Shown piece after piece: positions 1 through 46,930 of a stretch of 46,930 bases of DNA. The notes under the pieces were generated by a model, which worked only from the letters and a program-made list of their open reading frames with translations, had not been told where the DNA came from and did not search any database. The DNA is taken from positions 1 to 46,930 of the forward strand of contig PUNW01000392.1 of assembly GCA_003552665.1 (NCBI GenBank). Direction: 5' to 3'. Numbering within the stretch: the first letter of the stretch is position 1; the number at the start of each line of letters is the position of its first letter. A program made the translations under genes and the position numbers. The DNA is from Spirochaetaceae bacterium (GTDB lineage Bacteria; Spirochaetota; Spirochaetia; DSM-27196; SLAA01).

Positions 1-1223
1 AGCCGCGTCATGCCGAATATAGCGAAGGCCAGAACAACAATAAGAGACAGGAATACGGGTCGGTAGGTTCCAAAGAGGTCGAACATACCTCCGGCGATTA
101 CCGGGCCGATTGCGCCGGAAATGGTGCCGACAAACAAAACCGTACCGAACAGCTGGCCGTGTGCCTGAGTTCCGAAGAACTCGGCAATCATCGGTGAGAC
201 CGCGGTAAAGGCTCCTCCGTGTGCAACGCCGTAGACTACGGCGAAAGCGTATAGCAGCATCGGGGTATAGGTGAACTGCAGCATAATAAAAGAGACGAAC
301 ATTACCGAGTAGCAGATTCGCAAAGCTCGTCGGGCGCCTATCCGATCGATGATACCTCCGGCCGTGAGCCTGCCGACGGCGCTGACCGCGCCGATTGTGG
401 AGAGAACCCCTGCAGCAACTGGTATGCTGATGCCCATGTCGGTCGCATAGGGAACGGTATGGACGATGATCGTGCGGATTGAGAAAAAGACCGCCATCTG
501 AGCGAAGCAAATCCACCGGAACGCCGGCGTGCGCATAGCGGCACGCCCCAGTTCGACACTGTGTGCGGCGGCTTCGGCGGCTGCTTTGGTCCCCCGCTGG
601 CCTTCCGGCACCGGCGGCGGGCGCGAAAACTGTGCCGCTACCAATACCAGGGGGCCGGTTACCGCCGCGATCCAGACGAAAGCGCTGCGCCAGCCGAAAC
701 TAGTAATCAAGAACGCTACAGCCGGCGGTGCAAGAACCTGTCCGGCCGAAGTACCGGTCTTAACAATTCCGGACATCTTGCCGCGCTGCCGGTCGAACCA
801 GCGCGCCACGGTGGAGAGCGTCACAACATCGTGTGACCCGAAGGCCGTCCCGACGAACAAAGCGTAGGCAAGATACAGGTGCCAGGGGGCGGTGACTTGA
901 GACATCAGAAAATACCCGCACGACACGAGGATTGCCGCACCTGAGAGGATGAGACGGGGCCCGAGACGATCGTTCAGTCGTCCGAGCACCATTGCGCTCG
1001 CACCCATTACCAGCGCCGTTACCGACGCCGCACCCGAAAGAACCGTTCGGGACCAGCCGAACTCGGCATGCAGCGCATCAAAAAAAACGCTATAGGAAAA
1101 GATTGCACCGACCAGCGTCGCCTGTACGAGGACGCTTGCGGCTACGACCACCAGTCCGTAGTTGCCCCGGTTGTTGTAACGAAAGAAGTGACGTGTGAGC
1201 TCAGCACGATGTTTGGCCCTCAT
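1..1223 (-). CDS. MFS transporter (oxalate/formate-antiporter or monocarboxylate-porter-like); 3' end lies outside the window
   Basis: A minus-strand frame is open from the window edge to the ATG at 1223-1221. It is absent from the ORF track because it is edge-truncated. My translation begins MRAKHRAELTRHFFRYNNRGNYGLVVVAASVLVQATLVGAIFSYSVFFDALHAEFGWSRTVLSGAASVTALVMGASAMVLGRLNDRLGPR. This is hydrophobic and TM-rich, with the MFS loop motif G-R-L-x-D-R-x-G-P-R. No clear SD precedes the ATG, so the start is uncertain. Confidence 0.8.
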   Translation of the reverse strand, partial: MRAKHRAELTRHFFRYNNRGNYGLVVVAASVLVQATLVGAIFSYSVFFDALHAEFGWSRTVLSGAASVTALVMGASAMVLGRLNDRLGPRLILSGAAILVSCGYFLMSQVTAPWHLYLAYALFVGTAFGSHDVVTLSTVARWFDRQRGKMSGIVKTGTSAGQVLAPPAVAFLITSFGWRSAFVWIAAVTGPLVLVAAQFSRPPPVPEGQRGTKAAAEAAAHSVELGRAAMRTPAFRWICFAQMAVFFSIRTIIVHTVPYATDMGISIPVAAGVLSTIGAVSAVGRLTAGGIIDRIGARRALRICYSVMFVSFIMLQFTYTPMLLYAFAVVYGVAHGGAFTAVSPMIAEFFGTQAHGQLFGTVLFVGTISGAIGPVIAGGMFDLFGTYRPVFLSLIVVLAFAIFGMTR

Positions 1224-1515
1224 TTAGCGCTCATTGTGCAGGAATCCGGCGCCAAAGTCGATGCCCAAGCACAAGGAGACTGCGATCGGCGCAGGGAACA
1301 TGGTGAACTGGGCAAGATATATCCGGAGATTACCGGCGAGATTTTCCGAAACTACAGCGAACGAGTGTTTAACGCGGGAGCATCTCTGCATGACCTGTCG
1401 GAACGTCATCGAGATGCCGTCATCGGGTTGCACATTGGATTGAACCGACCAGGGGCTGTCTTCACCATTTCAATCGAGAAATGACAAGCCGCTCCACGGA
1501 TATCTTACTTAGATG

Positions 1516-2322
1516 TTAGCGCGCGGATTTTACCGCTTCCATGAACTCCTTGACGCGCGACACGTCTACTTCGTTGTAGAAATTGCCGTCCCGCTTAAAG
1601 GTTGTGGCTGTGACCGCACCATCAGCAACAGCGAGTTGATCCTTAACGTTAGATAGTCTGACCCCGGTATTGGCAAATACCGGGGTATCGGGAACCGCGT
1701 CCTTGACCGCCTTTAGGAGCGATGCGTCTGTCTCTGCTCCCGCAGTCAATCCTGAGACGCACAGAACGTCCGGCTTGTTGTTGAACACAGTTGATTTGGC
1801 AATAGCCGTAATCTCTCGGCTTGCTAAATACACGGCTGCCTCAGGAACAATGTTGAAAAGCAGCCGGATGCCGTCGCCCCCTAAACGCGACCTGTGGCGT
1901 GCGACACTCCCGAAGTTTGTGTTCCATAGCCCGAAGTCACTCGCATATACTCCGGTAAATATTTCGCGAACGAACTGAGCGCCGGTGGCAACGGCAAGGT
2001 CGATCGTGGCTTTGGGGTCCCATAGTACATTGACTCCGTACGGAAGCTGTATATCCGGTTTCAGCTCTCCGATTATCCGAGCCATAGTAGTGTACGTGAT
2101 CGGCTCGACCTCCGTTAGGTACGGCAGGCTGAACTCGTTCGAGAACATTACAGCATCAACCCCGCCGGCCTCGAGTGCGAGGAGATCTCGCCTGGCGCAG
2201 TCAATTACACGGTCAATGCCCCCTTCGAAGTCATAACCCGGGTCTCCCGGGAGGGCCTGCAGGTGACACATTGCAATGATCGGCTTCTGAGTTCCAAACA
2301 GAGTACGAATCCATTCAGTCAT
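1516..2322 (-). CDS. BtpA/SgcQ-family TIM-barrel protein
   Basis: 268-aa ORF. The N-terminus (KPIIAMCHLQALPGDPGY), the length and the overall pattern match the BtpA/SgcQ family as I recall it. A GGAGGAG SD lies just upstream of the ATG at 2322. Confidence 0.8.
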   Translation of the reverse strand: MTEWIRTLFGTQKPIIAMCHLQALPGDPGYDFEGGIDRVIDCARRDLLALEAGGVDAVMFSNEFSLPYLTEVEPITYTTMARIIGELKPDIQLPYGVNVLWDPKATIDLAVATGAQFVREIFTGVYASDFGLWNTNFGSVARHRSRLGGDGIRLLFNIVPEAAVYLASREITAIAKSTVFNNKPDVLCVSGLTAGAETDASLLKAVKDAVPDTPVFANTGVRLSNVKDQLAVADGAVTATTFKRDGNFYNEVDVSRVKEFMEAVKSAR

Positions 2323-2711
2323 TGTTTTTCTCCTCCGTCGCCAGTCGGCGATCTGGCCTCGAGACCGGCTGCAATTAGCTCATATGATTTGGAAAATGCG
2401 ATTTCAGCGAACGCGCACAAGAGCAGTACAGTGACACTGGGAGCCTGATGAAAGCCGGGCACCGCAACGATTATGTGAGTGTTGGAGTCTGACCGAAATA
2501 CCAGCGCGTTCCAGAAGCTGTGAGCCGAGATTGTGAGGTTCTCGTAACCCGACAACAGTGGCGCAAGCTTGAACGCCGGCTTGTAGCTGTCGCTGACCGG
2601 ATTCTCAGCTCCGCCGTAGGTTAGCTTCACTATTGCGAGTTGTTCGAGCTGTGAGAGTTTGCGCCCTATTGTCATTTCTGCTACAAACAAGCGACTCGTT
2701 AAGTCGCGCAC
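2319..2711 (-). pseudogene. Decayed DeoR-family regulator copy (remnant), divergent from the intact DeoR gene
   Basis: The ORF begins inside the HTH. VAEMTIGRKLSQLEQLAIVKLTYGGAENPVSDSYKPAF parallels VSEMTIRRDLSQLEQFGIARRTHGGAEKLVSRSYEPPF of the neighbouring DeoR. LLSGYENLTISAHSFWNALVF..IIVAVPG parallels LLLDYRNLTIVTPSLRIALLF..SVIVSGG. The first HTH helices and about 50 internal residues are missing. The C-terminal third has no DeoR similarity and reads through the btpA SD. Confidence 0.45.
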
Positions 2712-2723
2712 CCGGGCATTGTT

Positions 2724-2733
2724 TGTTAGAACA
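2724..2733. promoter_or_regulatory. TGTTAGAACA box (TGTT-nn-AACA), candidate DeoR operator
   Basis: The arms are palindromic. Its exact reverse complement, TGTTCTAACA, occurs at 3015-3024. Both sit in the AT-rich divergent region between the DeoR remnant and the intact DeoR gene. Confidence 0.3.
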
Positions 2734-3014
2734 TGATTATATGTTGCTTTTTACTTTTTGTAAACATCCAACTTCTATGGGGGTCCCGGAAGGATGGCTT
2801 TCCGGCCCCAGTTGTCAGTCTGGAAACGTACATCGCCCGCGCTGAAAATCCGGTGCACCCGAAACAGCCGAAACCAGGTCGTAACCCGTGCAAGAAAAAG
2901 GCGCGGGCACCGCCGAGACCGCATGCTGCGACAAACGGATTTCGTGTTCAAAGCGCGCAAAAACATCGCAATCCTGTTGCGGGATTAGAAAAAGTAAGTT
3001 ATTACATAATGAGG

Positions 3015-3024
3015 TGTTCTAACA
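3015..3024. promoter_or_regulatory. TGTTCTAACA box, partner of the 2724-2733 box
   Basis: Reverse complement of the 2724-2733 box, located immediately upstream of or overlapping the DeoR start region. Confidence 0.3.
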
Positions 3025-3050
3025 CACATTTTCGGGGAGCGAATGGAATA

Positions 3051-3842
3051 GTGAGTAGCGGTCTCGAACGCCGGCGATTCATCCGAAACATGCTCGAATC
3101 AGAAGGTATCGTACAGGTTACCGATCTCGCTTTGAAGCTATCGGTTTCCGAGATGACGATTCGACGCGACCTTTCGCAGCTTGAGCAGTTCGGTATAGCT
3201 CGAAGAACACATGGCGGAGCCGAAAAACTGGTAAGCCGCAGCTACGAGCCGCCGTTTGATCTCCGAGTCGATGAATGGGCTGAAGAGAAGCGGCGGATAG
3301 CCGAGACTGCACTGCGGTACGTGAACGAAGGCGACACCGTAGCGATTGATTCCGGGACCACAGCTTTGGAGTTCGCGAAGTTGCTTCTAGATTATCGTAA
3401 TCTCACGATCGTCACTCCCAGTCTAAGGATTGCTTTGCTGTTTCTGGCACATCCGACAATCAGCGTTATTGTTTCGGGCGGCGAGATGCGCAGCCAGGAG
3501 GGCTCGCTTGTCGGCGAGTTTACGGAGCGGTTTTTTGCCGACCTGTATTTTGACACGTTTTTTCTTTCAACCGCCGGGGTGAACGCTGATGCGGGGTTAA
3601 CGGAGTATATCGTCAAGGACGCGGCAATTAAGCGGCTAATAGTTGCGCATTCTACTCGGACGGTAGCTTTAATGCTCTCGACCAAGTTTAATAAAATTAA
3701 TTTTTCTAAAGTATGTGCACTGGAGGCTATCTCTGCTCTGGTTACCGACAGCGAGCCTCAAAACCAGCTGTACCGCGCATTGACTGAAGCAGGGGTCGAG
3801 GTGAGAGTGGCCTCGGAAGCGCGAGGAGGCACGGAGCATTGA
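3051..3842 (+). CDS. DeoR-family transcriptional regulator (HTH plus sugar-phosphate-binding DeoR C-domain)
   Basis: ERRRFIRNMLESEGIVQVTDLALKLSVSEMTIRRDLSQLEQFGIARRTHGGA is a classic DeoR N-terminus, and the C-domain carries DSGTT. The tracked ORF starts at 2733, but its first ~100 aa are basic low-complexity sequence in an AT-rich spacer. I place the start at GTG 3051 (GGAG about 11 nt upstream). ATG 3009 is the alternative. Confidence 0.85.
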   Translation: MSSGLERRRFIRNMLESEGIVQVTDLALKLSVSEMTIRRDLSQLEQFGIARRTHGGAEKLVSRSYEPPFDLRVDEWAEEKRRIAETALRYVNEGDTVAIDSGTTALEFAKLLLDYRNLTIVTPSLRIALLFLAHPTISVIVSGGEMRSQEGSLVGEFTERFFADLYFDTFFLSTAGVNADAGLTEYIVKDAAIKRLIVAHSTRTVALMLSTKFNKINFSKVCALEAISALVTDSEPQNQLYRALTEAGVEVRVASEARGGTEH

Positions 3843-4047
3843 CGGCCTGCACACGGCAGCGCCTTGGAATTGGCGAACCAGTACGAGAGAGTTGTAGTTC
3901 GGCTTATTGGCTTAGAGTTCGACAAGGGCATGCCCTCCTCCTATAAAAGGCCGCCACACGAGCGGCCGGGAAGAAGGATCGGTCCGAAGGCGGGAGTGTA
4001 AGAACGCACAGAATTACAGATTTTTATTGTAGTTTCGCACATTTTCG

Positions 4048-4076
4048 TTGACTGCAGCATAACCCCGGTTTAGTAT
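4048..4076 (+). promoter_or_regulatory. Sigma70-like promoter for the ABC importer operon
   Basis: TTGACT (4048-4053), a 17-nt spacer, then TAGTAT (4071-4076), about 40 nt upstream of the ATG at 4118. Confidence 0.4.
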
Positions 4077-4117
4077 TAGCCTACGATTTTATTCCCTAAC
4101 GAATAGGAGGTGGAGGA

Positions 4118-5281
4118 ATGCAAAAGTTGCTTAAGCGTGCGGCGGTACTCCTGGTATTGCTGGCATTCGTCGGGATGCTGCTGCCGGCCGGAGGAGCGGC
4201 TGAGGCTGATCCGGAAGAGGTGGACGAGATTACGATCGCATTGGTTGCGCCGTTCACGGGGCTGGGGTCGATTCTGGGTGAGTACATCCAACGCGGGGCG
4301 AATCTGGCGGTACGTGAGATCAATGAAGCCGGCGGTGTGATGGGGGCTGAATTAGTGCTGCGTGTTTACGATACAGCAGCAGACGCGAGTACTGCGGGTA
4401 CGGTAATACGGCGCGCCATTCTTGAAGACGGCGCTGTTGCGGTTTTCGGTCCCAACATGAGCAGCGCGGTGCTTGGTGTGCATGATCTAGCCGAGCAGAA
4501 TCAAGTACCGATGCTCGTAGGTGCGACTTCTCCGTCGTTGCGCTACACCGAACATGGTAATCCGTACCTGTTCCGCCTGCGCTCCGACGATCAGGTGAAG
4601 GTGGAAATCCTAGTAGAGTACGCAATAGAAGAGCTCGGCATCGAGAATCCGGGAATTATTTACGGCTCCACCGATTTTACCATCCAGGGTTACCGTGTTG
4701 CCAGAGAGACATACGAGGCAATGGGGTACGAAGTGGCGGGTTCCGAGCAGATGAGGGAAGGGGATACCGATGCCACCGGGCAATTGCTCAGCCTCGAGGC
4801 TGCCGGAATGGACGGATTGATCGGTTTGACGCACGAACCTGAAGGCGCGGTAGTAGTTAGTCAGATGCGCGAGCTCGAGATCGACGTTCCAATTATCGGC
4901 TTCTCAGCGTGGGGTGTCCCGGCCTTCAGCGACCTTGCAGGCCGCGCTGCGCACGGTGTGTACTCGGTGCAAAGCTTCAACCCCAACGATCCTTCCGAGG
5001 CGGTTCAAAGCTTCGTTGAGGCGCACGTCGCTCAGTTTGGTCAGCGACCAAGCGATCCGGGCCCGTGCTACTACGACGGTGTGAAGTTGTTGGCTGCCGC
5101 AATTGAGCAGGCGCAGTCGCTAGACGGTGAGGTGCTTGCCCAGGCCCTTAGAGAGATCGAGTTCGAAGGTGTCCAAGGGCCGATGAAGGCCGACGAGCAC
5201 CACAACTTCACCGACCTGAGTTACATCGCGCAGTACAACTACGATGAGGACGACTGGGAGGTGATCGATATCATTCGATAG
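4118..5281 (+). CDS. ABC transporter substrate-binding protein, LivJ/HAAT (Peripla_BP_6-like) family
   Basis: The ORF has a signal peptide (MQKLLKRAAVLLVLLAFVGMLL). ITIALVAPFTGLGSILGEYIQRGANLAVREINEAGGV is the typical LivJ-type N-lobe. An AGGAGGTGGAGG SD precedes it. Confidence 0.9.
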   Translation: MQKLLKRAAVLLVLLAFVGMLLPAGGAAEADPEEVDEITIALVAPFTGLGSILGEYIQRGANLAVREINEAGGVMGAELVLRVYDTAADASTAGTVIRRAILEDGAVAVFGPNMSSAVLGVHDLAEQNQVPMLVGATSPSLRYTEHGNPYLFRLRSDDQVKVEILVEYAIEELGIENPGIIYGSTDFTIQGYRVARETYEAMGYEVAGSEQMREGDTDATGQLLSLEAAGMDGLIGLTHEPEGAVVVSQMRELEIDVPIIGFSAWGVPAFSDLAGRAAHGVYSVQSFNPNDPSEAVQSFVEAHVAQFGQRPSDPGPCYYDGVKLLAAAIEQAQSLDGEVLAQALREIEFEGVQGPMKADEHHNFTDLSYIAQYNYDEDDWEVIDIIR

Positions 5282-5462
5282 GGATAGCGACAACAACGCT
5301 GTCCGAACGAACGCGGCCGCCGGTGTATATATACCAACCTTGTTTTCGGCTTTGAAAGGCGGTCGTCGTTTTCTCTTTCGTGTCAACGCTTTGGGCAATT
5401 GAGCATACCGAGGCGGACGCGCAGGGGCGAACGTTTCAAACCTGTACAAAGGAATATGTGAA

Positions 5463-6359
5463 ATGGTTGAGCTTACTCGGTTAGTTCAGAACCTGGTTGC
5501 CGGGGTATCCGTGGGGCTTGTTTACGGCCTTATGGGTCTGGGGGTGGTCTTCCTATGGCAGAGCATCAATCGGATAAACTTTGCCAATATCAGCTCGGCG
5601 ATGCTGAGCGTTTATCTGTTTTTTGCTCTTCATACGTTTGGGGGATTGCCGATGGGGGCCGCCGCCGTGGTGGCAGTTCTCCTGGTCGGCGTCTACGGCC
5701 TTGGTCTGCGCTATTTTCTGTATGAGCCGATTACAAAGGGCGGCGGTGCCCGCCTGGAGTTCGTGGTGGCAACCCTGATGCTTACGGTGTTCTGGCTTAC
5801 CGCGATCATATCCATATTCGGTGGAATGCCGATGCGGTTCCCCCCGTTGTTTGGCGACGCAACCCGACTCGTGCGTTTTTTCGGAATAGGCGTGCGCGCA
5901 ATCTACCTTTACATGATCGTCGCGGTAGTTGTGCTGATGATAGCCTTGCGTTTCCTGTTGCGGGGTACCTTGATCGGTAAAATGCTTCGCGCTACCGCCC
6001 AGAGCAGAGAGACTGCACAGCTTATGGGGATCAACGTTAACGTAACCACAAACATCGCTTTCGTGATGGCGACCACGGTCGTGGGCATTGCGGGTCTTCT
6101 GCTCGGCCCTATCTTTCACGTGAATATTCAGCTCGGGGGAGGAGCAATCGGCATCAAAGGGTTCGCAGCTGCAGTTATGGCGGGCTTGACTGACCCGTTC
6201 GGGGCAATTCTCGGGGGCATCGTGCTCGGCGCAATGGAGAACTTCTCAACGCTCTTCATCTCGTCGGTATACCGAGACTCTATCTCCTTCGCGATTATCG
6301 TGATTGTGTTGGTAGCTAGACCGAAAGGGATCTTCAACTGGAGCTCAAAAAAGGAATAG
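5463..6359 (+). CDS. HAAT-family ABC permease (LivH-type)
   Basis: 298-aa polytopic ORF with LivH-like features (VNLVAGVSVGLVYGLMGLG, LMGINV) at the expected operon position. Confidence 0.9.
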   Translation: MVELTRLVQNLVAGVSVGLVYGLMGLGVVFLWQSINRINFANISSAMLSVYLFFALHTFGGLPMGAAAVVAVLLVGVYGLGLRYFLYEPITKGGGARLEFVVATLMLTVFWLTAIISIFGGMPMRFPPLFGDATRLVRFFGIGVRAIYLYMIVAVVVLMIALRFLLRGTLIGKMLRATAQSRETAQLMGINVNVTTNIAFVMATTVVGIAGLLLGPIFHVNIQLGGGAIGIKGFAAAVMAGLTDPFGAILGGIVLGAMENFSTLFISSVYRDSISFAIIVIVLVARPKGIFNWSSKKE

Positions 6360-6372
6360 GGGGCGGGGAGCC

Positions 6373-7404
6373 GTGCGAAAGAAGCTGCGACTGGTAATGA
6401 TTATAGGTTTTTTTGTGCTTGTGTTGGTCTACCCGCTGCAGGAGCTCAACGAGTACCGGTTGTTCGTGGTTAATCGTGGGCTGCTGCACGCGATTCTTGC
6501 CTCAGGGCTCGTGTTCTTGACCGGCTTCGCCGGACAGATCTCGCTTGGGCAGGCTGGGTTCTATGCGCTCGGAGCGTATACTTCCGCCATTATGGCGCGT
6601 GACGCAGGGATTCCGGTACCGCTATCCGTGATTTCGGGGGTGGCGGTCGCTACCGTCGCCGGGTTGATTGTGAGCGTGCCGTCGTTCAAATTGAAGGCGT
6701 TTTTCTTGTCCCTCGTGACAATAGCGTTTGGGCTAATAGTTCACCAGTTCGCCTCAAACCTTCACGGTCTCACCGGTGGTCCAAGCGGTTATTTTGGTGT
6801 GCCGCCGCTGCAGCTTGGGGGAGCGCGTTTTACGAGCAATATGCATTACTACCTGTTCTTGGTGTTGCTTGTTGCCACGGTGGTGACCATGTACAACATC
6901 AAACGCTCCTACCTGGGCCGGGCAATGTTCGCCGTAAACGATGATGATGTCGCCGCTGAAGCATGTGGCGTGAGCTCCAAACGAGCGAAAGTGTTTGCTT
7001 TCGGTTTCTCAGCGGCGCTGGCGGGGCTGGCAGGTGCGCTGCTCGCTCATTTCATGGGCTACTTGACGCCCGAACCGTTTGAGTTCTTCGACTCGTCAGA
7101 GTTTGTCGGAATGGCGGTAGTCGGCGGATTGCGTCACCTTTGGGGAGGAGTAATCGGTGGGCTCGGTTTGACCATCCTGCCCGAGATGTTACGACTGCCG
7201 TATGAAGGCTGGGAGAATTACTACCTGCTGCTGACTGCCACAGTCGTGATGGTGTTTATAGTGTTTTTGCCGCGTGGGATCGGCGACCTCGCCTCGCGAA
7301 TACTCACGTGGTTGTGGAAGAGCGGCGCTGCGAGCCACAGGCTCGAAGGCTCAGCGAGCAACGACGGTCACGCAAAGGCTGGTGAAGATGAACATACTGC
7401 TTGA
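6373..7404 (+). CDS. HAAT-family ABC permease (LivM-type)
   Basis: The ORF is polytopic and contains GQISLGQAGFYALGAYTSA, which is typical of LivM. It has a GTG start with a GGGGAG SD. Confidence 0.9.
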   Translation: MRKKLRLVMIIGFFVLVLVYPLQELNEYRLFVVNRGLLHAILASGLVFLTGFAGQISLGQAGFYALGAYTSAIMARDAGIPVPLSVISGVAVATVAGLIVSVPSFKLKAFFLSLVTIAFGLIVHQFASNLHGLTGGPSGYFGVPPLQLGGARFTSNMHYYLFLVLLVATVVTMYNIKRSYLGRAMFAVNDDDVAAEACGVSSKRAKVFAFGFSAALAGLAGALLAHFMGYLTPEPFEFFDSSEFVGMAVVGGLRHLWGGVIGGLGLTILPEMLRLPYEGWENYYLLLTATVVMVFIVFLPRGIGDLASRILTWLWKSGAASHRLEGSASNDGHAKAGEDEHTA

Positions 7405-8158
7405 AACCAAAGACCTGACCAAACGGTTTGGGGGAATCATAGCGAATAGAGACATCAGTTTGACGATAGAAGCCGGCAAGACCACCGGTTTGATTGGGCC
7501 CAACGGCTCCGGCAAAACAACCTTCATCAACCAAGTCTCCGGAGTGCTGCCTTCAACCGCAGGGAAGACCTACTTTCAGGGGAATGACATCACTACGTTA
7601 AGCGCGAACAGAATTGCGCGGCTCGGCATTGGGCGGACTTTTCAAAAAATTCAGTTATTCGAGCGCCTCAGTGTAATAGAGAATGTTCTAGTTGCCAGGC
7701 GTCACTTCTACAAGGCGAATGTTGTTGACATTGTGTTGAACACCCGCCGCAATCGACGCGAGGAACAAGCGCAGCGCGATTATGCGATGACGTTGCTTAA
7801 ACGGTTTGGGCTGGAATCTGAGGCGTCGAACCAGCCTTCGGCGCTGCCGTATGGTAAGAGGAGGGCGCTTGAGATCGCACGGGCCCTCGCGCTCGAGCCG
7901 AAACTGATTCTGCTCGATGAGCCGGCGGCGGGAATGGCGATCGAGGAATACTCCGGCATATTGTCCATCATGGAACAGCTCAAGGAAGAAGGTATCACTA
8001 TGCTGCTGGTAGAGCACACAATGGAGTTTATCAGAAGGGTAGTCGACTGGGTGTACGTTTTGAACTTCGGTGAGGTGATTTCGCAGGGGGGGTTTCGAGA
8101 CGTAGAGAAGGATGACGCGGTAATCAAGGCGTACTTGGGAGGAGACGAGGCCTTATGA
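7388..8158 (+). CDS. ABC transporter ATP-binding protein (LivG-type)
   Basis: The start is set at the in-frame ATG 7388 (MNILLETKDLTKRFGG). A Walker A motif (GPNGSGKTT) and LLLDEPAAG are present. The tracked upstream extension overlaps the LivM 3' end. Confidence 0.9.
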   Translation: MNILLETKDLTKRFGGIIANRDISLTIEAGKTTGLIGPNGSGKTTFINQVSGVLPSTAGKTYFQGNDITTLSANRIARLGIGRTFQKIQLFERLSVIENVLVARRHFYKANVVDIVLNTRRNRREEQAQRDYAMTLLKRFGLESEASNQPSALPYGKRRALEIARALALEPKLILLDEPAAGMAIEEYSGILSIMEQLKEEGITMLLVEHTMEFIRRVVDWVYVLNFGEVISQGGFRDVEKDDAVIKAYLGGDEAL

Positions 8159-8877
8159 GTAGTCTGCTGGCAGTCGAAAACCTCTCGGTAGCGTACACCG
8201 GAATCTACGCGTTACGGTCAGTCAGCTTAACGGTATACGATGGCGAGGTTGTCTCTGTACTCGGACCTAACGGTGCCGGTAAGAGCACCTTGCTGAGGAC
8301 AATCTCGGGGTTGGTGAAGCCTGACGCCGGGGCTTCGATAGGGTTCAGAAATCGTTCACTGCTCGGGATGGCGCCGTACAAAATCGCGCAGCAGGGGATA
8401 GCGCACGTGCCCGAGGGGCGGCAGGTTTTTCCCGATCTTAGTGTCGAAGAGAACCTGGAAGTTGCTGCGGCCAGGCTTGAGTCGAGCAAGCGTAAGGCGA
8501 ATATCAACGAGGTCTACGAACTGTTCGGCGAGCTTGCAACACGCACCAAACAGTATGCCGGTTCGCTGAGCGGCGGCGAACAGCAGATGCTCGCGATAGG
8601 ACGAGCGCTGGTTTCCGACTGTCACCTTATGATGATTGACGAGCCTTCGATGGGGCTTGCTCCGGTAATCGTGATGCGCATCTTCAAGACGCTTCGGGAC
8701 ATTGTTCGATCGAGGGGCTTGACCCTGTTGCTGGTTGAACAGAATGCCCGGCTGTCGCTGCAGCTCAGCGATCGGATCTATGTGCTGTCTCAAGGAGCCG
8801 TTACCTTTGAGGGGACCCCCGAGCAGGTCAAAGAAGACGAGCAGATGCGCGATTTGTACTTCGCTGCGAAGTCATAA
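8155..8877 (+). CDS. ABC transporter ATP-binding protein (LivF-type)
   Basis: An ATGA overlap joins it to the preceding gene. It has Walker A (GPNGAGKST), the signature LSGGEQQ and Walker B (MMIDEPS). Confidence 0.9.
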   Translation: MSSLLAVENLSVAYTGIYALRSVSLTVYDGEVVSVLGPNGAGKSTLLRTISGLVKPDAGASIGFRNRSLLGMAPYKIAQQGIAHVPEGRQVFPDLSVEENLEVAAARLESSKRKANINEVYELFGELATRTKQYAGSLSGGEQQMLAIGRALVSDCHLMMIDEPSMGLAPVIVMRIFKTLRDIVRSRGLTLLLVEQNARLSLQLSDRIYVLSQGAVTFEGTPEQVKEDEQMRDLYFAAKS

Positions 8878-8910
8878 AGCGCGACGAAGGGTGTGCAGGG
8901 TATCCGGAGT

Positions 8911-9750
8911 ATGAAACTGGCGTTCATGTGGATCGACCCCCAGGTCTCACTGGGGCATGCGGTGACCGGGTTGCGCGGACAGTTTGGGCAGGTTGTGCAT
9001 CTGCTTCTCGAGCACGGGTATGACGCGGTGGAGGTCATGCTCGGCGATCCGTTCCTTTTCGACCTGGACGAGGTCTCGACGGTCGTGCGGAAAACGGGCA
9101 TAGACGTGATACAGCTATGCACCGGAGAGTATTACGGCAGCTATGCAGTCTGTCTGAACCACCCAGACCGCGAGGTCCGGAATAGGGCCCGAGCCTGGGG
9201 TGAGCGTACGGTAAAACTTGCGGACATCATGCAATGTCCCGTGAGTGTAGGTAGGTTCAGAGGCGGCATTTGGGACGACGGCCGTCAGTGCTCGATGGAG
9301 CGGATGGCCGAGAGCATGGTCTTTCTCGACAAGGTAGCAGCCTCGCGCGGGGTTGAGGTGTTGCTCGAGCCTCTGCGCAAGGAGATATGCAGTACGCTCA
9401 ACTCCGTCGAGGAAACGGTAGGGTTCATTACTCAAAACGCGCTGGACGCAACCGCGATGATGCTCGACACCGACCACACAGCCATTGAAAATGAAGAACC
9501 GGCGATTCGAAACAACCATAGCGCGGTTGGAGTCGTCCATCTGGCCGACAGCGGACACCAGCCTCTGGGATGCGGCTCGGTGCGGTTTGATCGATACTTT
9601 GAGGTGTTGGCGGAGATCGGGTACGGCGGCCCGTTGAGCGTGGAGGTCTTCCCCAGGGACAATGGGGGCGAGATTCTCGCCTCTTCGGTTGAGTATCTGC
9701 GGCAGTTCATAACGAGAGACGAGGAACGTGGCGTGTGGCAATGGCTATAG
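8911..9750 (+). CDS. Sugar-phosphate isomerase/epimerase (xylose-isomerase-like TIM barrel)
   Basis: The pattern ...GYDAVEV..., ...LLEPL..., ...DTDH..., ...HLAD..., ...LSVEVF... is typical of the AP_endonuc_2 / xylose-isomerase-like fold. The start could be ATG 8911 (GGAG upstream) or GTG 8893. Confidence 0.7.
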   Translation: MKLAFMWIDPQVSLGHAVTGLRGQFGQVVHLLLEHGYDAVEVMLGDPFLFDLDEVSTVVRKTGIDVIQLCTGEYYGSYAVCLNHPDREVRNRARAWGERTVKLADIMQCPVSVGRFRGGIWDDGRQCSMERMAESMVFLDKVAASRGVEVLLEPLRKEICSTLNSVEETVGFITQNALDATAMMLDTDHTAIENEEPAIRNNHSAVGVVHLADSGHQPLGCGSVRFDRYFEVLAEIGYGGPLSVEVFPRDNGGEILASSVEYLRQFITRDEERGVWQWL

Positions 9751-9827
9751 GCTGCTCGTCTGTGCCGTGGCTCATCTGTGTCGTGAACAAGGATCGAACC
9801 GAATAGACGCCGGCGCCACCTTGTGCC

Positions 9828-11156
9828 CTATCGGCTCGGCACCGGCACGATCTCAGTGGCTTCGTGCGCGATCGAAACCGTCGCACCGGAGCCTTTCGTC
9901 GTTACCGCATGGTCGACCGCTTCCTGCAGCCCGGTGAAAAGCTCAAGCCCCATCGTTGCAGCCTGCTTCTTGCTGATTCCGTCGGAAACGAGATATACTT
10001 GGGCCTGATTCCGGACTTGAGCCACAGCGAGCGCGGCCGCCGCCCCGACTCTGTCCGAAACCCGGTTCTCTGCGATACGGTTATCGATAACTGTATAATC
10101 GCACGCCAGTAACTGCGCGAACTCCTCGTGTTCGCCTATGCCTTCAACGCACGGAGAAACCAGAATTATTATCCCGTTCGGGCGCACCATCAACTCGGCT
10201 GCGTACAAAGCTTTGGCTGCTTGCCACAGATTGATGTCGCTTGGGTAAGCGCTTGCGATCACGATGTCGGCGCACGCAGTTATTGGGCGAGCATATATTG
10301 ATTCTGCCGCGCGGACGCCGGCGCGGAAGGCCTGTCGAAACTCTCCGGCTACAACCGCGTACAGCTCCTGTTCGTGCGTAAGGACAGTGTTGACAATGAA
10401 GTGTAAGCCGACCTGTTGTGCCACTCCTTCCATCTCTGCGCGAACGCTGTTTTCCACCGCGCCCAGTTGAACGTCCGGAAACTTAGTTATCATAAGGTGC
10501 GTTCCGGCTGTAGTAGCTTCACCTCCGATACCGGGCTGAATAATCTTGGCGCCACCGGACCACCCGCAGTATCTATGGGGTACAATGTTACCGACGCCGA
10601 TTACGAAACCGGCCGTACACGCGATGCGGTTGGCAGTAATCGGTATTCCGCCGGCAGTAGTGCCTAGTTGCACAAGCGCCTCCGGTTGCTCGTAACGATG
10701 GTTATGAACCTCGTAGTGGTCAACAATACTGTCGCCGAGCTTCTGTCTGAGTTCGGAGGCGGTCATCGGCCGATGTGTTCCGCCGGCTATCAGAAACCGA
10801 ATATCCCTACGATCAATTCCGGCGTCTCTCAAATGGTTCACGATATGTGGCGCGATGAGGTGTACCGGGGTGGGCCTGGTGTTATCGTCCACAATCACCG
10901 TTACCGGCACGCGCCTGCCAACCTCCTCGCGTAGGGGCTTCGTGCCGTAAGGTGAGTCTAGTGCTGCGGTGACCAATTCGGTTGCAGGTGCCGGCGGATT
11001 ACGCTGCGCAATACCGAGTTCGTCGACAAGCGAGCCGGCCGGTATTTCAAATGCAATGTGTTTTGAACCGTATCGTACGTGTCGAGTCGTCACTGCCGTA
11101 CCTCTTGCATAAGCGCCGGGCGGTGTGCTCTCGCGGCCGGCACGTTCCGCGAACAT
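9828..11156 (-). CDS. LarA-like nickel-pincer-dependent 2-hydroxyacid racemase/epimerase family protein (DUF2088)
   Basis: VTVIVDDNTRPTP, FLIAGGTHRPM and PHRYCGWSGGAKIIQPGIGG match the LarA family, with the Lys in GGAK at the cofactor-tether position as I recall it. The ATG at 11156 overlaps the upstream TGA (TGATG). An internal GTG start (VTTRHVRYG) is also possible. Confidence 0.75.
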   Translation of the reverse strand: MFAERAGRESTPPGAYARGTAVTTRHVRYGSKHIAFEIPAGSLVDELGIAQRNPPAPATELVTAALDSPYGTKPLREEVGRRVPVTVIVDDNTRPTPVHLIAPHIVNHLRDAGIDRRDIRFLIAGGTHRPMTASELRQKLGDSIVDHYEVHNHRYEQPEALVQLGTTAGGIPITANRIACTAGFVIGVGNIVPHRYCGWSGGAKIIQPGIGGEATTAGTHLMITKFPDVQLGAVENSVRAEMEGVAQQVGLHFIVNTVLTHEQELYAVVAGEFRQAFRAGVRAAESIYARPITACADIVIASAYPSDINLWQAAKALYAAELMVRPNGIIILVSPCVEGIGEHEEFAQLLACDYTVIDNRIAENRVSDRVGAAAALAVAQVRNQAQVYLVSDGISKKQAATMGLELFTGLQEAVDHAVTTKGSGATVSIAHEATEIVPVPSR

Positions 11157-12124
11157 CAACGCGCATCAGTGTTATCTGCTGCAAACCGATTTACCGGGTA
11201 CTCGACCGCTTTTCCGGAAAACAGCAGCACTACCTGATGAGCTGCCTTGATTCGAAGCTCGTCCAAAGCCTCCTCTGAGTACCACGCCGTGTGTCCGGTA
11301 AGTATCGCTCGGGAGTGCATTAATGGATGATCGGGCGGCGGTGGCTCTTGCGGCACCACGTCAAACAGCACCGCTTGCAGTTCTCCCCGATCCAGCGCAG
11401 CTGCCAGCGCTTTGACATCGACTACTTCTCCCCGTGCGGCATTGATGATGACCGCCGTCTCCTTAAGAAGCCGAAGCCGCTCCGCGTTCAACAGGTTGCG
11501 TGTATCATCGGTGAGAGGAACATGCAGTGAAACGTAATCTGAGCTACGGAGCAGCGTTTCCAAATCGACCAACCGGTCGGTGGGCTGCTTGCCCGCATAG
11601 GGGTCATAACACAGGACTGTTAGGCCGAGGCCGTGTGCCTTCTCTGCCACCGCGCGCCCGATACGTCCATATCCGATGATACCGAGGGTCTGGTTCTGCA
11701 GTCGGTACACCGGCCGAATGCGTGCGAAGCCCCAACCGCCCGAACGGTGCTGCTCGTAGAGATCAAACAGTTTGCGGTTGGCCGCTAAGAGAAGCGCAAT
11801 TACGTGAGTGCTCACTTCTTCGACGCAGTAATCCGGAACGTTGGCGATCTGGATGCCTGCTTCGGTCGCCGCGGCGACGTCGATATTATCAACGCCGATG
11901 CCCCAACGTACAATAATGCGGCACCGTTTCATCCGGGCAATGAGTGGTGCGGTGATTGGGTAGAAGCCGTTCAGCACCGCGTCGGCGTTTTCGAGGAGCT
12001 CTTCAAGCCGCTGGCTATCCTCGGCTGTCAGGACCGAGGCACCGATGCGTTCCGCGGCGTCGTTTTCATGCCGCAGATCGGGCCACGGATAATCAGTGAC
12101 AACGATGGTTCTGCCTACAGACAT
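11156..12124 (-). CDS. D-isomer-specific 2-hydroxyacid dehydrogenase (PGDH/CtBP-like)
   Basis: A Rossmann GIIGYGRIGRAV motif is present. ...NAARGEVVD... and ...TGHTAW... mark the catalytic R/E/H region typical of this family. Confidence 0.85.
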   Translation of the reverse strand: MSVGRTIVVTDYPWPDLRHENDAAERIGASVLTAEDSQRLEELLENADAVLNGFYPITAPLIARMKRCRIIVRWGIGVDNIDVAAATEAGIQIANVPDYCVEEVSTHVIALLLAANRKLFDLYEQHRSGGWGFARIRPVYRLQNQTLGIIGYGRIGRAVAEKAHGLGLTVLCYDPYAGKQPTDRLVDLETLLRSSDYVSLHVPLTDDTRNLLNAERLRLLKETAVIINAARGEVVDVKALAAALDRGELQAVLFDVVPQEPPPPDHPLMHSRAILTGHTAWYSEEALDELRIKAAHQVVLLFSGKAVEYPVNRFAADNTDAR

Positions 12125-12169
12125 GCGTAATAGCCTCCTTCGTCGGCGACGAGGGTCTCAGCAACTTCA

Positions 12170-12832
12170 TCACCCTCGCAGTGTGGCAATAACCGCGGCG
12201 GGATCATCAGCGTCTACCACCGCGTGTCCTGCCACAAGCACGGTTGCCCCGGCATCGCGGATACTCTTGTAGTTGGCCAAGTTGACGCCCCCATCTACTT
12301 CAATCTCCAAAGCCTTCCCGAGCTGCGCCGCTCGGTTGGCAATATACTCGATCTTGCGCAAGGCCTGGGGCAGGAACTTCTGCCCGCCGTACCCGGGGTT
12401 TACGGACATGACCAGCACCAGATCGATATCCTCATACACGAACTCAACGGCATCCGGGTGCGTTGCCGGATTGATTGCGACGCCGGCTTGCTTGCCGCAC
12501 TGTTTAATCGAGGTGACAAGGCGTTGCAGATGAATCCCACTGTGTGATTCGGTGTGCACCGTGATTACATCGGCACCGCTGTCGGCAAACGCGCCGATGT
12601 ATTTGTCGGGGTGTACGAGCATCAGATGTACATCCAACGGTAGGTGGGTAACGCGACGGAGGGACTGAATCATCGATTGGCCGAACGACATGTTCGGGAC
12701 AAACACGTTGTCCATGACGTCGCAGTGGATCCAGTCAGCGCCGGCTTCAGTCAGCGTCTTCACGGTGTCCCCAAGATAGGCGAAATCAGCGGTAAGCAAC
12801 GATGGAGCGACTTTGATCATGCCTTTACCCAT
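12170..12832 (-). CDS. rpe: Ribulose-phosphate 3-epimerase
   Basis: MIKVAPSLLTADF...HCDVMDNVFVPNMSFG...DVHLM...MSVNPGYGGQKF...VDGGV contains the canonical Rpe motifs. The start is ATG 12832 or ATG 12820. Confidence 0.9.
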   Translation of the reverse strand: MGKGMIKVAPSLLTADFAYLGDTVKTLTEAGADWIHCDVMDNVFVPNMSFGQSMIQSLRRVTHLPLDVHLMLVHPDKYIGAFADSGADVITVHTESHSGIHLQRLVTSIKQCGKQAGVAINPATHPDAVEFVYEDIDLVLVMSVNPGYGGQKFLPQALRKIEYIANRAAQLGKALEIEVDGGVNLANYKSIRDAGATVLVAGHAVVDADDPAAVIATLRG

Positions 12833-12868
12833 AGATATTACATGGCGATCTGGTGCTTCGCGCAGACC

Positions 12869-13960
12869 CTACGCGAAGCGCCGGGGGGAGAACTCCCGGT
12901 CAATTCGTGAAACCATCATGGATACGACGCTCACAAGCTGTTCGATATCGCGAGTGTCGCATATTTCAATAGGTGAATGCGTGTACCGTGCCGGAAAGCC
13001 CATATCGACACATGCCGTGTACGCACCTTCAAGCTGAACGTATGCGTTGTCGGTGAGCATTCCTAGAGCCGCGAACTCCTGCAAATTGATGCCGAGGCGT
13101 TCCGCGCTCGAGAGGGCCAGGCGGTACAGACCGTGGTGCGCAATAGTGCCGTTCAGCGTTCCGCGACCATGGAAGTTGTACAGCCCGACGGTAGGGCCAT
13201 GGGACACCGCAGTGTCGTACTTGGCGGCGAGATCGGGAGTGTCTCCGGACAACGCAACGTCCATGCAGACGGCTATATCGGGCTTAATCTGGCGCGCAGC
13301 GAGCATGGCCCCCCGCAGGTTAAACTCCTCCCATACCGGCGCAACGAGATAGGTGGTGGCCTTAGGGCGCTCCTTGAACAACGCCTCACCGATGCCGACA
13401 AGCGCAGCGCACCCACCGCGGTTGTCAACAGCGGTACCCGATACCAGGCTACCGGCAAGTTGCGTGAAGCTTGGTTTATAGCAAACGGGACAACCAATCC
13501 GAATTCCAGCCTCGGTAACCTGTGCGCGGCTTTCGGCTCCGATATCGATGAACAGGTTGGTTACAAAATCGACCTTGTATTTTTCCTCAGGCGGAGTGGC
13601 GTGATGCGCTTTGATCGCTATGACACCCGGCAGGTATTCGCCGTCAATGGTCCGGATCGACACTTGCAATGCGGGCAGAACCTTTTCCGGGATCCCGCCC
13701 AGGCGATCGATTTGGATCAACCCGTTCTGCTCGATCTTGCGTACGATAAAACCGAGCTGATCAACGTGGGCAAACACCATAGTAACCGGCGCTTCGCTGT
13801 CCGTACCGTCGATGCGAGCGATGGTGTTGCCGGCCCTATCTATGTATGCGTGATCGGCTACGGACTGAAGCTGCGCGTGCATCTTGGTCGCCATCTTCAT
13901 CTCGTAACCTGAAACGGCCTCGGTCAACATGAAATCTTCCATCAGAGCGGCAATATTCAC
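12869..13960 (-). CDS. M42-family metallopeptidase (FrvX/SgcX/YsdC-like)
   Basis: LTEAVSGYEMKM...MVFAHVDQLGFIV...DNRGGCA...VWEEFNLRGA is the typical M42 pattern. It has a GTG start with an AGGGGG SD. Confidence 0.85.
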   Translation of the reverse strand: MNIAALMEDFMLTEAVSGYEMKMATKMHAQLQSVADHAYIDRAGNTIARIDGTDSEAPVTMVFAHVDQLGFIVRKIEQNGLIQIDRLGGIPEKVLPALQVSIRTIDGEYLPGVIAIKAHHATPPEEKYKVDFVTNLFIDIGAESRAQVTEAGIRIGCPVCYKPSFTQLAGSLVSGTAVDNRGGCAALVGIGEALFKERPKATTYLVAPVWEEFNLRGAMLAARQIKPDIAVCMDVALSGDTPDLAAKYDTAVSHGPTVGLYNFHGRGTLNGTIAHHGLYRLALSSAERLGINLQEFAALGMLTDNAYVQLEGAYTACVDMGFPARYTHSPIEICDTRDIEQLVSVVSMMVSRIDREFSPRRFA

Positions 13961-14148
13961 GGAGCACCCCCTGTGTCTGAAGCGTAGCGTGTCCTAATGA
14001 TACTATCATCGCCACACCGGTACTCGAACTCTGTGAGCTAACAGCGCGAACTCACAACAAAAGGCGATAAAACGCTCTTTAAACTAACAGAAATTCGCAC
14101 GTATTGCAATGGAGAAGGGCTATCGTACGCCCGTTCGCGATAATTCAT

Positions 14149-14177
14149 TTGACACACGTACAGGGGTGCAATACGAT
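14149..14177 (+). promoter_or_regulatory. Sigma70-like promoter upstream of the split transketolase genes
   Basis: TTGACA (14149-14154), a 17-nt spacer, then TACGAT (14172-14177). This would leave a leader of about 250 nt before the ATG at 14434. Confidence 0.3.
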
Positions 14178-14433
14178 GGACAGCGTTGCGACTCAGGCTG
14201 TGGGCGTTGTTCATGCGCTGTCACGATCCTGCCTAGTCCAACGCTCTGGCGTGTAGGTGCCGATGTCTCACGGCAGCGGTGCGGCACGTCAGTATCAATT
14301 AACGCAGCGACTCTAAGCCGGGCGTCCGGTTTGGCATTTGGCAGGGGTACACGTGGGAAGATAGAGCTGCAAGCATCAGATCGGAACCGCGTTTAGAGCG
14401 CTAGACTTTAGTTCAGTTGCGACGGAGGCACGC

Positions 14434-15324
14434 ATGCACGCTCACAGTGAGGCATTGGTGCGCGATATAACGCGCAGGGCATTGGAGTTTCGGATCGACG
14501 TGTTGAACATGGTGTTGGTGAACAATTCAGGTCACATTGGCGGATCATTTTCGGCGGCCGAGATAATAGCAAGTCTGTACTTTCACCATCTGCGCATTGA
14601 TCCGGATAATCCAAAATGGCCCGACCGAGATCGGTTCATTTTGAGCAAGGGCCATGCCTGTCCCATGCTATATGCCGCACTCGCCCATCGGGGCTTTTTC
14701 GAACCGAGCGAGCTTTTGACGTTTCGTTCTTATGGAAGCAGGCTCCAGGGTGCGCCGGACTCTAATAAGACCCCGGGGGTAGAGGTTCCTGCCGGCCCTT
14801 TGGGCCACGGTATAGCGGTTGGTGCCGGTATGGCGCTTGCGCAAAGGTCCCGCGGCAGCAAACCGTCAAGCCTATCGGCGCCTTCGTCAAGGGCGGCGGC
14901 AGGCAGTGTGTATGTTGTGCTCGGTGACGGAGAAATGGCTGCCGGAGTTGTTTGGGAGGGCGCATTGCTGGCGGCGAAATACCACCTTGGTAATCTTACC
15001 GCGATTCTCGATTACAACGGTATTCAGCAGACCGGTGCGACCGCTGAACGTACCGCGCTGGAACCGATAGCTGAGAAGTGGCGTGCTTTCGGGTGGCACG
15101 TTGTTGAAGTCCATGGTCACAATGTAGCCGAAATTTTAGACGCTTTGGACCGCTGTGATGAAGTGCACGCTCAGCCGAGCATGATCATTGCGCGCACCGT
15201 AAAGGGCAAAGGCGTGGATTTCATGGAGTATGACCACGGGTGGCATGGTAAAGCGCCGAGCCAGGAACAGTATAAGGCCGCAATCGAGCAGCTGGAGAAG
15301 GAGATCGAAAAATGGCAGAACTAG
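14434..15324 (+). CDS. Transketolase, N-terminal (TPP/PP-domain) subunit
   Basis: GHIGGSFSAAEIIASLYF, LSKGHA and VLGDGEMAAGVVWE are split-transketolase subunit A motifs. A GGAGG SD precedes it. Confidence 0.9.
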   Translation: MHAHSEALVRDITRRALEFRIDVLNMVLVNNSGHIGGSFSAAEIIASLYFHHLRIDPDNPKWPDRDRFILSKGHACPMLYAALAHRGFFEPSELLTFRSYGSRLQGAPDSNKTPGVEVPAGPLGHGIAVGAGMALAQRSRGSKPSSLSAPSSRAAAGSVYVVLGDGEMAAGVVWEGALLAAKYHLGNLTAILDYNGIQQTGATAERTALEPIAEKWRAFGWHVVEVHGHNVAEILDALDRCDEVHAQPSMIIARTVKGKGVDFMEYDHGWHGKAPSQEQYKAAIEQLEKEIEKWQN

Positions 15325-16268
15325 TATCCATGCGTCACGCCTACGGAGAGGCGTTGGTAGCCCTTGGGCATTCTCGCGCGGATGTTGTAGTACTGGATGC
15401 TGAAGTCTCCAATTCGGATTTCAGCTTCATGTTTCAGGAGGCCTTCCCGGAACGGTTCTATGACGTGGGTATTGCTGAGCAAGCACTCGTGGATGCTGCC
15501 GCCGGTTTCGCCCATGCAGGGTTCCTGCCGCTTGCGAACACCTTTGCCTCCTTTTTTGACGGTAGGGCACTTGAAATGGTGCGTACACATCTGTGTTATG
15601 CTCAGACGAATGTCAAGCTCATGGCGGCATACTCCGGTCTGTCACCCTCCTTCGATGGCCCTACGCATCATTGCATAACCGATCTGGCGATTATGCGCGC
15701 ACTGCCGCGAATGACCGTGGTTGTCCCGGCCGATTGTGAAAGCTTGTCGAGGCTGCTTCCGGCTGTCGCTGATTACCCGGGGCCGGTGTACTTCCGCATT
15801 AGCCGCGCTGAGGTCCCGCGTGTCTACGGAGATGAGTTCAAGCCGACAATTGGGAAGGCTTACACCGTACGGGAGGGCTCGGATGTAACGATCGTTGCCT
15901 GCGGATTGATGGTCAGTAAGGCGATCGAAGCGGCCTCAGTGCTTGGGGAGGCCGGCGTATCCGTACGCATTCTGGATATGCATACGATCAAGCCGTTCGA
16001 CCGCGAAGCCGTGCTCGCGGCAGCAAGGGAAACCAAAGCGCTCGTGACCGCGGAGGAGCATTCTATCGTCGGCGGCTTGGGCGATGCGGTCGCGGCGGTG
16101 ACGGCCGAAGGTTGTCCCGTTCCGCTGCGGCGCGTGGGCGTGGCCGATCAGTTTGCCGAAACCGGTCCCTACGAGACTGTGTTGGAAGGGTGCGGATTGA
16201 CGAGTGAGGCGGTCGTGCAGGCTGCGAACGCGGTGCTTGAGCTCAAAGCGGATGGTGTTCGCAGTTGA
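15312..16268 (+). CDS. Transketolase, C-terminal (Pyr-domain) subunit
   Basis: It overlaps the previous gene by 13 nt. MRHAYGEALVALG...FYDVGIAEQ...GPTHH is typical of subunit B. Confidence 0.9.
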   Translation: MAELVSMRHAYGEALVALGHSRADVVVLDAEVSNSDFSFMFQEAFPERFYDVGIAEQALVDAAAGFAHAGFLPLANTFASFFDGRALEMVRTHLCYAQTNVKLMAAYSGLSPSFDGPTHHCITDLAIMRALPRMTVVVPADCESLSRLLPAVADYPGPVYFRISRAEVPRVYGDEFKPTIGKAYTVREGSDVTIVACGLMVSKAIEAASVLGEAGVSVRILDMHTIKPFDREAVLAAARETKALVTAEEHSIVGGLGDAVAAVTAEGCPVPLRRVGVADQFAETGPYETVLEGCGLTSEAVVQAANAVLELKADGVRS

Positions 16269-16326
16269 GCCTGCGCTACATGGCTATCACTCGGCTTGTC
16301 GGAGTTACGCCCGGCCCCCGTTGAAG

Positions 16327-16356
16327 CGCGCGAGTACGGCGCCCCCGTACCGCGCG
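16327..16356. terminator. GC-rich hairpin between convergent genes (possible bidirectional terminator)
   Basis: The hairpin is CGCGCG-a-GTACGG, loop cgccc, CCGTAC-c-GCGCG. No U-tract follows on either strand. Confidence 0.3.
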
Positions 16357-16396
16357 TAGGGCGTACCTCGCTACAAAGTGGAGCAGGATACGGCTA

Positions 16397-17122
16397 CTAT
16401 CGAACGATGTTGGTCAGACTGCCGATACCTTCGATGCGTACCTCCACGACATCACCTACCTGCATTGGACCCACGCCGGCCGGAGTTCCGGTAGCGACGA
16501 TATCTCCGGGCTCCAGCGTCATCACATTGCTGACGAAACTGATGATGGTAGGGATCGAGAAAATGAGCTCGGCAGTAGAGGAGTTCTGTCGCAACTCGCC
16601 GTTCAGGAGCGTTTCTATTTTCAGGTTCGATGGGTCAAGACTCTCGACGATCCAGGGGCCGCACGGCGCAAATGTGTCGAACCCCTTAGCTCGCGTCATT
16701 TTGCTCTCCAGCAGTTGTATGTCACGTGCGGTGACGTCGTTAAGAATCGTATACCCGCCGATGTAGTCGAAGGCGGTGTCCGTACCGACTGCGCTGCAAC
16801 GCCGCCCAATAACCAGCGCCAGCTCACCTTCGAAATCGACCCGCGAGCTCTGTGCAGGAAATCTAATTGCGTCACGGTGTCCTATGAGTGCGCTGCAAGG
16901 CTTGAGGAAGATTAACGGGTTCTCCGGTACAGGAAGACCGGACTCATCGGCGTGATCGCGATAATTGAGGCCGATACAGACTATTTTGGTTGGGCGACAG
17001 GGAGGCAGAAACGTGACCTCTTCGAAGCTGTACTCGGTGCCCTCCACATACAGGCGCTCGCCCTCAACGTGGCCGGTTTTCACCGAATCGTCATCGCCCA
17101 CAGTAAAACGCGCTTTCTTCAT
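16397..17122 (-). CDS. Fumarylacetoacetate hydrolase (FAH)-family enzyme
   Basis: The start is set at the internal ATG 17122 (MKKARFTV). KIVCIGLNYRDHADE, EGELALVIG and GDIVATGTPAGVG are FAH-family hallmarks. The tracked 62-aa N-terminal extension looks non-coding. Confidence 0.85.
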   Translation of the reverse strand: MKKARFTVGDDDSVKTGHVEGERLYVEGTEYSFEEVTFLPPCRPTKIVCIGLNYRDHADESGLPVPENPLIFLKPCSALIGHRDAIRFPAQSSRVDFEGELALVIGRRCSAVGTDTAFDYIGGYTILNDVTARDIQLLESKMTRAKGFDTFAPCGPWIVESLDPSNLKIETLLNGELRQNSSTAELIFSIPTIISFVSNVMTLEPGDIVATGTPAGVGPMQVGDVVEVRIEGIGSLTNIVR

Positions 17123-17314
17123 CTTTGCACCGCCGCCTGAGAAGGTCCTTCCGGTCAGCATGAAACGCATGGAATCATGCTCACCTTGCGCGAACCGCGC
17201 ATGTCGTGGTGGCTTAGTTGTTGGCTGAGCCCCGGCTCCAAGAATAGTCGCCACATTGCAATCAGTCAAGAAAGCGCGAGACCTTAGCAGCGGAGCCTGA
17301 GTTCCCAATCGGCT

Positions 17315-18460
17315 CTACAGATCGACTGCTGCATCGACGTACCAACTCGCGATCGATTCATAGACTTCCGTGCATCGTATGATGTCCTCGATGGAACAGC
17401 ACTCGTTGGACCTGTGGGCCATATCTATCGCACCTGGTCCAAGGATAACGGTTGGAGGATACTCGAAGTGCTGCTGTAGCACTGCTGCATCGGTGAAATA
17501 GTGAGCGACCTTGGTCGGAAGCGACGGTCTGTAGCATAGCTCAACAGCCTTCTTGACGAACGGGTCTTCGGGATCAGTATAGACCGGCTTCAGATCTAGG
17601 CGTGCGGTCGTTTCGCAGTAGCTTGGGAGATTCTGTCGAATTGCCCGTAAGACAGCCTCGTGCGAAAATCCAGGTACAGACCGAATGTCTACTCCGATTT
17701 CAACGTTGTCAGGTACTGAGTTGATGTTCAATCCGCCGCTAATAGTCCCTATGTTCAAGGTTGGGACTCCCATTACAGCATGCTTGTAGGCGAAGCCGGG
17801 TAAGCTTCGAAGGGCGCTGATCACGTCGCATGAGCGATAAATTGCGTTCACGCCGTTCTCGGGCATTGCGCCGTGTGCAGTGATCCCTGGTACCGAGATC
17901 TTGAGCCATAACGTTCCCTTGTGACCGACCAGCGGTGCGCCGCTGGTTGGTTCTGCGACAATCAAGGCACCGCAGTCTCCCAATGCTTCAGGAGTTGAAA
18001 CGAGCTCCTTTACGCCTTCGCAGCCGGTCTCCTCGCCCCACGATAGAACCAGGGTGATTGCGGCTTGGCGTTCGGTTTTCTGTGAGACCCCTATCGCGGA
18101 GCAGACCAACGCCGCGATACCGCTCTTCATATCGCTTGAGCCTCGTCCGTAAATGTGTCCGTCGTGTACTTCTCCGGCGAAAGGATTCACGCGCCACGCG
18201 ACGTTTCCCAACGGCACTGTGTCGAGGTGGCCTGAAAACACCAGCGGGGCTCTGTGTTCTTGAGGTGTTGTCGCTGGCAAGCGAGCAATAAGGTTAGGCC
18301 GTGATGAGCACTTTCCCCGCATTTCGGTATGGAATCCATGCGTAACAAGTAGCTCCTCGAGGTACGATGCCGCCTCGTGTTCATTGCCGGGTGGGTTGAC
18401 GGTATTGAACGATACGAGCGTTTGTGTCAACCGGACTGGGTCGACCGAGGTGTGTCCCAT
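17315..18460 (-). CDS. M20-family metallohydrolase (ArgE/DapE-like deacylase)
   Basis: LVSFNTVNPPGNE, FSGHLDTVP, YGRGSSDMKSG and SWGEETG match the M20 metal-ligand motifs. An AGGAGA SD precedes it. Confidence 0.85.
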   Translation of the reverse strand: MGHTSVDPVRLTQTLVSFNTVNPPGNEHEAASYLEELLVTHGFHTEMRGKCSSRPNLIARLPATTPQEHRAPLVFSGHLDTVPLGNVAWRVNPFAGEVHDGHIYGRGSSDMKSGIAALVCSAIGVSQKTERQAAITLVLSWGEETGCEGVKELVSTPEALGDCGALIVAEPTSGAPLVGHKGTLWLKISVPGITAHGAMPENGVNAIYRSCDVISALRSLPGFAYKHAVMGVPTLNIGTISGGLNINSVPDNVEIGVDIRSVPGFSHEAVLRAIRQNLPSYCETTARLDLKPVYTDPEDPFVKKAVELCYRPSLPTKVAHYFTDAAVLQQHFEYPPTVILGPGAIDMAHRSNECCSIEDIIRCTEVYESIASWYVDAAVDL

Positions 18461-18702
18461 CTCAAGTCTCCTGCAGAGTGTACGACTCTCGTAAACCTAA
18501 GCTTAGAATATCATATCAGCAACAGTCGCAGTACACCGACGTGACGGAGAAGCCGGTTGCATACCCGCCCCATTGAGCACGGGTAGATCGGCGAGTGGAT
18601 GTCCAGCGGATCGGTGCGCGGGGTGCCGAGCCGGCGTGAACCCGGTACGGGGACACGGAGCTCGCATGTGCCTCCGCTGTAACCCTCGGCGCTGTCCACG
18701 AA

Positions 18703-18723
18703 CCGCACGCTGGCTGCGTGCGG
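18703..18723 (-). terminator. Hairpin just downstream of the cls stop
   Basis: CCGCACGC, loop tggct, GCGTGCGG forms an 8-bp perfect stem 16 nt after the stop. The U-tract is weak. Confidence 0.35.
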
Positions 18724-18738
18724 GCGGAGAGGCGGATG

Positions 18739-20202
18739 CTACAAATATGGCGCGGCCAACCTGATGATGCCGTCCCGCAGCTTGACCGGCAAGGGCCGGG
18801 CATCCACCTCCTCCTTGGTAAGACGATCGGCGCCGGCAATGCGCTGCTCTATCCGTGCCTCGAGCTTGCGTGCAAGCTCGCGGTCATAGCACTCGACGCC
18901 CAGCTCGAAGTTGAGTCGTAGGCTGCGCGGATCCCAGTTGGACGACCCAATCAGACTGAGCGTGCGGTCGACCACCATCAGCTTACTGTGTTCGAACGGG
19001 GGCGCGCTCATCCAAACCCGGCATCCCCATTCCAGGATCTGCCACATTTGCGCCATCGAAGCCCAGGCGACCATCTTGAGGTTATTCTCCTGCGGCAGCA
19101 CGATATCGACAGTGACGCCGCGCAGGGCGCAGGTGTTGAGCGCTGAGATCAGAGCACGTTCGGGTAGGAAGTAGGGCGTCATGATCCGCACCGAGTTACG
19201 GGCGGCAGCGACTGCACCCTGAAAAGCCATCGTCATTCTGTCCATATGTTGGTCGGGGCCGTCGGGGATAGCCCGCGCCACCACCGCGCCTACTCTCAAC
19301 TGATGGGACGGGAACCACCGTTCACCCTCGAGGAGTTCGCCGGTTGTGAAGCTCCAGTCTTCCACGAAGGTCGCCTGCAACTGCTGAACGACAGGGCCAC
19401 GCACGCGAAAATGCACATCCATTGTGGGATACGCGGGACGATCGCGGAGTACGTGCGCCTGTCTGATATTCATCCCTCCGGTGAAGCCCACGAGCCCGTC
19501 TACTACCATGACCTTGCGGTGGTTTCGGAGATTCAAGTACGGCGTGCGCCAGGTGAGCAGCCCGGACATGAACAGCTCGACACGGACGCCGCGCTCACGG
19601 AGCTTTGCGGTAATAGGGGGGACGGAGTAGCGCACGCCGACTGCGTCTATCAGAACTCGGACGTCCACACTGCGACTGACCGCGCCTGCAAGCGCATCCA
19701 GGAACCGGCGGCCAACGTTGTCGTTGTCGAAGATATACACAATCAACGTAATCGAATGGTGCGCCTGTTCGATGGCTGCGAGCATCGCCGGGTATGCCTC
19801 GTCGCCGTCAAACAGCGGTTCCACGCGGTTCCCATGCAGAAGCGGCAGCTCGGTCAACGCCTCTCCGAGCTGCGCCATCTCGACGAGATCCCTTGCGTCC
19901 GCCGGGAGCATTTCGGCAAGCTCAGCCACCGAGCACAGGACCTCGTCGAGCGGTTCGACGTGCGCGCTTTCGTGCCCGCGGCGGCCGACCACCCGCCGCC
20001 GGACCCGGTTGATGCCAAGGAGCACATACAGAATCACGCCGACGAAGGGCGCAAGCCAGATTAGCCCCACCCATGCGACCGCTGCCCGGGAGTCGCGTTT
20101 GTAGAGAATTACATGCCCGGTGGCCAGGAGCGCGGCGACGGTTCCGAGCACGGCGGTAAACAGCGGCCAAAAGGCTTCGACAAGCTCGAGGACGAGGTGC
20201 AT
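18739..20202 (-). CDS. cls: Cardiolipin synthase (two PLD/HKD domains)
   Basis: The start is set at the internal ATG 20202 (MHLVLELVEAFWPLF...). It has two N-terminal TM helices and two HKD motifs (NHRKVMVVDG and HSKLMVVDRTLSLIGSSNWD). The tracked upstream extension runs antisense through the TPP riboswitch. Confidence 0.85.
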   Translation of the reverse strand: MHLVLELVEAFWPLFTAVLGTVAALLATGHVILYKRDSRAAVAWVGLIWLAPFVGVILYVLLGINRVRRRVVGRRGHESAHVEPLDEVLCSVAELAEMLPADARDLVEMAQLGEALTELPLLHGNRVEPLFDGDEAYPAMLAAIEQAHHSITLIVYIFDNDNVGRRFLDALAGAVSRSVDVRVLIDAVGVRYSVPPITAKLRERGVRVELFMSGLLTWRTPYLNLRNHRKVMVVDGLVGFTGGMNIRQAHVLRDRPAYPTMDVHFRVRGPVVQQLQATFVEDWSFTTGELLEGERWFPSHQLRVGAVVARAIPDGPDQHMDRMTMAFQGAVAAARNSVRIMTPYFLPERALISALNTCALRGVTVDIVLPQENNLKMVAWASMAQMWQILEWGCRVWMSAPPFEHSKLMVVDRTLSLIGSSNWDPRSLRLNFELGVECYDRELARKLEARIEQRIAGADRLTKEEVDARPLPVKLRDGIIRLAAPYL

Positions 20203-20334
20203 ATCAGTCCCCAGTATACACGAACGGCCGGGCATTCCAAACGCGGGTCTCTTAATCGGTGCGGAACGGTAATTCCTTTTGCGTTGACGGATTCCCGGTT
20301 CAGATGGTAACTTTTCACCAGACAGAGTAATACT

Positions 20335-20433
20335 ATCCGTGGGGGAGCCCGGCGGCAGCGGGCTGAGAGGAAGGCTGGAGGCGCTTTCGACCCTACGCAC
20401 CTGATTCGGGTAATGCCGGCGAAGGGAACGGAG
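20335..20433 (+). promoter_or_regulatory. TPP (THI-box) riboswitch aptamer
   Basis: UCCGU...GGGGAGCCC...GCUGAGA...ACCC...ACCUGAU..GGGUAAUGCCGGCGAAGGGAACGGA. The conserved CUGAGA and ACCUGAU/UAAUGCC/GGGAA elements are present. The P1 pairing UCCGU/ACGGA closes the aptamer. Confidence 0.85.
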
Positions 20434-20462
20434 TCTGCATGCAGTTGATTGCTGATTGTGAC

Positions 20463-20485
20463 GCCGCCCGCTGGGCGGCTTTTTT
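20463..20485 (+). terminator. Intrinsic terminator, the riboswitch expression platform
   Basis: GCCGCCC, loop gct, GGCGGC, followed by TTTTTT, about 30 nt after the aptamer and about 80 nt before the ATG at 20567. Confidence 0.8.
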
Positions 20486-20566
20486 CGGCACCCACTTCTC
20501 GGGGCGCCTGGAACGAACATTGATTCATCCCATTTCCTTATCAATTCTTCTCACCTGGAGCTCACG

Positions 20567-22108
20567 ATGCAAACAGCTGGACCACCACTGACAAGATGGC
20601 TGTCGGGCGGGGTATACCTCGTGACCGACGACACGCTGCCGGACGACGAGATCATAAACACTGTAGAACAGGCGTTGCGCGGAGGCGTGCGGTGCGTGCA
20701 ATTGCGGGACAAGCGCCGCCCGATGCGGGAAGTCTACAGGCTGGCGGCACGGTTGCGAGCGCTTACCAGTCGCATGGGGGCGGGCCTGATCATCAACGAC
20801 CGCATCGACCTGACGCTTGCCGTGGCCGCCGACGGAGTCCACATAGGACAGGACGACATGCCGCCGAGGGATGCCCGCCGGCTGGTGGGACCGCAGCGGG
20901 TTCTCGGTGTTTCGGCCGACTCTCCCGAACGTGCACGCCGCGCGGTGGCTGAGGGAGCCGATTATCTCGGCGTCGGCCACGTGTTCGGCAGTATAAGCAA
21001 GGAGAAGCCTGACGCGCCGATCGGGGTCCAGGGCCTGAGCGAAGTGTGCGCGACGGCGCGGGTGCCGGTGGTCGCGATCGGAGCGATCACCACTGAGAAC
21101 GCCGCCGAAGCAATAGACGGAGGGGCCTCATCGGTTGCGGTGGTCTCGTCCGTCTCGCGCGCGGAAGACCCGGAGGCGACCGCGCGAGAGTTGTCTTCGA
21201 TTGTGCGCTCAGCTTACGAGCGTCGCAAATCCGCGCAACGACGCTTTCGGCCGGAGGCTCCGGAACCTGACCGAGCGGGAAGCGCGTTGGAGACGCTTCG
21301 CAATCAGCGCCCGTTGATTCATCTCATCACCAACTACGTGGTGATGAACGATACGGCTACCGCGACACGCTTGCTCGGGGCGCTGCCGGTGATGTCGGAG
21401 GCTGAAGAGGAAGTGGGCGAGATGGCGCGGCAGGCGCGGGCACTGCTTCTGAATACCGGCACGCCCGTGCTTTCTCGGGTACGCGCGATGCGGCGTGCGG
21501 CGGAGTCCGCCGCCAGAGCCGGGGTGCCGGTGGTTCTGGACCCGGTTGGGTGCGGTGCCACGGGGTTCCGAGTGGAGCTCAACCAGAACCTCGCGCGCGG
21601 GGGTAGCCCGGCGGTAATTCGCGGCAACGCGGCCGAAATCGCCGCGCTGGTAGGACGCCGTTTCGACATCCGTGGGGTCGAGGACACCGGAGAGGACAAC
21701 GAAAGCTATCACAAGGCCCGCTTGGGTCTTGCGCGCGCGGCGGCCACGCACCTAGGGTGTGTCGTTGCGGTCAGTGGGCCTGTGGATGTCGTGAGTGACG
21801 GCCGGGCGACAGTGCCCCGGACTGTGTTGGTGCACAACGGCGTTCCCCTGCTGGGCGCGGTGGTCGGGACCGGCTGTATGGTCTCGAGCCTGATCGCCGC
21901 CTTCGCAGCGGTGGAAAGCGACCCGTTTCTTGCCGCCTTGTGGGGGCTCGGCGTGATGGGCGTTGCCGCCGAACGAGCGACGGAGGAAGCCGGAGAAGCC
22001 GGAGCACGGCGACCGCTGCGTTTCAAACAGGCGGTGCTGGACCATCTGTATGTACTGCAGCCGGAGGAGCTCAGCGCGGCGGTCAGGCTGGAGTGGTTGG
22101 ATCAATAG
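20567..22108 (+). CDS. thiE/thiM: Fusion protein: thiamine-phosphate synthase (ThiE, N-terminal) plus hydroxyethylthiazole kinase (ThiM, C-terminal)
   Basis: The N-terminal half reads VYLVTDD...VQLRDK...IINDRIDLALA...HIGQDD...GVG.VF and is ThiE-like. The C-terminal half reads PLIHLITNYVVMNDTA...LLNTGT...VVLDPVG...VSGPVD...GTGCM and is ThiM-like. It is one uninterrupted 513-aa frame. Confidence 0.9.
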   Translation: MQTAGPPLTRWLSGGVYLVTDDTLPDDEIINTVEQALRGGVRCVQLRDKRRPMREVYRLAARLRALTSRMGAGLIINDRIDLTLAVAADGVHIGQDDMPPRDARRLVGPQRVLGVSADSPERARRAVAEGADYLGVGHVFGSISKEKPDAPIGVQGLSEVCATARVPVVAIGAITTENAAEAIDGGASSVAVVSSVSRAEDPEATARELSSIVRSAYERRKSAQRRFRPEAPEPDRAGSALETLRNQRPLIHLITNYVVMNDTATATRLLGALPVMSEAEEEVGEMARQARALLLNTGTPVLSRVRAMRRAAESAARAGVPVVLDPVGCGATGFRVELNQNLARGGSPAVIRGNAAEIAALVGRRFDIRGVEDTGEDNESYHKARLGLARAAATHLGCVVAVSGPVDVVSDGRATVPRTVLVHNGVPLLGAVVGTGCMVSSLIAAFAAVESDPFLAALWGLGVMGVAAERATEEAGEAGARRPLRFKQAVLDHLYVLQPEELSAAVRLEWLDQ

Positions 22109-22157
22109 CAGTTGAGCTATAACGGGTTTGGACATAAGCATGAGGAGGAAGAGCAAT

Positions 22158-22667
22158 ATGAGCGACTTGACCACAACACGTTCATCGACGCGTCATGTAG
22201 CGCAGGCAGTGATCCTGATTGCGCTCGGCGTGGCGCTGGCTCCGTTTACGTCCTTTCCGGTGGGCGTTGCACGCATCAATCCGACGCAGCACTTCGTTAA
22301 CGTGGTGGCGGCGGTGCTGCTTGGGCCTGCGTGGGCCACGGGCATCGCGTTTGTGATCGGCGTAATTCGCAATGCGCTCGGCGTGGGCACGCTTCTGGCG
22401 TTTCCAGGCGGAATGGTCGGAGCACTGGTGGCCGGGCTGGCTTATCGCTTTGTCGGTAGCGTGCGTATCGCCGCCGGCGCCGAGGTGATCGGGAGTGGCA
22501 TTATCGGTGCACTTCTCGGCGCTGCGTTCGTTTCGCCGGTCTTCATGGACAGCCCTGAGCCGCTTTTGGCGTTTGTACCTTCGTTTCTGGCCAGCTCAAT
22601 CATCGGAGCGGTGCTCGGCGTGGCCGCACTGATGCTGCTGCGGCGCGCGGGCGTTGTGCAACTGTAG
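22158..22667 (+). CDS. thiW: ThiW, ECF-transporter S component (predicted thiazole-moiety specificity)
   Basis: INPTQHFVNVVAAVLLGPAWA...LLAFPGGMVGALVAGLAY matches the ThiW family pattern as I recall it. It has about 5 TM helices. The start is set at ATG 22158, which has a GAGGAGG SD 9 nt upstream. The tracked start is 22128. Confidence 0.75.
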   Translation: MSDLTTTRSSTRHVAQAVILIALGVALAPFTSFPVGVARINPTQHFVNVVAAVLLGPAWATGIAFVIGVIRNALGVGTLLAFPGGMVGALVAGLAYRFVGSVRIAAGAEVIGSGIIGALLGAAFVSPVFMDSPEPLLAFVPSFLASSIIGAVLGVAALMLLRRAGVVQL

Positions 22668-22683
22668 GAGACTATCGGAAACC

Positions 22684-24552
22684 ATGGCGATACTCTCGGT
22701 GCAAGAACTGAGCTTTCGTTACGCGGAGGCGAACCTCGGAAGCAGCCGTCTCCCTGCTCTGAATCAGGTGGCGTTTGATCTGGAAGCCGGGGAGCACCTC
22801 CTGATCTGCGGTGGTAGCGGCTCGGGGAAGTCCACCCTGTGCCGCGCGTTAAACGGCCTGATCCCGCATTTCCACGCCGGCGAGATGCAGGGCACGGTTG
22901 TCGTCGACGGGAAAGAGACTCGCAGCCACCCGGTAAGCGAGTTGTTCGCTTCAGTGGGGCTTGTTCTGCAGCAGCCGTCCGCGCAGTTCTTCTCCGGGAG
23001 CGTGTACGATGAGATAGCCTACGGGGCTGAGAGCCTGGGAATGACGCGGGGCATGATCGAGCAGCGGGTCGTCAAAACGGCAGAAGCGGTCGGTGTAGAC
23101 GGGCTGCTCGATCGCAACCCGCACGAGCTATCGGGAGGTGAACAACACCTTGTGTTGATTGCGGCGGTGCTGGTCGCCGAGCCGCCGGTGATCGTGCTCG
23201 ACGAGCCCTACGCACACCTGGACCCGGTCGGTGTTGCCCGCGTATCGGCCGCGCTTCGCGAGGTAAATCGCCACGGTACCACGGTCGTGGTGAGCGAGCA
23301 CCGGCTCGAACAGGCGGCACAGGATGCTGATCGGATTCTTGTGCTCGATCAGGGGTCGGTGGCGGTGTTCGGTGAACGAGATGATGTTCTGCGTCTGGAC
23401 CTGGAGCGGTGGGGTGTGGTGCGACCTCGTGCGGTTCATGCCGCACTCGCGTGGGGCGTGAGCCCGATATCCGGTAGCGTCGAGGAGCTTTTTGTACGAG
23501 CCGAGGAGCGGAATGGCCGCGACCCGCTGCCTCTCATCGAGGCGCTTGCGGGCGCGGGAGCTCGCCGGTGGGACTCGGTACCGGTGGAGGATTTCACGCC
23601 TAATGAGCCAGGCGAGGCAAGCCAGACCGGTGAGACACAGCGAGCTGGTGAGGCACAGCAGGCAGACGAGGCACAGGAGGTAGGAGAGCGGGGCGGAGAG
23701 CCGGAAGGAGAGATCGCCCGTTTCGAGAGAGTGCATTCGAATATTGGCCGAACCGAGGTGCTGCGCGGGCTGAGCTTGCGCGTGCTCAAAGGCGAGTGTC
23801 TTGCGATTGTCGGCGCCAACGGTTCAGGCAAGACAACCGCAGCTCGCCAACTGCTCGGGCTTTTGCGACCACAGAGCGGCACGGTCTATCTAGGCGGACG
23901 GGAGATCGCGGAAAGCAGACCGTCGGAGCTCGCACGGGAGGTGGGGCTGGCGTTCCAGAATCCGGATAATCAGTTTTTCCGCTTCACCGTTGCCGAGGAG
24001 GTGGCGGTGGGGCCGCGCGTGCTCGGGAATCTGAACGAGTCATGGCTTGATGAGCTCATGCGTCTGTTTGGGCTGTCATCGTTGTCCGCGCGCTCGCCGT
24101 TCACCCTCAGCGGTGGAGAGAAGAAGCGAACCGGCTTTGCGGCTGCCTTGGCTGCGCGGCCGGAGCTCGTGGTGCTGGATGAGCCGACCGCCGGCCAGGA
24201 TGCGGGGTTTCGGCAAACTCTCGCGGGGATGCTTTCGGACTTGATCCGGCGGGGACAGACCGTTGTGCTGATTACGCATGACCTTCCGTTTGCGGAGCAG
24301 CATGCCGATCGCTGGGCGGTAATGGCGCAGGGCAGGATCATCGCCGAAGGCGCCCCTGATGAGATCATGAGCCGGGAGGATGTCATGGAGGAGGCACAGC
24401 TTGCTCCAACGCAGCGTTTTCAGTTGACGCGGTTGGCCGCGGGGAAAGCCGTGCAGCCGACGGCAGGTGCGGATGATCAATATGCGGATGATCGAAGTGC
24501 GGATGACCGCTATGTGAAGCTCCGGCCCGCTGATCGACCGTTCCGGGAGTGA
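22684..24552 (+). CDS. Fused tandem ECF-transporter ATPase (EcfA-EcfA'/CbiO-like)
   Basis: Two complete ABC cassettes are present. They carry GGSGSGKST/LSGGEQ/LDEP and GANGSGKTT/LSGGEKK/LDEP. A Glu/Gln/Ala/Gly-rich linker joins them. The start is set at ATG 22684 (MAILSVQELSFRY). Confidence 0.85.
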   Translation: MAILSVQELSFRYAEANLGSSRLPALNQVAFDLEAGEHLLICGGSGSGKSTLCRALNGLIPHFHAGEMQGTVVVDGKETRSHPVSELFASVGLVLQQPSAQFFSGSVYDEIAYGAESLGMTRGMIEQRVVKTAEAVGVDGLLDRNPHELSGGEQHLVLIAAVLVAEPPVIVLDEPYAHLDPVGVARVSAALREVNRHGTTVVVSEHRLEQAAQDADRILVLDQGSVAVFGERDDVLRLDLERWGVVRPRAVHAALAWGVSPISGSVEELFVRAEERNGRDPLPLIEALAGAGARRWDSVPVEDFTPNEPGEASQTGETQRAGEAQQADEAQEVGERGGEPEGEIARFERVHSNIGRTEVLRGLSLRVLKGECLAIVGANGSGKTTAARQLLGLLRPQSGTVYLGGREIAESRPSELAREVGLAFQNPDNQFFRFTVAEEVAVGPRVLGNLNESWLDELMRLFGLSSLSARSPFTLSGGEKKRTGFAAALAARPELVVLDEPTAGQDAGFRQTLAGMLSDLIRRGQTVVLITHDLPFAEQHADRWAVMAQGRIIAEGAPDEIMSREDVMEEAQLAPTQRFQLTRLAAGKAVQPTAGADDQYADDRSADDRYVKLRPADRPFRE

Positions 24553-24559
24553 GGCAGCT

Positions 24560-25258
24560 ATGTACGTGCCGATGGGATCGGCCGGGCGCAGCTCGGCTTC
24601 CGCAATGTTCGACCCGCGCAGCAAGCTCGTGCTCACGGTTTTAGCCATTGCGGGGGTCATTACGCTCCACTCGGCGATTGAGCTCGGCGCGGCTTACGCC
24701 GCGATCGTGCTGCTGGTCCTCGGCATCGGGGAGGGGCGGGCGTACCTGCGGTGGCTGCGAATTCTGTCCGTCATGGTTTTGGTGTGGTTCGCGATCGTCT
24801 GGTTCACGGCCGACACCGTTACCGCGGTTGCCGCCGCGTTGCGGCTTCTGACGCTTACGAGCGTGTTCTTTCTGTTCTTCGCAGTCACCCGTCCGGAGGA
24901 GCTCGCCGATGCCCTCGTACAGTCGGGAATGCCGTACTCGGCAGGGTTTGTTGTGCGAGCGGCGCTACAGTTTGTTCCGGTCGTGTCGCGGACCGCCGGC
25001 GCAGTGTATGACGCGCAACGCGCGCGGGGGATTCCTCTGGACCGTGGAATACGCGCGCTCGCGCATTACCCCGCCTTGTTCGCACCGCTTCTGGTGCAGA
25101 GTTTTCGGCTGGCCGATCACCTCGCCGAAGCGATGGAGTCACGGGGGTTCGGACGCCCCGGGAGAACGCTCCGCCACTCGTATCGTCTGCGCCTGCGAGA
25201 TTGGGCGGTGATGCTCGCCGCCGTAGGCGGGCTTGCAGTGCTTGTCGTAAAATTATGA
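24560..25258 (+). CDS. ECF-transporter T component (EcfT/CbiQ family)
   Basis: The ORF is polytopic. DPRSKLVL at the N-terminus and AQRARG near the C-terminus match the conserved EcfT Ala-Arg-Gly coupling motifs. Confidence 0.8.
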   Translation: MYVPMGSAGRSSASAMFDPRSKLVLTVLAIAGVITLHSAIELGAAYAAIVLLVLGIGEGRAYLRWLRILSVMVLVWFAIVWFTADTVTAVAAALRLLTLTSVFFLFFAVTRPEELADALVQSGMPYSAGFVVRAALQFVPVVSRTAGAVYDAQRARGIPLDRGIRALAHYPALFAPLLVQSFRLADHLAEAMESRGFGRPGRTLRHSYRLRLRDWAVMLAAVGGLAVLVVKL

Positions 25259-25344
25259 GTAACGCAGTCAGTTTCTCTTGACAGCCGCACGAAGTTCTAC
25301 TACTGCTAAGGGTAGCTTGGGTTTTGACCCTACGAGGTCTGGGT

Positions 25345-25767
25345 ATGATTTCAGCGTTCTACGGTCTGCTCGAGGGTATCGGCTTTCGGCAGCCGTTGCA
25401 TCCAATCCCGGTGCGCTTCACGGTCGCGATGGTTGTCGGGGCGCTGGTCTTTGCCTTGATCGCACGGGCGTCGAACCGAACGGCCCTGTATACAACCGCC
25501 CGCCATGTGCTCACCTTCGGGGTCGTGGCGTACGTGCTCACCGCCGTCACCGGCCTCATGGACTGGCTATATTTCTACGGTGGGGCCTGGGGCGACCTTA
25601 TTCAGATCAAGGTGATTCTCGGTGTCGTTCTGCTTCCGCTACTTATCGCTGCGGTGCATTTGAATGTGAAGAACAAGGGCGATTCCACGCTGCAGCTGTT
25701 CGTTTACCTCGGCGCTTCGGTGGTGGTGCTCGTGATTATGTACTACGGCGCGGAGCTTGCACGCTGA
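25345..25767 (+). CDS. DUF2231-like integral membrane protein
   Basis: It has 4 predicted TM helices. LHPIPVRFTVAMVV resembles the HPxxVHFP signature of DUF2231. ATG 25345 has GAGG upstream. Confidence 0.55.
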   Translation: MISAFYGLLEGIGFRQPLHPIPVRFTVAMVVGALVFALIARASNRTALYTTARHVLTFGVVAYVLTAVTGLMDWLYFYGGAWGDLIQIKVILGVVLLPLLIAAVHLNVKNKGDSTLQLFVYLGASVVVLVIMYYGAELAR

Positions 25768-25817
25768 CCGCGGTACCCGCTCACGCGCGCTAACTCCCTT
25801 GGGCCGTGCCGAGAGTT

Positions 25818-25834
25818 CCCGGCGCGCCGCCGGG
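25818..25834. terminator. Perfect 7-bp hairpin between convergent genes
   Basis: CCCGGCG, loop cgc, CGCCGGG, lying directly after the copCD stop (25836-25838) and 50 nt after the DUF2231 stop. No U-tract follows. Confidence 0.35.
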
Positions 25835-25835
25835 C

Positions 25836-27743
25836 TTACGCACCGGCTCCGCGGCGGCCGATATAACGGAGCAGGCCGATAACCGCCGCGATGATGGATA
25901 GCTGGGCAATGAGCAACAGCCACGCCACCCCGGAGGAAAGCAGGTCGGCCCGCTGCACGGGCTCCTCAACCACCTGGAACTCGAACCCGACCCTCGAATC
26001 AAAGGCGCCGGGGCGCTGAACCACCACCTCGGCCTGCCATGCACCGGGCACCGTGAGCGCAACCCGCTCGACAACATAACGGCCCTCACCTACGCCACTG
26101 CCGCTGAACTCGAACTCGATGCTCTCTTCCGGAAGGTTGGCCAGCTGCACCGCGAGATCGTCAGCCTCGATCGGCATGCCCGCGGTATCCTCGAGATCGA
26201 GAATCAGGCGATTTCGACCTACAACGCCGGGTTCCACGGTAAAGGTGATTTCGGCACCTTCGTCCTCGGCCGTGAATATCGTCTCCCGCTCCGGATCCAG
26301 CAGCCCGAGCCGATCTGCGGCACTTCCGGCCGGCTCAGAGTTGGCAAGGAACCCGACTGCCAGAAGAACCACAACAGCGAGCGCCAGTTGGCCTTTGTGA
26401 GCCATCCCGAGCACACGCGGAGCCTTCGCGTCATCGAGCAATCTGGGCCGGAGCCACAGCAACTCCACCGCAGCCACAACGAACAAGGCAGCGACCAGCA
26501 CTACCTTCACTACCAGAGTCTCGCCGTATGGCGTGGCGATTGCGGGAGGGGCCGTTACCTGTATCCAGCTGTTGTAGAGCCCGGACAGAAAGAGGGTTAC
26601 GATGCAAACCAGCGCCAGCGCCCAGAATCTGCGGAACACCGGCGGCAACACGGTCTTGTGGTCGTCCGGGCTCAGGCTTCTGAGCAGGACCGGCACGGCA
26701 AACGCCACGTAAACGACGCCTCCGATCCAGGTGCTGCTCGCGAGCATATGCATGAGGTGGTTCACCAGCCCGGGGGTGCGCACACCGGTGCCAACGGCAA
26801 CATGGCTGGTGAAGCCTATCGCTACGGCGCAGGCGACCGCCAGGAGTAGTGGCAGGGACGCCGAAAACGCACTGTCCCCCCGGGTACTGTCCCGGGCACC
26901 GTCTTGGGCTGTCGCTTGCGAAGCGTGCGCTTCTCGGCCCGCAGTCGCTGCTGAGCGCTCTCGGCTCACCCCCACGGCGAGCACCACCGCCAGGACGAGC
27001 CAGAGCGCCATCCGCCATAGCCAGGAAACGCCCCAGCTGGTTTGGAGCGCAACCTCCACCAAGGGGATGCCGCCCAGTATCTGTGCCTGCCCTACAAGCT
27101 CGACGAACGAGCCTACCAGGAGTATCCCGGCCCCCGCTCCAGCTACCGACAAACGGAGCCTGGAAAGGGGATTACGCAAAGCGGGAAAACGCGTCCCGTT
27201 CCCGAACGCCGACCGGAAGGCGAAGAGGTGCAACAGCAGAGCCCCGATCACGGCTGCGAGGCCCAGATGCGTAAGCCAGCGTCCTGCAGCCTGCACCGGA
27301 GACGCCCGGGGCGGATCATCCGCTCCGGGAGCCACCGCCGCCGCTTCAAGCGGTTCTCCGACTGCAAAGAGGAAGAACCCCTCCAGCGGGTGACCGTCGA
27401 CGGCCGAGACGCTTCGCCAGACGACGGTGTAGGTGCCGTCAGGGAGTTCCTCCTGCAGCGCAGCGATCAGGCGTCGCGGATCATCCGGATCGACCGCGGT
27501 CTCTTCAAGCGCCGCCTCGGTGCCGTCGGCATGCAGCACCTGAATCTGACTGCCGCGCGGTTCGATCGCTTCGCTGAACGTAACCTCGATACGCTCGGGT
27601 GTGGCGTCAAGAGAGGTCTCCGGCTCGGGTTCAGCGCTCACCTTGTAGGCGTGAGCGTCAAGATTCGCCGGAGCCGCGAGCCCAAGCGCCACGACGAGAG
27701 CCAGAAGCCCCGGGGCGCACAGTGGCGTGCACAGTCGCCTCAT
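25836..27743 (-). CDS. CopC-CopD fusion protein with a C-terminal YtkA/FixH-like domain (YcnJ-type)
   Basis: A signal peptide is followed by a mature N-terminal His (LDA/HAYKV). The CopC domain reads ...YTVVWRSVSAVDGHP. A polytopic CopD-like region follows, then a beta-rich extracytoplasmic domain and a terminal TM. The start is set at ATG 27743 (GGAGGTG SD). Confidence 0.8.
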   Translation of the reverse strand: MRRLCTPLCAPGLLALVVALGLAAPANLDAHAYKVSAEPEPETSLDATPERIEVTFSEAIEPRGSQIQVLHADGTEAALEETAVDPDDPRRLIAALQEELPDGTYTVVWRSVSAVDGHPLEGFFLFAVGEPLEAAAVAPGADDPPRASPVQAAGRWLTHLGLAAVIGALLLHLFAFRSAFGNGTRFPALRNPLSRLRLSVAGAGAGILLVGSFVELVGQAQILGGIPLVEVALQTSWGVSWLWRMALWLVLAVVLAVGVSRERSAATAGREAHASQATAQDGARDSTRGDSAFSASLPLLLAVACAVAIGFTSHVAVGTGVRTPGLVNHLMHMLASSTWIGGVVYVAFAVPVLLRSLSPDDHKTVLPPVFRRFWALALVCIVTLFLSGLYNSWIQVTAPPAIATPYGETLVVKVVLVAALFVVAAVELLWLRPRLLDDAKAPRVLGMAHKGQLALAVVVLLAVGFLANSEPAGSAADRLGLLDPERETIFTAEDEGAEITFTVEPGVVGRNRLILDLEDTAGMPIEADDLAVQLANLPEESIEFEFSGSGVGEGRYVVERVALTVPGAWQAEVVVQRPGAFDSRVGFEFQVVEEPVQRADLLSSGVAWLLLIAQLSIIAAVIGLLRYIGRRGAGA

Positions 27744-27751
27744 TGTCTCAT

Positions 27752-28477
27752 TCACCTCCACCGTCTTCGCCACGCTGCGTACGCGGTTGCGGCAGCGCTG
27801 ATAATCGCCACCAGCAGCGCCGCTATAGCAAGAAATCGAATGCCCGCGAGGCGATCTTCCAGCGCGGCAGCGGTTCCCTGCGCCGATTCCGCGGTGCTCA
27901 GCGCGCCGCGAACGGCATCCTCAACCTCGCGCGCTTCCGCCAGACGTTCGGGAAAATGGATCTCGCCCGAAGACACCACATCGTCGAAACCGCCGCCCAG
28001 CGAATACGAGACAAAGGTCTCGTCGAGATCCATCCCTTCAACACTGCCGAAGAACCGGAATTCGTACGCACCCGGACGCGTGGGAATCAGGTCCGCGGTG
28101 TAGTGTCCCGGTTGTCCCCACACGTCACGCAGGTCGAAAACCTCCGATGTTCCCGACTGGTCATGCGTTACTTCAACCTGCATGGTTTCCTGCAGCCCTT
28201 CGACCCCCGCTGCGGTATCGTCATGTCCGTTGTTGTGTCCGGCGTTGTGGCCATGCCCGTGACCATTCTCATCCCCACTGGTGACCCGGAAGTCTATCCC
28301 GTTCTTGTATCCTTCGTATGCAGGTTCCTCCATCCAGCCCACAAGCAGCTCGTACTCGCCGACCTGCCGACTCTCATGGGCACACACTCCTCCTACGGAT
28401 GCACCCAGCATAAGCACGACAAGCGCCGGCATGAGCGGTCCACGGCTGAGCGGCTTTTTCAGTGACGGAACTCTCAT
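27752..28477 (-). CDS. Exported His-rich protein with a C-terminal membrane anchor (putative copper-binding)
   Basis: The start is at ATG 28477 with a GAGGAGG SD. The signal peptide ends ...GGVCA/HES, predicting a mature N-terminal His. A GHGHGHNAGHNNGHDD tract and a C-terminal TM (FLAIAALLVAIISAAATAYAAW) are present. No family is recognised. Confidence 0.6.
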   Translation of the reverse strand: MRVPSLKKPLSRGPLMPALVVLMLGASVGGVCAHESRQVGEYELLVGWMEEPAYEGYKNGIDFRVTSGDENGHGHGHNAGHNNGHDDTAAGVEGLQETMQVEVTHDQSGTSEVFDLRDVWGQPGHYTADLIPTRPGAYEFRFFGSVEGMDLDETFVSYSLGGGFDDVVSSGEIHFPERLAEAREVEDAVRGALSTAESAQGTAAALEDRLAGIRFLAIAALLVAIISAAATAYAAWRRRWR

Positions 28478-28500
28478 GAGTCGCCTCCTCGTTCGGCGCC

Positions 28501-28722
28501 TTACCCGGCGGCCTGATGGTGCTCGGCCTCGGAACCGGTTTGCTCCTCCTCGTCGTCCCTGAATGCAACCAACGCGTGCACGAAGTACAGGACCAACATG
28601 AGGACGACGATCGTGTAGCCGATAATCCTCAGCAGGAAGATCTCGGCCACAAGCCACGCGACCGCCTGTATGCCGAGTATGAGATACGCAAAGGCATGCC
28701 AGTTTTTCGTAAATACATTCAT
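28501..28722 (-). CDS. Small 2-TM membrane protein (73 aa), possible accessory oxidase subunit
   Basis: The internal ATG 28722 has an AGAGGTG SD. The sequence is MNVFTKNWHAFAYLILGIQAVAWLVAEIFLLRIIGYTIVVLMLVLYFVHALVAF plus an acidic tail. The tracked 361-aa ORF upstream of this point is an out-of-frame overlap with the oxidase gene. Confidence 0.5.
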   Translation of the reverse strand: MNVFTKNWHAFAYLILGIQAVAWLVAEIFLLRIIGYTIVVLMLVLYFVHALVAFRDDEEEQTGSEAEHHQAAG

Positions 28723-28742
28723 ATCTGCACCTCTTCTCAGCC

Positions 28743-30401
28743 TCAGCCGATGATCGGAAAGAATCGCAGGATAAGCAGCGAGATCAGCGCGATTCCCCAG
28801 ATCATGAGAACGACCAGTATCCCCGGTACCTGGGCGGCTGTGTACGCCCACTGACTGAGCGGACGAAACCTCCGCACCACGTCCGGCGCGCCGTAGGTTG
28901 TGCCTTTGAACGCGAGCTTCTCGTCTTCCACCGGCTCGCCTTTCAGCGCGGTCATGACCATTACGGTCATGAAGGACACGCCCCCGATAACGGTTATCAG
29001 CATGCCGATGCCGGCAAGGTTCATCCATGGTATCCACGGAGGCATCCCGGCGCCTGCATACGGAGCCATAATATCTGCGAACCGTCGCGGCAGACCGTAG
29101 TATCCGGATACTATGCCTCCCAAACCATAGAACACCATCCCGCCCGCGAACAGGTACGGTGTCGCCAACGCCAGCTTCGGATTCCAGAGCTTGCGCTTTG
29201 TGGCCAGAGGTACCAGGTAATGGGCGATGGCAAAAAAGGCCATCAGGACGGCTCCCGCTACCGGATGGAAATAGCCGGGTACTGCGAAGGAATGGCTCAA
29301 CCACTCGGCGATTCCGGCCGCGATCAGCGATCCGCCGGCCAGAGCGCCGGGTATGGCCATTATGATGAATCCGCAGATGATCCAGGCGAAATCGGGGCTC
29401 CCCCAGGGAAGATTCCTCAGCCACCCGCCTTTCTTGTTGGGATTGCTCTTCAGGACGATGATCCAGGCGGCGAGCCAGGTCGAGAACAGGATGATCGGCG
29501 GGACGTCGACGAGCAGCGCCAACACCGAGCCCGCTGCGCGTTCGGCCGGGGGGATCGCCGGGTCGAGCAGAAAGTGATAGAACCACGTCGGCGGTACGAG
29601 GAACATGTAGGCGCCCCAGACGGTGCGCAAGTACTTCTCACCGCTCGTAGTCGGTGCGTTCCACTGGTAGGCGACGATGAAGGCGGCGATATACATGGCC
29701 ACCAGCGGCACATAGTGAATGATGTGAAAGTAGAAGTGAAACGCGTGGTCCCAGTCGCCGGTGGCTACCGGATCGGCAATGCCGATAAGCGGCCCGAGAC
29801 CGAGGTACATCGTATACAGCACCGCGACGTAGCCGAACAGCCCGAGCACGGCAACAACGCCGGTCGCGAACGCCAGGTGGTTGATATTGCGCCTCGGTCG
29901 TTTGCGCACCGCTGTGGTAAGGTACTGCCCGTAGATGATCAACGAGCCGATCGAAAGAATCGTATATGACAGATGCTGAACCCAGGTGTACTCAAAAGGC
30001 GAGGTAACTGGGTTCGCCATGTAGGTGGTATCGGCGCCCAGCAGGAACGCGATTATGCTCAGTAGCAAGCTGATCGCAATTAGCCAGAAAGCCACCCACC
30101 CGAGCTTGGTCCCACCGGCAAGCTTGGTGTTTGTTTCCAGCAGCCCCAAGCCGAACCCCAGCACCAGCAGGATTGAAAACAGTCCCATGCCGTAGAAGAA
30201 GATGAGCGTCGCGTGCCCGGTCATGAAGCTGTAGAACTGGTCCTGCAGCACACCGCCGAGTGCCGGGATTCGGCTGGCGGCGGCGAAGATCGCGAGCAGG
30301 CCGCCGAGGCCGATTACCAACAGCTGCATATACAGGAAAGCTTTGACCAGTTTGCGGTCCTCAGGGTCAACCCTCTCCCAAAGCTCCTGAACAAACGTCA
30401 T
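28743..30401 (-). CDS. Heme-copper oxidase superfamily subunit I, B-family (ba3)-like, with atypical ligand set
   Basis: 552 aa with about 13 TM helices. It shows colinear blocks against Thermus ba3 CbaA as I recall that sequence. These are TGHATLIFF, FYFHIIHYVPL, WFYHFLLDPAIP, GWLRNLPWGSPDF, VPGYFHPV and GLPRR. A 4-nt overlap joins it to the upstream CuA subunit gene. Confidence 0.85.
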   Translation of the reverse strand: MTFVQELWERVDPEDRKLVKAFLYMQLLVIGLGGLLAIFAAASRIPALGGVLQDQFYSFMTGHATLIFFYGMGLFSILLVLGFGLGLLETNTKLAGGTKLGWVAFWLIAISLLLSIIAFLLGADTTYMANPVTSPFEYTWVQHLSYTILSIGSLIIYGQYLTTAVRKRPRRNINHLAFATGVVAVLGLFGYVAVLYTMYLGLGPLIGIADPVATGDWDHAFHFYFHIIHYVPLVAMYIAAFIVAYQWNAPTTSGEKYLRTVWGAYMFLVPPTWFYHFLLDPAIPPAERAAGSVLALLVDVPPIILFSTWLAAWIIVLKSNPNKKGGWLRNLPWGSPDFAWIICGFIIMAIPGALAGGSLIAAGIAEWLSHSFAVPGYFHPVAGAVLMAFFAIAHYLVPLATKRKLWNPKLALATPYLFAGGMVFYGLGGIVSGYYGLPRRFADIMAPYAGAGMPPWIPWMNLAGIGMLITVIGGVSFMTVMVMTALKGEPVEDEKLAFKGTTYGAPDVVRRFRPLSQWAYTAAQVPGILVVLMIWGIALISLLILRFFPIIG

Positions 30402-30988
30402 ACGTCCTCCCCCTCGTCCTCGTCATCGGCTGCTGCAGCGACTGCCACTTCCGACAAATCCTCCACAACCTTGATCTCCATCGTCATCTCATGGTGCCCG
30501 ATCCCGCAAAAGATGTCGCACACGGCGGTGTAGGTTCCCGGCTCCGTGAACTCGATCAGGAAATGCCCTCCGTGACCCGGCGAGATCGCCCAGGTTCGCG
30601 AGCCTCCCTGCGGTAACTGGAAGCGAATCCCATGACTCACGTCGGTGCTGGCGGCCTGGACAAAGTACTGTTTCCCCGCTTCCAGAACGACACGATCGGG
30701 AACAAAGCGGAAGGACTCTGCAATCAGCGGCAGATGAAACTGGTCAGCGATGTAGTAACCGTCCTCGTCCTGATCAGCAGTATCCATCCATGCTTCAACC
30801 ATATCCCTGCTCACGGCGGCATCGATGCCGTCGGATCTTACAGCGTCGGCGGTATCGATATGTGCCCCACCGGCTTCGGGAACCAATGCCCCGAACGCCG
30901 CCCATATCAAGGCGCACAATAGGGTTGCCATGCCGGAGCTCACCGAGATGACCTGCTGTCGTGTCCCGGTTTGAAATCTTCTGAACAT
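30398..30988 (-). CDS. Oxidase subunit II with CuA-type cupredoxin domain
   Basis: It has one N-terminal TM. DVSHGIRF (His119) and CDIFCGIGHHEM (C157-x3-C161-x3-H165-x2-M168) fit the CuA pattern H...C-x3-C-x3-H-x2-M. The tail is acidic. An AAGGAGGAG SD precedes it. Confidence 0.8.
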   Translation of the reverse strand: MFRRFQTGTRQQVISVSSGMATLLCALIWAAFGALVPEAGGAHIDTADAVRSDGIDAAVSRDMVEAWMDTADQDEDGYYIADQFHLPLIAESFRFVPDRVVLEAGKQYFVQAASTDVSHGIRFQLPQGGSRTWAISPGHGGHFLIEFTEPGTYTAVCDIFCGIGHHEMTMEIKVVEDLSEVAVAAAADDEDEGEDV

Positions 30989-31069
30989 CTGACTCCTCCT
31001 TTGACCGGGTTCCTGCCGGTCTTGATCCGAACGCCTGCCTGCGCGCCGTCATAATTCGGGCGATGCGCG

Positions 31070-32713
31070 TCAATGGTGCGCAGGCGGCCCGTCGGCGCCG
31101 GGGACGTTCCCATCGGCATCCGGTACGTCCAGCCACGCCATCATCCCGGCCTCCATGTGCTCCGGAATGTGACAGTGGATCATCCACCGGCCGGGTTGTT
31201 CGACTTCAACCAGAATGTCCCAGGTCTCGCCCACCGGTACGGTAACGGTGTCCTTCCATGCCAGATTGTCGTTGGGAACGCGGTCCTTGGTGATCACGGC
31301 GAAGCGCTGGCCGTGCAGGTGAATGGGGTGGTGCATCGGGTGATCGGAGTCGGCACGATTGTGTATACGGATGACTATCTCGTCACCGGGCTCGGCCCGC
31401 ATTTCGATATCCAGATTCTCCAGCGCCTGGTCGGGCTCCCGCAGTATCCAACGGATATCCTCGGTCGTGCTCATCGCGTTATGCGCTACGTGGTCGTCGT
31501 GCCACTCGATGCCGTCGATCAGGGCAATCTGGTAGAGCGGACCTCCCATCATCCGCATATGCGCGCCATGGACATCCCAGTCCATCCAGATATCGAGGTC
31601 GAGGGTGTAGTCTGGATCCCGACCGCGTGCGGCGGCCAGTCGCTCGCTGTCGACGAGCTCACGCTCTTCCGGCCAGGATGCCTCCCAGCGCGCTTCGTCA
31701 ACATCGCCGGGTGAAACATCAACCCTTGAGAGCACGCGGCGGCCGAGCGGCGCATCGTGCAGCACCCTGACTTCGCCGGATTCGGTATAGAATACGTCGA
31801 CGCTGAAACGTTCGGCAGGGCCGACCATGACCGAGTCGACTTCCTCGGCTCGTTCGTAGGTGCTCAAATCGCTTGCAACCAGCCGCGTGGGCATGCCCTC
31901 GAACCTCACCTTGTAGGGTCGGGCGCTGGCGACGTTGAGGATGTGATAGCGTACGATCTCGCCCGCCTCGGCTTCGAAGCGGTAGTCCTTCTCGCCGTTG
32001 ACGACCACAGTTCCCCCGAAGCGCCCCATCATCGCCATGTTGGTATGCTCGTGCCCGTACGGGAAGATCCTGCGCTCGCCGGTGCCGTAAGCCATGTCCT
32101 CTTCGAAGACGATGTCGTTGATGATGATCGCTTCTTCGCGATCGTAGGAATCATTGCCGCCGGAGTAGTGTCCTTCCTCCGGGTCGTAGACGATAATCAT
32201 CCCGTACAGGCCGAGATCCTGCTGGCGGTCTTCGCGGATATGCGGGTGATACCAGAAGACGCCTTCGTCCGGGAAGGTTACCTGGTACTCAAAGGTCTCA
32301 CCCGGCTCCACCGGATCCTGGGATACGCCGGCGACCCCGTCGAAGCGAATGTCGTGTCGCAGGCCGTGCCAGTGGATGGTAGTCGGTTCGTTCAGATTGT
32401 TCGTGAAAGGGACGGTGATCTCGGCACCGACCGGGACACGGAGTACAGGGCCGGGTATCGACCCGTTGTAGGCGTACGCGCCGGGGATCATTGTCCCCGC
32501 ACCATCGTAGTTCACCGGATCGGCGCTGATCGCGTATTCGTCGCCGTCTGCAAGATCGACGATCTCAACGTCCGTACGCGCCATCTCATCTGTCTCAATG
32601 ATATCGCGTTCCGGCACGATCTCGGGCTGAGGTGCCCCGAGCAGCACGCTCACCTGAGAGCCGGGTAGGAAGGCAATGACACCGAGAAGAAGCCAGATCG
32701 TCCGTAATCTCAT
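31070..32713 (-). CDS. Multicopper oxidase (three-domain, CueO/laccase-like)
   Basis: Four MCO copper motifs are present: HWHG, WYHPH, HPIHLHG and HCHIPEHMEAGMM. The start is set at ATG 32713 (MRLRTIWLLLGVIAF, GGGAGGA SD). Confidence 0.9.
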   Translation of the reverse strand: MRLRTIWLLLGVIAFLPGSQVSVLLGAPQPEIVPERDIIETDEMARTDVEIVDLADGDEYAISADPVNYDGAGTMIPGAYAYNGSIPGPVLRVPVGAEITVPFTNNLNEPTTIHWHGLRHDIRFDGVAGVSQDPVEPGETFEYQVTFPDEGVFWYHPHIREDRQQDLGLYGMIIVYDPEEGHYSGGNDSYDREEAIIINDIVFEEDMAYGTGERRIFPYGHEHTNMAMMGRFGGTVVVNGEKDYRFEAEAGEIVRYHILNVASARPYKVRFEGMPTRLVASDLSTYERAEEVDSVMVGPAERFSVDVFYTESGEVRVLHDAPLGRRVLSRVDVSPGDVDEARWEASWPEERELVDSERLAAARGRDPDYTLDLDIWMDWDVHGAHMRMMGGPLYQIALIDGIEWHDDHVAHNAMSTTEDIRWILREPDQALENLDIEMRAEPGDEIVIRIHNRADSDHPMHHPIHLHGQRFAVITKDRVPNDNLAWKDTVTVPVGETWDILVEVEQPGRWMIHCHIPEHMEAGMMAWLDVPDADGNVPGADGPPAHH

Positions 32714-32822
32714 CTTACGTCCTCCCTGAAGCCGTCCGGCTCGTTCGGGACGAACGGCCTCGAATCGATCCTTAATCTTCCCTGTTGCGCGTTGTCTCTG
32801 GTAAGGCTTTGGGGTAGCTTTT

Positions 32823-32852
32823 ATTATAAAAACAGTCAACAATTTCAGTCAA
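32823..32852 (-). promoter_or_regulatory. Near-consensus sigma70-type promoter of the MCO/oxidase operon, overlapping a conserved 21-bp element
   Basis: The minus strand reads TTGACT (32852-32847), an 18-nt spacer, then TATAAT (32828-32823). The block 32823-32843 recurs, 20/21 identical, at 40570-40590. Confidence 0.5.
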
Positions 32853-32908
32853 GGAATAAATGGCCGTTTGGAGACATCCTCACCGAAGGAGGATGATGGG
32901 GGAGTGTT

Positions 32909-33556
32909 ATGGTAAAAAGAAGCGTATCAATTCTCGCGATCGTGCTGGCGGGAGCGGCGCTTGCCGCCTGCGAAGAGGCCGATGCGGAGCCGGAGGCGGA
33001 CGTCACTGCCTATGTTCTTGCATACCACTGGGGCTTCGCGCTGTTTGATGAAGAGGGACGGGAGCTCGAGAAGTTGGAGGTCCCGCAGGGCAGTACGGTC
33101 GCACTCGTAGCGGTGAACGACCACGCGTTTGATGCCATCAACGAGCTGCCGCAGCCGGTGGCGAATGCAATGCTACAGCTCGATCTGCATGCGCGTGTGC
33201 GGGAGGACATCGAGCAGGGCCTGATCCGGGATCCGGCCGAGTATGGAATGTCGCTCGAGCGTGAGCTCGCGCAGGTGGAAGAGGACGCGGACGACGATCT
33301 GCACCACGACCACGATCACGGCGAGCATGCACATTACCTCGGCGAGGGGCACGAGTACGCGCACAGAGACACCTACATGGATCACGGGCTTCGAATCCCA
33401 GGCTACGACGTCGAGATCGAGAGAATCCCATTCGACGCGCCTCTGCCGAACTTGACGGTCTTCGATGCCGACCGCGAGGGCACGTTTCAGTTCGAGTGCA
33501 CCCAGAGCTGCGGATTCGGGCATCCGCACCCACGAGAAATGCTCGCGGTGCGGTGA
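32909..33556 (+). CDS. Lipoprotein with cupredoxin-like domain carrying a His/Asp-rich insert
   Basis: It has a lipobox (LAGAALAA-C21). Cupredoxin-like strands surround a DDDLHHDHDHGEHAHYLGEGHEYAHRD insert. The C-terminus has CTQSCGFGHPHPREM (C-x3-C-x3-H...M). A GGGGGAG SD precedes it. Confidence 0.6.
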   Translation: MVKRSVSILAIVLAGAALAACEEADAEPEADVTAYVLAYHWGFALFDEEGRELEKLEVPQGSTVALVAVNDHAFDAINELPQPVANAMLQLDLHARVREDIEQGLIRDPAEYGMSLERELAQVEEDADDDLHHDHDHGEHAHYLGEGHEYAHRDTYMDHGLRIPGYDVEIERIPFDAPLPNLTVFDADREGTFQFECTQSCGFGHPHPREMLAVR

Positions 33557-33602
33557 GAGTTTCAGCCCAACTATGGCCCTACCGGGCCGAAGGAGAACGT
33601 AT

Positions 33603-34460
33603 ATGCCATCTCGAGCAACAAAAGCACTCGCAGTCACGATTGCCGCGCCTTTGATTGTGGGGATAGCGGTGTTCGCGGGAATCCGGCTCGCACGCGTGGT
33701 GGAGCGTGCCGAACAGGGCGAACGCGGCGACGAGCTCGAACAGGTTCAGACCGAGGAGGGACAGCTTGCGCTTCAGGAGCCGCTTCAGCACGGCTTCGCC
33801 GAAGAAATCGATCCGCCGGAGCGCGCTGCCGAGTTCACACTGCAGGACCAGTCGGGTGAGACAATAACATTCAGCGAGGACGCCGGCGACGGGGTTGTGG
33901 TGCTCGGCTTCTGGTTGACCCGCTGCACGCATGGCTGCCCGATCAACGCGTACACGGTGGCGCGGCTGCAACAGCTGCTCGAGGACCGGCAGCCGGAGAT
34001 AGCTTCAGACGTCACGTATCTCGCGGTGAGCATAGATCCGGAGCACGACACCCTCGCGGAACGCCGCGAGTTCGTAGACGAGTACCTCGCGGAGTACGGA
34101 GGAGCGGTCCGCTTCCTCGGCGGTGACCGCGAGGAACTCGAGCCGGTCTGGGACGATTATGCGGTATACGTGGAGACCCGCTCTACCGCTGCCGAGCTCG
34201 AGCGCCTGGAAATGACCGAACAGCAGCTTCTTCAACAGACTGAACAGGAAATGCATGGCGGCCATCATGCGGCGGTGCCCGAGGCGGTCCGGCAGGGCGT
34301 GATCGAGGCCGTTGAGCGTGCCGTTGCCGACGATCATCTGGTGGTTCACAACGATGTGATCTACCTGATCAAGGACGGGCAGTTGCGCTACCGCCTGCTC
34401 GGTCACGACATCGATGCGGAAATCGTCGCGGAGAAAATAGCGCGCCTCGCCGGCGGCTGA
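33603..34460 (+). CDS. SCO1/SenC-family copper chaperone / thiol-disulfide oxidoreductase
   Basis: The start is at ATG 33603 (AAGGAGAA SD). It has an N-terminal TM, a thioredoxin-fold CTHGCP (CxxxC) and the downstream conserved His in VVHNDVIYLI. Confidence 0.8.
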   Translation: MPSRATKALAVTIAAPLIVGIAVFAGIRLARVVERAEQGERGDELEQVQTEEGQLALQEPLQHGFAEEIDPPERAAEFTLQDQSGETITFSEDAGDGVVVLGFWLTRCTHGCPINAYTVARLQQLLEDRQPEIASDVTYLAVSIDPEHDTLAERREFVDEYLAEYGGAVRFLGGDREELEPVWDDYAVYVETRSTAAELERLEMTEQQLLQQTEQEMHGGHHAAVPEAVRQGVIEAVERAVADDHLVVHNDVIYLIKDGQLRYRLLGHDIDAEIVAEKIARLAGG

Positions 34461-34471
34461 AACCACACGGG

Positions 34472-37039
34472 TTACTCCAGATGCCGGGCGGGCGAGCGGA
34501 CGTGGTCGCCGCTTACCGGTGACAGCCCCCGGAACTCATCGCGGTAACGCGCAGCGGCCTGCTCGGCTCGATGTTCCTGTGCGTATGCATAGCGGGAGTA
34601 GTAGTGGCCGGCGTGTACGTATTTGAGTTGCGTGGCGGTAAGCTCGGCAAGAAACGGATCATCTTCGGGAGGCAGCGCCTCACGCACTGTGCGATACAAG
34701 CGTTCCCGTCGATCGCCGGTCAGGAAGCGGGGCTCTCCGGCTGCATGGGCGCGGTCGGTACGCGGGGCGACGTACTCCACCCGCGGCATATCGTCGGTGT
34801 TGAGCGGCGCCGCGGCAAAGACTCCTGATGCCGAGAGGTTTCCGACGTAATGGCGGAGAAGCATCGCTTCGTAGTATTCGGAACTTTCTTCGGGGCCGGA
34901 GAATGCGTCCCGGGCTGCGCCGGCGACGACTGAGGGGTCGAACGGATGATCAGCATCGCGATGGCCTACCAGCGCAACGATCGAGGCCGAGGCATAATGG
35001 TCTCCGCGCCAGATCGTCACCCGCGGGAATACCTCGTTCATCGTTCTCGCGATGAAACCCAGTTCGCGTTCGGAGACCTGGTACAGAGGAATCCACTGGA
35101 CATAGATCCCGCCTTCGCGCAGGCGACGGTGTCCGAGCCGGTAATGCTCGAGCGTGTACAAGTTCCCGGTGCCTTGCTTCCAGGGCGTGAACAGGTCGCT
35201 GACGATTACGTCGTACGTGGCGCGACTGCGCATCAGGCAGTTGCGGCCGTCTTCGGCGTGCACCGTGACACGTTCGTCGCCGAAGAGATGGTTGTTCCAC
35301 CGCGAGAACTGCCGTTCAGCGAGGGTGACCACCTCAGGCAGGATCTCACACACAACCACCTCCTCAACCGGGAAGAATAGGGCCGCTCCGGCGGTGATTC
35401 CGGTCCCCATTCCGAGATAGAAAACCCGGCGGGGGGCAGGGTGCTGCAGCAGGGCAACAGCGGTTTGGTTGCGCTCCGGCTCCAGAGAGCCGGAGCTGCC
35501 GAGCGTGTAGTAGTTGTTGACCCGGAGCACTCGGCTGCCGTCCCGGGTGTCGACAGCGGCAACGGTCGCGTGTGACCCTTCGATCCCTTCCACGAGCACT
35601 TCTCCCGGCCGGACGCCGAACGCGATGTTCCGGAGACCCGGCGGCTCGAACCACAGCAGTAGCGCGACCGCTGCCGCCGCAGCCAGGAGTAGCGCCTTGT
35701 TCCGCTTCAATGGAACCGTCGCGGCAAACAACAGCAGCAGCGCCGGATACATCGCGGCGAGCACGAGAAGGCTTCGCCATACTCCGAGGGTCGGGAGCAG
35801 CACGAAGCCACCCGCGAGTGAGCCGGCAATCGCCCCGAGCGTGTCTGCCGAGATGAGTCCTCCAACCGCCGCCCCGGCCGTAGTGTAACCCCGTTCGAGA
35901 AACCGCATCAGATACGGGAGCACCGAGCCGAGGAGAACTCCCGGAAGGAGCATGACCGCTATTGCTACCCCGGCAACCGAAAGCAGGTACGCCGCGAAGC
36001 CTCGCTCGGGGCTAAGGTACGCGAGCCCGTCGGTGGCGCAGTAGAACAGCCAGGGGCTTGCAGCAGCGGCTGCAGCTGCCCCCATCAGGAGCGCAACCAG
36101 AGTGGTCTCCTCCCGAACGCGCGTGAGCCGCGCGAGCAGGTGCGCCGCCACCGCGCCGGTCGCGAGCGAAACGAGAAAGACCGTCAAGACGAGCGCATAG
36201 GTATACGCTGAGTTCTGCAGAACCTGCGCAAACAGGCGTGTCCAGATGACCTCAATTGCGAGCGTCGCAAAGCCGGAGCAGAACGCAACCGTCCGGATTA
36301 TACGTTGTAAGCGCTGCGGCGATCCGGAGCCATGGCCGGCGGCGGTGCGAAGCGGCTGTGAAGTGACAGCGCCTGTAGCGCCTCCAGTGTCGGCGCTTGC
36401 CAATCTCGGGCGCCCCTTCAGCGCTGCGACGAGGCCTACACCGAGATCGAGCACAATCGCGCTCGCATACGCAGCCTGGATGCCGATTACCGGAGGCAGA
36501 ACGAAGCCGGCGGTGAGCGCTCCGCAGGCGGCACCCGCTGTGTTCACGGCGTAGAGCAGAGTTCCGGTGCGTGCAAGCCTCCCACGGCCGCGGATCAGGT
36601 GCTCGCTCATCAGCGGAAGCGTTCCACCGATCAGGAATGCGGTCGGAAAGAGCAGGGTTGCGGCGATTGCGGCTTTGGTGACGCCGTCGAGCACAGCCGA
36701 ATGGCCCACCTGGGCATAGATTAGCGGATAGACCAGGTAGTAGGCGTCCAGCAGCAGAAAATACCCGAGTGCGGTTGCGGCGACGCCGATCTCAAGCAGC
36801 CCGAACCAACGCAGGGCCGACTGAAAACGCCGAGCGCGAGCTCCCCAGAACCGGGCGCCTGCAGCAAGACCGGCGAAGAATATCGCGATCGAAATGGCGG
36901 CTGCCCGCGCCGTGCTTCCGAACAGCATGCCGAGCTCGCGTACCCACAGCACCTGGTACACCAGGGCCGTGAATCCGGAGAGGAAAAACAGCACCAGAAG
37001 CACGGTGTGTTTCTGTGCCGCGCTGCGCTTCGATCTCAT
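34472..37039 (-). CDS. Fused polytopic-membrane / spermidine-synthase-like (class I methyltransferase-fold) protein
   Basis: 855 aa. The N-terminal ~480 aa are polytopic (FFLSGFTALVYQVLWVRELGMLFG). A spermidine-synthase-like domain follows (VFYLGMGTGITAGAAL...YDVIVSDLF). This is the architecture usually annotated as fused MFS/spermidine synthase. Confidence 0.75.
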   Translation of the reverse strand: MRSKRSAAQKHTVLLVLFFLSGFTALVYQVLWVRELGMLFGSTARAAAISIAIFFAGLAAGARFWGARARRFQSALRWFGLLEIGVAATALGYFLLLDAYYLVYPLIYAQVGHSAVLDGVTKAAIAATLLFPTAFLIGGTLPLMSEHLIRGRGRLARTGTLLYAVNTAGAACGALTAGFVLPPVIGIQAAYASAIVLDLGVGLVAALKGRPRLASADTGGATGAVTSQPLRTAAGHGSGSPQRLQRIIRTVAFCSGFATLAIEVIWTRLFAQVLQNSAYTYALVLTVFLVSLATGAVAAHLLARLTRVREETTLVALLMGAAAAAAASPWLFYCATDGLAYLSPERGFAAYLLSVAGVAIAVMLLPGVLLGSVLPYLMRFLERGYTTAGAAVGGLISADTLGAIAGSLAGGFVLLPTLGVWRSLLVLAAMYPALLLLFAATVPLKRNKALLLAAAAAVALLLWFEPPGLRNIAFGVRPGEVLVEGIEGSHATVAAVDTRDGSRVLRVNNYYTLGSSGSLEPERNQTAVALLQHPAPRRVFYLGMGTGITAGAALFFPVEEVVVCEILPEVVTLAERQFSRWNNHLFGDERVTVHAEDGRNCLMRSRATYDVIVSDLFTPWKQGTGNLYTLEHYRLGHRRLREGGIYVQWIPLYQVSERELGFIARTMNEVFPRVTIWRGDHYASASIVALVGHRDADHPFDPSVVAGAARDAFSGPEESSEYYEAMLLRHYVGNLSASGVFAAAPLNTDDMPRVEYVAPRTDRAHAAGEPRFLTGDRRERLYRTVREALPPEDDPFLAELTATQLKYVHAGHYYSRYAYAQEHRAEQAAARYRDEFRGLSPVSGDHVRSPARHLE

Positions 37040-37060
37040 AAGCGTGTGAGAAGAGCGTCT

Positions 37061-38023
37061 TCACCGTAGCGCGAGCCCTATTGCTACGAACACCAGCGGG
37101 AGGTACGTGACCGAAGCGCGTAACAGAAGGCGGGCGTGACGCCTGTCGTAGTGCCTGCAGAGCGAGATAGCCCGGTACGCGAAGCCGATCCAGAGGGCGG
37201 TCGCCGGCAGGGCGTACCAGGGATGTACGAGCTCCAGCGGAACCGGAAGCAGAGAAGCGAGGAGAGTCATTACCGACCAGGCAAGGATCTGCCGCCGCAC
37301 CCGTTGTCCTCCCAGGTCAATGACCGGCAACACCTTCAGATCGGCTCGGCGGTAGTCGCTGAGATTCTTGAGCTGTACTGAATAGAAGTGCGGAAACTGC
37401 CAGGCGAACACGATCGCCGCCAGGGCCCACGCCTCGGCGGACGGCGTCCCGGTCGCCGCGGTCCAACCCACCAGGGGCGGCATTGCCCCGGCAAAGGCTC
37501 CAATTGTGGTGTGTGCAGGGGTTCGCCGTTTGAGGGGGGTATACAGTCCCAGGTATATGATGAGGTTGGCAACCGCGAATACGCCGCACAGAACCCCTAC
37601 CCACAGCGTGAGAATGCCTGTTCCGATCGCCGAAAAGCAGATACCGAACGTAAGTGCGATTTGCGGCTGCATGCGTCCTGACGGCAGCGGTCTGCCGGCG
37701 GTTCGCGGCATCAAGCGGTCGATATCGCGTTCAAGATAGTGGTTCAACGCAAACATGCCGGCGGCGAAAGCCGATACGCCCACTGCAAGCACCACCAAAC
37801 CAAGCCAACCACCCCCCCCGGGCATACGCGACGCTACGCTCCCCGGCCCGGCCTCGATGGTGTCACCGACCCGTGCAGCGATCAGATATGTTCCCAGGGT
37901 AACGAGCAACAGGAGTGTCGCAAGGCGTGGCTTCGTCAGCTCACCGAACGTGGCGAGCGTACGAACGATCGGGACGGTGGTGTCGTCGACCGCACGTGGT
38001 GTCGATCCGATCGTCTCAGACAT
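37061..38023 (-). CDS. ctaB: Protoheme IX farnesyltransferase (heme O synthase)
   Basis: It is a UbiA-family polytopic protein. ELTKPRLATLLLLVT..., ...NHYLERDIDRLMPRTAGRPLPSG... and ...YSVQL...DY... are typical of CtaB/CyoE. Confidence 0.85.
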   Translation of the reverse strand: MSETIGSTPRAVDDTTVPIVRTLATFGELTKPRLATLLLLVTLGTYLIAARVGDTIEAGPGSVASRMPGGGGWLGLVVLAVGVSAFAAGMFALNHYLERDIDRLMPRTAGRPLPSGRMQPQIALTFGICFSAIGTGILTLWVGVLCGVFAVANLIIYLGLYTPLKRRTPAHTTIGAFAGAMPPLVGWTAATGTPSAEAWALAAIVFAWQFPHFYSVQLKNLSDYRRADLKVLPVIDLGGQRVRRQILAWSVMTLLASLLPVPLELVHPWYALPATALWIGFAYRAISLCRHYDRRHARLLLRASVTYLPLVFVAIGLALR

Positions 38024-38037
38024 CTCGCCATCAACCC

Positions 38038-38580
38038 CTAGAACTCCACATCGAACGACGTTCGGGAATCGGTGCCGTGGTCCGAACTGAGATCGTTTGA
38101 CGTTCCGTAAGCGAGCATGAATGTGTGCGTCTCACCGGGGTTGAGAGGATTGTCATACTCATCGCCCGAATCAAGCGGCCGGCGGAAGTGGAGCATCGTT
38201 CCTCCGTCGGTCAGTTCGCCGGCAATGAGCTCGACGTCATCGGTACCCCCGAGCTCGGTATCCGGCCGGTGTGTGGTCAGCTGATCGCCGTAGTGGTCTT
38301 CGATTACGACGTTGCCGTCGTCTTCCACATAGCCGATTATGATGTCGGCACCGCGCATTGTGGCCTCCGGATCAAACCCGACACCGACCCAACCTTGCTC
38401 GGGCGAGGTCACGATGAACTCGGCCATGTCACCGTCCACACGCCATTCCAGCGTCATGTCGATCGCTTCGACGCGCTTGAAGCCCTCATCGGTCTCGGTG
38501 ACCTCCGGCGGCGGGTCGCACGCTGCCACAGCGGCTATGACCGCCGCGAGTAACATAGCTCGGCGCAGGGTAATTCGCAT
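38038..38580 (-). CDS. DOMON-domain lipoprotein (putative extracytoplasmic heme- or ligand-binding)
   Basis: It has a lipobox (AAVAA-C) and an AAGGAGG SD. The beta-sandwich pattern LEWRVDGD...FIVTSP.QGWVGVGF...GADIIIGYV... is typical of DOMON domains. Confidence 0.65.
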   Translation of the reverse strand: MRITLRRAMLLAAVIAAVAACDPPPEVTETDEGFKRVEAIDMTLEWRVDGDMAEFIVTSPEQGWVGVGFDPEATMRGADIIIGYVEDDGNVVIEDHYGDQLTTHRPDTELGGTDDVELIAGELTDGGTMLHFRRPLDSGDEYDNPLNPGETHTFMLAYGTSNDLSSDHGTDSRTSFDVEF

Positions 38581-38768
38581 GCCTTGCCTCCTTTACCGGT
38601 GCATCGCGTTTGATCGTTTGATGGTGTGTCCTGTTCTCCTCCGTTCCACGCATCGATCCAGCCTGCCAGCCTAAAGTTGACTAAAACAGTAACATTATGA
38701 TAACCGGGTTCGGCTGATTTGGCAACTGACCGTAAGACCGTTCGGGAAACCCGGATTCGCTTCACGCT

Positions 38769-39146
38769 TCAGGGCGCGCCCGCGGAGCTGCCCCGGCGGG
38801 CTTCGACGAACGACCTGATCCCCGCAATCAGATAGACCAGCGCGATGACAGCCATAGCGCTCGAGGCCAGCGCGGCGGCATCCGGGCCCGCGAGAAGGCC
38901 GGGAACACCGCGCCCGAGGCCCCCGAGAACCACCAGAAGCGCGAGCGCCATCGCGGCATGCATAAGGTGTTTGCGCCAGGCGGAAACCCGCGCAGCCAGT
39001 ATCCCCAGCGCAGTCAACAGTACGCCCGGACCGGCCGGAATCAGAACTGTCCAATGGGGAGGGGCTCCGGGCTCCATCAGGCCTAAGAACAGCCCGATTC
39101 CGAGCAGAACGAACGCCATACCGGTGATTACTGTCGTTCTCGGCAT
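38769..39146 (-). CDS. Small 4-TM membrane protein, function unknown
   Basis: 125 aa and hydrophobic, with a strong AGGAGGAAGG SD. It lies 45 nt downstream of the hemA stop on the same strand. Confidence 0.55.
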   Translation of the reverse strand: MPRTTVITGMAFVLLGIGLFLGLMEPGAPPHWTVLIPAGPGVLLTALGILAARVSAWRKHLMHAAMALALLVVLGGLGRGVPGLLAGPDAAALASSAMAVIALVYLIAGIRSFVEARRGSSAGAP

Positions 39147-39191
39147 ATTACCTTCCTCCTGAAGAGTTCCGCCGGTGAGCTGCGCTCGGGC

Positions 39192-40442
39192 TCACTCTGC
39201 GCCCCAGTCGTGTTTCCCGGTGTAGTTCCGGGGCGAAGAGGCAGGCGGCTCATGCGCATGAGTCGCGGTGTGGATCATCCGCTGCGTCAGGCTTTCGGCG
39301 AAGCGTCTCAGCTCGCCGGCGTTGCGTTCGTCAAGCGAATGCTCCCAGCGCGCGACCTCCTCCTTGCACACCGAGTGCAGTCGATCACGAAGCCGCTCGC
39401 GCCCCGGTTCATCGCCATCGCCGGAGCGCACGTGCTGCTCGGCGAAGCGCTCCACTGCGGTCTCGATTAACTCTTCAACCTGTGGAACGGCCATCAGGCG
39501 GCGGTCGTAATTGGCATCTACAATCGGACTCACCGATTCGATGCTGTACAGCGCAACGGAACTGAGATCATCGGCCTGCGCTTCCACGATGCGCGGTACG
39601 CTGATATCGATCAGAACGAGCGGGCGTCCGTTTCGGTGTCGATCCAGCGCCTGCAACTGCGTGCGGTTGATCAAATAGCGATTGGCGTACTGCAGGCTGA
39701 GGAACGCAAGGTCGGCTTCGGCAAGCGCAGGCTCGATCTCGTGCAGCCCTGCGATCGATGCGTCCAGTTCTTCGGCAATCGGCAGCGCGTTCTCACGCGT
39801 ACGGTTGGCGACTGTAAGCGAACGAACCTCGCGCTTGCGAAGATAGCGCATGATCTGGGTCGCCATTTTGCCGGCGCCGATTACCAGAGTGCGCTTGTCG
39901 GCCAGCCCATCGCACAGGCGAGCGGCCATCTCCACCGCGGCTACCGAAACCGAAACCGTACCGGCTCCAATCTGAGTCTTGGAGCGAGCCTGTTTGCCGA
40001 TTCTGAAAGCCTCATGGAACAATCGGTTCAGCACCGGGCCGGTTGTGCCGGTGTCGACTGCCTGTCGATAGGCGTCTTTGACCTGCCTGACGATCTCAAC
40101 CTCTCCGACAACCAACGCATCGAGGCTGGTAATCACCCGGAACAGATGCCGTGCGGCTTCGCGTTCGTGGAGACAGTAAAAGGAGTCCTGCCATGGGCGA
40201 ATGTCGACCGCCTTGATCTCGCGAAGGACGCTCCGGACGAACTTGGGGGCTTCGACAGCGGAGCTGCAAACGAGCAGGATCTCGACGCGATTACAGGTGC
40301 TCAGCAGGGCTGCTTCACGAATTCCGGGTTGCTCATAGAGGCGCGTGAGACAGCTCGGCAGCTCTGCTTCGGAGACGGCGATCTGTTCGCGCCTGTCGAC
40401 GTCGAGCGACTTGTGGTTGGCCCCGTACAGGACAAGGGTCAT
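39192..40442 (-). CDS. hemA: Glutamyl-tRNA reductase
   Basis: ALLSTCNRVEILLV contains the catalytic Cys motif. GAGKMA marks the NADPH-binding domain, followed by a C-terminal dimerisation helix. A GAGGGA SD precedes it. Confidence 0.9.
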   Translation of the reverse strand: MTLVLYGANHKSLDVDRREQIAVSEAELPSCLTRLYEQPGIREAALLSTCNRVEILLVCSSAVEAPKFVRSVLREIKAVDIRPWQDSFYCLHEREAARHLFRVITSLDALVVGEVEIVRQVKDAYRQAVDTGTTGPVLNRLFHEAFRIGKQARSKTQIGAGTVSVSVAAVEMAARLCDGLADKRTLVIGAGKMATQIMRYLRKREVRSLTVANRTRENALPIAEELDASIAGLHEIEPALAEADLAFLSLQYANRYLINRTQLQALDRHRNGRPLVLIDISVPRIVEAQADDLSSVALYSIESVSPIVDANYDRRLMAVPQVEELIETAVERFAEQHVRSGDGDEPGRERLRDRLHSVCKEEVARWEHSLDERNAGELRRFAESLTQRMIHTATHAHEPPASSPRNYTGKHDWGAE

Positions 40443-40569
40443 CGCGCATCCCTCGTTGGCCCGTTTGGTACCGGAACTCCAGCGTCTTTTTGGACGGGCA
40501 CCGTCAGCAAAGCTCTATCCCTTACCCGGACAACCGGCCGCGGGATCAGCCCGGGCGTGAACGTCATTG

Positions 40570-40590
40570 ATTATAAAAACACTCAACAAT
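40570..40590 (-). promoter_or_regulatory. Second copy of the conserved 21-bp AT-rich element (contains TATAAT on the minus strand) upstream of hemA
   Basis: ATTATAAAAACACTCAACAAT here compares with ATTATAAAAACAGTCAACAAT at 32823-32843, 20/21 identical. Two of the three preceding bases also match. It lies about 128 nt upstream of the hemA ATG. Confidence 0.45.
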
Positions 40591-40858
40591 AGCGTCTGTG
40601 TACAAGGGTAAAGCACCTTGCGGCGATCTGTCCAACCGGATTTCGTGCTGTGGGCAAATTTCGCCGCTGACATAACGGCAATCATGAGTTCGAGTAGCTG
40701 CGGCGCTTCTGCCGGTGCCGAGAGAATCAGCACCAAAAACGCCATGGGATGCACCCCTTCCGTCTTGGCAGGCTTGTCAAATGACCCTGCACCGGCTATG
40801 GTAGTCCCGCGTGACGGCGTGATTGTCCAGTACCGCCTGAACCGAACGAGAAAACCAA

Positions 40859-42055
40859 ATGAACGCTGATCTGCAGCAACTCTTCGACGGTCCGAGTTAC
40901 CGAGCCAAAGACAAACAAAAAGCAAAACTGTTTCACGCAATTCGCTCCACCGAGGGGGGCACTCGGAAGCAATTGGCCGACCAGTTCGCATTGCGCCGCA
41001 CCACCGTGTCCCATCTGGTCCAGCAACTGCTCGATGATGACCTGGTGCGCGAGGGCGAGCTGCGAAACAGCCGTCGCCTGGGGCGTCCGCAGATCCCTTT
41101 GTATCCTAACTTCAACCGCTTCACTGCCCTTGCGCTCTACTTCGTCTCAATGGAGTTGAAAGGTGCACTCCTCAACTCCGCCGATGAGGTTCTTGCCGAA
41201 CGCAGCGTGACGCTCTCGGAACAGAGCAACCACGCTCAACTTACGAACCGGATCGTTGAAACCGCGCATGCGCTGCGGCAACAGGTGCCGCCCGGGTCCG
41301 AGCTGCTAGGATGTGGAATCACGTTTCCCGGATATGTGGACACCTACCGCCGGCGATGGGTGTTCGCCGCGCGCTGGCCCGGCCTGCGCGAGTTCTCCGC
41401 AACTCAGATTGAATCTCGTCTCAATCTGCCGCTTGCCTTTCGGCGGTCGCTCGACGCCGAGCTGGACTACCTCTTAGGGCGATACCCCGAATACCGCACC
41501 GGCGGGACCCTGTTGGTGCACTGGGGCTACGGCATCGGCAGCTCCTATGCGCATGACGCACACATAATTCAGACCGTCGCCGGGGGATTCGGCGAGATCG
41601 GGCACGTTGCGCTGTGCGAAGGCACGAACGCGGCGCGGTGCATTTGCGGCCGAACGGGGTGCCTTGAAACCGAAGCGGCCTTGTGGGCGGTCTTGCCGCG
41701 CCTGCGTGAGTCGGTCCCCGATCTCCCTCACGGTGAGGAGGAGTTCTCGCGCGCGTTTCTGGAACGCAACCTTGCCGAGCATCCGCAAGTCAAACATGCG
41801 GTCGCTGCATTTACGCGCGCGTTGGTAGTGCTGCACACGCTGTTTGCCCCTGAACGCATGGTGCTGTACGGGCCCTTTATCGACAGCGACGAAATCTATC
41901 GTACTGTTGCCTCGGGTGTCTATCACGCATTTCCGGAGAACTTTACCAAGTTACTGACAATTGAGCGCATTCGAACCGCCTTCGCCGGCGATTTGTTCGG
42001 AGCAACCTCCGGATTCTTCCGCGACGCCTATACCCGCTACCTGCTTGCCAGTTGA
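40859..42055 (+). CDS. ROK-family transcriptional regulator (NagC/XylR-like)
   Basis: The N-terminus is a winged HTH (TRKQLADQFALRRTTVSHLVQQLLDDDLV). The ROK sugar-kinase-like domain carries the zinc motif GHV...C.C.GR.GCLE. The SD is weak, so the start is uncertain. Confidence 0.85.
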   Translation: MNADLQQLFDGPSYRAKDKQKAKLFHAIRSTEGGTRKQLADQFALRRTTVSHLVQQLLDDDLVREGELRNSRRLGRPQIPLYPNFNRFTALALYFVSMELKGALLNSADEVLAERSVTLSEQSNHAQLTNRIVETAHALRQQVPPGSELLGCGITFPGYVDTYRRRWVFAARWPGLREFSATQIESRLNLPLAFRRSLDAELDYLLGRYPEYRTGGTLLVHWGYGIGSSYAHDAHIIQTVAGGFGEIGHVALCEGTNAARCICGRTGCLETEAALWAVLPRLRESVPDLPHGEEEFSRAFLERNLAEHPQVKHAVAAFTRALVVLHTLFAPERMVLYGPFIDSDEIYRTVASGVYHAFPENFTKLLTIERIRTAFAGDLFGATSGFFRDAYTRYLLAS

Positions 42056-42096
42056 GCCGGTGCGAACGTTACGCGTGCGCCACCGTCCCTCTTTCC

Positions 42097-43281
42097 TCAT
42101 GCTTTGGCATTGAAAACCTCCCTTCCGGCGCACCATACGTGGCGTATCTGTAGCCTGGGTTCGCCTTCCGAGTAGTCAAAAACGGTCAGATTCGCCGGCT
42201 GGTCGATACTGAGTCCGGTGGTGACGGCATCCTCGATTCCGAGCATGCGGGCGGGGTTGAGCGTGCATAACCGTATCACCTCGCCGAGCGCCAAACCGGT
42301 GAAGCGCTGACAGTGGGCAATATCCCAATCGAGCAGATGGGCCGCACCGGCGAGAAAGCTCGTACCCGGTAAGCCTAAGTGACCGTCGGGAAATACCTCC
42401 ACATCGATCTGTCCCCATTTATAGATGCCGGGGGCCTTGCCGCCCAACAGCGCCGCATCGCTGACGAGGATCAGACGGGACAACCCCTTCGCCCGGTGAA
42501 ACACCTTCACGACCGAATCCGGCAGGTGGAATCCGTCGCAGATTATACTCGCCCAGAGATCGTCCTGCGCGAGTTGCTCCCAAATGTAGTTCCGGAGGCG
42601 AGGTATTAGGGCGTGGCTGCCGTTGCCGATGTGCGTCGACAAGCGCGCCCCGGCTTTCACCGCACGCCGGATTGTGTCCGGCTCGGCGCCGCTATGGCCG
42701 ATCGCGACACAGACGCCGTCAGCGGCGAGCTTCTCGATAAACTCTATTGAGCCGCTTCGCTCGGGCGCAAGCGTTACGATCCGAATCCGGTTCCCGGAGG
42801 CGGTCTGCCACTCGCGGTATTCGCCGTAATCGGGATCGCGGACGTAGCTCGGGTCATGGGCGCCGCGTGGCCCGTCTTCAGAGGAAACGTAGGGTCCTTC
42901 GATATGCAGTCCGGGAACAGCCGATTGCAGAAGCGGATCACGGTCGAGAACCTCCGCGATGATGCCGAGGTTACGCAGCAGGCGATCCTGCGGTGAGGTT
43001 ACGATTGTGGGAATGTGCTGTGTGGTGCCGGATTCGGCCAGGTGCCGGTGGATAGCCCGCAGGTCGTGTTCGCCGAACTCGTCCAGGCTGTAGTCGCTGC
43101 CCCGATAGCCATTGACCTGAACATCCACAAATCCGGGGCTGACGAACGGTTTGCCTGCGGTGTCTCCGCACTCAGTCGAGGCCGAGTCCTGCGGTTCGAG
43201 CAGATCGCGAATTCCGCCTTCGTCGAACTGCACCTCGATTTCTCGCCCATCGAAAACCGAAATACCTCGTACTGTGTTCAC
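42097..43281 (-). CDS. nagA: N-acetylglucosamine-6-phosphate deacetylase-like amidohydrolase
   Basis: PGFVDVQVNGYRG, ...HIEGPY..., ...VTLAPE..., ...IGHS... and ...THIGNG... match NagA-family metal and catalytic motifs. It has a GTG start with an AGGGGG SD. Confidence 0.8.
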   Translation of the reverse strand: MNTVRGISVFDGREIEVQFDEGGIRDLLEPQDSASTECGDTAGKPFVSPGFVDVQVNGYRGSDYSLDEFGEHDLRAIHRHLAESGTTQHIPTIVTSPQDRLLRNLGIIAEVLDRDPLLQSAVPGLHIEGPYVSSEDGPRGAHDPSYVRDPDYGEYREWQTASGNRIRIVTLAPERSGSIEFIEKLAADGVCVAIGHSGAEPDTIRRAVKAGARLSTHIGNGSHALIPRLRNYIWEQLAQDDLWASIICDGFHLPDSVVKVFHRAKGLSRLILVSDAALLGGKAPGIYKWGQIDVEVFPDGHLGLPGTSFLAGAAHLLDWDIAHCQRFTGLALGEVIRLCTLNPARMLGIEDAVTTGLSIDQPANLTVFDYSEGEPRLQIRHVWCAGREVFNAKA

Positions 43282-43305
43282 GGCGCCCCCTACTGTGAAG
43301 GAGTT

Positions 43306-43333
43306 TATGTTATTAACCTAATATGTTATTAAC
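43306..43333. promoter_or_regulatory. Two direct copies of TATGTTATTAAC, candidate operator upstream of nagA
   Basis: The 12-mer occurs at 43306-43317 and 43322-43333, a 16-bp register. Each copy contains the near-palindrome GTTAnTAAC. They lie 25-52 bp upstream of the nagA GTG in an AT-rich patch. Confidence 0.45.
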
Positions 43334-43571
43334 AATAAGGTCTGAAACGAGACCTGTCAAGCGCAAGGTTTGCTGATTATTCTCATCGCATGGTATTAAT
43401 GGCTCAGAGGAGTCAGCAGAAGAGCCTCAATGCCGCGCGGGGGCAGGCAGCGTTATACAGCCGGGGGCGGCCGGCAGGAACGGCTGGTGAACCGGGTGTG
43501 GTGCTCAATCTCGACGAGCGCCGTAACGCGTAAGATGAGCGTCAGGCGGAAGCGGGTCGCAACTCTCTCGG

Positions 43572-44103
43572 CTATGACGTGGATGTGACGCCCGAGTGGC
43601 CGGATTCAATTCTGATAACCCACGGCAATTGCGACGTGTTTCTCGACGCAGCCGCCGCTTCACTGGCCAATCGCAAGTAACCCGTCGAGCGCATCAAACC
43701 TCGAACCGCGCCGACGCGACGGCGCGGCGGTTTTTCGTAGACATTGCCGCTACAACCGTTTATAATATGGACCTTGCTGGCATAGCGTTCGACGATACGG
43801 CCCACCCTGCGGTAGTTCAACTGCCAGATTACGGCGCGGGCATTCGGGCCGGTGTGTTCTCAGGGAGCCCAGACCTGCAGAATGACGAGATCGGCCTCGG
43901 GTAAGAGCGCCGAGATTGCCCTGCTTGGCAGGGCAGGCGATCGTCTGGACGCCGAGTTCCTGAAGCTCGCCACGCCGGCTCGGATCGGAACACCGGGCGA
44001 CGCCGTAGAGCTTGGCACCGGTTCCGGTGAGGCGTTAAGCGAGGATAGATCCGATTTTGCTCGAAGCTCCCACGATCAATACCCGCTTGCCGGTCAGATT
44101 CAT
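43572..44103 (-). pseudogene. Decayed NAD-dependent epimerase/dehydratase (SDR) gene
   Basis: The minus strand from ATG 44103 reads MNLTGKRVLIVGASSKIGSILA, a Rossmann GxxGxxG start, then an in-frame TAA. Similarity continues in shifted frames (...LGVQTIA..., ...EADLVILQVWAP..., ...VHIINGCSGNVYE...). The total length is far too short for the family. Confidence 0.5.
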
Positions 44104-44231
44104 GTGCGCATCTCCTTATTCAGCCCTATGGCCGTATGGTGAGAGAGCAGCAGCTCATTTCGAGCCCTGCCGATCCCCAAAGCTTACGGCAGCAGCGGTC
44201 TGCGCGATACCGGGCGCCTGGCGCTTCGGCC

Positions 44232-44261
44232 CTGAGGAGATGCCGTCTGAGGAGATGCCGT
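44232..44261. repeat. Perfect 15-bp tandem duplication (CTGAGGAGATGCCGT x2)
   Basis: The units are at 44232-44246 and 44247-44261. They are flanked by GCGCTTcGGCC and GCGCTTACGGCC, in the intergenic region upstream of the PilZ multidomain ORF. Confidence 0.9.
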
Positions 44262-44342
44262 GCGCTTACGGCCGTGTTTGTTTGGGTGCTGTTGACCTGA
44301 GTAATCGAACGCATACAATTAAGAACGGGGGACAGCCTAATT

Positions 44343-46930
44343 ATGCGCAGACATGCCAGGATCAGACACCGGGGCTGGGTGGAGTGCGAAACCGGAGACG
44401 GGGTCTACCACGGTAGAGGGGTAGATATCAGCAGCTCAGGCATGCGGCTTGAACTGCCGGACGATGTGGCGCCGCAATCGGTGCGCTTCACCTTACCGGG
44501 AAGCGACCGGTGGCTCAGAATCCCGGTGCGGCCGGTGCGGACCGTCGATTCCGAGAACGAGCGCCGGGTTCAGACAGCGCTCGAGTTCGATTACCACAGC
44601 GAGCTCGATCGCCTCCAGGTCATGGAGTTCGTCCGTGAAGCCTTCTCAGGACGCAACCAACCGGACGCAGCGCGTGACACCCGCAAGTTGCCGCGGGTAG
44701 ATTGCCGCATCGTCGATGTGCAATGTGATCGCCCGGGACTGCAGATCGAATGTATCGACAACATCTCGACCGACGGATTGCAGCTGCGCTTTGCCGGCAG
44801 GTTGCAGGCCGACGAAGCGCTCAGGCTGCGGTTTTGGTTTCCGGGGGACCGGCGGCCGGTCTCGGTGGAAACCGAGGTGATGCATATTCAGACCGAGCGG
44901 TTCGCCGAGTTCTCGGTGGCCGGCCTCGGTATCGTGCAGATCGAGGAGATCGACGCGGCTCGGTTGCGCAACTTCATCGTAGCGCAGAGCTCCGGAACCG
45001 CCCTGCGCTCGGTATTTGAACGTATGGCTCAGCGCACCGAGGGCGCGGACGAGGACGAGTACGCCGTCCCTCCTCACGAGGCTGAAACGCTGCTGCGAAG
45101 TGCCGCCGAACAGGGCGTCGCGGTGCAGCTGATGCTCGACCGGGCGGGCCGTGTCGGGCACACCGAGCTCCTTGCAGCAGGTGAGACGCTGCGGATGAGC
45201 CGGAACGGTTTCGGTGAGCGAGATTCCGCTGCTCCGGGGGCGGTAGCCTACGCAGGGTTGAGCGTTTGCGGCGACAGCGTTTTCTTTCGAAGCACGATCC
45301 GTTCGATTGCTGACGACTATCTGGAGCTGGAATGGCCGCGGGAGATCTACCGGTCGGAGAAACGCGCCGCCGGTCGAGAGGTAAGGCGTGACGACCGGGT
45401 TCATGTGCGCGTTGAGTTCGACCGCCTGCCGGGCCGCACCTTCACCGGACGGGTGCTGGATCTCAGCCGGCGTGGTCTCCGGTGCACGTTCTACTGCGAT
45501 ACCTTTCCGAGCGCTCTATTAGAGGTCGGTGCCGGGCTTCGATTCGACGTAGGCGAGGGGCCGCGGCACGGCGAGTTGCGGCACATCAGCGTTGAGGCGG
45601 TCTCGGAGGGGGTCTCTGTAACGGTCGGCATCGAGACCGACGTAGAGCGCGGAGAGCCTCACATTCAGGCTATTGACCCTGAGACATGGGAGCAGCTGAA
45701 GAGCTCGGGAAAGACAGCCCGTTTGGGCGCCGCTGCGGTCTCAACACCGGTCACCTTCCATGATGCGGCCGGACGGCCGATACGGGCGCTGATCAACGCA
45801 ACGCGCGAGGGCTGTAGCGCCCCGGTGGTCGTTTTGCCGCCGGCGTTTGGGAAGAAGAAGGAGGCATTGGCGCCGCTGGCTGCAGTCCTGATCGCAACCT
45901 TCGTGCGGCACGGGCAGGACTTGATCACGATTCGTTACGACGGCGTTGATCGCCCGGGTGAGAGCTATTCCAGTGTTGAGGCGGTACAGCGCGGCTACGA
46001 CATGCTGCGGTTTAGCATATCGCAAAGTCTCGAAGACCTGCGAGCGACGCTCAGGTTCATTGAATCAACCGACCTGTTCACCGCGCGCGGAGTTGTCCCG
46101 GTGACCTTCAGCATGGCGGCCCTGGAGGGCCGCAAGATCGCACTGGAACCGGGGGTGAGCGTCAATATTCTGGCGTGGGCGAGCGTGATGGGGGTGGCTG
46201 CCGGACAACCGGCGCTCGTCAACACGCTCGGGGGAATAGATCCGGTCGGCAATTTCAAACTGGGGGTTCCCAACGGCATCTGCGGGCTGCTGGGTCACTT
46301 GGTCGATCTGGACGTCATCGCCGAAGATCTGGTTGAACACGGATATGCCGGCAGATCGGATGCGCGCGCCGATATGGCGGGTATCGATATCCCTGTGCTC
46401 TGGATCTACGGCGAGCATGACAAATGGGTTACCGCCGACGATGTTATCGATATCATGAGCATCGCCGCCCCGGCCGAGCGCGAGCTTGTTCGCGTCCCGG
46501 CCGGGCACAACCTGCGCACCAGCGATGATGCCATCGCGACCTTCTCATTGATTGCTGAGTGGCTGTTTGCGAAAGTTCACAGGCGGGAGGTTCAGGCCGT
46601 ACGCCCGGAGCGCGAAGAGCTGCTCGAGATCGTCACCCGCGAACGGGAACGGCTGGAGCGCCGCGAAGACCTCAACGCCGACACCTACTGGGAGCGGTAT
46701 CTCATTGGTGCCGGAGACAGCGGCAGTGGCTATGACGTCTATCGTAATATCGGCGCCTTTCGAGCGTTTCTCGACCGTCAGGTAGTGTTAGCGGCAGTGA
46801 AGCCCGGTGCCCGTGTTGCCGATATCGGCTGCGGCACGGGACTCTTTCTCGAGCGCCTGCTGGTGGACCTGAAAGACCGAATGAGCGACGGGCCGGCGGT
46901 GGAGGTGACTGCGGTTGACCTCGTACCCAA
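44343..46930 (+). CDS. Multidomain protein: three PilZ domains plus an alpha/beta-hydrolase-like domain plus a SAM-dependent methyltransferase domain; 3' end outside the window
   Basis: The frame is open from ATG 44343 to the window edge. I checked codon by codon to about 45420 and read by eye after that. It is absent from the track because it is edge-truncated. PilZ signatures are RRHAR...DISSSG, RKLPR...DNISTDG and RRDDR...DLSRRG. The hydrolase-like part reads VVVLPPAFGKKK...TFSMAA...GEHDKWV...AGHNL. The MTase motif I, VADIGCGTG, is at 46815-46841. Confidence 0.75.
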   Translation, partial: MRRHARIRHRGWVECETGDGVYHGRGVDISSSGMRLELPDDVAPQSVRFTLPGSDRWLRIPVRPVRTVDSENERRVQTALEFDYHSELDRLQVMEFVREAFSGRNQPDAARDTRKLPRVDCRIVDVQCDRPGLQIECIDNISTDGLQLRFAGRLQADEALRLRFWFPGDRRPVSVETEVMHIQTERFAEFSVAGLGIVQIEEIDAARLRNFIVAQSSGTALRSVFERMAQRTEGADEDEYAVPPHEAETLLRSAAEQGVAVQLMLDRAGRVGHTELLAAGETLRMSRNGFGERDSAAPGAVAYAGLSVCGDSVFFRSTIRSIADDYLELEWPREIYRSEKRAAGREVRRDDRVHVRVEFDRLPGRTFTGRVLDLSRRGLRCTFYCDTFPSALLEVGAGLRFDVGEGPRHGELRHISVEAVSEGVSVTVGIETDVERGEPHIQAIDPETWEQLKSSGKTARLGAAAVSTPVTFHDAAGRPIRALINATREGCSAPVVVLPPAFGKKKEALAPLAAVLIATFVRHGQDLITIRYDGVDRPGESYSSVEAVQRGYDMLRFSISQSLEDLRATLRFIESTDLFTARGVVPVTFSMAALEGRKIALEPGVSVNILAWASVMGVAAGQPALVNTLGGIDPVGNFKLGVPNGICGLLGHLVDLDVIAEDLVEHGYAGRSDARADMAGIDIPVLWIYGEHDKWVTADDVIDIMSIAAPAERELVRVPAGHNLRTSDDAIATFSLIAEWLFAKVHRREVQAVRPEREELLEIVTRERERLERREDLNADTYWERYLIGAGDSGSGYDVYRNIGAFRAFLDRQVVLAAVKPGARVADIGCGTGLFLERLLVDLKDRMSDGPAVEVTAVDLVP

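Follow-up and report, generated by a model that had tools for sequence, protein, structure and literature searches.

What would bring a multicopper oxidase (MCO), a heme-copper oxidase (HCO) and a CopC-CopD protein together in one tightly packed bacterial operon? The question is raised by six minus-strand genes that run from 32713 to 25836 of the window, the whole 46,930-nucleotide stretch of Spirochaetaceae DNA that was analysed. The answer that we favour, with a probability of roughly 55%, is that the operon expresses two copper oxidoreductases along with a copper-supply module of their own.

Operon layout and promoter

The six tightly packed genes of the original prediction were reproduced in full, with junction gaps of 81, −4, 20, 23 and 8 nt, and the public protein collection holds gene calls with identical starts. 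The claim of a strong Shine-Dalgarno (SD) sequence for each gene also held, as a GGAGG-like SD lies 5–10 nt before the start codon in 6/6 cases. The near-consensus promoter that had been placed upstream was found as a sigma70-like site, TTGACT-18 nt-TATAAT (32823..32852, minus strand; 11/12 matches), 110 nt before the MCO start, and it is the only strong site of its kind within 25000–38500. Because fewer promoter-like sites were observed in this interval than shuffling predicts (2 versus 3.6), the weight rests on the quality and position of the site, not on the number of sites. It sits in a 195-nt divergent intergenic region that is common to the cupredoxin and Sco genes discussed below, and the promoter region contains a direct repeat (TTGACTG twice, spaced by 13 nt). 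No copper-responsive regulator was found within the window.

Terminators between the genes would have spoken against a single unit. None of the five junctions contains a terminator-like hairpin. The overall number of such hairpins (9) is no higher than shuffling predicts (8.3), and the minus-strand matches at 26507 and 29252 are weak stems within coding sequence. We infer that the six genes form one operon and are co-transcribed. The arrangement is not an assembly chimera, since an independent assembly from soda-lake sediment (L090; Logan SRR490150, also JGI 3300000477) shows the same gene order at 99.92% identity over 13.8 kb. GC3 is uniform across the genes (0.65–0.77), with no sign of a recent foreign insertion.

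Two copper oxidoreductases

The first gene (31070..32713, minus strand) encodes a three-domain MCO of 547 aa (Pfam Cu-oxidase_3/Cu-oxidase/Cu-oxidase_2), whose signal is of the Sec type and has no twin-arginine motif. Its copper motifs are complete (HWH at 114, HPH at 156, HxxHLH at 462–467 and HCHIPEHMEAGM at 513), and a motif check found 8/8 His of the trinuclear centre and an intact type-1 site; the exported protein would face the cell exterior. The closest relatives in the PDB are bacterial laccase-like MCOs (6vow, 6vox, 4f7k), a Thermus enzyme (2xu9) and CueO. The top NCBIfam match is the copper-resistance CopA subfamily, with scores far below the equivalog cut-offs for CopA and CueO.

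The next three genes appear to encode one membrane complex. Subunit II (30398..30988, minus strand) is a membrane-anchored CuA protein of 196 aa that matches TIGR02866 CoxB (6e-12) and Pfam COX2 (22.4 bits, barely over the 22-bit cutoff), and its CuA ligands are complete (DVSHG ... CDIFCGIGHHEM, that is, C-x3-C-x3-H-x2-M). Its stop codon overlaps the start of subunit I by 4 nt. Subunit I (28743..30401, minus strand; 552 aa; Pfam COX1 118.7 bits, 4e-34) had been called atypical, and this was borne out by alignment to Thermus thermophilus ba3 and by family alignments. Subunit I retains H63 and H379 as ligands of the low-spin heme, H276 as a CuB ligand, the H226/Y230 pair and R439/R440, the Arg pair that binds the propionates; an invariant extra His (H229) precedes the helix-VI Tyr. 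The CuB ligand H282 of ba3 is replaced by Y275, and H384, the proximal ligand of the high-spin heme, by Y377. With both of these His residues, two of the six that bind metal, replaced by Tyr, a plain housekeeping ba3 oxidase, the identity that would have undercut the original prediction, was rejected.

By its two tyrosines, subunit I matches the rare, uncharacterised "J family" of HCOs. The only published account of this family, a single sentence without genomic context or function, notes "two tyrosines replacing histidines", the histidines being those that normally bind the active-site metal and the high-spin heme (Murali, Hemp, Orphan, Bisk 2019, bioRxiv 10.1101/592808). In a motif table comparing 150 HCO representatives and in metagenomes, we found the signature in ~35 cluster representatives and 266 metagenome stretches, and the subunit II partner carried a CuA motif in 16/16 lineage groups where a partner was found. 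As its third member, the complex would have a small subunit (28501..28722, minus strand; 73 aa), which is predicted to form two TM helices and has no Pfam family. Homologues lie right after subunit I in L004/L005 (67% identity), L095 (48%) and L001 (40%), and short ORFs of other sequence (clusters c3/c4) fill this slot in many other J-family loci.

In such a complex, CuA would receive single electrons from a periplasmic donor and relay them through the bis-His low-spin heme. They would end at the heme-metal site, its heme bound by tyrosinate Y377 and its metal bound by H226(-Y230)/H229/Y275/H276. In our estimate O2 is the likeliest substrate. H2O2 must be taken seriously as well, since a tyrosinate ligand is expected to bring down the heme potential.

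The original prediction had also proposed an extracytoplasmic metal- or substrate-oxidation system that feeds electrons through CuA into the membrane oxidase; in such a chain the MCO would be the donor, oxidising a periplasmic metal or organic substrate. Adjacency of the MCO and CuA/oxidase genes is indeed kept in three gene orders of the clade and recurs in two other J-family lineages, and the small cupredoxins or c-type cytochromes that are often found in J-family loci could be carriers. However, an MCO with complete trinuclear and type-1 sites is able to reduce O2 itself, so that electron export is unneeded, and it has no known route. The operon contains no dedicated carrier gene. Furthermore, MCO homologues at 40–52% identity function without any oxidase (some are annotated in source records as DPANN archaea, Woesearchaeota and Nanoarchaeota), including ~50%-identical ones in copper-resistance loci (L096, L097). 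We consider such a chain very improbable.

Proposed copper supply and the clustering of genes in relatives

The last two genes are the basis for the copper-supply reading. The first of them (27752..28477, minus strand) encodes a His-rich, exported beta-sandwich protein of 241 aa that is C-terminally membrane-tethered, as judged from homologues, an AF2 model (pLDDT 79.8; residues 182–240 form a long C-terminal helix) and Foldseek. Its mature N-terminus is an invariant His34 (A33/H34-E35), and the loop at 68–87 is His/Gly/Asn-rich, variable and disordered. Neither this protein nor any of its at least 289 homologues has a Pfam family. We rejected membership in DUF1775/YcnI, as there was no Pfam DUF1775 match; the top Foldseek matches are FetP/P19/FtrA, CopC and CrdA, and YcnI is absent among the top 50. 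The second gene (25836..27743, minus strand) encodes a YcnJ-type CopC-CopD fusion of 635 aa (Pfam CopC 72.6 bits, CopD 59 bits; NCBIfam CopD/CopC). Its CopC domain starts at His31 past the signal peptide, contains the D-G-H motif and has as its best PDB match the CopC domain of Bacillus subtilis YcnJ (9c14; E 1.7e-10, aligned from chain residue 1). The C-terminal part is a FixH/YtkA-like beta-sandwich region (FixH match of 20 bits, under the Pfam cut-off) followed by a final TM helix. In L087, L089 and L093, in unrelated or related contexts, a homologue of the His-rich protein is encoded immediately before a CopC-CopD gene, which suggests that the two form an autonomous pair.

In B. subtilis, YcnI and YcnJ exchange Cu(II), and experiments showed that both support two heme-copper oxidases, Qox and Cta, when copper is scarce (PMC13344008, PMC12362106). 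By analogy, the His-rich protein would work like YcnI, and the protein and CopC-CopD would capture Cu(II) at the outer face and import it. The imported copper would then be sent back to the oxidase and the MCO, a direction of flow that we infer from this parallel.

The genes adjoining the operon could complete the assembly tool-kit. Divergent from the MCO is a cupredoxin lipoprotein of 215 aa (32909..33556, plus strand; weak CoxB match), which has a His-rich insert and a C-x3-C-x3-H motif like that of CuA. This gene is retained in the cluster in relatives, with orthologues in L093 (70%) and L095 (50%) and an N-terminal fragment in L094. Downstream of it is a Sco1/SenC copper chaperone with a CxxxC thioredoxin fold (33603..34460, plus strand; Pfam SCO1-SenC 58 bits; 285-aa gene call taken from L090; L093 orthologue 47.5%). 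A UbiA-family prenyltransferase (37061..38023, minus strand; Pfam UbiA 182.8 bits; 68% in L093) is a probable heme O synthase, and as this is the commonest neighbour of J-family subunit I (7/20 lineage groups), J-family enzymes probably keep their hemes. A DOMON-domain protein (38038..38580, minus strand; Pfam DOMON 84 bits) has an orthologue within the L004/L005 oxidase operon, directly after the small subunit (L005: 3120-3674; phmmer 7e-97). On the other side, a DUF2231 membrane protein (25324..25767, plus strand, convergent with CopC-CopD; Pfam DUF2231 52.6 bits) also adjoins the L093 cluster (64%).

Conservation was the check set by the original prediction, and the outcome was divided. The strict six-gene order is confined to this population, as the second assembly that shows it (L090) is 99.92% identical and not independent. 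Related genomes nevertheless keep the parts clustered, in three further arrangements of the MCO, the oxidase genes, the His-rich/CopC-CopD pair, the cupredoxin lipoprotein, Sco and heme O synthase. L094 has the cupredoxin divergent from MCO-II-I; L004/L005 have MCO-II-I-small-DOMON-Metal_resist; L093 has the MCO divergent from His-CopCD, followed by cupredoxin, DUF2231, UbiA and Sco; and L095 has I-small-MCO-cupredoxin. Could the packing be fortuitous, with an MCO, an oxidase and a copper importer sharing a promoter in a compact genome without functional coupling? The restriction of the exact order to one population would fit, as would the fact that the pair and the MCO family are each widespread alone. 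However, neutral drift is expected to disperse such a set, whereas at least four related but diverged genomes (63–91% protein identity, ~75% nucleotide identity) keep it clustered through several rearrangements, and every product is either a copper protein or a factor for copper/heme assembly. We regard a chance association as improbable.

A stronger contender, possible though in our view doubtful, is a copper-stress or detoxification island, in which a cop/pco-type unit recruited the J-family oxidase as the membrane part of a copper response. The MCO would then be a cuprous oxidase, and the J-family enzyme perhaps an electron sink or a Cu(I)- or peroxide-consuming enzyme; the unit as a whole would have no part in acquiring copper for enzyme assembly. 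The best NCBIfam match of the MCO (CopA) is in line with this, and the homologues in L096 and L097 adjoin a Cu-ATPase, CopZ/HMA, a two-component system and CueP. Near J-family oxidase genes elsewhere there are MCO-CusF pairs (L037/L038), Cu-ATPases (L025, L026, L036, L075), Metal_resist proteins (L005, L038) and a CusBA-like RND pump (L048). Yet P1B-ATPases adjoining oxidase genes may equally be CcoI-type assembly factors, and copper-homeostasis neighbours occur in only ~3/14 adequately sampled J-family lineages. In the window itself there is neither CopB nor CusF, and no efflux ATPase or copper sensor, while the genes that neighbour the operon serve assembly (Sco, heme O synthase and hemA). 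In addition, YcnJ-type fusions with a YcnI-like partner are experimentally tied to uptake under starvation.

Some points count against copper supply as well: the confinement of the six-gene order, the position of the His-rich protein outside DUF1775/YcnI by Pfam and the Foldseek ranking, the sub-threshold FixH match of the fusion, the lack of a copper-responsive regulator in the window, and the precedent of Pseudomonas and E. coli, where an MCO with CopC and CopD serves copper resistance and not acquisition (PMC7558416). Among the 86 other J-family loci L001-L086, many of them on short contigs, no CopC-CopD or His-rich protein was found in the flanks. The first proposal, a module whose copper uptake serves the oxidase that it encodes, is nevertheless the best-supported explanation, given the YcnI/YcnJ parallel and the clustering in relatives.

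Comparison with known systems

We found no paper describing an operon that combines an MCO, a CuA/oxidase and CopC-CopD, so the original view that the combination is undescribed stands in this respect. It does not extend to the MCO with CopC and CopD, which is the classical, co-transcribed copABCD/pcoABCDE layout of Pseudomonas syringae and E. coli plasmids (PMC7558416), a likeness that also favours detoxification. The new elements are the placement of an oxidase complex between MCO and CopC-CopD and the links of the J family to an MCO, the CopC-CopD pair, heme O synthase and copper-homeostasis genes. The operon further differs from copABCD/pcoABCDE in that CopC and CopD are fused, the MCO is Sec-type and not Tat-type, and CopB/PcoB, PcoE and a two-component regulator are missing.

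With B. subtilis ycnKJI (YcnJ is CopC-CopD-YtkA; YcnI is a DUF1775 Cu(II) protein), the operon shares a fusion with an N-terminal His-brace CopC and an adjoining, C-terminally tethered extracytoplasmic beta-sandwich partner whose mature N-terminus is His. Unlike ycnKJI, it has no YcnK-like repressor and no detected YtkA domain, the fold of the partner is nearest FetP/P19/CopC, and the pair is not stand-alone but built into the same operon as the enzymes that it presumably serves.

For the oxidase, the closest solved structure to subunit I is the B-family enzyme T. thermophilus ba3 (PDB 1EHK/1XME; end-to-end alignment, E about 1e-9, low identity). Both enzymes come with a CuA subunit II and one small additional subunit, and both have the ligands of the low-spin heme, the His-x3-Tyr pair of helix VI and the Arg pair that binds the propionates; they differ in the two tyrosines and the added H229, and in the pairwise alignment alone the K-path residues S309, T312 and Y248 appear as Pro, Leu and Phe. 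A remodelled active site, a cupredoxin as subunit II and a relationship to the B family are also features of gNOR and other nitric oxide reductases derived from that family (Murali et al. 2024, PMC11214002); gNOR is described there as the first HCO in which an active-site His is replaced. However, in gNOR-type families the helix-VI Tyr is missing and the proximal His is kept, whereas J-family subunit I keeps the Tyr and replaces the proximal ligand; it also swaps a different CuB His, for Tyr and not Asp, and no nir or nos genes lie near the operon. The published two-tyrosine signature of the J family (bioRxiv 10.1101/592808) is exactly that of subunit I, and this soda-lake operon provides a first genomic clue to the needs and role of that uncharacterised oxidase.

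Layout and surroundings of the probable operon

The original prediction placed six genes on the minus strand from 32713 to 25836, encoding a multicopper oxidase (MCO), a CuA subunit II, subunit I, a small TM protein, a His-rich protein (the His-protein) and a CopC-CopD fusion (CopCD). All six open reading frames are present at these coordinates, with spacers of 81, -4, 20, 23 and 8 nt as measured at the junctions, and a GGAGG-type Shine-Dalgarno sequence precedes each of the six start codons, in agreement with the strong sites that had been claimed. The predicted near-consensus promoter was also found (TTGACT-18-TATAAT, 32852..32823, 11/12 positions, ~110 nt upstream of the first gene); it is the one strong sigma70-like site in a consensus scan of 25000-38500. 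Terminators between the genes, which would have split the unit, were looked for, and none of the five junctions contains a terminator-like hairpin; across 25000-38500, terminator-like matches numbered 9 in total against 8.3 expected from shuffling. Gene calls with identical boundaries were found in a public protein collection, and a 15-kb contig (L090) from a separate assembly of reads from soda-lake sediment shows the same gene order at 99.92% identity. This anatomy argues strongly for co-transcription of the six genes. GC3 is uniform across the genes, so there is no compositional signal of a recently inserted CopCD module. When we looked for copper-responsive regulators or operators, a direct repeat in the promoter was all that emerged, and no regulator gene adjoins the operon. 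The repeat comprises two copies of TTGACTG in the -35 region (32833-32852, minus strand) at a spacing of 13 nt, and may represent a pair of overlapping -35 boxes or a site bound by a response regulator.

Beside the operon lie genes for Sco, a CuA-like cupredoxin lipoprotein, heme O synthase, a DOMON protein and HemA. The cupredoxin lipoprotein (32909-33556, plus strand) carries a CuA-like C-x3-C-x3-H motif from which the Met at +3 is absent (FECTQSCGFGHPHPREM), as well as a His/Asp-rich insert (DDDLHHDHDHGEHAHYLGEGHEYAH). Its gene has the same orientation as that for Sco and has stayed in the cluster in three related loci (L093, L094 and L095); the product may serve as a chaperone for CuA assembly or as an electron carrier. 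An 855-aa fused MFS/spermidine-synthase-like protein (NF037959; 34472-37039, minus strand) is encoded between the heme O synthase gene and the Sco/cupredoxin pair, and L090 has it too. A DUF2231 membrane protein gene (25324-25767, plus strand) adjoins the CopCD/cupredoxin genes both here and in L093 (5503-5925; 64% identity), and its product may be part of the copper module. Farther away, a TPP riboswitch (RF00059, 71.1 bits; 20331-20444, plus strand) precedes a fused thiE/thiM gene (20567-22108) and thiW (22128-22667), and overlaps the 3' end of a phospholipase D-like gene on the opposite strand (18739-20544).

Ligand set and family of subunit I

Subunit I matches the COX1 profile (PF00115) at 118.7 bits (cut-off 34.8), with profile positions 1-435 covered, and keeps four of the six canonical His ligands of heme-copper oxidoreductases (HCOs), namely H63, H379, H226 and H276. 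In a HMMER alignment to the B-family cytochrome c oxidase ba3 of T. thermophilus, the low-spin heme ligands H72/H386 correspond to H63/H379, the CuB His and its cross-link partner H233/Y237 to H226/Y230, and H283 to H276; the propionate Arg pair is also kept. The CuB ligand H282 of ba3 is replaced by Tyr275, and H384, which binds the catalytic heme on its proximal side, by Tyr377. Helix VII consequently reads YH and helix X Y-F-H, as against HH and H-x-H in B-family ba3-type enzymes, and an extra His, H229, is invariant. To our knowledge, a proximal His binds the catalytic heme in all characterised heme-copper oxidases and NO reductases.

This ligand set is rare. A word-index search of 5.8 billion clusters gave only five word-sharing relatives, with four proteins having the ligand pattern, and an exhaustive HMMER search of 1.84 billion representatives gave 59 proteins at E up to 1e-30. 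In the latter, the triple signature FH-x2-HY-x-P / PPT-x2-YH / P[GA]Y-x-H occurs in about 35 of the 150 best-ranked proteins; canonical HCO families score below these proteins, and the ranking sets the clade apart from B-family representatives with GHP[ILV]VY/HH/GHFH. Y275 and Y377 are invariant in 16/16 full-length members. The original prediction had named as a case against itself that subunit I is simply the organism's housekeeping ba3-type oxidase; the replacement of the H282 and H384 ligands and the rarity of the clade go against this, and that candidate was ruled out. Assignment to the NOR-type families (eNOR, sNOR, gNOR, nNOR, NOD) was likewise ruled out, as these are without the helix-VI Tyr and retain the proximal His. 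Because the two-Tyr signature agrees with the published description of the J family, in which two Tyr take the place of His ligating the active-site metal and the high-spin heme (bioRxiv 10.1101/592808), we filed subunit I as J-family-like, a placement made by that description. The J-family heme potential is predicted to be lowered (bioRxiv 10.1101/592808), and gNOR was the first HCO reported with an active-site His replaced (Murali et al. 2024, PMC11214002). Further papers on the J family were not found in the literature, nor were functional or contextual data; the family was hitherto known from one preprint sentence, and the present locus gives it a first genomic context. A metagenome scan returned 266 stretches matching J-family subunit I, and a scan of a genome collection gave only two loci. 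The two-Tyr motifs are present in 80/82 loci with a called subunit I, and among the 80 loci retained almost every subunit I has the full set of three motifs. The exceptions are L056, with none of the three, and L006, without the helix-X motif. The searches also turned up another HCO-like group of ~470-490 aa (P0060, P0075, P0079, P0088, P0098, P0108, P0111, P0115 and P0135), in which the helix-VII pair is hydrophobic-Tyr (FY, VY, IY or LY) and helix X is H-Y-H.

The partner, subunit II, is a membrane-anchored cupredoxin with a complete set of CuA ligands, an upstream His plus C-x3-C-x3-H-x2-M (CDIFCGIGHHEM, from DVSHG onward), and is a marginal match to the Pfam COX2 profile (22.4 against a cut-off of 22). 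In every lineage group that yielded a subunit II, this partner keeps the CuA motif. Long, His/Glu-rich C-termini, for example HKHEEGVPEHKHEEDEHHEEEKGKDHQEEKEDHHHDEG, occur in many of the J-family subunit II proteins (L007, L008, L062 and others) and suggest metal binding by these tails, whereas the tail of the subunit II studied here is acidic. Gene 4 encodes a 73-residue two-helix protein with a homologue after subunit I in L001, L004, L005 and L095, and in many other loci this position is taken by short ORFs of other clusters.

With these ligands conserved, electrons would pass from CuA to the low-spin heme and on to the active site. We put O2 first and H2O2 second as the acceptor. The His-Tyr pair typical of O2 reductases is kept in the J-family-like proteins, and a proximal tyrosinate of the kind present in catalase would be expected to lower the heme potential and to promote peroxide chemistry. 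Two Tyr swaps in an enzyme that retains CuA, the low-spin heme and the His-Tyr pair test the rules of oxygen-reduction chemistry.

Conservation of the gene neighbourhood

We compared 86 loci, whose subunit I genes fall into 20 lineage groups (single linkage, 70% identity), and searched for neighbours with phmmer over all six-frame ORFs. In the stable J-family core, subunit I comes after subunit II; next in line is a small TM ORF, a UbiA-family prenyltransferase, or both. The prenyltransferase, a probable heme O synthase, occurs in 7 of the 20 groups and lies at 37061-38023 in the window. An MCO on the same strand within 4 kb was found in three groups: the window clade, L037/L038 (with CusF-like genes) and L075. 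Some J-family loci also contain Cu-ATPases, Metal_resist proteins or a CusBA-like pump; the pump was spotted in a bulk Pfam scan of 135 neighbour-cluster representatives, in which counts per family were low. On one L038 contig, two pairs of MCO and CusF-like genes (914-3044 and 7483-9477) flank the J-family oxidase genes, with a Metal_resist-like ORF behind the second pair. Copper-resistance neighbours of this kind, together with the cop-like layout of the operon itself, are the grounds for a less likely rival reading, a role in copper detoxification, which is not exclusive of copper supply.

CopCD and the His-protein were found by tblastn in 0/86 loci (L001-L086), within the short flanks centred on subunit I. 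When homologues were instead looked up from the His-protein and the MCO, rearranged clusters appeared in L093, L094 and L095. L093 has the gene set of the window in a different order, with the His-protein/CopCD genes divergent from an MCO gene that runs off the contig end; identities to the window are 77% for the MCO, 55% for the His-protein, 54% for CopCD, 70% for the cupredoxin, 64% for DUF2231, 68% for UbiA and 47.5% for Sco. At this contig end, L093 and the start of L004/L005 overlap with 88% nucleotide identity, and in L004/L005 DOMON and Metal_resist genes follow the small subunit. The upstream half of the window is repeated in L094 (MCO 84%, subunit I 91%), and L095 (subunit I 69%, MCO 63%) has subunit I, the small subunit, the MCO and the cupredoxin on one strand. 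MCO homologues of ~50% identity lie in ordinary copper-resistance loci from which the oxidase is absent. The synteny on which the original prediction depended thus held in part: the strict six-gene order is private to one population, but the neighbourhood is kept through several rearrangements at ~75% nucleotide identity, which favours functional coupling. Fortuitous packing of the modules is disfavoured because the clustering is conserved. Across the family, the stable context comprises subunits II and I with a small subunit and, frequently, heme O synthase; in the window clade, an MCO and a YcnI/YcnJ-like copper-capture pair are persistently linked to it.

The multicopper oxidase, the putative copper-supply pair and the proposed function

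The MCO has three domains (PF07732, PF00394, PF07731) and four of four intact copper motifs (HWH, HPH, HxxHLH and HCHxxxHxxxxM; type 1 plus trinuclear centre). Its nearest solved structures are bacterial laccase-like or cuprous oxidases, including the Thermus MCO and CueO. Membership of the CopA/PcoA or CueO cuprous oxidase families was rejected, as the protein is well under the NCBIfam cut-offs (TIGR01480, 145 vs 479 bits; NF008205, 139 vs 525) and its N-terminus, MRLRTIWLLLG, lacks the twin-arginine motif of the Tat signal expected of CopA/CueO. MCOs 41-45% identical to it (P0294, P0297, P0314, P0319, P0323, P0324 and P0348) are annotated as Woesearchaeota/Nanoarchaeota (DPANN). The earlier suggestion that the MCO feeds electrons through CuA into the oxidase is unlikely because the MCO holds a complete O2-reducing centre of its own.

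The His-protein belongs to no Pfam family and has at least 289 homologues. An Ala-His pair (A33-H34) is invariant where their signal peptide is predicted to be cleaved, which would make His the first residue of the mature protein. In the AF2 model (pLDDT 79.8), a beta-sandwich leads into a long C-terminal helix (182-240) that ends as a membrane anchor; the His-rich loop highlighted in the original prediction (residues 68-87) is variable and disordered. By Foldseek, the sandwich is nearest to the periplasmic copper proteins FetP/P19/FtrA, CopC and CrdA, and the top 50 matches comprise these and DUF4426. Membership of DUF1775/YcnI was not supported, as Pfam gave no match for the protein or the 120 homologues listed and YcnI was not in the Foldseek top 50. 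The anatomy is nonetheless YcnI-like (signal peptide, mature N-terminal His, C-terminal TM anchor, adjoining CopC-CopD gene), and we keep the likeness as a functional analogy alone.

CopCD contains CopC (72.6 bits) and CopD (59 bits) domains and the DGH motif. The best PDB match of its CopC domain is B. subtilis YcnJ CopC (9c14, E 1.7e-10), in which chain residue 1 aligns with the mature His31. Residues 493-578 match FixH weakly, at 20 bits and below the 23-bit cut-off, and YtkA not at all; this FixH-like region sits where YcnJ has its YtkA domain. CopC-CopD genes directly follow His-protein homologues in the window, in the relative L093 and in two unrelated genomes (L087, L089), which indicates that the last two genes form an autonomous pair; L092 does not show this arrangement. 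In L092, tandem His-protein paralogues (6001-6789 and 6979-7713; 48% and 47% identical to the window protein) have no CopCD nearby. In L087 (7484-9763) and L089 (6752-8989), the CopC-CopD proteins carry fused C-terminal c-type cytochrome domains, which hints at a redox step, perhaps Cu(II) reduction, in this importer family.

YcnJ (CopC-CopD-YtkA) of B. subtilis exchanges Cu(II) with the membrane-tethered Cu(II) protein YcnI, and both are required for Qox/Cta heme-copper oxidase activity in copper starvation (PMC12362106, PMC13344008). The classical cop/pco operon combines an MCO with CopC and CopD, and copper import by CopD to supply the MCO has been proposed (PMC7558416). By analogy with these precedents, the operon most likely co-expresses two copper oxidoreductases with a copper capture and import pair. 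A more specific reading, to which we give about a one-in-five chance, is that the J-family enzyme is a catalytically new HCO, in which a tyrosinate-ligated high-spin heme lies by a 3-His/1-Tyr metal site fed by CuA, and that it acts in concert with the periplasmic MCO as a respiratory reductase of partially reduced oxygen species (e.g. H2O2) or as a membrane Cu(I):acceptor oxidoreductase. Such concerted action would explain both the lasting linkage of the two and the recurrence of the family in copper-homeostasis loci. The six genes are a compact cassette, and heterologous expression together with its own copper-supply genes would be possible.

We regard the operon as a new combination of known module types, of moderate novelty, and rate higher the novelty of the enzyme, a member of a named family with a remarkable ligand set. 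The operon has MCO, CopC and CopD functions in common with copABCD/pcoABCD, with CopC and CopD fused; it differs in that CopB and a regulator are absent and oxidase genes are interposed. If the analogy with B. subtilis holds, the finding that CopC-CopD importers serve oxidase metallation would extend here to an importer and its client enzymes encoded in a single operon.

Follow-up and report, generated by a model that had tools for sequence, protein, structure and literature searches.

The window, by which we mean the entire 46,930-nucleotide stretch of DNA analysed here, carries a gene whose product is, with a probability of roughly 0.9, the catalytic subunit of a working oxidoreductase made of two subunits, from a conserved and monophyletic lineage that branched off from the B (ba3-type) family of heme-copper oxidoreductases. 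The columns of two histidine ligands, one of CuB and the proximal ligand of the high-spin heme, are occupied by tyrosines in this protein. Heme-copper oxidoreductases are conventionally defined by six invariant histidine ligands, and some classifiers discard sequences without all six. A selected lineage with CuA, a low-spin heme, the His-Tyr cofactor and a farnesylated high-spin heme, but with tyrosines for the proximal and one CuB histidine, would represent a natural experiment on axial and distal-metal ligation. Should such an enzyme reduce O2, tyrosinate ligation of the heme would be compatible with that reaction; should it have another activity, it would form a third catalytic class in the superfamily, and metagenomic 'cytochrome oxidase' genes would have to be reread.

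The earlier note on this DNA had suggested that the lineage could be undescribed, a view that does not hold. The FIND preprint added three families, I, J and K, to the heme-copper superfamily and described the J family by two tyrosines that stand in for histidines ligating the high-spin heme and the active-site metal (bioRxiv 10.1101/592808, 2019), the same double-tyrosine trait as in the clade studied here. The J family is covered there by one sentence and a homology model, with no sequences in the text and no function; a lowered heme potential is predicted, and the family is filed among the O2 reductases (bioRxiv 10.1101/592808). Matched by this description, our lineage is almost certainly the J family. 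Apart from the preprint, our literature search returned no mention of the lineage and no biochemical work. The preprint does not mention the universal CuA site or the linkage to heme o synthase that we describe below; also new here are the invariant H229 and F225 (at ba3 V236 and G232) and the replacement of K-path residues and heme propionate partners.

Ligand columns of subunit I

The gene and the positions on which the argument turns are as follows.

28743..30401, minus strand: subunit I of a B-family-derived heme-copper oxidoreductase, almost certainly of the J family; 552 aa, ATG start
29577..29579, minus strand: TAT codon of Y275, in the column of the ba3 CuB ligand H282 (read directly; pairwise and profile alignment)
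29271..29273, minus strand: TAT codon of Y377, in the column of the ba3 heme a3 proximal ligand H384 (read directly; pairwise and profile alignment)
29712..29729, minus strand: helix VI motif FHIIHY (F225-H226-I-I-H229-Y230), with F225 at ba3 G232 and H229 at ba3 V236

The protein belongs to the heme-copper oxidoreductase superfamily: it matches the Pfam COX1 profile (PF00115) with E=4e-34 and 118.7 bits against a cutoff of 34.8, over residues 17-468 of the protein and positions 1-435 of the 436 in the profile. An AF2 model (pTM 0.87) has 13 long helices, and Foldseek places it closest to ba3 (3s8f, TM 0.77), with all top matches being oxidase subunits I; in this model, made without cofactors, pLDDT near Y275 is only about 55.

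In a phmmer search of the PDB, Thermus thermophilus ba3 subunit I was the sole real match (E of about 1e-9). The resulting alignment sets H63 on ba3 H72, the helix VI pair H226/Y230 on H233/Y237, Y275-H276 on H282-H283, and Y377/H379 on H384/H386, and a 15-sequence family profile aligned to ba3 with E=1e-51 yields identical ligand columns. The alignment in the earlier note had been made by eye, and it proved correct at every ligand column; the profile alignment likewise puts tyrosine rather than histidine at both altered positions, and rereading the DNA gave the same TAT codons. Four of the superfamily's six histidine ligands are thus kept, among them H63 and H379 in the columns of the bis-His low-spin heme, and the other two columns, those of ba3 H282 and H384, hold tyrosine. 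From this correspondence we infer that Y377 would ligate the high-spin heme and Y275 the distal metal. The pair that forms the His-Tyr cross-link in ba3 is present here as the residues H226 and Y230 and is invariant in all 38 dereplicated relatives.

The gene had been described as intact, and we reach the same conclusion: it is full length, is preceded by a Shine-Dalgarno-like stretch (GGGGGAGG) and is under purifying selection rather than decaying, with a dN/dS of 0.068 against its closest orthologue (locus L001).

Conservation and phylogeny

The suggestion that the double-tyrosine pattern would mark a clade is borne out. Both tyrosines are found in 38 of 38 dereplicated relatives, the most distant of which have about 22% identity, and in none of 18 B-family-like outgroup sequences. 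When 1.84 billion representatives were searched exhaustively with the profile, 809 matched; about 30 of these, with both sites resolved, read HHYYHYH at the ligand columns, and the next-best matches were ordinary HHYHHHH sequences. Wherever a match had the Y-H motif at 275-276 and a resolved column 377, the latter was always tyrosine. A metagenome scan located relatives at 264 loci, and in the 80 of these that were fetched, Y275-H276, Y265 and Y127, all of which lay outside the pattern used for scanning, are kept wherever the columns are covered. Word-indexed protein searches, whether started from the single protein or from the 15-sequence profile, returned the same five proteins only, so that the family came to light through the exhaustive search and the metagenome scan, and a genome scan with narrow patterns recovered two species representatives, a figure that sets a lower bound on taxonomic breadth. 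At some loci, the long subunit I frames of 600-776 aa are artefacts of upstream starts and do not represent fusions with subunit II.

The double-tyrosine clade was monophyletic in 98 of 100 NJ bootstrap trees, for which the ten signature columns were taken out and distances were capped. A sister relationship to a group of ~480-aa 'xY' proteins, seen in the first NJ tree, was dropped, as it recurred in only 12 of 100 bootstraps. Against the PDB, the family profile matched ba3 (1e-51) and the Aquifex enzyme 7DEG (7e-50); A-type chains followed at 1e-13 or weaker, and chains of the C family and of NORs were absent at E<=1. Collectively, the alignments and trees support the view that the pattern marks one conserved lineage, monophyletic and akin to the B family.

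The remodelled pocket and proton paths

The changes extend beyond the two ligands. Two positions that, to judge from PDB entry titles, line the ligand channel of ba3 beside CuB, G232 and V236, are Phe (F225) and His (H229), respectively, in all 38 relatives. W229 of ba3 is replaced by His in 23/38, and the A120 column is mostly swapped as well, usually for S, N or Q. The extra histidine cluster that the earlier note pointed out in the CuB helix is family-wide only in part: H229 is invariant and H222 occurs in 23 of the 38, whereas H219 is confined to the subclade of the window protein. Further family-invariant residues are Y265 and T272 on helix VII and Y127, the counterpart of the ba3 O2-channel residue Y133, and the propionate-binding Arg pair R439/R440 (ba3 R449/R450) is invariant or nearly so. 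The family-specific residues include no invariant Arg that could hydrogen-bond the tyrosinate as in catalase. The distal site has no conserved Glu either, although H226, H229 and H276 together with Y275 could form a set of three histidines and an O donor analogous to one containing it.

Most ba3-type K-path residues and propionate partners are replaced in the lineage. Among the 38 relatives, Y244 has become Val in 31 and S261 Gly in 23, the T312 column holds V or H, and that of T315 I, V or L; only Y248 (36/38) and S309, as Thr (33/38), are retained. The window protein itself has Y237, F241, G254, P302, L305 and T308 at the columns of Y244, Y248, S261, S309, T312 and T315. As for the propionate partners, D372 is Ala in 34/38 and H376 is Ser in 24/38. 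Since these K-path and proton-loading residues are mostly replaced, proton pumping in the manner of ba3 is probably absent; a substitute path could nevertheless run through Y265 and T272 on helix VII and might still support pumping.

Subunit II and gene neighbourhood

The genes around subunit I are the following.

30398..30988, minus strand: subunit II (196 aa), a cupredoxin in which every ligand of the CuA site is present (H...C-x3-C-x3-H-x2-M), aligned to ba3 subunit II
31070..32842, minus strand: three-domain multicopper oxidase, CopA/CueO-like (below NCBIfam cutoffs), immediately upstream
27752..28657, minus strand: His-rich 301-aa protein with a C-terminal hydrophobic stretch, downstream of subunit I
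25836..27773, minus strand: CopC-CopD fusion, copper handling or import, overlapping the end of the gene for the 301-aa protein
32909..33556, plus strand: divergent gene for a 215-aa protein that has a His-rich insert and, in its C-terminal part, a cupredoxin segment resembling CuA domains (C-x3-C-x3-H)
33465..34460, plus strand: SCO1/SenC-family copper chaperone or thiol-disulfide protein (PF02630, E=1.3e-15)
37061..38023, minus strand: heme o synthase (CtaB/CyoE; TIGR01473, 242.7 bits against a cutoff of 210.3), 6.7 kb from the oxidase genes

Translation of subunit II is coupled to that of subunit I by a 4-nt ATGA overlap, and its CuA ligands align with those of ba3 subunit II, so that the intact, overlapping CuA subunit reported earlier is confirmed. 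Across the family, subunit II lies directly upstream of subunit I at 62 of 86 loci (20 of 28 groups), and the C-x3-C-x3-H-x2-M motif is complete in all 62 of these genes. The family's subunits II frequently bear His/Asp/Glu-rich tails.

Heme o synthase genes scoring above the TIGR01473 cutoff stand directly downstream of the oxidase at 17 other loci (6/28 groups). Because heme o synthase is linked to these loci, and because farnesylated heme in B-type enzymes occupies the high-spin site only, the high-spin site is likely to be filled; the retained pair R439/R440 agrees with this. Past subunit II and heme o synthase, the gene context of the family is variable, with cytochrome c and cupredoxin genes recurring nearby; regulators or partners tied to peroxide stress do not recur across the family's neighbourhoods. 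At one locus (L055), the order is nirK, cytochrome c, NOR-like oxidase, Rrf2 regulator, J-family oxidase and cbb3-like oxidase, and this is the only one of the 28 locus groups examined to hold denitrification genes.

In the window, the multicopper oxidase is probably in the same operon as the oxidase genes. Such a gene is also found upstream at loci L001, L074 and L037, and multicopper oxidases occur in 4 groups. The 215-aa protein has weak CoxB/COX2 similarity (E=6e-6 and E=6e-4), and the SCO1/SenC family of its neighbour is of the kind that assembles CuA sites. The His-rich 301-aa protein has no match in Pfam, NCBIfam or the PDB and was not found beside other family members; we considered it and CopCD as a YcnI/YcnJ-like pair, an assignment abandoned for want of any such similarity in the YcnI half. 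What is probably a complete operon (multicopper oxidase, subunits II and I, copper-handling genes), with SCO1 and heme o synthase near, makes the window suitable for expression.

Comparison with known enzymes

The closest relatives in sequence, profile and fold are the ba3 oxidases of T. thermophilus (1EHK/3S8F) and Aquifex aeolicus (7DEG), which share with the clade the 13 helices, the CuA subunit II, the helix VI His-Tyr pair and the bis-His low-spin heme, as well as the R449/R450 pair, Y133 and Y248. The clade departs from them by the replacement of H282 and H384 by Tyr, G232 by Phe, V236 by His and W239 by Pro, by the lack of conservation of W229, and by the loss of most K-path and propionate-partner residues detailed above.

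The NORs derived from the B family (eNOR, bNOR, sNOR, nNOR and gNOR) are likewise offshoots that combine a CuA-type subunit II with changes to active-site or heme ligands, but they have lost the cross-link Tyr and kept the proximal His, and most have a conserved proton channel (PMC11214002), whereas the clade has kept the former, lost the latter and eroded the ba3 K-path. The low-spin heme of nNOR is ligated by His/Met and that of some eNORs by His/Lys, and gNOR subunit II is without CuA ligands (PMC11214002). The cross-link Tyr is absent from all HCO-type NORs (PMC11214002); here Y230 is invariant, which sets the clade apart from them. A resemblance to the FeB site of cNOR and qNOR (three His and Glu) may exist in H226, H229, H276 and the anionic O donor Y275, yet these enzymes belong to a lineage related to the C family, use a carboxylate rather than a phenolate, have no His-Tyr cofactor and keep the proximal His.

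With heme catalases and other Tyr-ligated heme enzymes, the clade would share a proximal tyrosinate and a histidine (here H229) on the distal side, where substrate enters, a chemical analogy only: profile searches and Foldseek return no sequence or fold similarity to catalase, which is soluble, has no electron-input chain and uses a Tyr-stabilising Arg without an invariant counterpart here.

Possible function

Our favoured, though tentative, reading, to which we give somewhat less than even odds, is that the enzyme is a CuA-fed terminal reductase in which a tyrosinate-ligated heme would run a peroxidase-type ferric/ferryl cycle, probably without ba3-like pumping. A periplasmic cytochrome c or cupredoxin would deliver electrons to CuA, from which they would move by way of the low-spin heme to a high-spin farnesylated (O-type) heme with the Y377 tyrosinate as axial ligand. 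The distal metal site opposite would be made up of H226(-Y230), H276 and Y275, with H229 as a fourth ligand or a distal acid-base residue. Tyrosinate would favour Fe(III) and Fe(IV)=O and disfavour Fe(II), which is why we prefer this cycle to one based on Fe(II)-O2; the substrate would be a peroxide-level oxidant, H2O2 or similar, reduced to water. Catalytic hemes with a Tyr ligand, for example those of catalases, allene oxide synthase and MauG, are Fe(III) at rest, and their reaction partners are oxidants at the peroxide level; proximal His-to-Tyr variants of globins have their iron locked in the ferric state. Catalase-like chemistry, to which the earlier note alluded, may be hypothesized, and the invariant His beside CuB would make it somewhat more attractive.

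Several observations speak against a peroxidase. Periplasmic di-heme peroxidases already fill such a role cheaply, which weakens its physiological rationale. There is no recurrent peroxide-stress neighbour and no catalase-type invariant Arg, and the context at L055 points to N-oxide metabolism instead. The retained His-Tyr pair is a hallmark of the superfamily's O2 reductases (PMC11214002), among which J is filed. Taken to its broadest form, the favoured reading would have the HCO scaffold turned into a membrane enzyme that needs no ferrous state, with a CuA-fed ferric/ferryl cycle on peroxide-level oxidants (or a reaction new to the superfamily) and a phenolate-containing distal site of Cu or Fe (His2-3/Tyr), that is, a new catalytic class beside the O2 and NO reductases; this we regard as possible but doubtful.

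The strongest competitor, to which we would assign somewhat under one chance in three, is a genuine O2 reductase. The tyrosinate would then only lower the potential of the high-spin heme, the Tyr may be protonated or freed on reduction, and O2 would be converted to water with the help of the His-Tyr cofactor, with CuB held by H226, H276 and H229, its ligand having migrated rather than been lost; with H229, there are indeed three histidines near the CuB position. B-family ancestry, the CuA subunit, adjacent heme o synthase, nearby cytochrome c genes and the invariant Y127 in the O2 channel all agree with this, as do the invariance of a His-Tyr pair lost in all NOR families (PMC11214002) and the classification of J as an O2-reductase family (bioRxiv 10.1101/592808). 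On the other side stand the changes in the channel, where G232 and V236 have given way to Phe and His, and the loss of most of the K-path (Y244, T312, T315, S261) and of the partners D372/H376. By established heme chemistry, moreover, tyrosinate disfavours the Fe(II) needed for O2 binding.

The same objection applies to an N-oxide converter, since NO reduction needs ferrous heme. Here H226, H229, H276 and Y275 would mimic the three-His-and-Glu FeB site of NORs, may hold iron rather than copper, and would act on NO or possibly nitrite or peroxynitrite. The donor set inferred from invariant residues, the L055 gene order with nirK and a NOR-like oxidase, and the several B-derived families that became NORs through active-site changes (PMC11214002) lend this some appeal, but the cross-link Tyr is kept, unlike in every known NOR family (PMC11214002), and denitrification genes are limited to that one locus group; we consider it unlikely.

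Less probable still is an accessory, non-catalytic role, in which a disabled binuclear site would leave an electron-transfer or heme- and copper-handling module tied to the multicopper oxidase, CopCD and SCO1 genes. Tyr-ligated hemes are common among heme-transport proteins; in the window the oxidase lies between the multicopper oxidase and CopC-CopD genes with SCO1 close by, and the recurrence of multicopper oxidases and the His/Asp/Glu-rich tails of subunit II would fit as well. However, the copper genes are not conserved partners, purifying selection is strongest at the active-site pocket, where F225, H229, Y265 and T272 are new invariants, H226, Y230, H276 and the Arg pair are kept, and the linked heme o synthase genes imply that the high-spin site is filled. 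Finally, although TAT and CAT differ by one base and the first alignment was made by eye, misalignment, sequencing error or a decaying pseudogene is refuted by three concurring independent alignments, by the invariance of the pattern in 38 divergent relatives and 80 metagenome loci, and by a full-length reading frame with coupled translation and a dN/dS of 0.068.

Ligand columns of the subunit I gene

The heme-copper oxidase gene and the sites discussed below lie as follows.

28743..30401, minus strand: subunit I, 552 aa (ORF call; Pfam COX1)
29579-29577, minus strand: TAT codon of Y275, read directly
29273-29271, minus strand: TAT codon of Y377, read directly
30398..30988, minus strand: subunit II, aligning to ba3 subunit II with all CuA ligands present

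Pfam COX1 covers the whole length of the protein (E=4e-34), and the entries for Thermus thermophilus ba3 subunit I are its only real matches among all PDB chains (E about 1e-9). In the HMMER alignment, H63 falls on ba3 H72, H226...Y230 on H233...Y237, Y275-H276 on H282-H283, and Y377-x-H379 on H384-x-H386; a profile of 15 divergent relatives yields identical ligand columns (E=1e-51). An ATGA overlap joins the gene to the upstream subunit II gene, and a GGGGGAGG stretch precedes it. Because the ORF, the ligand columns, the codons, the overlap and the CuA ligands all match, the description in the earlier note is accurate: the alignment to ba3 made there by eye is correct, the two Tyr codons are where it placed them, and the 4-nt overlap does lead to an intact CuA subunit.

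Conservation of the tyrosine pair and relation to known families

Only 4 relatives were retrieved by a word-indexed protein search, 3 of them with both tyrosines, at identities down to 31%. Exhaustive searching of 1.84 billion cluster representatives with HMMER gave 809 matches; when aligned to the profile, the top matches form a block with H63-H226-Y230-Y275-H276-Y377-H379, followed by ordinary H-H-Y-H-H-H-H proteins, and, wherever column 377 is resolved, Y-H at 275-276 is always accompanied by Y377. Relatives are encoded at 264 loci in a scan of JGI metagenomes, and all 80 loci fetched have Y275-H276, Y265 and Y127, which lay outside the search pattern of the scan, wherever these columns are covered. 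The pattern is kept as a clade: all 38 members left after dereplication, the most distant only about 22% identical to the window protein, carry Y275 and Y377, which none of 18 B-family-like outgroup sequences has, and 98 of 100 neighbour-joining bootstrap trees contained the clade even with ten family-signature columns removed. Between the window gene and its 84%-identical orthologue in a soda-lake sediment MAG labelled Spirochaetales (L001), dN/dS is 0.068. Judged from these sequences, the tyrosine pattern is neither chance nor decay.

A PNAS 2024 survey of the superfamily recognizes families A, B, C, cNOR, qNOR, eNOR, sNOR, bNOR, nNOR, gNOR and NOD, adds a putative N2O reductase, and describes a Tyr proximal ligand for none of them. 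The FIND preprint (bioRxiv 10.1101/592808, 2019), with a classifier trained on 11 O2-reductase and 7 NOR families, presents the I, J and K families as previously unreported. The ligand pattern was catalogued there once, as the "J family" and without a function, and the "undescribed lineage" of the earlier note is thus too strong. Literature searches beyond this preprint found no other mention of the J family and no characterization, and no NCBIfam model matches the window protein. Equating the two by the preprint's description, we conclude that the protein is a new member of the barely described J family. The Tyr-ligand finding itself is real and interesting.

A separate group of oxidase-like proteins of ~480 aa (P0054, P0069, P0073, P0082, P0092, P0102 and P0105 from the exhaustive search) has x-Y for the CuB HH pair ("P[FL]xY"), "GGHxLQ[YF]" in helix VI, both helix-X histidines ("AHYHG") and R-K for the Arg pair. 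It is another ligand-variant lineage; its apparent placement as sister to the Y/Y clade has a bootstrap of only 12/100.

Family anatomy compared with ba3

Against the PDB, the family profile matches ba3 at 1e-51, Aquifex 7DEG at 7e-50 and A-type enzymes at 1e-13 or weaker, with no C-type oxidase or NO reductase among the matches. The best structural match of an AlphaFold2 model (mean pLDDT 81, pTM 0.87, 13 long helices) is likewise ba3 (TM 0.77). In common with B-type enzymes, the family has both low-spin heme histidines, the His-Tyr pair, the Arg pair for heme-propionate binding, the O2-channel residue Y133, and Y248. At ten positions, it has a fully or almost fully conserved residue that the outgroup lacks, namely F68 (ba3 A77), F225 (G232), H229 (V236), P232 (W239), Y265 (F272), P270 (T277), T272 (V279), Y275 (H282), Y377 (H384) and G429 (L439).

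The PDB matches include ba3 entries mutated at G232 (G232V) and V236 (V236A/T/N/I/L/M), residues which line the ligand channel at its junction with CuB; the family therefore has an invariant His and an invariant Phe at the entrance of the binuclear site. Other ba3 features are not kept: W229 varies (His in 23/38), and most members have another residue for A120 (usually S, N or Q). In the K-path, Val takes the place of Y244 in 31/38 members and Gly that of S261 in 23/38, while T312 has become V or H and T315 has become I, V or L. The two propionate partners of heme a3 are mostly lost as well, D372 being Ala in 34/38 and H376 Ser in 24/38. The H229/F225 pair, invariant at the ligand-channel/CuB junction, and the erosion of the B-type K-path and propionate partners are added here to what was known of the family.

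Genomic context of the family

Of 86 loci, 62 (20 of 28 groups, formed at 80% identity) have a subunit II gene directly upstream on the same strand, and the others are mostly truncated contigs. All 62 encode C-x3-C-x3-H-x2-M and an upstream His, and none carries a fused cytochrome c domain. Directly downstream of the oxidase, 17 loci (6 groups) have a UbiA-family gene, and the 2 examples tested score as heme o synthase, above its curated cutoff. The universal CuA subunit and this linkage to heme o synthase are further additions. Cytochrome c and cupredoxin genes recur nearby, and a multicopper oxidase gene lies upstream in L001, the closest relative, as in the window, and is found in two further groups; the neighbourhood is otherwise variable.

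Many subunit II proteins (L003, L016, L020, L053, L061 and others) end in long His/Asp/Glu-rich tails (e.g., HEHEEEEHGHAEGDHHDGEGDHHDE) resembling metal-binding tails; that of the window is acidic and lacks His. At 10 loci in 6 groups (e.g., L003:8749-9435 and L021:222-881), the oxidase has an ICMT/PEMT-like membrane methyltransferase gene nearby, sometimes joined by DUF2933, DsbD_TM, DsbA-like, DUF302 or P-type ATPase genes, typical of metal-handling clusters. In an Anaerolineae MAG (JBCLES010000022.1; L002:9830-11501), the J-family subunit I gene is broken into two ORFs that overlap (9830-11380 and 10959-11501), a sign of a frameshift, of a pseudogene or of faulty assembly.

Proposed mechanism and alternatives

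In catalases and His-to-Tyr globin variants, tyrosinate stabilizes the Fe(III) and Fe(IV)=O states and shifts the Fe(III)/Fe(II) potential downward. Y377 would be the tyrosinate axial ligand of the high-spin heme and, by this precedent, would act in the same way. At sequence level, an electron-input chain (CuA plus bis-His heme) is present along with a catalytic pocket under strong selection, and the linkage to heme o synthase implies a farnesylated heme in the high-spin site. The distal metal would be bound by H226, H276 and Y275, with H229 as a replacement third His or a distal acid-base residue. We tentatively favour, with a probability of about 0.4, a peroxidase-type ferric/ferryl cycle that uses a peroxide-level oxidant and involves no proton pumping of the ba3 kind.

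The main rival is that the enzyme is a genuine O2 reductase in which the heme has a low potential and a CuB ligand has migrated. This reading draws on the invariance of the His-Tyr pair and is possible, if on the doubtful side. A role with N-oxides is improbable, and it is suggested mainly by one locus (L055), on the 3.2-Mb metagenome contig Ga0315338_1000001. Here, a respiratory island at 2493-12466 encodes, in order, a cupredoxin-fused NirK (TIGR02376, 349 bits), cytochrome c, a CuA subunit II, a NOR-like oxidase with Gln for the cross-link Tyr, an Rrf2 regulator, subunit II, the J-family oxidase, and a cbb3-like CcoN accompanied by a FixO/cytochrome c fusion. A non-catalytic role is quite unlikely; an artefact is extremely improbable.

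Neighbouring genes in the window

Subunits II and I of the window are encoded in a minus-strand run, preceded by a three-domain multicopper oxidase and followed by a His-rich protein and a CopC-CopD fusion; CuA-like cupredoxin and SCO1 genes are divergent from this run. This complete operon suits expression.

27752-28657, minus strand: His-rich protein of 301 aa that includes the stretch GHGHGHNAGHNNGHDD and has a hydrophobic C-terminal stretch, between oxidase and CopCD
32909-33556, plus strand: 215-aa protein with a CuA-like segment, C-x3-C-x3-H, and a long insert rich in His and Asp
34472-37039, minus strand: fused multi-pass membrane/spermidine-synthase-like protein, 855 aa (NF037959 "fused MFS/spermidine synthase", 127 bits)
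37061-38023, minus strand: heme o synthase (242.7 bits vs cutoff 210.3)
38038-38580, minus strand: DOMON-domain protein, 180 aa
39192-40442, minus strand: glutamyl-tRNA reductase HemA

Pfam, NCBIfam and the PDB gave no match to the 301-aa protein, and it was not seen next to other family members. As listed, the ORF of the 215-aa protein runs into the beginning of the SCO1 ORF. The last three genes form a small heme-related cluster (37061-40442) 7-10 kb from the oxidase, and the 855-aa gene sits between those for SCO1 and heme o synthase. G+C content rises from about 53-57% in 1-18000 to 59-65% in 18000-46930, which holds the oxidase region.

What the first reader, a model, noticed from the sequence alone, without database searches (positions are those of the whole stretch)
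44343..46930. Triple-PilZ protein fused to an alpha/beta-hydrolase-like domain and a SAM-methyltransferase domain
A single open frame of at least 862 codons continues past the window. It carries three PilZ signatures with both halves of the c-di-GMP-binding motif:
- RRHAR...DISSSG at the N-terminus
- RKLPR (44682-44696)...DNISTDG
- RRDDR (45384-45398)...DLSRRG

The third is preceded by a YcgR-like N-domain-sized segment. An alpha/beta-hydrolase-like region follows. Its candidate triad elements are TFSMAA, GEHDKWV and AGHNL, and the nucleophile elbow lacks the usual glycines. A charged helical linker (RERERLERRED) comes next, then a class I methyltransferase motif I (VADIGCGTG, 46815-46841).

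PilZ domains normally regulate partner proteins. Direct fusion of multiple PilZ modules to two enzymatic domains would be a c-di-GMP-gated enzyme of a kind I have not seen described. No diguanylate cyclase or phosphodiesterase is visible nearby.
Basis: partly seen in the sequence, partly recalled or inferred. Interest (0 to 1): 0.65.

Follow-up and report, generated by a model that had tools for sequence, protein, structure and literature searches.

The report
c-di-GMP-sensing thioesterase–methyltransferase fusion enzyme
The gene is real: it encodes a large uncharacterised enzyme in which three c-di-GMP-sensor (PilZ) modules are fused to a LuxD-type acyl thioesterase and a SAM methyltransferase, and its relatives always sit next to a sensor kinase that degrades c-di-GMP, which points to second-messenger control of a small lipid product, possibly a signal.

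Summary
Window 44343-46930 is one open frame of 862 codons. A 96%-identical soda-lake contig continues it to at least 1149 aa.

- **PilZ modules.** Modules 1 and 2 pass Pfam's threshold.
- **Hydrolase.** It is LuxD-type. PDB 1THT is the best sequence and fold match, and Ser590/Asp693/His722 are invariant in about 80 relatives.
- **Methyltransferase.** It is class I and is cut by the window end.
- **Distribution.** The architecture is not unique. There are 442 cluster representatives at E<=1e-30, mostly from Spirochaetota MAGs, and all carry only generic names.
- **Neighbours.** "No phosphodiesterase nearby" is an artefact of the window end. In 49 of 49 related loci with enough downstream DNA, a MASE8-histidine kinase-REC-HD-GYP gene follows. 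It usually comes after an acyl-AMP ligase, an ACP and often a B12 radical-SAM gene.
- **Domain swap.** In Acidobacteriota-type relatives a REC domain replaces PilZ1.

Best reading: a c-di-GMP-gated acyl-ACP thioesterase/methyltransferase making a methylated acyl product, controlled by the neighbouring kinase-phosphodiesterase. It may be an autoinducer-type circuit. I rate it a new variant of a known kind (PilZ-enzyme fusions such as BcsA). Product and c-di-GMP binding are untested.

The parts
44292..44319 (+). Sigma-70-like promoter match (TTGACC-16-TACAAT), followed by a GGGGGA ribosome-binding site about 10 nt before the ATG
   Evidence: Consensus scan; sequence. This is a pattern match only.
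44343..46930 (+). Open reading frame, 862 codons, with its 3' end cut by the window. It encodes PilZ-PilZ-xPilZ-PilZ-LuxD-like hydrolase-methyltransferase.
   Evidence: L005 (93% nt identity) and L089 (96% aa identity) continue the frame to at least 1054 and at least 1149 aa.
44346..44648 (+). PilZ module 1 (aa 2-102): RxxxR = R2..R6, D28-I-S-S-S-G33, C-terminal helix 87-102
   Evidence: Pfam PF07238 at 42.3 bits; motif conservation 61/69 and 60/71; AF2 model.
44679..44987 (+). PilZ module 2 (aa 113-215): R114..R118, N140-I-S-T-D-G145, C-terminal helix 202-215
   Evidence: Pfam at 33 bits; R114 and R118 75/75, G145 75/75; AF2 model.
44994..45353 (+). Helical segment plus motif-less beta-barrel (aa 218-337): a divergent xPilZ / PilZN-like domain
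   Evidence: AF2 helices 218-256 and strands 260-337. Foldseek top hits are two-domain YcgR-like proteins. There is no Pfam hit.
45354..45638 (+). PilZ module 3 (aa 338-432). The conserved RxxxR is R341-A-A-G-R345 (nt 45363-45377) and D373-L-S-R-R-G378 is at nt 45459-45476.
   Evidence: 79/80, 79/80, 79/79, 74/79, 79/79; alignment to PP4397 QRRNAFR / LLDISATG; Pfam sub-threshold at 15.3 bits.
45735..46580 (+). LuxD-type alpha/beta-hydrolase (acyl-ACP thioesterase/acyltransferase-like), aa ~465-746. It carries the invariant PPAFGKKKE (499-507) and the triad Ser590 (nt 46110-46112), Asp693 (46419-46421) and His722 (46506-46508).
   Evidence: Profile versus PDB: 1THT at E 1.9e-5 with Ser and Asp aligned. 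Foldseek of the homologue model: 1THT is top, E 1e-11, TM 0.77-0.79. Invariance. Pfam Acyl_transf_2 is above cut-off in relatives.
46605..46787 (+). Conserved helical linker and methyltransferase N-terminal cap (ERERL ... YWxxYLxG ... GYD)
   Evidence: Invariant columns. The linker is collinear with the PilZ-less Verrucomicrobiota homologue P0006.
46788..46930 (+). Start of the class I SAM-methyltransferase domain, with motif I VADIGCGTG at 46815-46841. The rest lies beyond the window.
   Evidence: D827, G829, G831, T832 and G833 are invariant. Full domains in relatives pass Pfam methyltransferase cut-offs. PDB profile hits are class I methyltransferases.

Best explanation
The gene encodes a protein of about 1155 aa that is both a c-di-GMP receptor and an enzyme.

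**Sensor part.** The N-terminal 450 residues form PilZ, PilZ and a YcgR-like xPilZ-PilZ pair. That gives three c-di-GMP sites.

**Enzyme part.** The C-terminal 700 residues are an old two-domain unit that also exists without PilZ domains:
- A LuxD-type Ser-Asp-His acyl-(ACP) thioesterase/acyltransferase takes an acyl chain off a carrier protein.
- A class I SAM methyltransferase then methylates the released acid, most simply to a methyl ester.

**Cassette, by analogy with all relatives.** The gene heads an operon of acyl-AMP ligase, a dedicated ACP, in many lineages a B12 radical-SAM tailoring enzyme, and a MASE8 membrane-sensor histidine kinase fused to REC and an HD-GYP c-di-GMP phosphodiesterase.

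**Proposed circuit.** The kinase senses a membrane or lipophilic cue. It phosphorylates its own REC domain and so sets local c-di-GMP through HD-GYP. The PilZ modules read that level and switch the enzyme on or off. In Acidobacteriota-type relatives the kinase additionally or instead phosphorylates a REC domain that replaces PilZ1.

**Favoured sub-reading.** The product is a diffusible fatty-acid-derived signal and the kinase is its receptor. That would make a synthase/receptor pair with c-di-GMP as the internal wire, analogous to RpfF/RpfC/RpfG or PhcB/PhcS.

**Shown versus inferred.** Shown: domain identities, motif and triad conservation, gene linkage, the domain swap. Inferred: c-di-GMP binding, the direction of regulation, the substrates, the nature of the product, and the presence of the downstream genes in this particular genome.
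For: - PilZ modules and motifs.
- LuxD-type hydrolase with invariant triad. Pfam Acyl_transf_2 is above cut-off in relatives.
- Complete methyltransferase in near-identical contigs.
- Linkage: 49 of 49 loci with at least 6.5 kb downstream carry the HK-REC-HD-GYP gene on the same strand. 33 are ligase-ACP-rSAM-HK, 9 are ligase-ACP-HK and 7 are HK only.
- Gene junctions mostly overlap by 4-8 nt.
- ACP GIDSL motif 51/51.
- Kinase H-box 53/53, HD 52/53, GYP in 52/53 (strict HHExxDGxGYP-type pattern 48/53, four further with a variant residue).
- No other conserved neighbour and no GGDEF nearby.
- REC replaces PilZ1 in relatives whose gene overlaps the kinase gene.
- The PilZ-less core (about 565 aa, Verrucomicrobiota) is collinear with the window family. 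It is also coupled to a 7TM histidine kinase, next to a FadL-type channel and further kinases.
- RpfG-type REC-HD-GYP proteins are kinase-dependent c-di-GMP phosphodiesterases (bioRxiv 10.1101/2021.11.05.467447).
Against: - The window ends before the downstream genes. The two near-identical contigs (L005, L089) end early too, so the operon is inferred from relatives of 63% identity or less.
- PilZ3 fails the Pfam cut-off.
- The window's hydrolase segment is itself below the Acyl_transf_2 cut-off (16 versus 20.3 bits).
- Methyltransferase matches are generic. The best named ones (DVU_1556, CpaM, BioC) are far below their cut-offs, so O-methylation of a carboxylate is a guess.
- No family member comes from a cultured, studied organism, and every name is generic.
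- Kinase linkage fits a homeostatic lipid-remodelling loop as well as a signalling loop.
- Homology to PhcB could not be tested.
- Expression evidence is weak: a few short metatranscriptome contigs, which could be contaminating DNA or a close relative's transcript.
Confidence: 0.55

Rival explanations
1. Envelope or lipid remodelling rather than signalling. The cassette makes a modified (methylated or methyl-branched) acyl chain for a membrane lipid or lipoprotein. The MASE8 kinase senses membrane state and tunes the enzyme through c-di-GMP as a homeostatic loop.
For: - MASE8 is an integral-membrane sensor with no known ligand.
- The B12 radical-SAM partner is nearest to lipid-associated families: HpnJ at 1e-31 and 'lipid biosynthesis B12-binding/radical SAM protein'.
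- No exporter or FadL-type channel is conserved next to the Spirochaetota cassette.
Against: - No acyltransferase to a lipid acceptor, glycerol-phosphate enzyme or lipoprotein gene is conserved nearby.
- The PilZ-less relatives sit beside a FadL-type hydrophobic-compound channel and three kinases, which looks more like signal traffic.
- The radical-SAM gene is missing from the window's closest relatives (L001, L007, L065).
Confidence: 0.25
2. BioC/BioH-like 'cap and uncap' chemistry. The methyltransferase methylates the free carboxyl of an ACP-bound dicarboxylate. The hydrolase is a methyl-ester carboxylesterase that removes the cap after elongation, as in pimeloyl-ACP synthesis.
For: - JGI's automatic names say 'UbiE / pimeloyl-ACP methyl ester carboxylesterase'.
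- There are weak BioC (E 3e-9) and BioH (E 0.002-0.004) matches.
- A ligase and an ACP lie in the cassette.
Against: - The BioC and BioH scores (37 and 17-18 bits) are far below the cut-offs of 185 and 207.
- The best sequence and fold match of the hydrolase is the thioesterase LuxD, not BioH.
- There are no biotin genes nearby.
- Variants without the ligase and ACP exist.
Confidence: 0.08
3. The PilZ modules are structural or protein-interaction domains that no longer bind c-di-GMP. The enzyme is regulated otherwise, or not at all.
For: - Some PilZ-type domains have lost binding (bioRxiv 10.1101/814665).
- Module 3 is below the Pfam cut-off.
- The spacing from R345 to D373 is 28 residues, against 22 in modules 1 and 2 (sequence).
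Against: - Both motif halves are conserved in 86-100% of about 80 relatives in all three modules.
- The same review states that PilZ domains in fusion proteins retain their motifs.
- The invariable neighbour is a c-di-GMP phosphodiesterase.
Confidence: 0.07
4. Assembly or frameshift artefact: separate PilZ, hydrolase and methyltransferase genes have been fused by error.
For: The window and its closest relatives are metagenome assemblies.
Against: - The same uninterrupted architecture appears in 82 independent loci and in hundreds of cluster representatives.
- Independent runs cover the gene without indels.
Confidence: 0.01

Closest known systems
BcsA cellulose synthase and Alg44 (PilZ domain fused to, or part of, an enzyme complex)
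   Same: A canonical PilZ domain with RxxxR and [D/N]hSxxG sits in the same polypeptide as the catalytic machinery, and c-di-GMP gates catalysis allosterically (bioRxiv 10.1101/814665). BcsA PilZ structures appear among the Foldseek matches.
   Different: The output here is a soluble thioesterase plus methyltransferase acting on small acyl substrates, not a membrane glycosyltransferase. The PilZ modules number three, are N-terminal, and include a YcgR-like pair.
YcgR / PP4397 / PlzD / MotI / PlzA (xPilZ-PilZ two-domain c-di-GMP receptors)
   Same: Residues about 218-432 model as a motif-less barrel followed by a canonical PilZ, with the RxxxR in the connecting loop. These proteins are the best sequence-profile and fold matches.
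   Different: Those proteins are stand-alone adaptors that act on partner proteins. Here the pair is one module of a 1150-aa enzyme. The Pfam YcgR/PilZN models do not match.
LuxD, the myristoyl-ACP thioesterase/acyltransferase of the lux operon (PDB 1THT; Pfam Acyl_transf_2)
   Same: It is the best PDB match by profile (E 1.9e-5) and by fold (E 1e-11, TM 0.77-0.79). The nucleophile elbow lacks the glycines, and the Ser and Asp are aligned. In the lux operon LuxD also works beside an adenylate-forming enzyme, LuxE (own knowledge).
   Different: Identity is about 15%. There are no lux genes. The domain is fused to a methyltransferase and to sensor domains. It carries the family-specific invariant PPAFGKKKE segment.
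RpfF / RpfB / RpfC / RpfG (DSF signalling in Xanthomonas)
   Same: A fatty-acid signal synthase that uses acyl-ACP, an acyl-AMP-forming ligase, a hybrid sensor kinase and a REC-HD-GYP c-di-GMP phosphodiesterase are encoded together, and the sensor controls the synthase. The RpfG part comes from bioRxiv 10.1101/2021.11.05.467447; the rest is own knowledge.
   Different: RpfF has a crotonase fold, not a LuxD-methyltransferase. RpfC and RpfG are separate proteins, whereas here kinase, REC and HD-GYP are one polypeptide. RpfF has no PilZ domains. The resemblance is functional, not by descent.
PhcB / PhcS (methyl 3-hydroxymyristate or 3-hydroxypalmitate quorum sensing in Ralstonia)
   Same: A SAM-dependent methyltransferase makes a fatty-acid methyl ester signal and is encoded next to its sensor kinase (PMC6580516; PMC8578825).
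   Different: Homology was not tested because no PhcB sequence was available. No hit in any search carried that name. PhcB is not reported to carry PilZ domains.
PilZ-less LuxD-methyltransferase proteins of Verrucomicrobiota (P0006 family, about 565 aa; uncharacterised)
   Same: They are collinear homologues of the enzyme core, including the ERERL linker. They are also translationally coupled to a membrane histidine kinase.
   Different: They have no PilZ or REC input and no insertion in the methyltransferase. Their kinase is HisKA_7TM-GAF without HD-GYP, and a FadL-type channel lies nearby.

Membership tests
PilZ domain (Pfam PF07238) | Profile score above the gathering cut-off of 22.5 bits | tested here: met
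   Module 1 scores 42.3 bits and module 2 scores 33 bits. Module 3 scores only 15.3 bits, so this feature is not met for module 3.
PilZ domain (Pfam PF07238) | RxxxR motif in the N-terminal loop | tested here: met
   R2/R6 (61/69), R114/R118 (75/75) and R341/R345 (79/80) in the family alignment. The module 3 motif aligns with the RRxxxR of PP4397.
PilZ domain (Pfam PF07238) | [D/N]hSxxG motif | tested here: met
   D28-I-S-S-S-G, N140-I-S-T-D-G and D373-L-S-R-R-G. D/N is present in 60/71, 73/76 and 79/79; G in 60/71, 75/75 and 79/79.
PilZ domain (Pfam PF07238) | Six-stranded beta-barrel fold | tested here: met
   The AF2 model (pLDDT 68) shows four barrels. Foldseek matches PilZ and YcgR-type structures at probability 1.0. 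Model confidence is moderate.
PilZ domain (Pfam PF07238) | Binds c-di-GMP | not testable with these tools
   Needs DRaCALA, ITC or a co-crystal.
YcgR-like xPilZ-PilZ receptors (PilZN, Pfam PF07317) | Match to the PilZN/YcgR N-domain profile | tested here: not met
   No Pfam family was found for aa 226-335. Only fold-level resemblance exists. It is best called a divergent xPilZ domain.
LuxD / Acyl_transf_2 (Pfam PF02273; NCBIfam LuxD) | Profile score above the cut-off (20.3 bits Pfam; 420 bits for the NCBIfam equivalog) | tested here: inconclusive
   The window segment scores 16 bits, below the cut-off. Relatives are above the Pfam cut-off: P0004 21.3, L072 26.8, P0056 27.4, P0006 77.3. All are far below the LuxD equivalog cut-off. 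That makes it a superfamily relative, not a LuxD orthologue.
LuxD / Acyl_transf_2 (Pfam PF02273; NCBIfam LuxD) | Ser-Asp-His triad at the LuxD positions | tested here: met
   Ser and Asp align with 1THT. S590, D693 and H722 are invariant. The His alignment rests on the fold match.
LuxD / Acyl_transf_2 (Pfam PF02273; NCBIfam LuxD) | LuxD-like fold | tested here: met
   1THT is the top Foldseek hit of the homologue model: E 1e-11, TM (target) 0.77-0.79, rmsd 3.9 Å.
LuxD / Acyl_transf_2 (Pfam PF02273; NCBIfam LuxD) | Acyl-ACP thioesterase/acyl-transfer activity | not testable with these tools
   Needs an enzyme assay.
Class I SAM-dependent methyltransferase | Motif I (DxGxGxG) and a full Rossmann-like domain above Pfam cut-offs | tested here: met
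   Motif I is invariant. Full-length relatives pass Methyltransf_11/12/23/25/31. The window copy is truncated and sub-threshold, and it is completed in L089.
BioC / BioH pair | Scores above the equivalog cut-offs (BioC 185, BioH 207 bits) | tested here: not met
   BioC scores at most 37 bits and BioH at most 18 bits.
PhcB-type signal methyltransferase | Sequence homology to Ralstonia PhcB | not tested
   No PhcB sequence could be obtained from the tools, and no hit carried that name.
RpfG-type REC-HD-GYP phosphodiesterase (partner gene in relatives, not in the window) | HD and HHExxDGxGYP motifs after a REC domain | tested here: met
   Pfam HD_5 at 1e-35 and Response_reg at 1e-24. The motifs are present in 52 of 53 partners. 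This was tested on relatives only, because the gene lies outside the window.

The most novel reading that the evidence does not exclude
The cassette is a self-contained cell-cell signalling circuit of a new type. The PilZ-gated LuxD-methyltransferase would be an autoinducer synthase for a fatty-acid methyl-ester-like signal. The MASE8-kinase-REC-HD-GYP protein would be its receptor. c-di-GMP, or phosphotransfer in the REC-bearing variants, would be the wire that feeds receptor state back onto the synthase. That would make signal synthesis itself a direct c-di-GMP output, in a system widespread in uncultured Spirochaetota, Desulfobacterota and Acidobacteriota.
Probability: 0.25. Interest if true: 0.8.

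Novelty: new variant of a known kind. Interest (0 to 1): 0.62.

Why it matters
Known enzymatic outputs of PilZ-mediated c-di-GMP control are mostly exopolysaccharide synthases, plus motility and transcription adaptors.

Here a large, unannotated family puts three c-di-GMP sites directly on an acyl-thioesterase/methyltransferase. The family has 442 cluster representatives at E<=1e-30. Its gene is always welded to a kinase-HD-GYP gene.

If confirmed, it would add small-lipid or signal biosynthesis to the direct outputs of c-di-GMP. It would also offer a natural case where PilZ and REC inputs are interchangeable on the same enzyme, and a compact synthase-sensor-phosphodiesterase loop that can be rebuilt in vitro.

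The PilZ-less Verrucomicrobiota relatives, also coupled to a kinase, would become candidates for a new autoinducer synthase family.

Tried and rejected
- **Word-indexed protein search.** With the whole protein it gave only 6 hits, and with the hydrolase profile only fragments. This badly under-reports the family. The genome scan and the exhaustive HMMER search showed it is large.
- **Downstream genes of this strain.** L005 and L089 (93-96% identical) also end inside or just after the gene. The operon therefore had to be inferred from relatives.
- **PhcB homology.** The papers I searched or opened give no domain detail beyond 'SAM-dependent methyltransferase', and no search hit is named PhcB. 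This stays untested.
Rejected as the c-di-GMP motif of module 3.
- **BioC/BioH reading.** Rejected as a membership claim.
- **Diguanylate cyclase near the cassette.** A GGDEF motif occurs in 1 of 85 sources.
- **Other conserved neighbours.** None beyond the 4-5 gene cassette.
- **Literature.** No paper describes a PilZ-thioesterase-methyltransferase architecture.
- **Methyltransferase substrate class.** It could not be narrowed. PDB and NCBIfam matches are generic.


Full report
**1. The observation**

Window 44343-46930 translates without a stop for 862 codons and runs off the window. ATG 44343 is the first possible start after the upstream in-frame stop. It is preceded by a GGGGGA ribosome-binding site and a sigma-70-like TTGACC-16-TACAAT match at 44292-44319.

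Two soda-lake contigs carry near-identical copies. L005 is 93% identical in DNA and L089 is 96% identical in protein. They continue the frame to at least 1054 and at least 1149 residues. L089 ends in GEPPQAVV, about eight residues short of the C-terminus of the homologue P0001. The fusion is therefore real, and the full protein is about 1155 aa.

**2. The sensor half**

Scanned separately, module 1 (aa 2-97) and module 2 (aa 113-212) pass the Pfam PilZ cut-off of 22.5 bits, at 42.3 and 33 bits. Module 3 reaches only 15.3 bits.

I aligned 82 family sequences taken from related loci. Both motif halves are conserved in all three modules:
- Module 1: R2/R6 in 61 of 69; D/N28, S30 and G33 in 60 of 71.
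- Module 2: R114/R118 in 75 of 75; N/D140 in 73 of 76; G145 in 75 of 75.
- Module 3: R341 and R345 each in 79 of 80; D/N373 in 79 of 79; S375 in 74 of 79; G378 in 79 of 79.

The true motif of module 3 is EKRAAGR, seven residues upstream.

A profile of residues 215-452 finds the YcgR-like c-di-GMP receptor PP4397 in the PDB (E 0.004). It places EKRxxxR on PP4397's QRRNAFR and DxSxxG on LLDISATG.

An AlphaFold2 model of residues 1-455 has a mean pLDDT of 68 from a shallow alignment. It shows:
- two canonical PilZ barrels, each with a C-terminal helix;
- a helical segment (218-256) followed by a motif-less barrel (260-337);
- a fourth barrel (354-432), with the RxxxR loop disordered.

Its 17 best Foldseek matches in the PDB are all two-domain YcgR-type receptors: PP4397, PlzD, YcgR, MotI, MrkH and PlzA, at E 1e-7 to 5e-5. 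So the architecture is PilZ-PilZ-(xPilZ-PilZ). The xPilZ barrel does not match Pfam's PilZN model.

**3. The enzyme half**

So is a family signature, PPAFGKKKE (499-507).

A profile of this region finds one significant PDB sequence: 1THT, the myristoyl-ACP thioesterase LuxD (E 1.9e-5). LuxD's nucleophile segment AASLSAR aligns with TFS(M/L)SA, and its Asp segment aligns with G-x-x-D-x-W-V.

The AF2 model of the full-length homologue P0001 (63% identical, pLDDT 73) has 1THT as its best Foldseek match (E 1e-11, TM 0.77-0.79).

Pfam Acyl_transf_2 is below its cut-off on the window segment (16 versus 20.3 bits) but above it in several relatives. The elbow without glycines is therefore a LuxD family trait, not a defect.

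A conserved helical linker (ERERL ... YWxxYLxG) leads into a class I methyltransferase whose motif I is invariant. In full-length relatives the domain passes several Pfam methyltransferase models. It carries an insertion of about 110-150 residues after strand 2.

Its nearest named relatives are generic: PDB 3MGG, LahSB and MitM; NCBIfam DVU_1556, CpaM and BioC. All are far below the family cut-offs. The atom that gets methylated is not established.

**4. The family and its neighbours**

The word-indexed search found only six relatives. That was a sensitivity artefact:
- A scan of species-representative genomes found 87 relatives. Most are Spirochaetota MAGs from soda-lake and other sediments. 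Others are Desulfobacterota, Acidobacteriota/Aminicenantes and Myxococcota.
- An exhaustive HMMER search found 442 cluster representatives at E<=1e-30.
- Names are only 'methyltransferase domain-containing', 'PilZ domain-containing', 'UbiE' or 'hypothetical'.

Across the fetched loci the downstream genes are strikingly constant. All 49 loci with at least 6.5 kb of downstream sequence carry, on the same strand, an ~850-aa MASE8-HisKA-HATPase-REC-HD-GYP protein:
- 33 loci have acyl-AMP ligase, ACP, B12-binding radical SAM, then the kinase.
- 9 loci have ligase, ACP, then the kinase. These include the window's closest relatives L001, L007 and L065.
- 7 loci have the kinase alone.

Further details:
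- Junctions mostly overlap by 4-8 nt.
- The ACP keeps its GIDSL attachment site in 51 of 51.
- The kinase keeps its H-box (53/53), HD (52/53) and GYP motifs (52/53; 48/53 by the strict HHExxDGxGYP-type pattern, four more with a variant residue).
- No other gene is conserved around the cassette.
- GGDEF genes are absent.

**5. Two comparative observations on mechanism**

First, in the Acidobacteriota, Aminicenantes and Myxococcota relatives a REC receiver domain replaces PilZ1, giving REC-PilZ-xPilZ-PilZ-hydrolase-methyltransferase. There the gene overlaps the kinase gene directly, and no ligase or ACP is present. An input domain for phosphotransfer swapped for an input domain for c-di-GMP, next to a protein that is both a kinase and a c-di-GMP phosphodiesterase, argues that this neighbour controls the enzyme.

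Second, the two-domain core exists without any PilZ in an abundant Verrucomicrobiota family of about 565 aa. It is collinear with the window family through hydrolase, linker and methyltransferase. There too it is translationally coupled to a membrane (HisKA_7TM) kinase and flanked by a FadL-type hydrophobic-compound channel and further kinases. A LuxD-methyltransferase enzyme paired with a membrane kinase is thus older than the PilZ fusion.

**6. Most likely mechanism**

The LuxD-type domain takes an acyl chain from a carrier protein. The source is FAS acyl-ACP or, where present, the cassette's own ACP loaded by the ligase and possibly tailored by the radical-SAM enzyme. The methyltransferase methylates the released acid, most simply to a methyl ester.

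The three PilZ sites make the enzyme's activity depend on c-di-GMP. The neighbouring kinase sets that level through its REC-activated HD-GYP domain. RpfG-type REC-HD-GYP proteins behave this way (bioRxiv 10.1101/2021.11.05.467447).

Which way c-di-GMP acts is unknown. So are the chain length of the substrate and what the product does. I favour a diffusible lipid signal with the kinase as its receptor, by analogy with RpfF/RpfB/RpfC/RpfG and with PhcB/PhcS (PMC6580516, PMC8578825). A homeostatic membrane-lipid modification fits the linkage data nearly as well.

**7. Comparison with known systems and novelty**

PilZ fused to catalytic machinery is known: BcsA, Alg44 and Pkn1 (bioRxiv 10.1101/814665). 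The principle is therefore not new. The output (thioesterase plus methyltransferase), the triple sensor, the obligatory kinase-HD-GYP partner and the PilZ/REC swap are not described in any paper I could find. I rate it a new variant of a known kind.

**8. Limits**

- The downstream genes of this very strain were not recovered.
- The structure models rest on shallow alignments.
- Expression evidence is limited to a few short metatranscriptome contigs of 90-97% identity. One runs past the window end in the expected frame.
- Nothing biochemical is known for any member.

Noticed in passing
window 43282-44342: About 1 kb upstream of the gene holds only gene remnants. One is a minus-strand SDR/epimerase-like N-terminus (MNLTGKRVLIVGASSKIGSILA, then a stop) near 44040-44105. 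Another is a fragment at 43534-43692 that matches part of an intact 248-aa glucosamine-6-phosphate-deaminase-like ORF in L005. L005 has about 3.1 kb where the window has about 250 bp.
   Followed up: partly
window ~25500-40700: A 15-kb block has no counterpart at the corresponding place in the 93%-identical contig L005, so it looks like a strain-variable island for copper handling and aerobic respiration. It encodes CopC-CopD, haem-copper oxidase subunit I, a multicopper oxidase, SCO1/SenC, an 855-aa spermidine-synthase-like protein, a UbiA prenyltransferase, a DOMON protein and glutamyl-tRNA reductase.
   Followed up: partly
window 1-18000 versus 18000-46930: G+C rises from about 0.55-0.57 to about 0.60-0.65 around 18 kb.
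   Followed up: no
L070-L082 (Acidobacteriota, Aminicenantes, Myxococcota loci): In these relatives a REC receiver domain replaces the first PilZ. The gene overlaps the kinase-HD-GYP gene by 4-8 nt, and there is no ligase or ACP.
   Followed up: yes
L004, L085-L088 (Verrucomicrobiota loci): PilZ-less LuxD-methyltransferase proteins of about 565 aa are abundant in Opitutaceae. They sit in a conserved block: response-regulator kinase, FadL/Toluene_X channel and a kinase on one side; a HisKA_7TM kinase and a 446-aa GAF-like protein on the other. This looks like an uncharacterised lipid-signal locus in its own right.
   Followed up: partly
window 44740-46927 (run X6): An alkali-sediment metatranscriptome holds short contigs 90-97% identical to the gene. 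One continues past the window end and encodes KALESARRKA, as in L089. This is weak evidence of transcription of this gene or a close relative.
   Followed up: partly
representative proteins P0082, P0088, P0092 and similar (about 810-845 aa): A shorter architecture class is common among the representatives: one xPilZ-PilZ pair, the hydrolase, and a methyltransferase without the insertion. Another class of about 1030-1080 aa lacks only PilZ1.
   Followed up: partly
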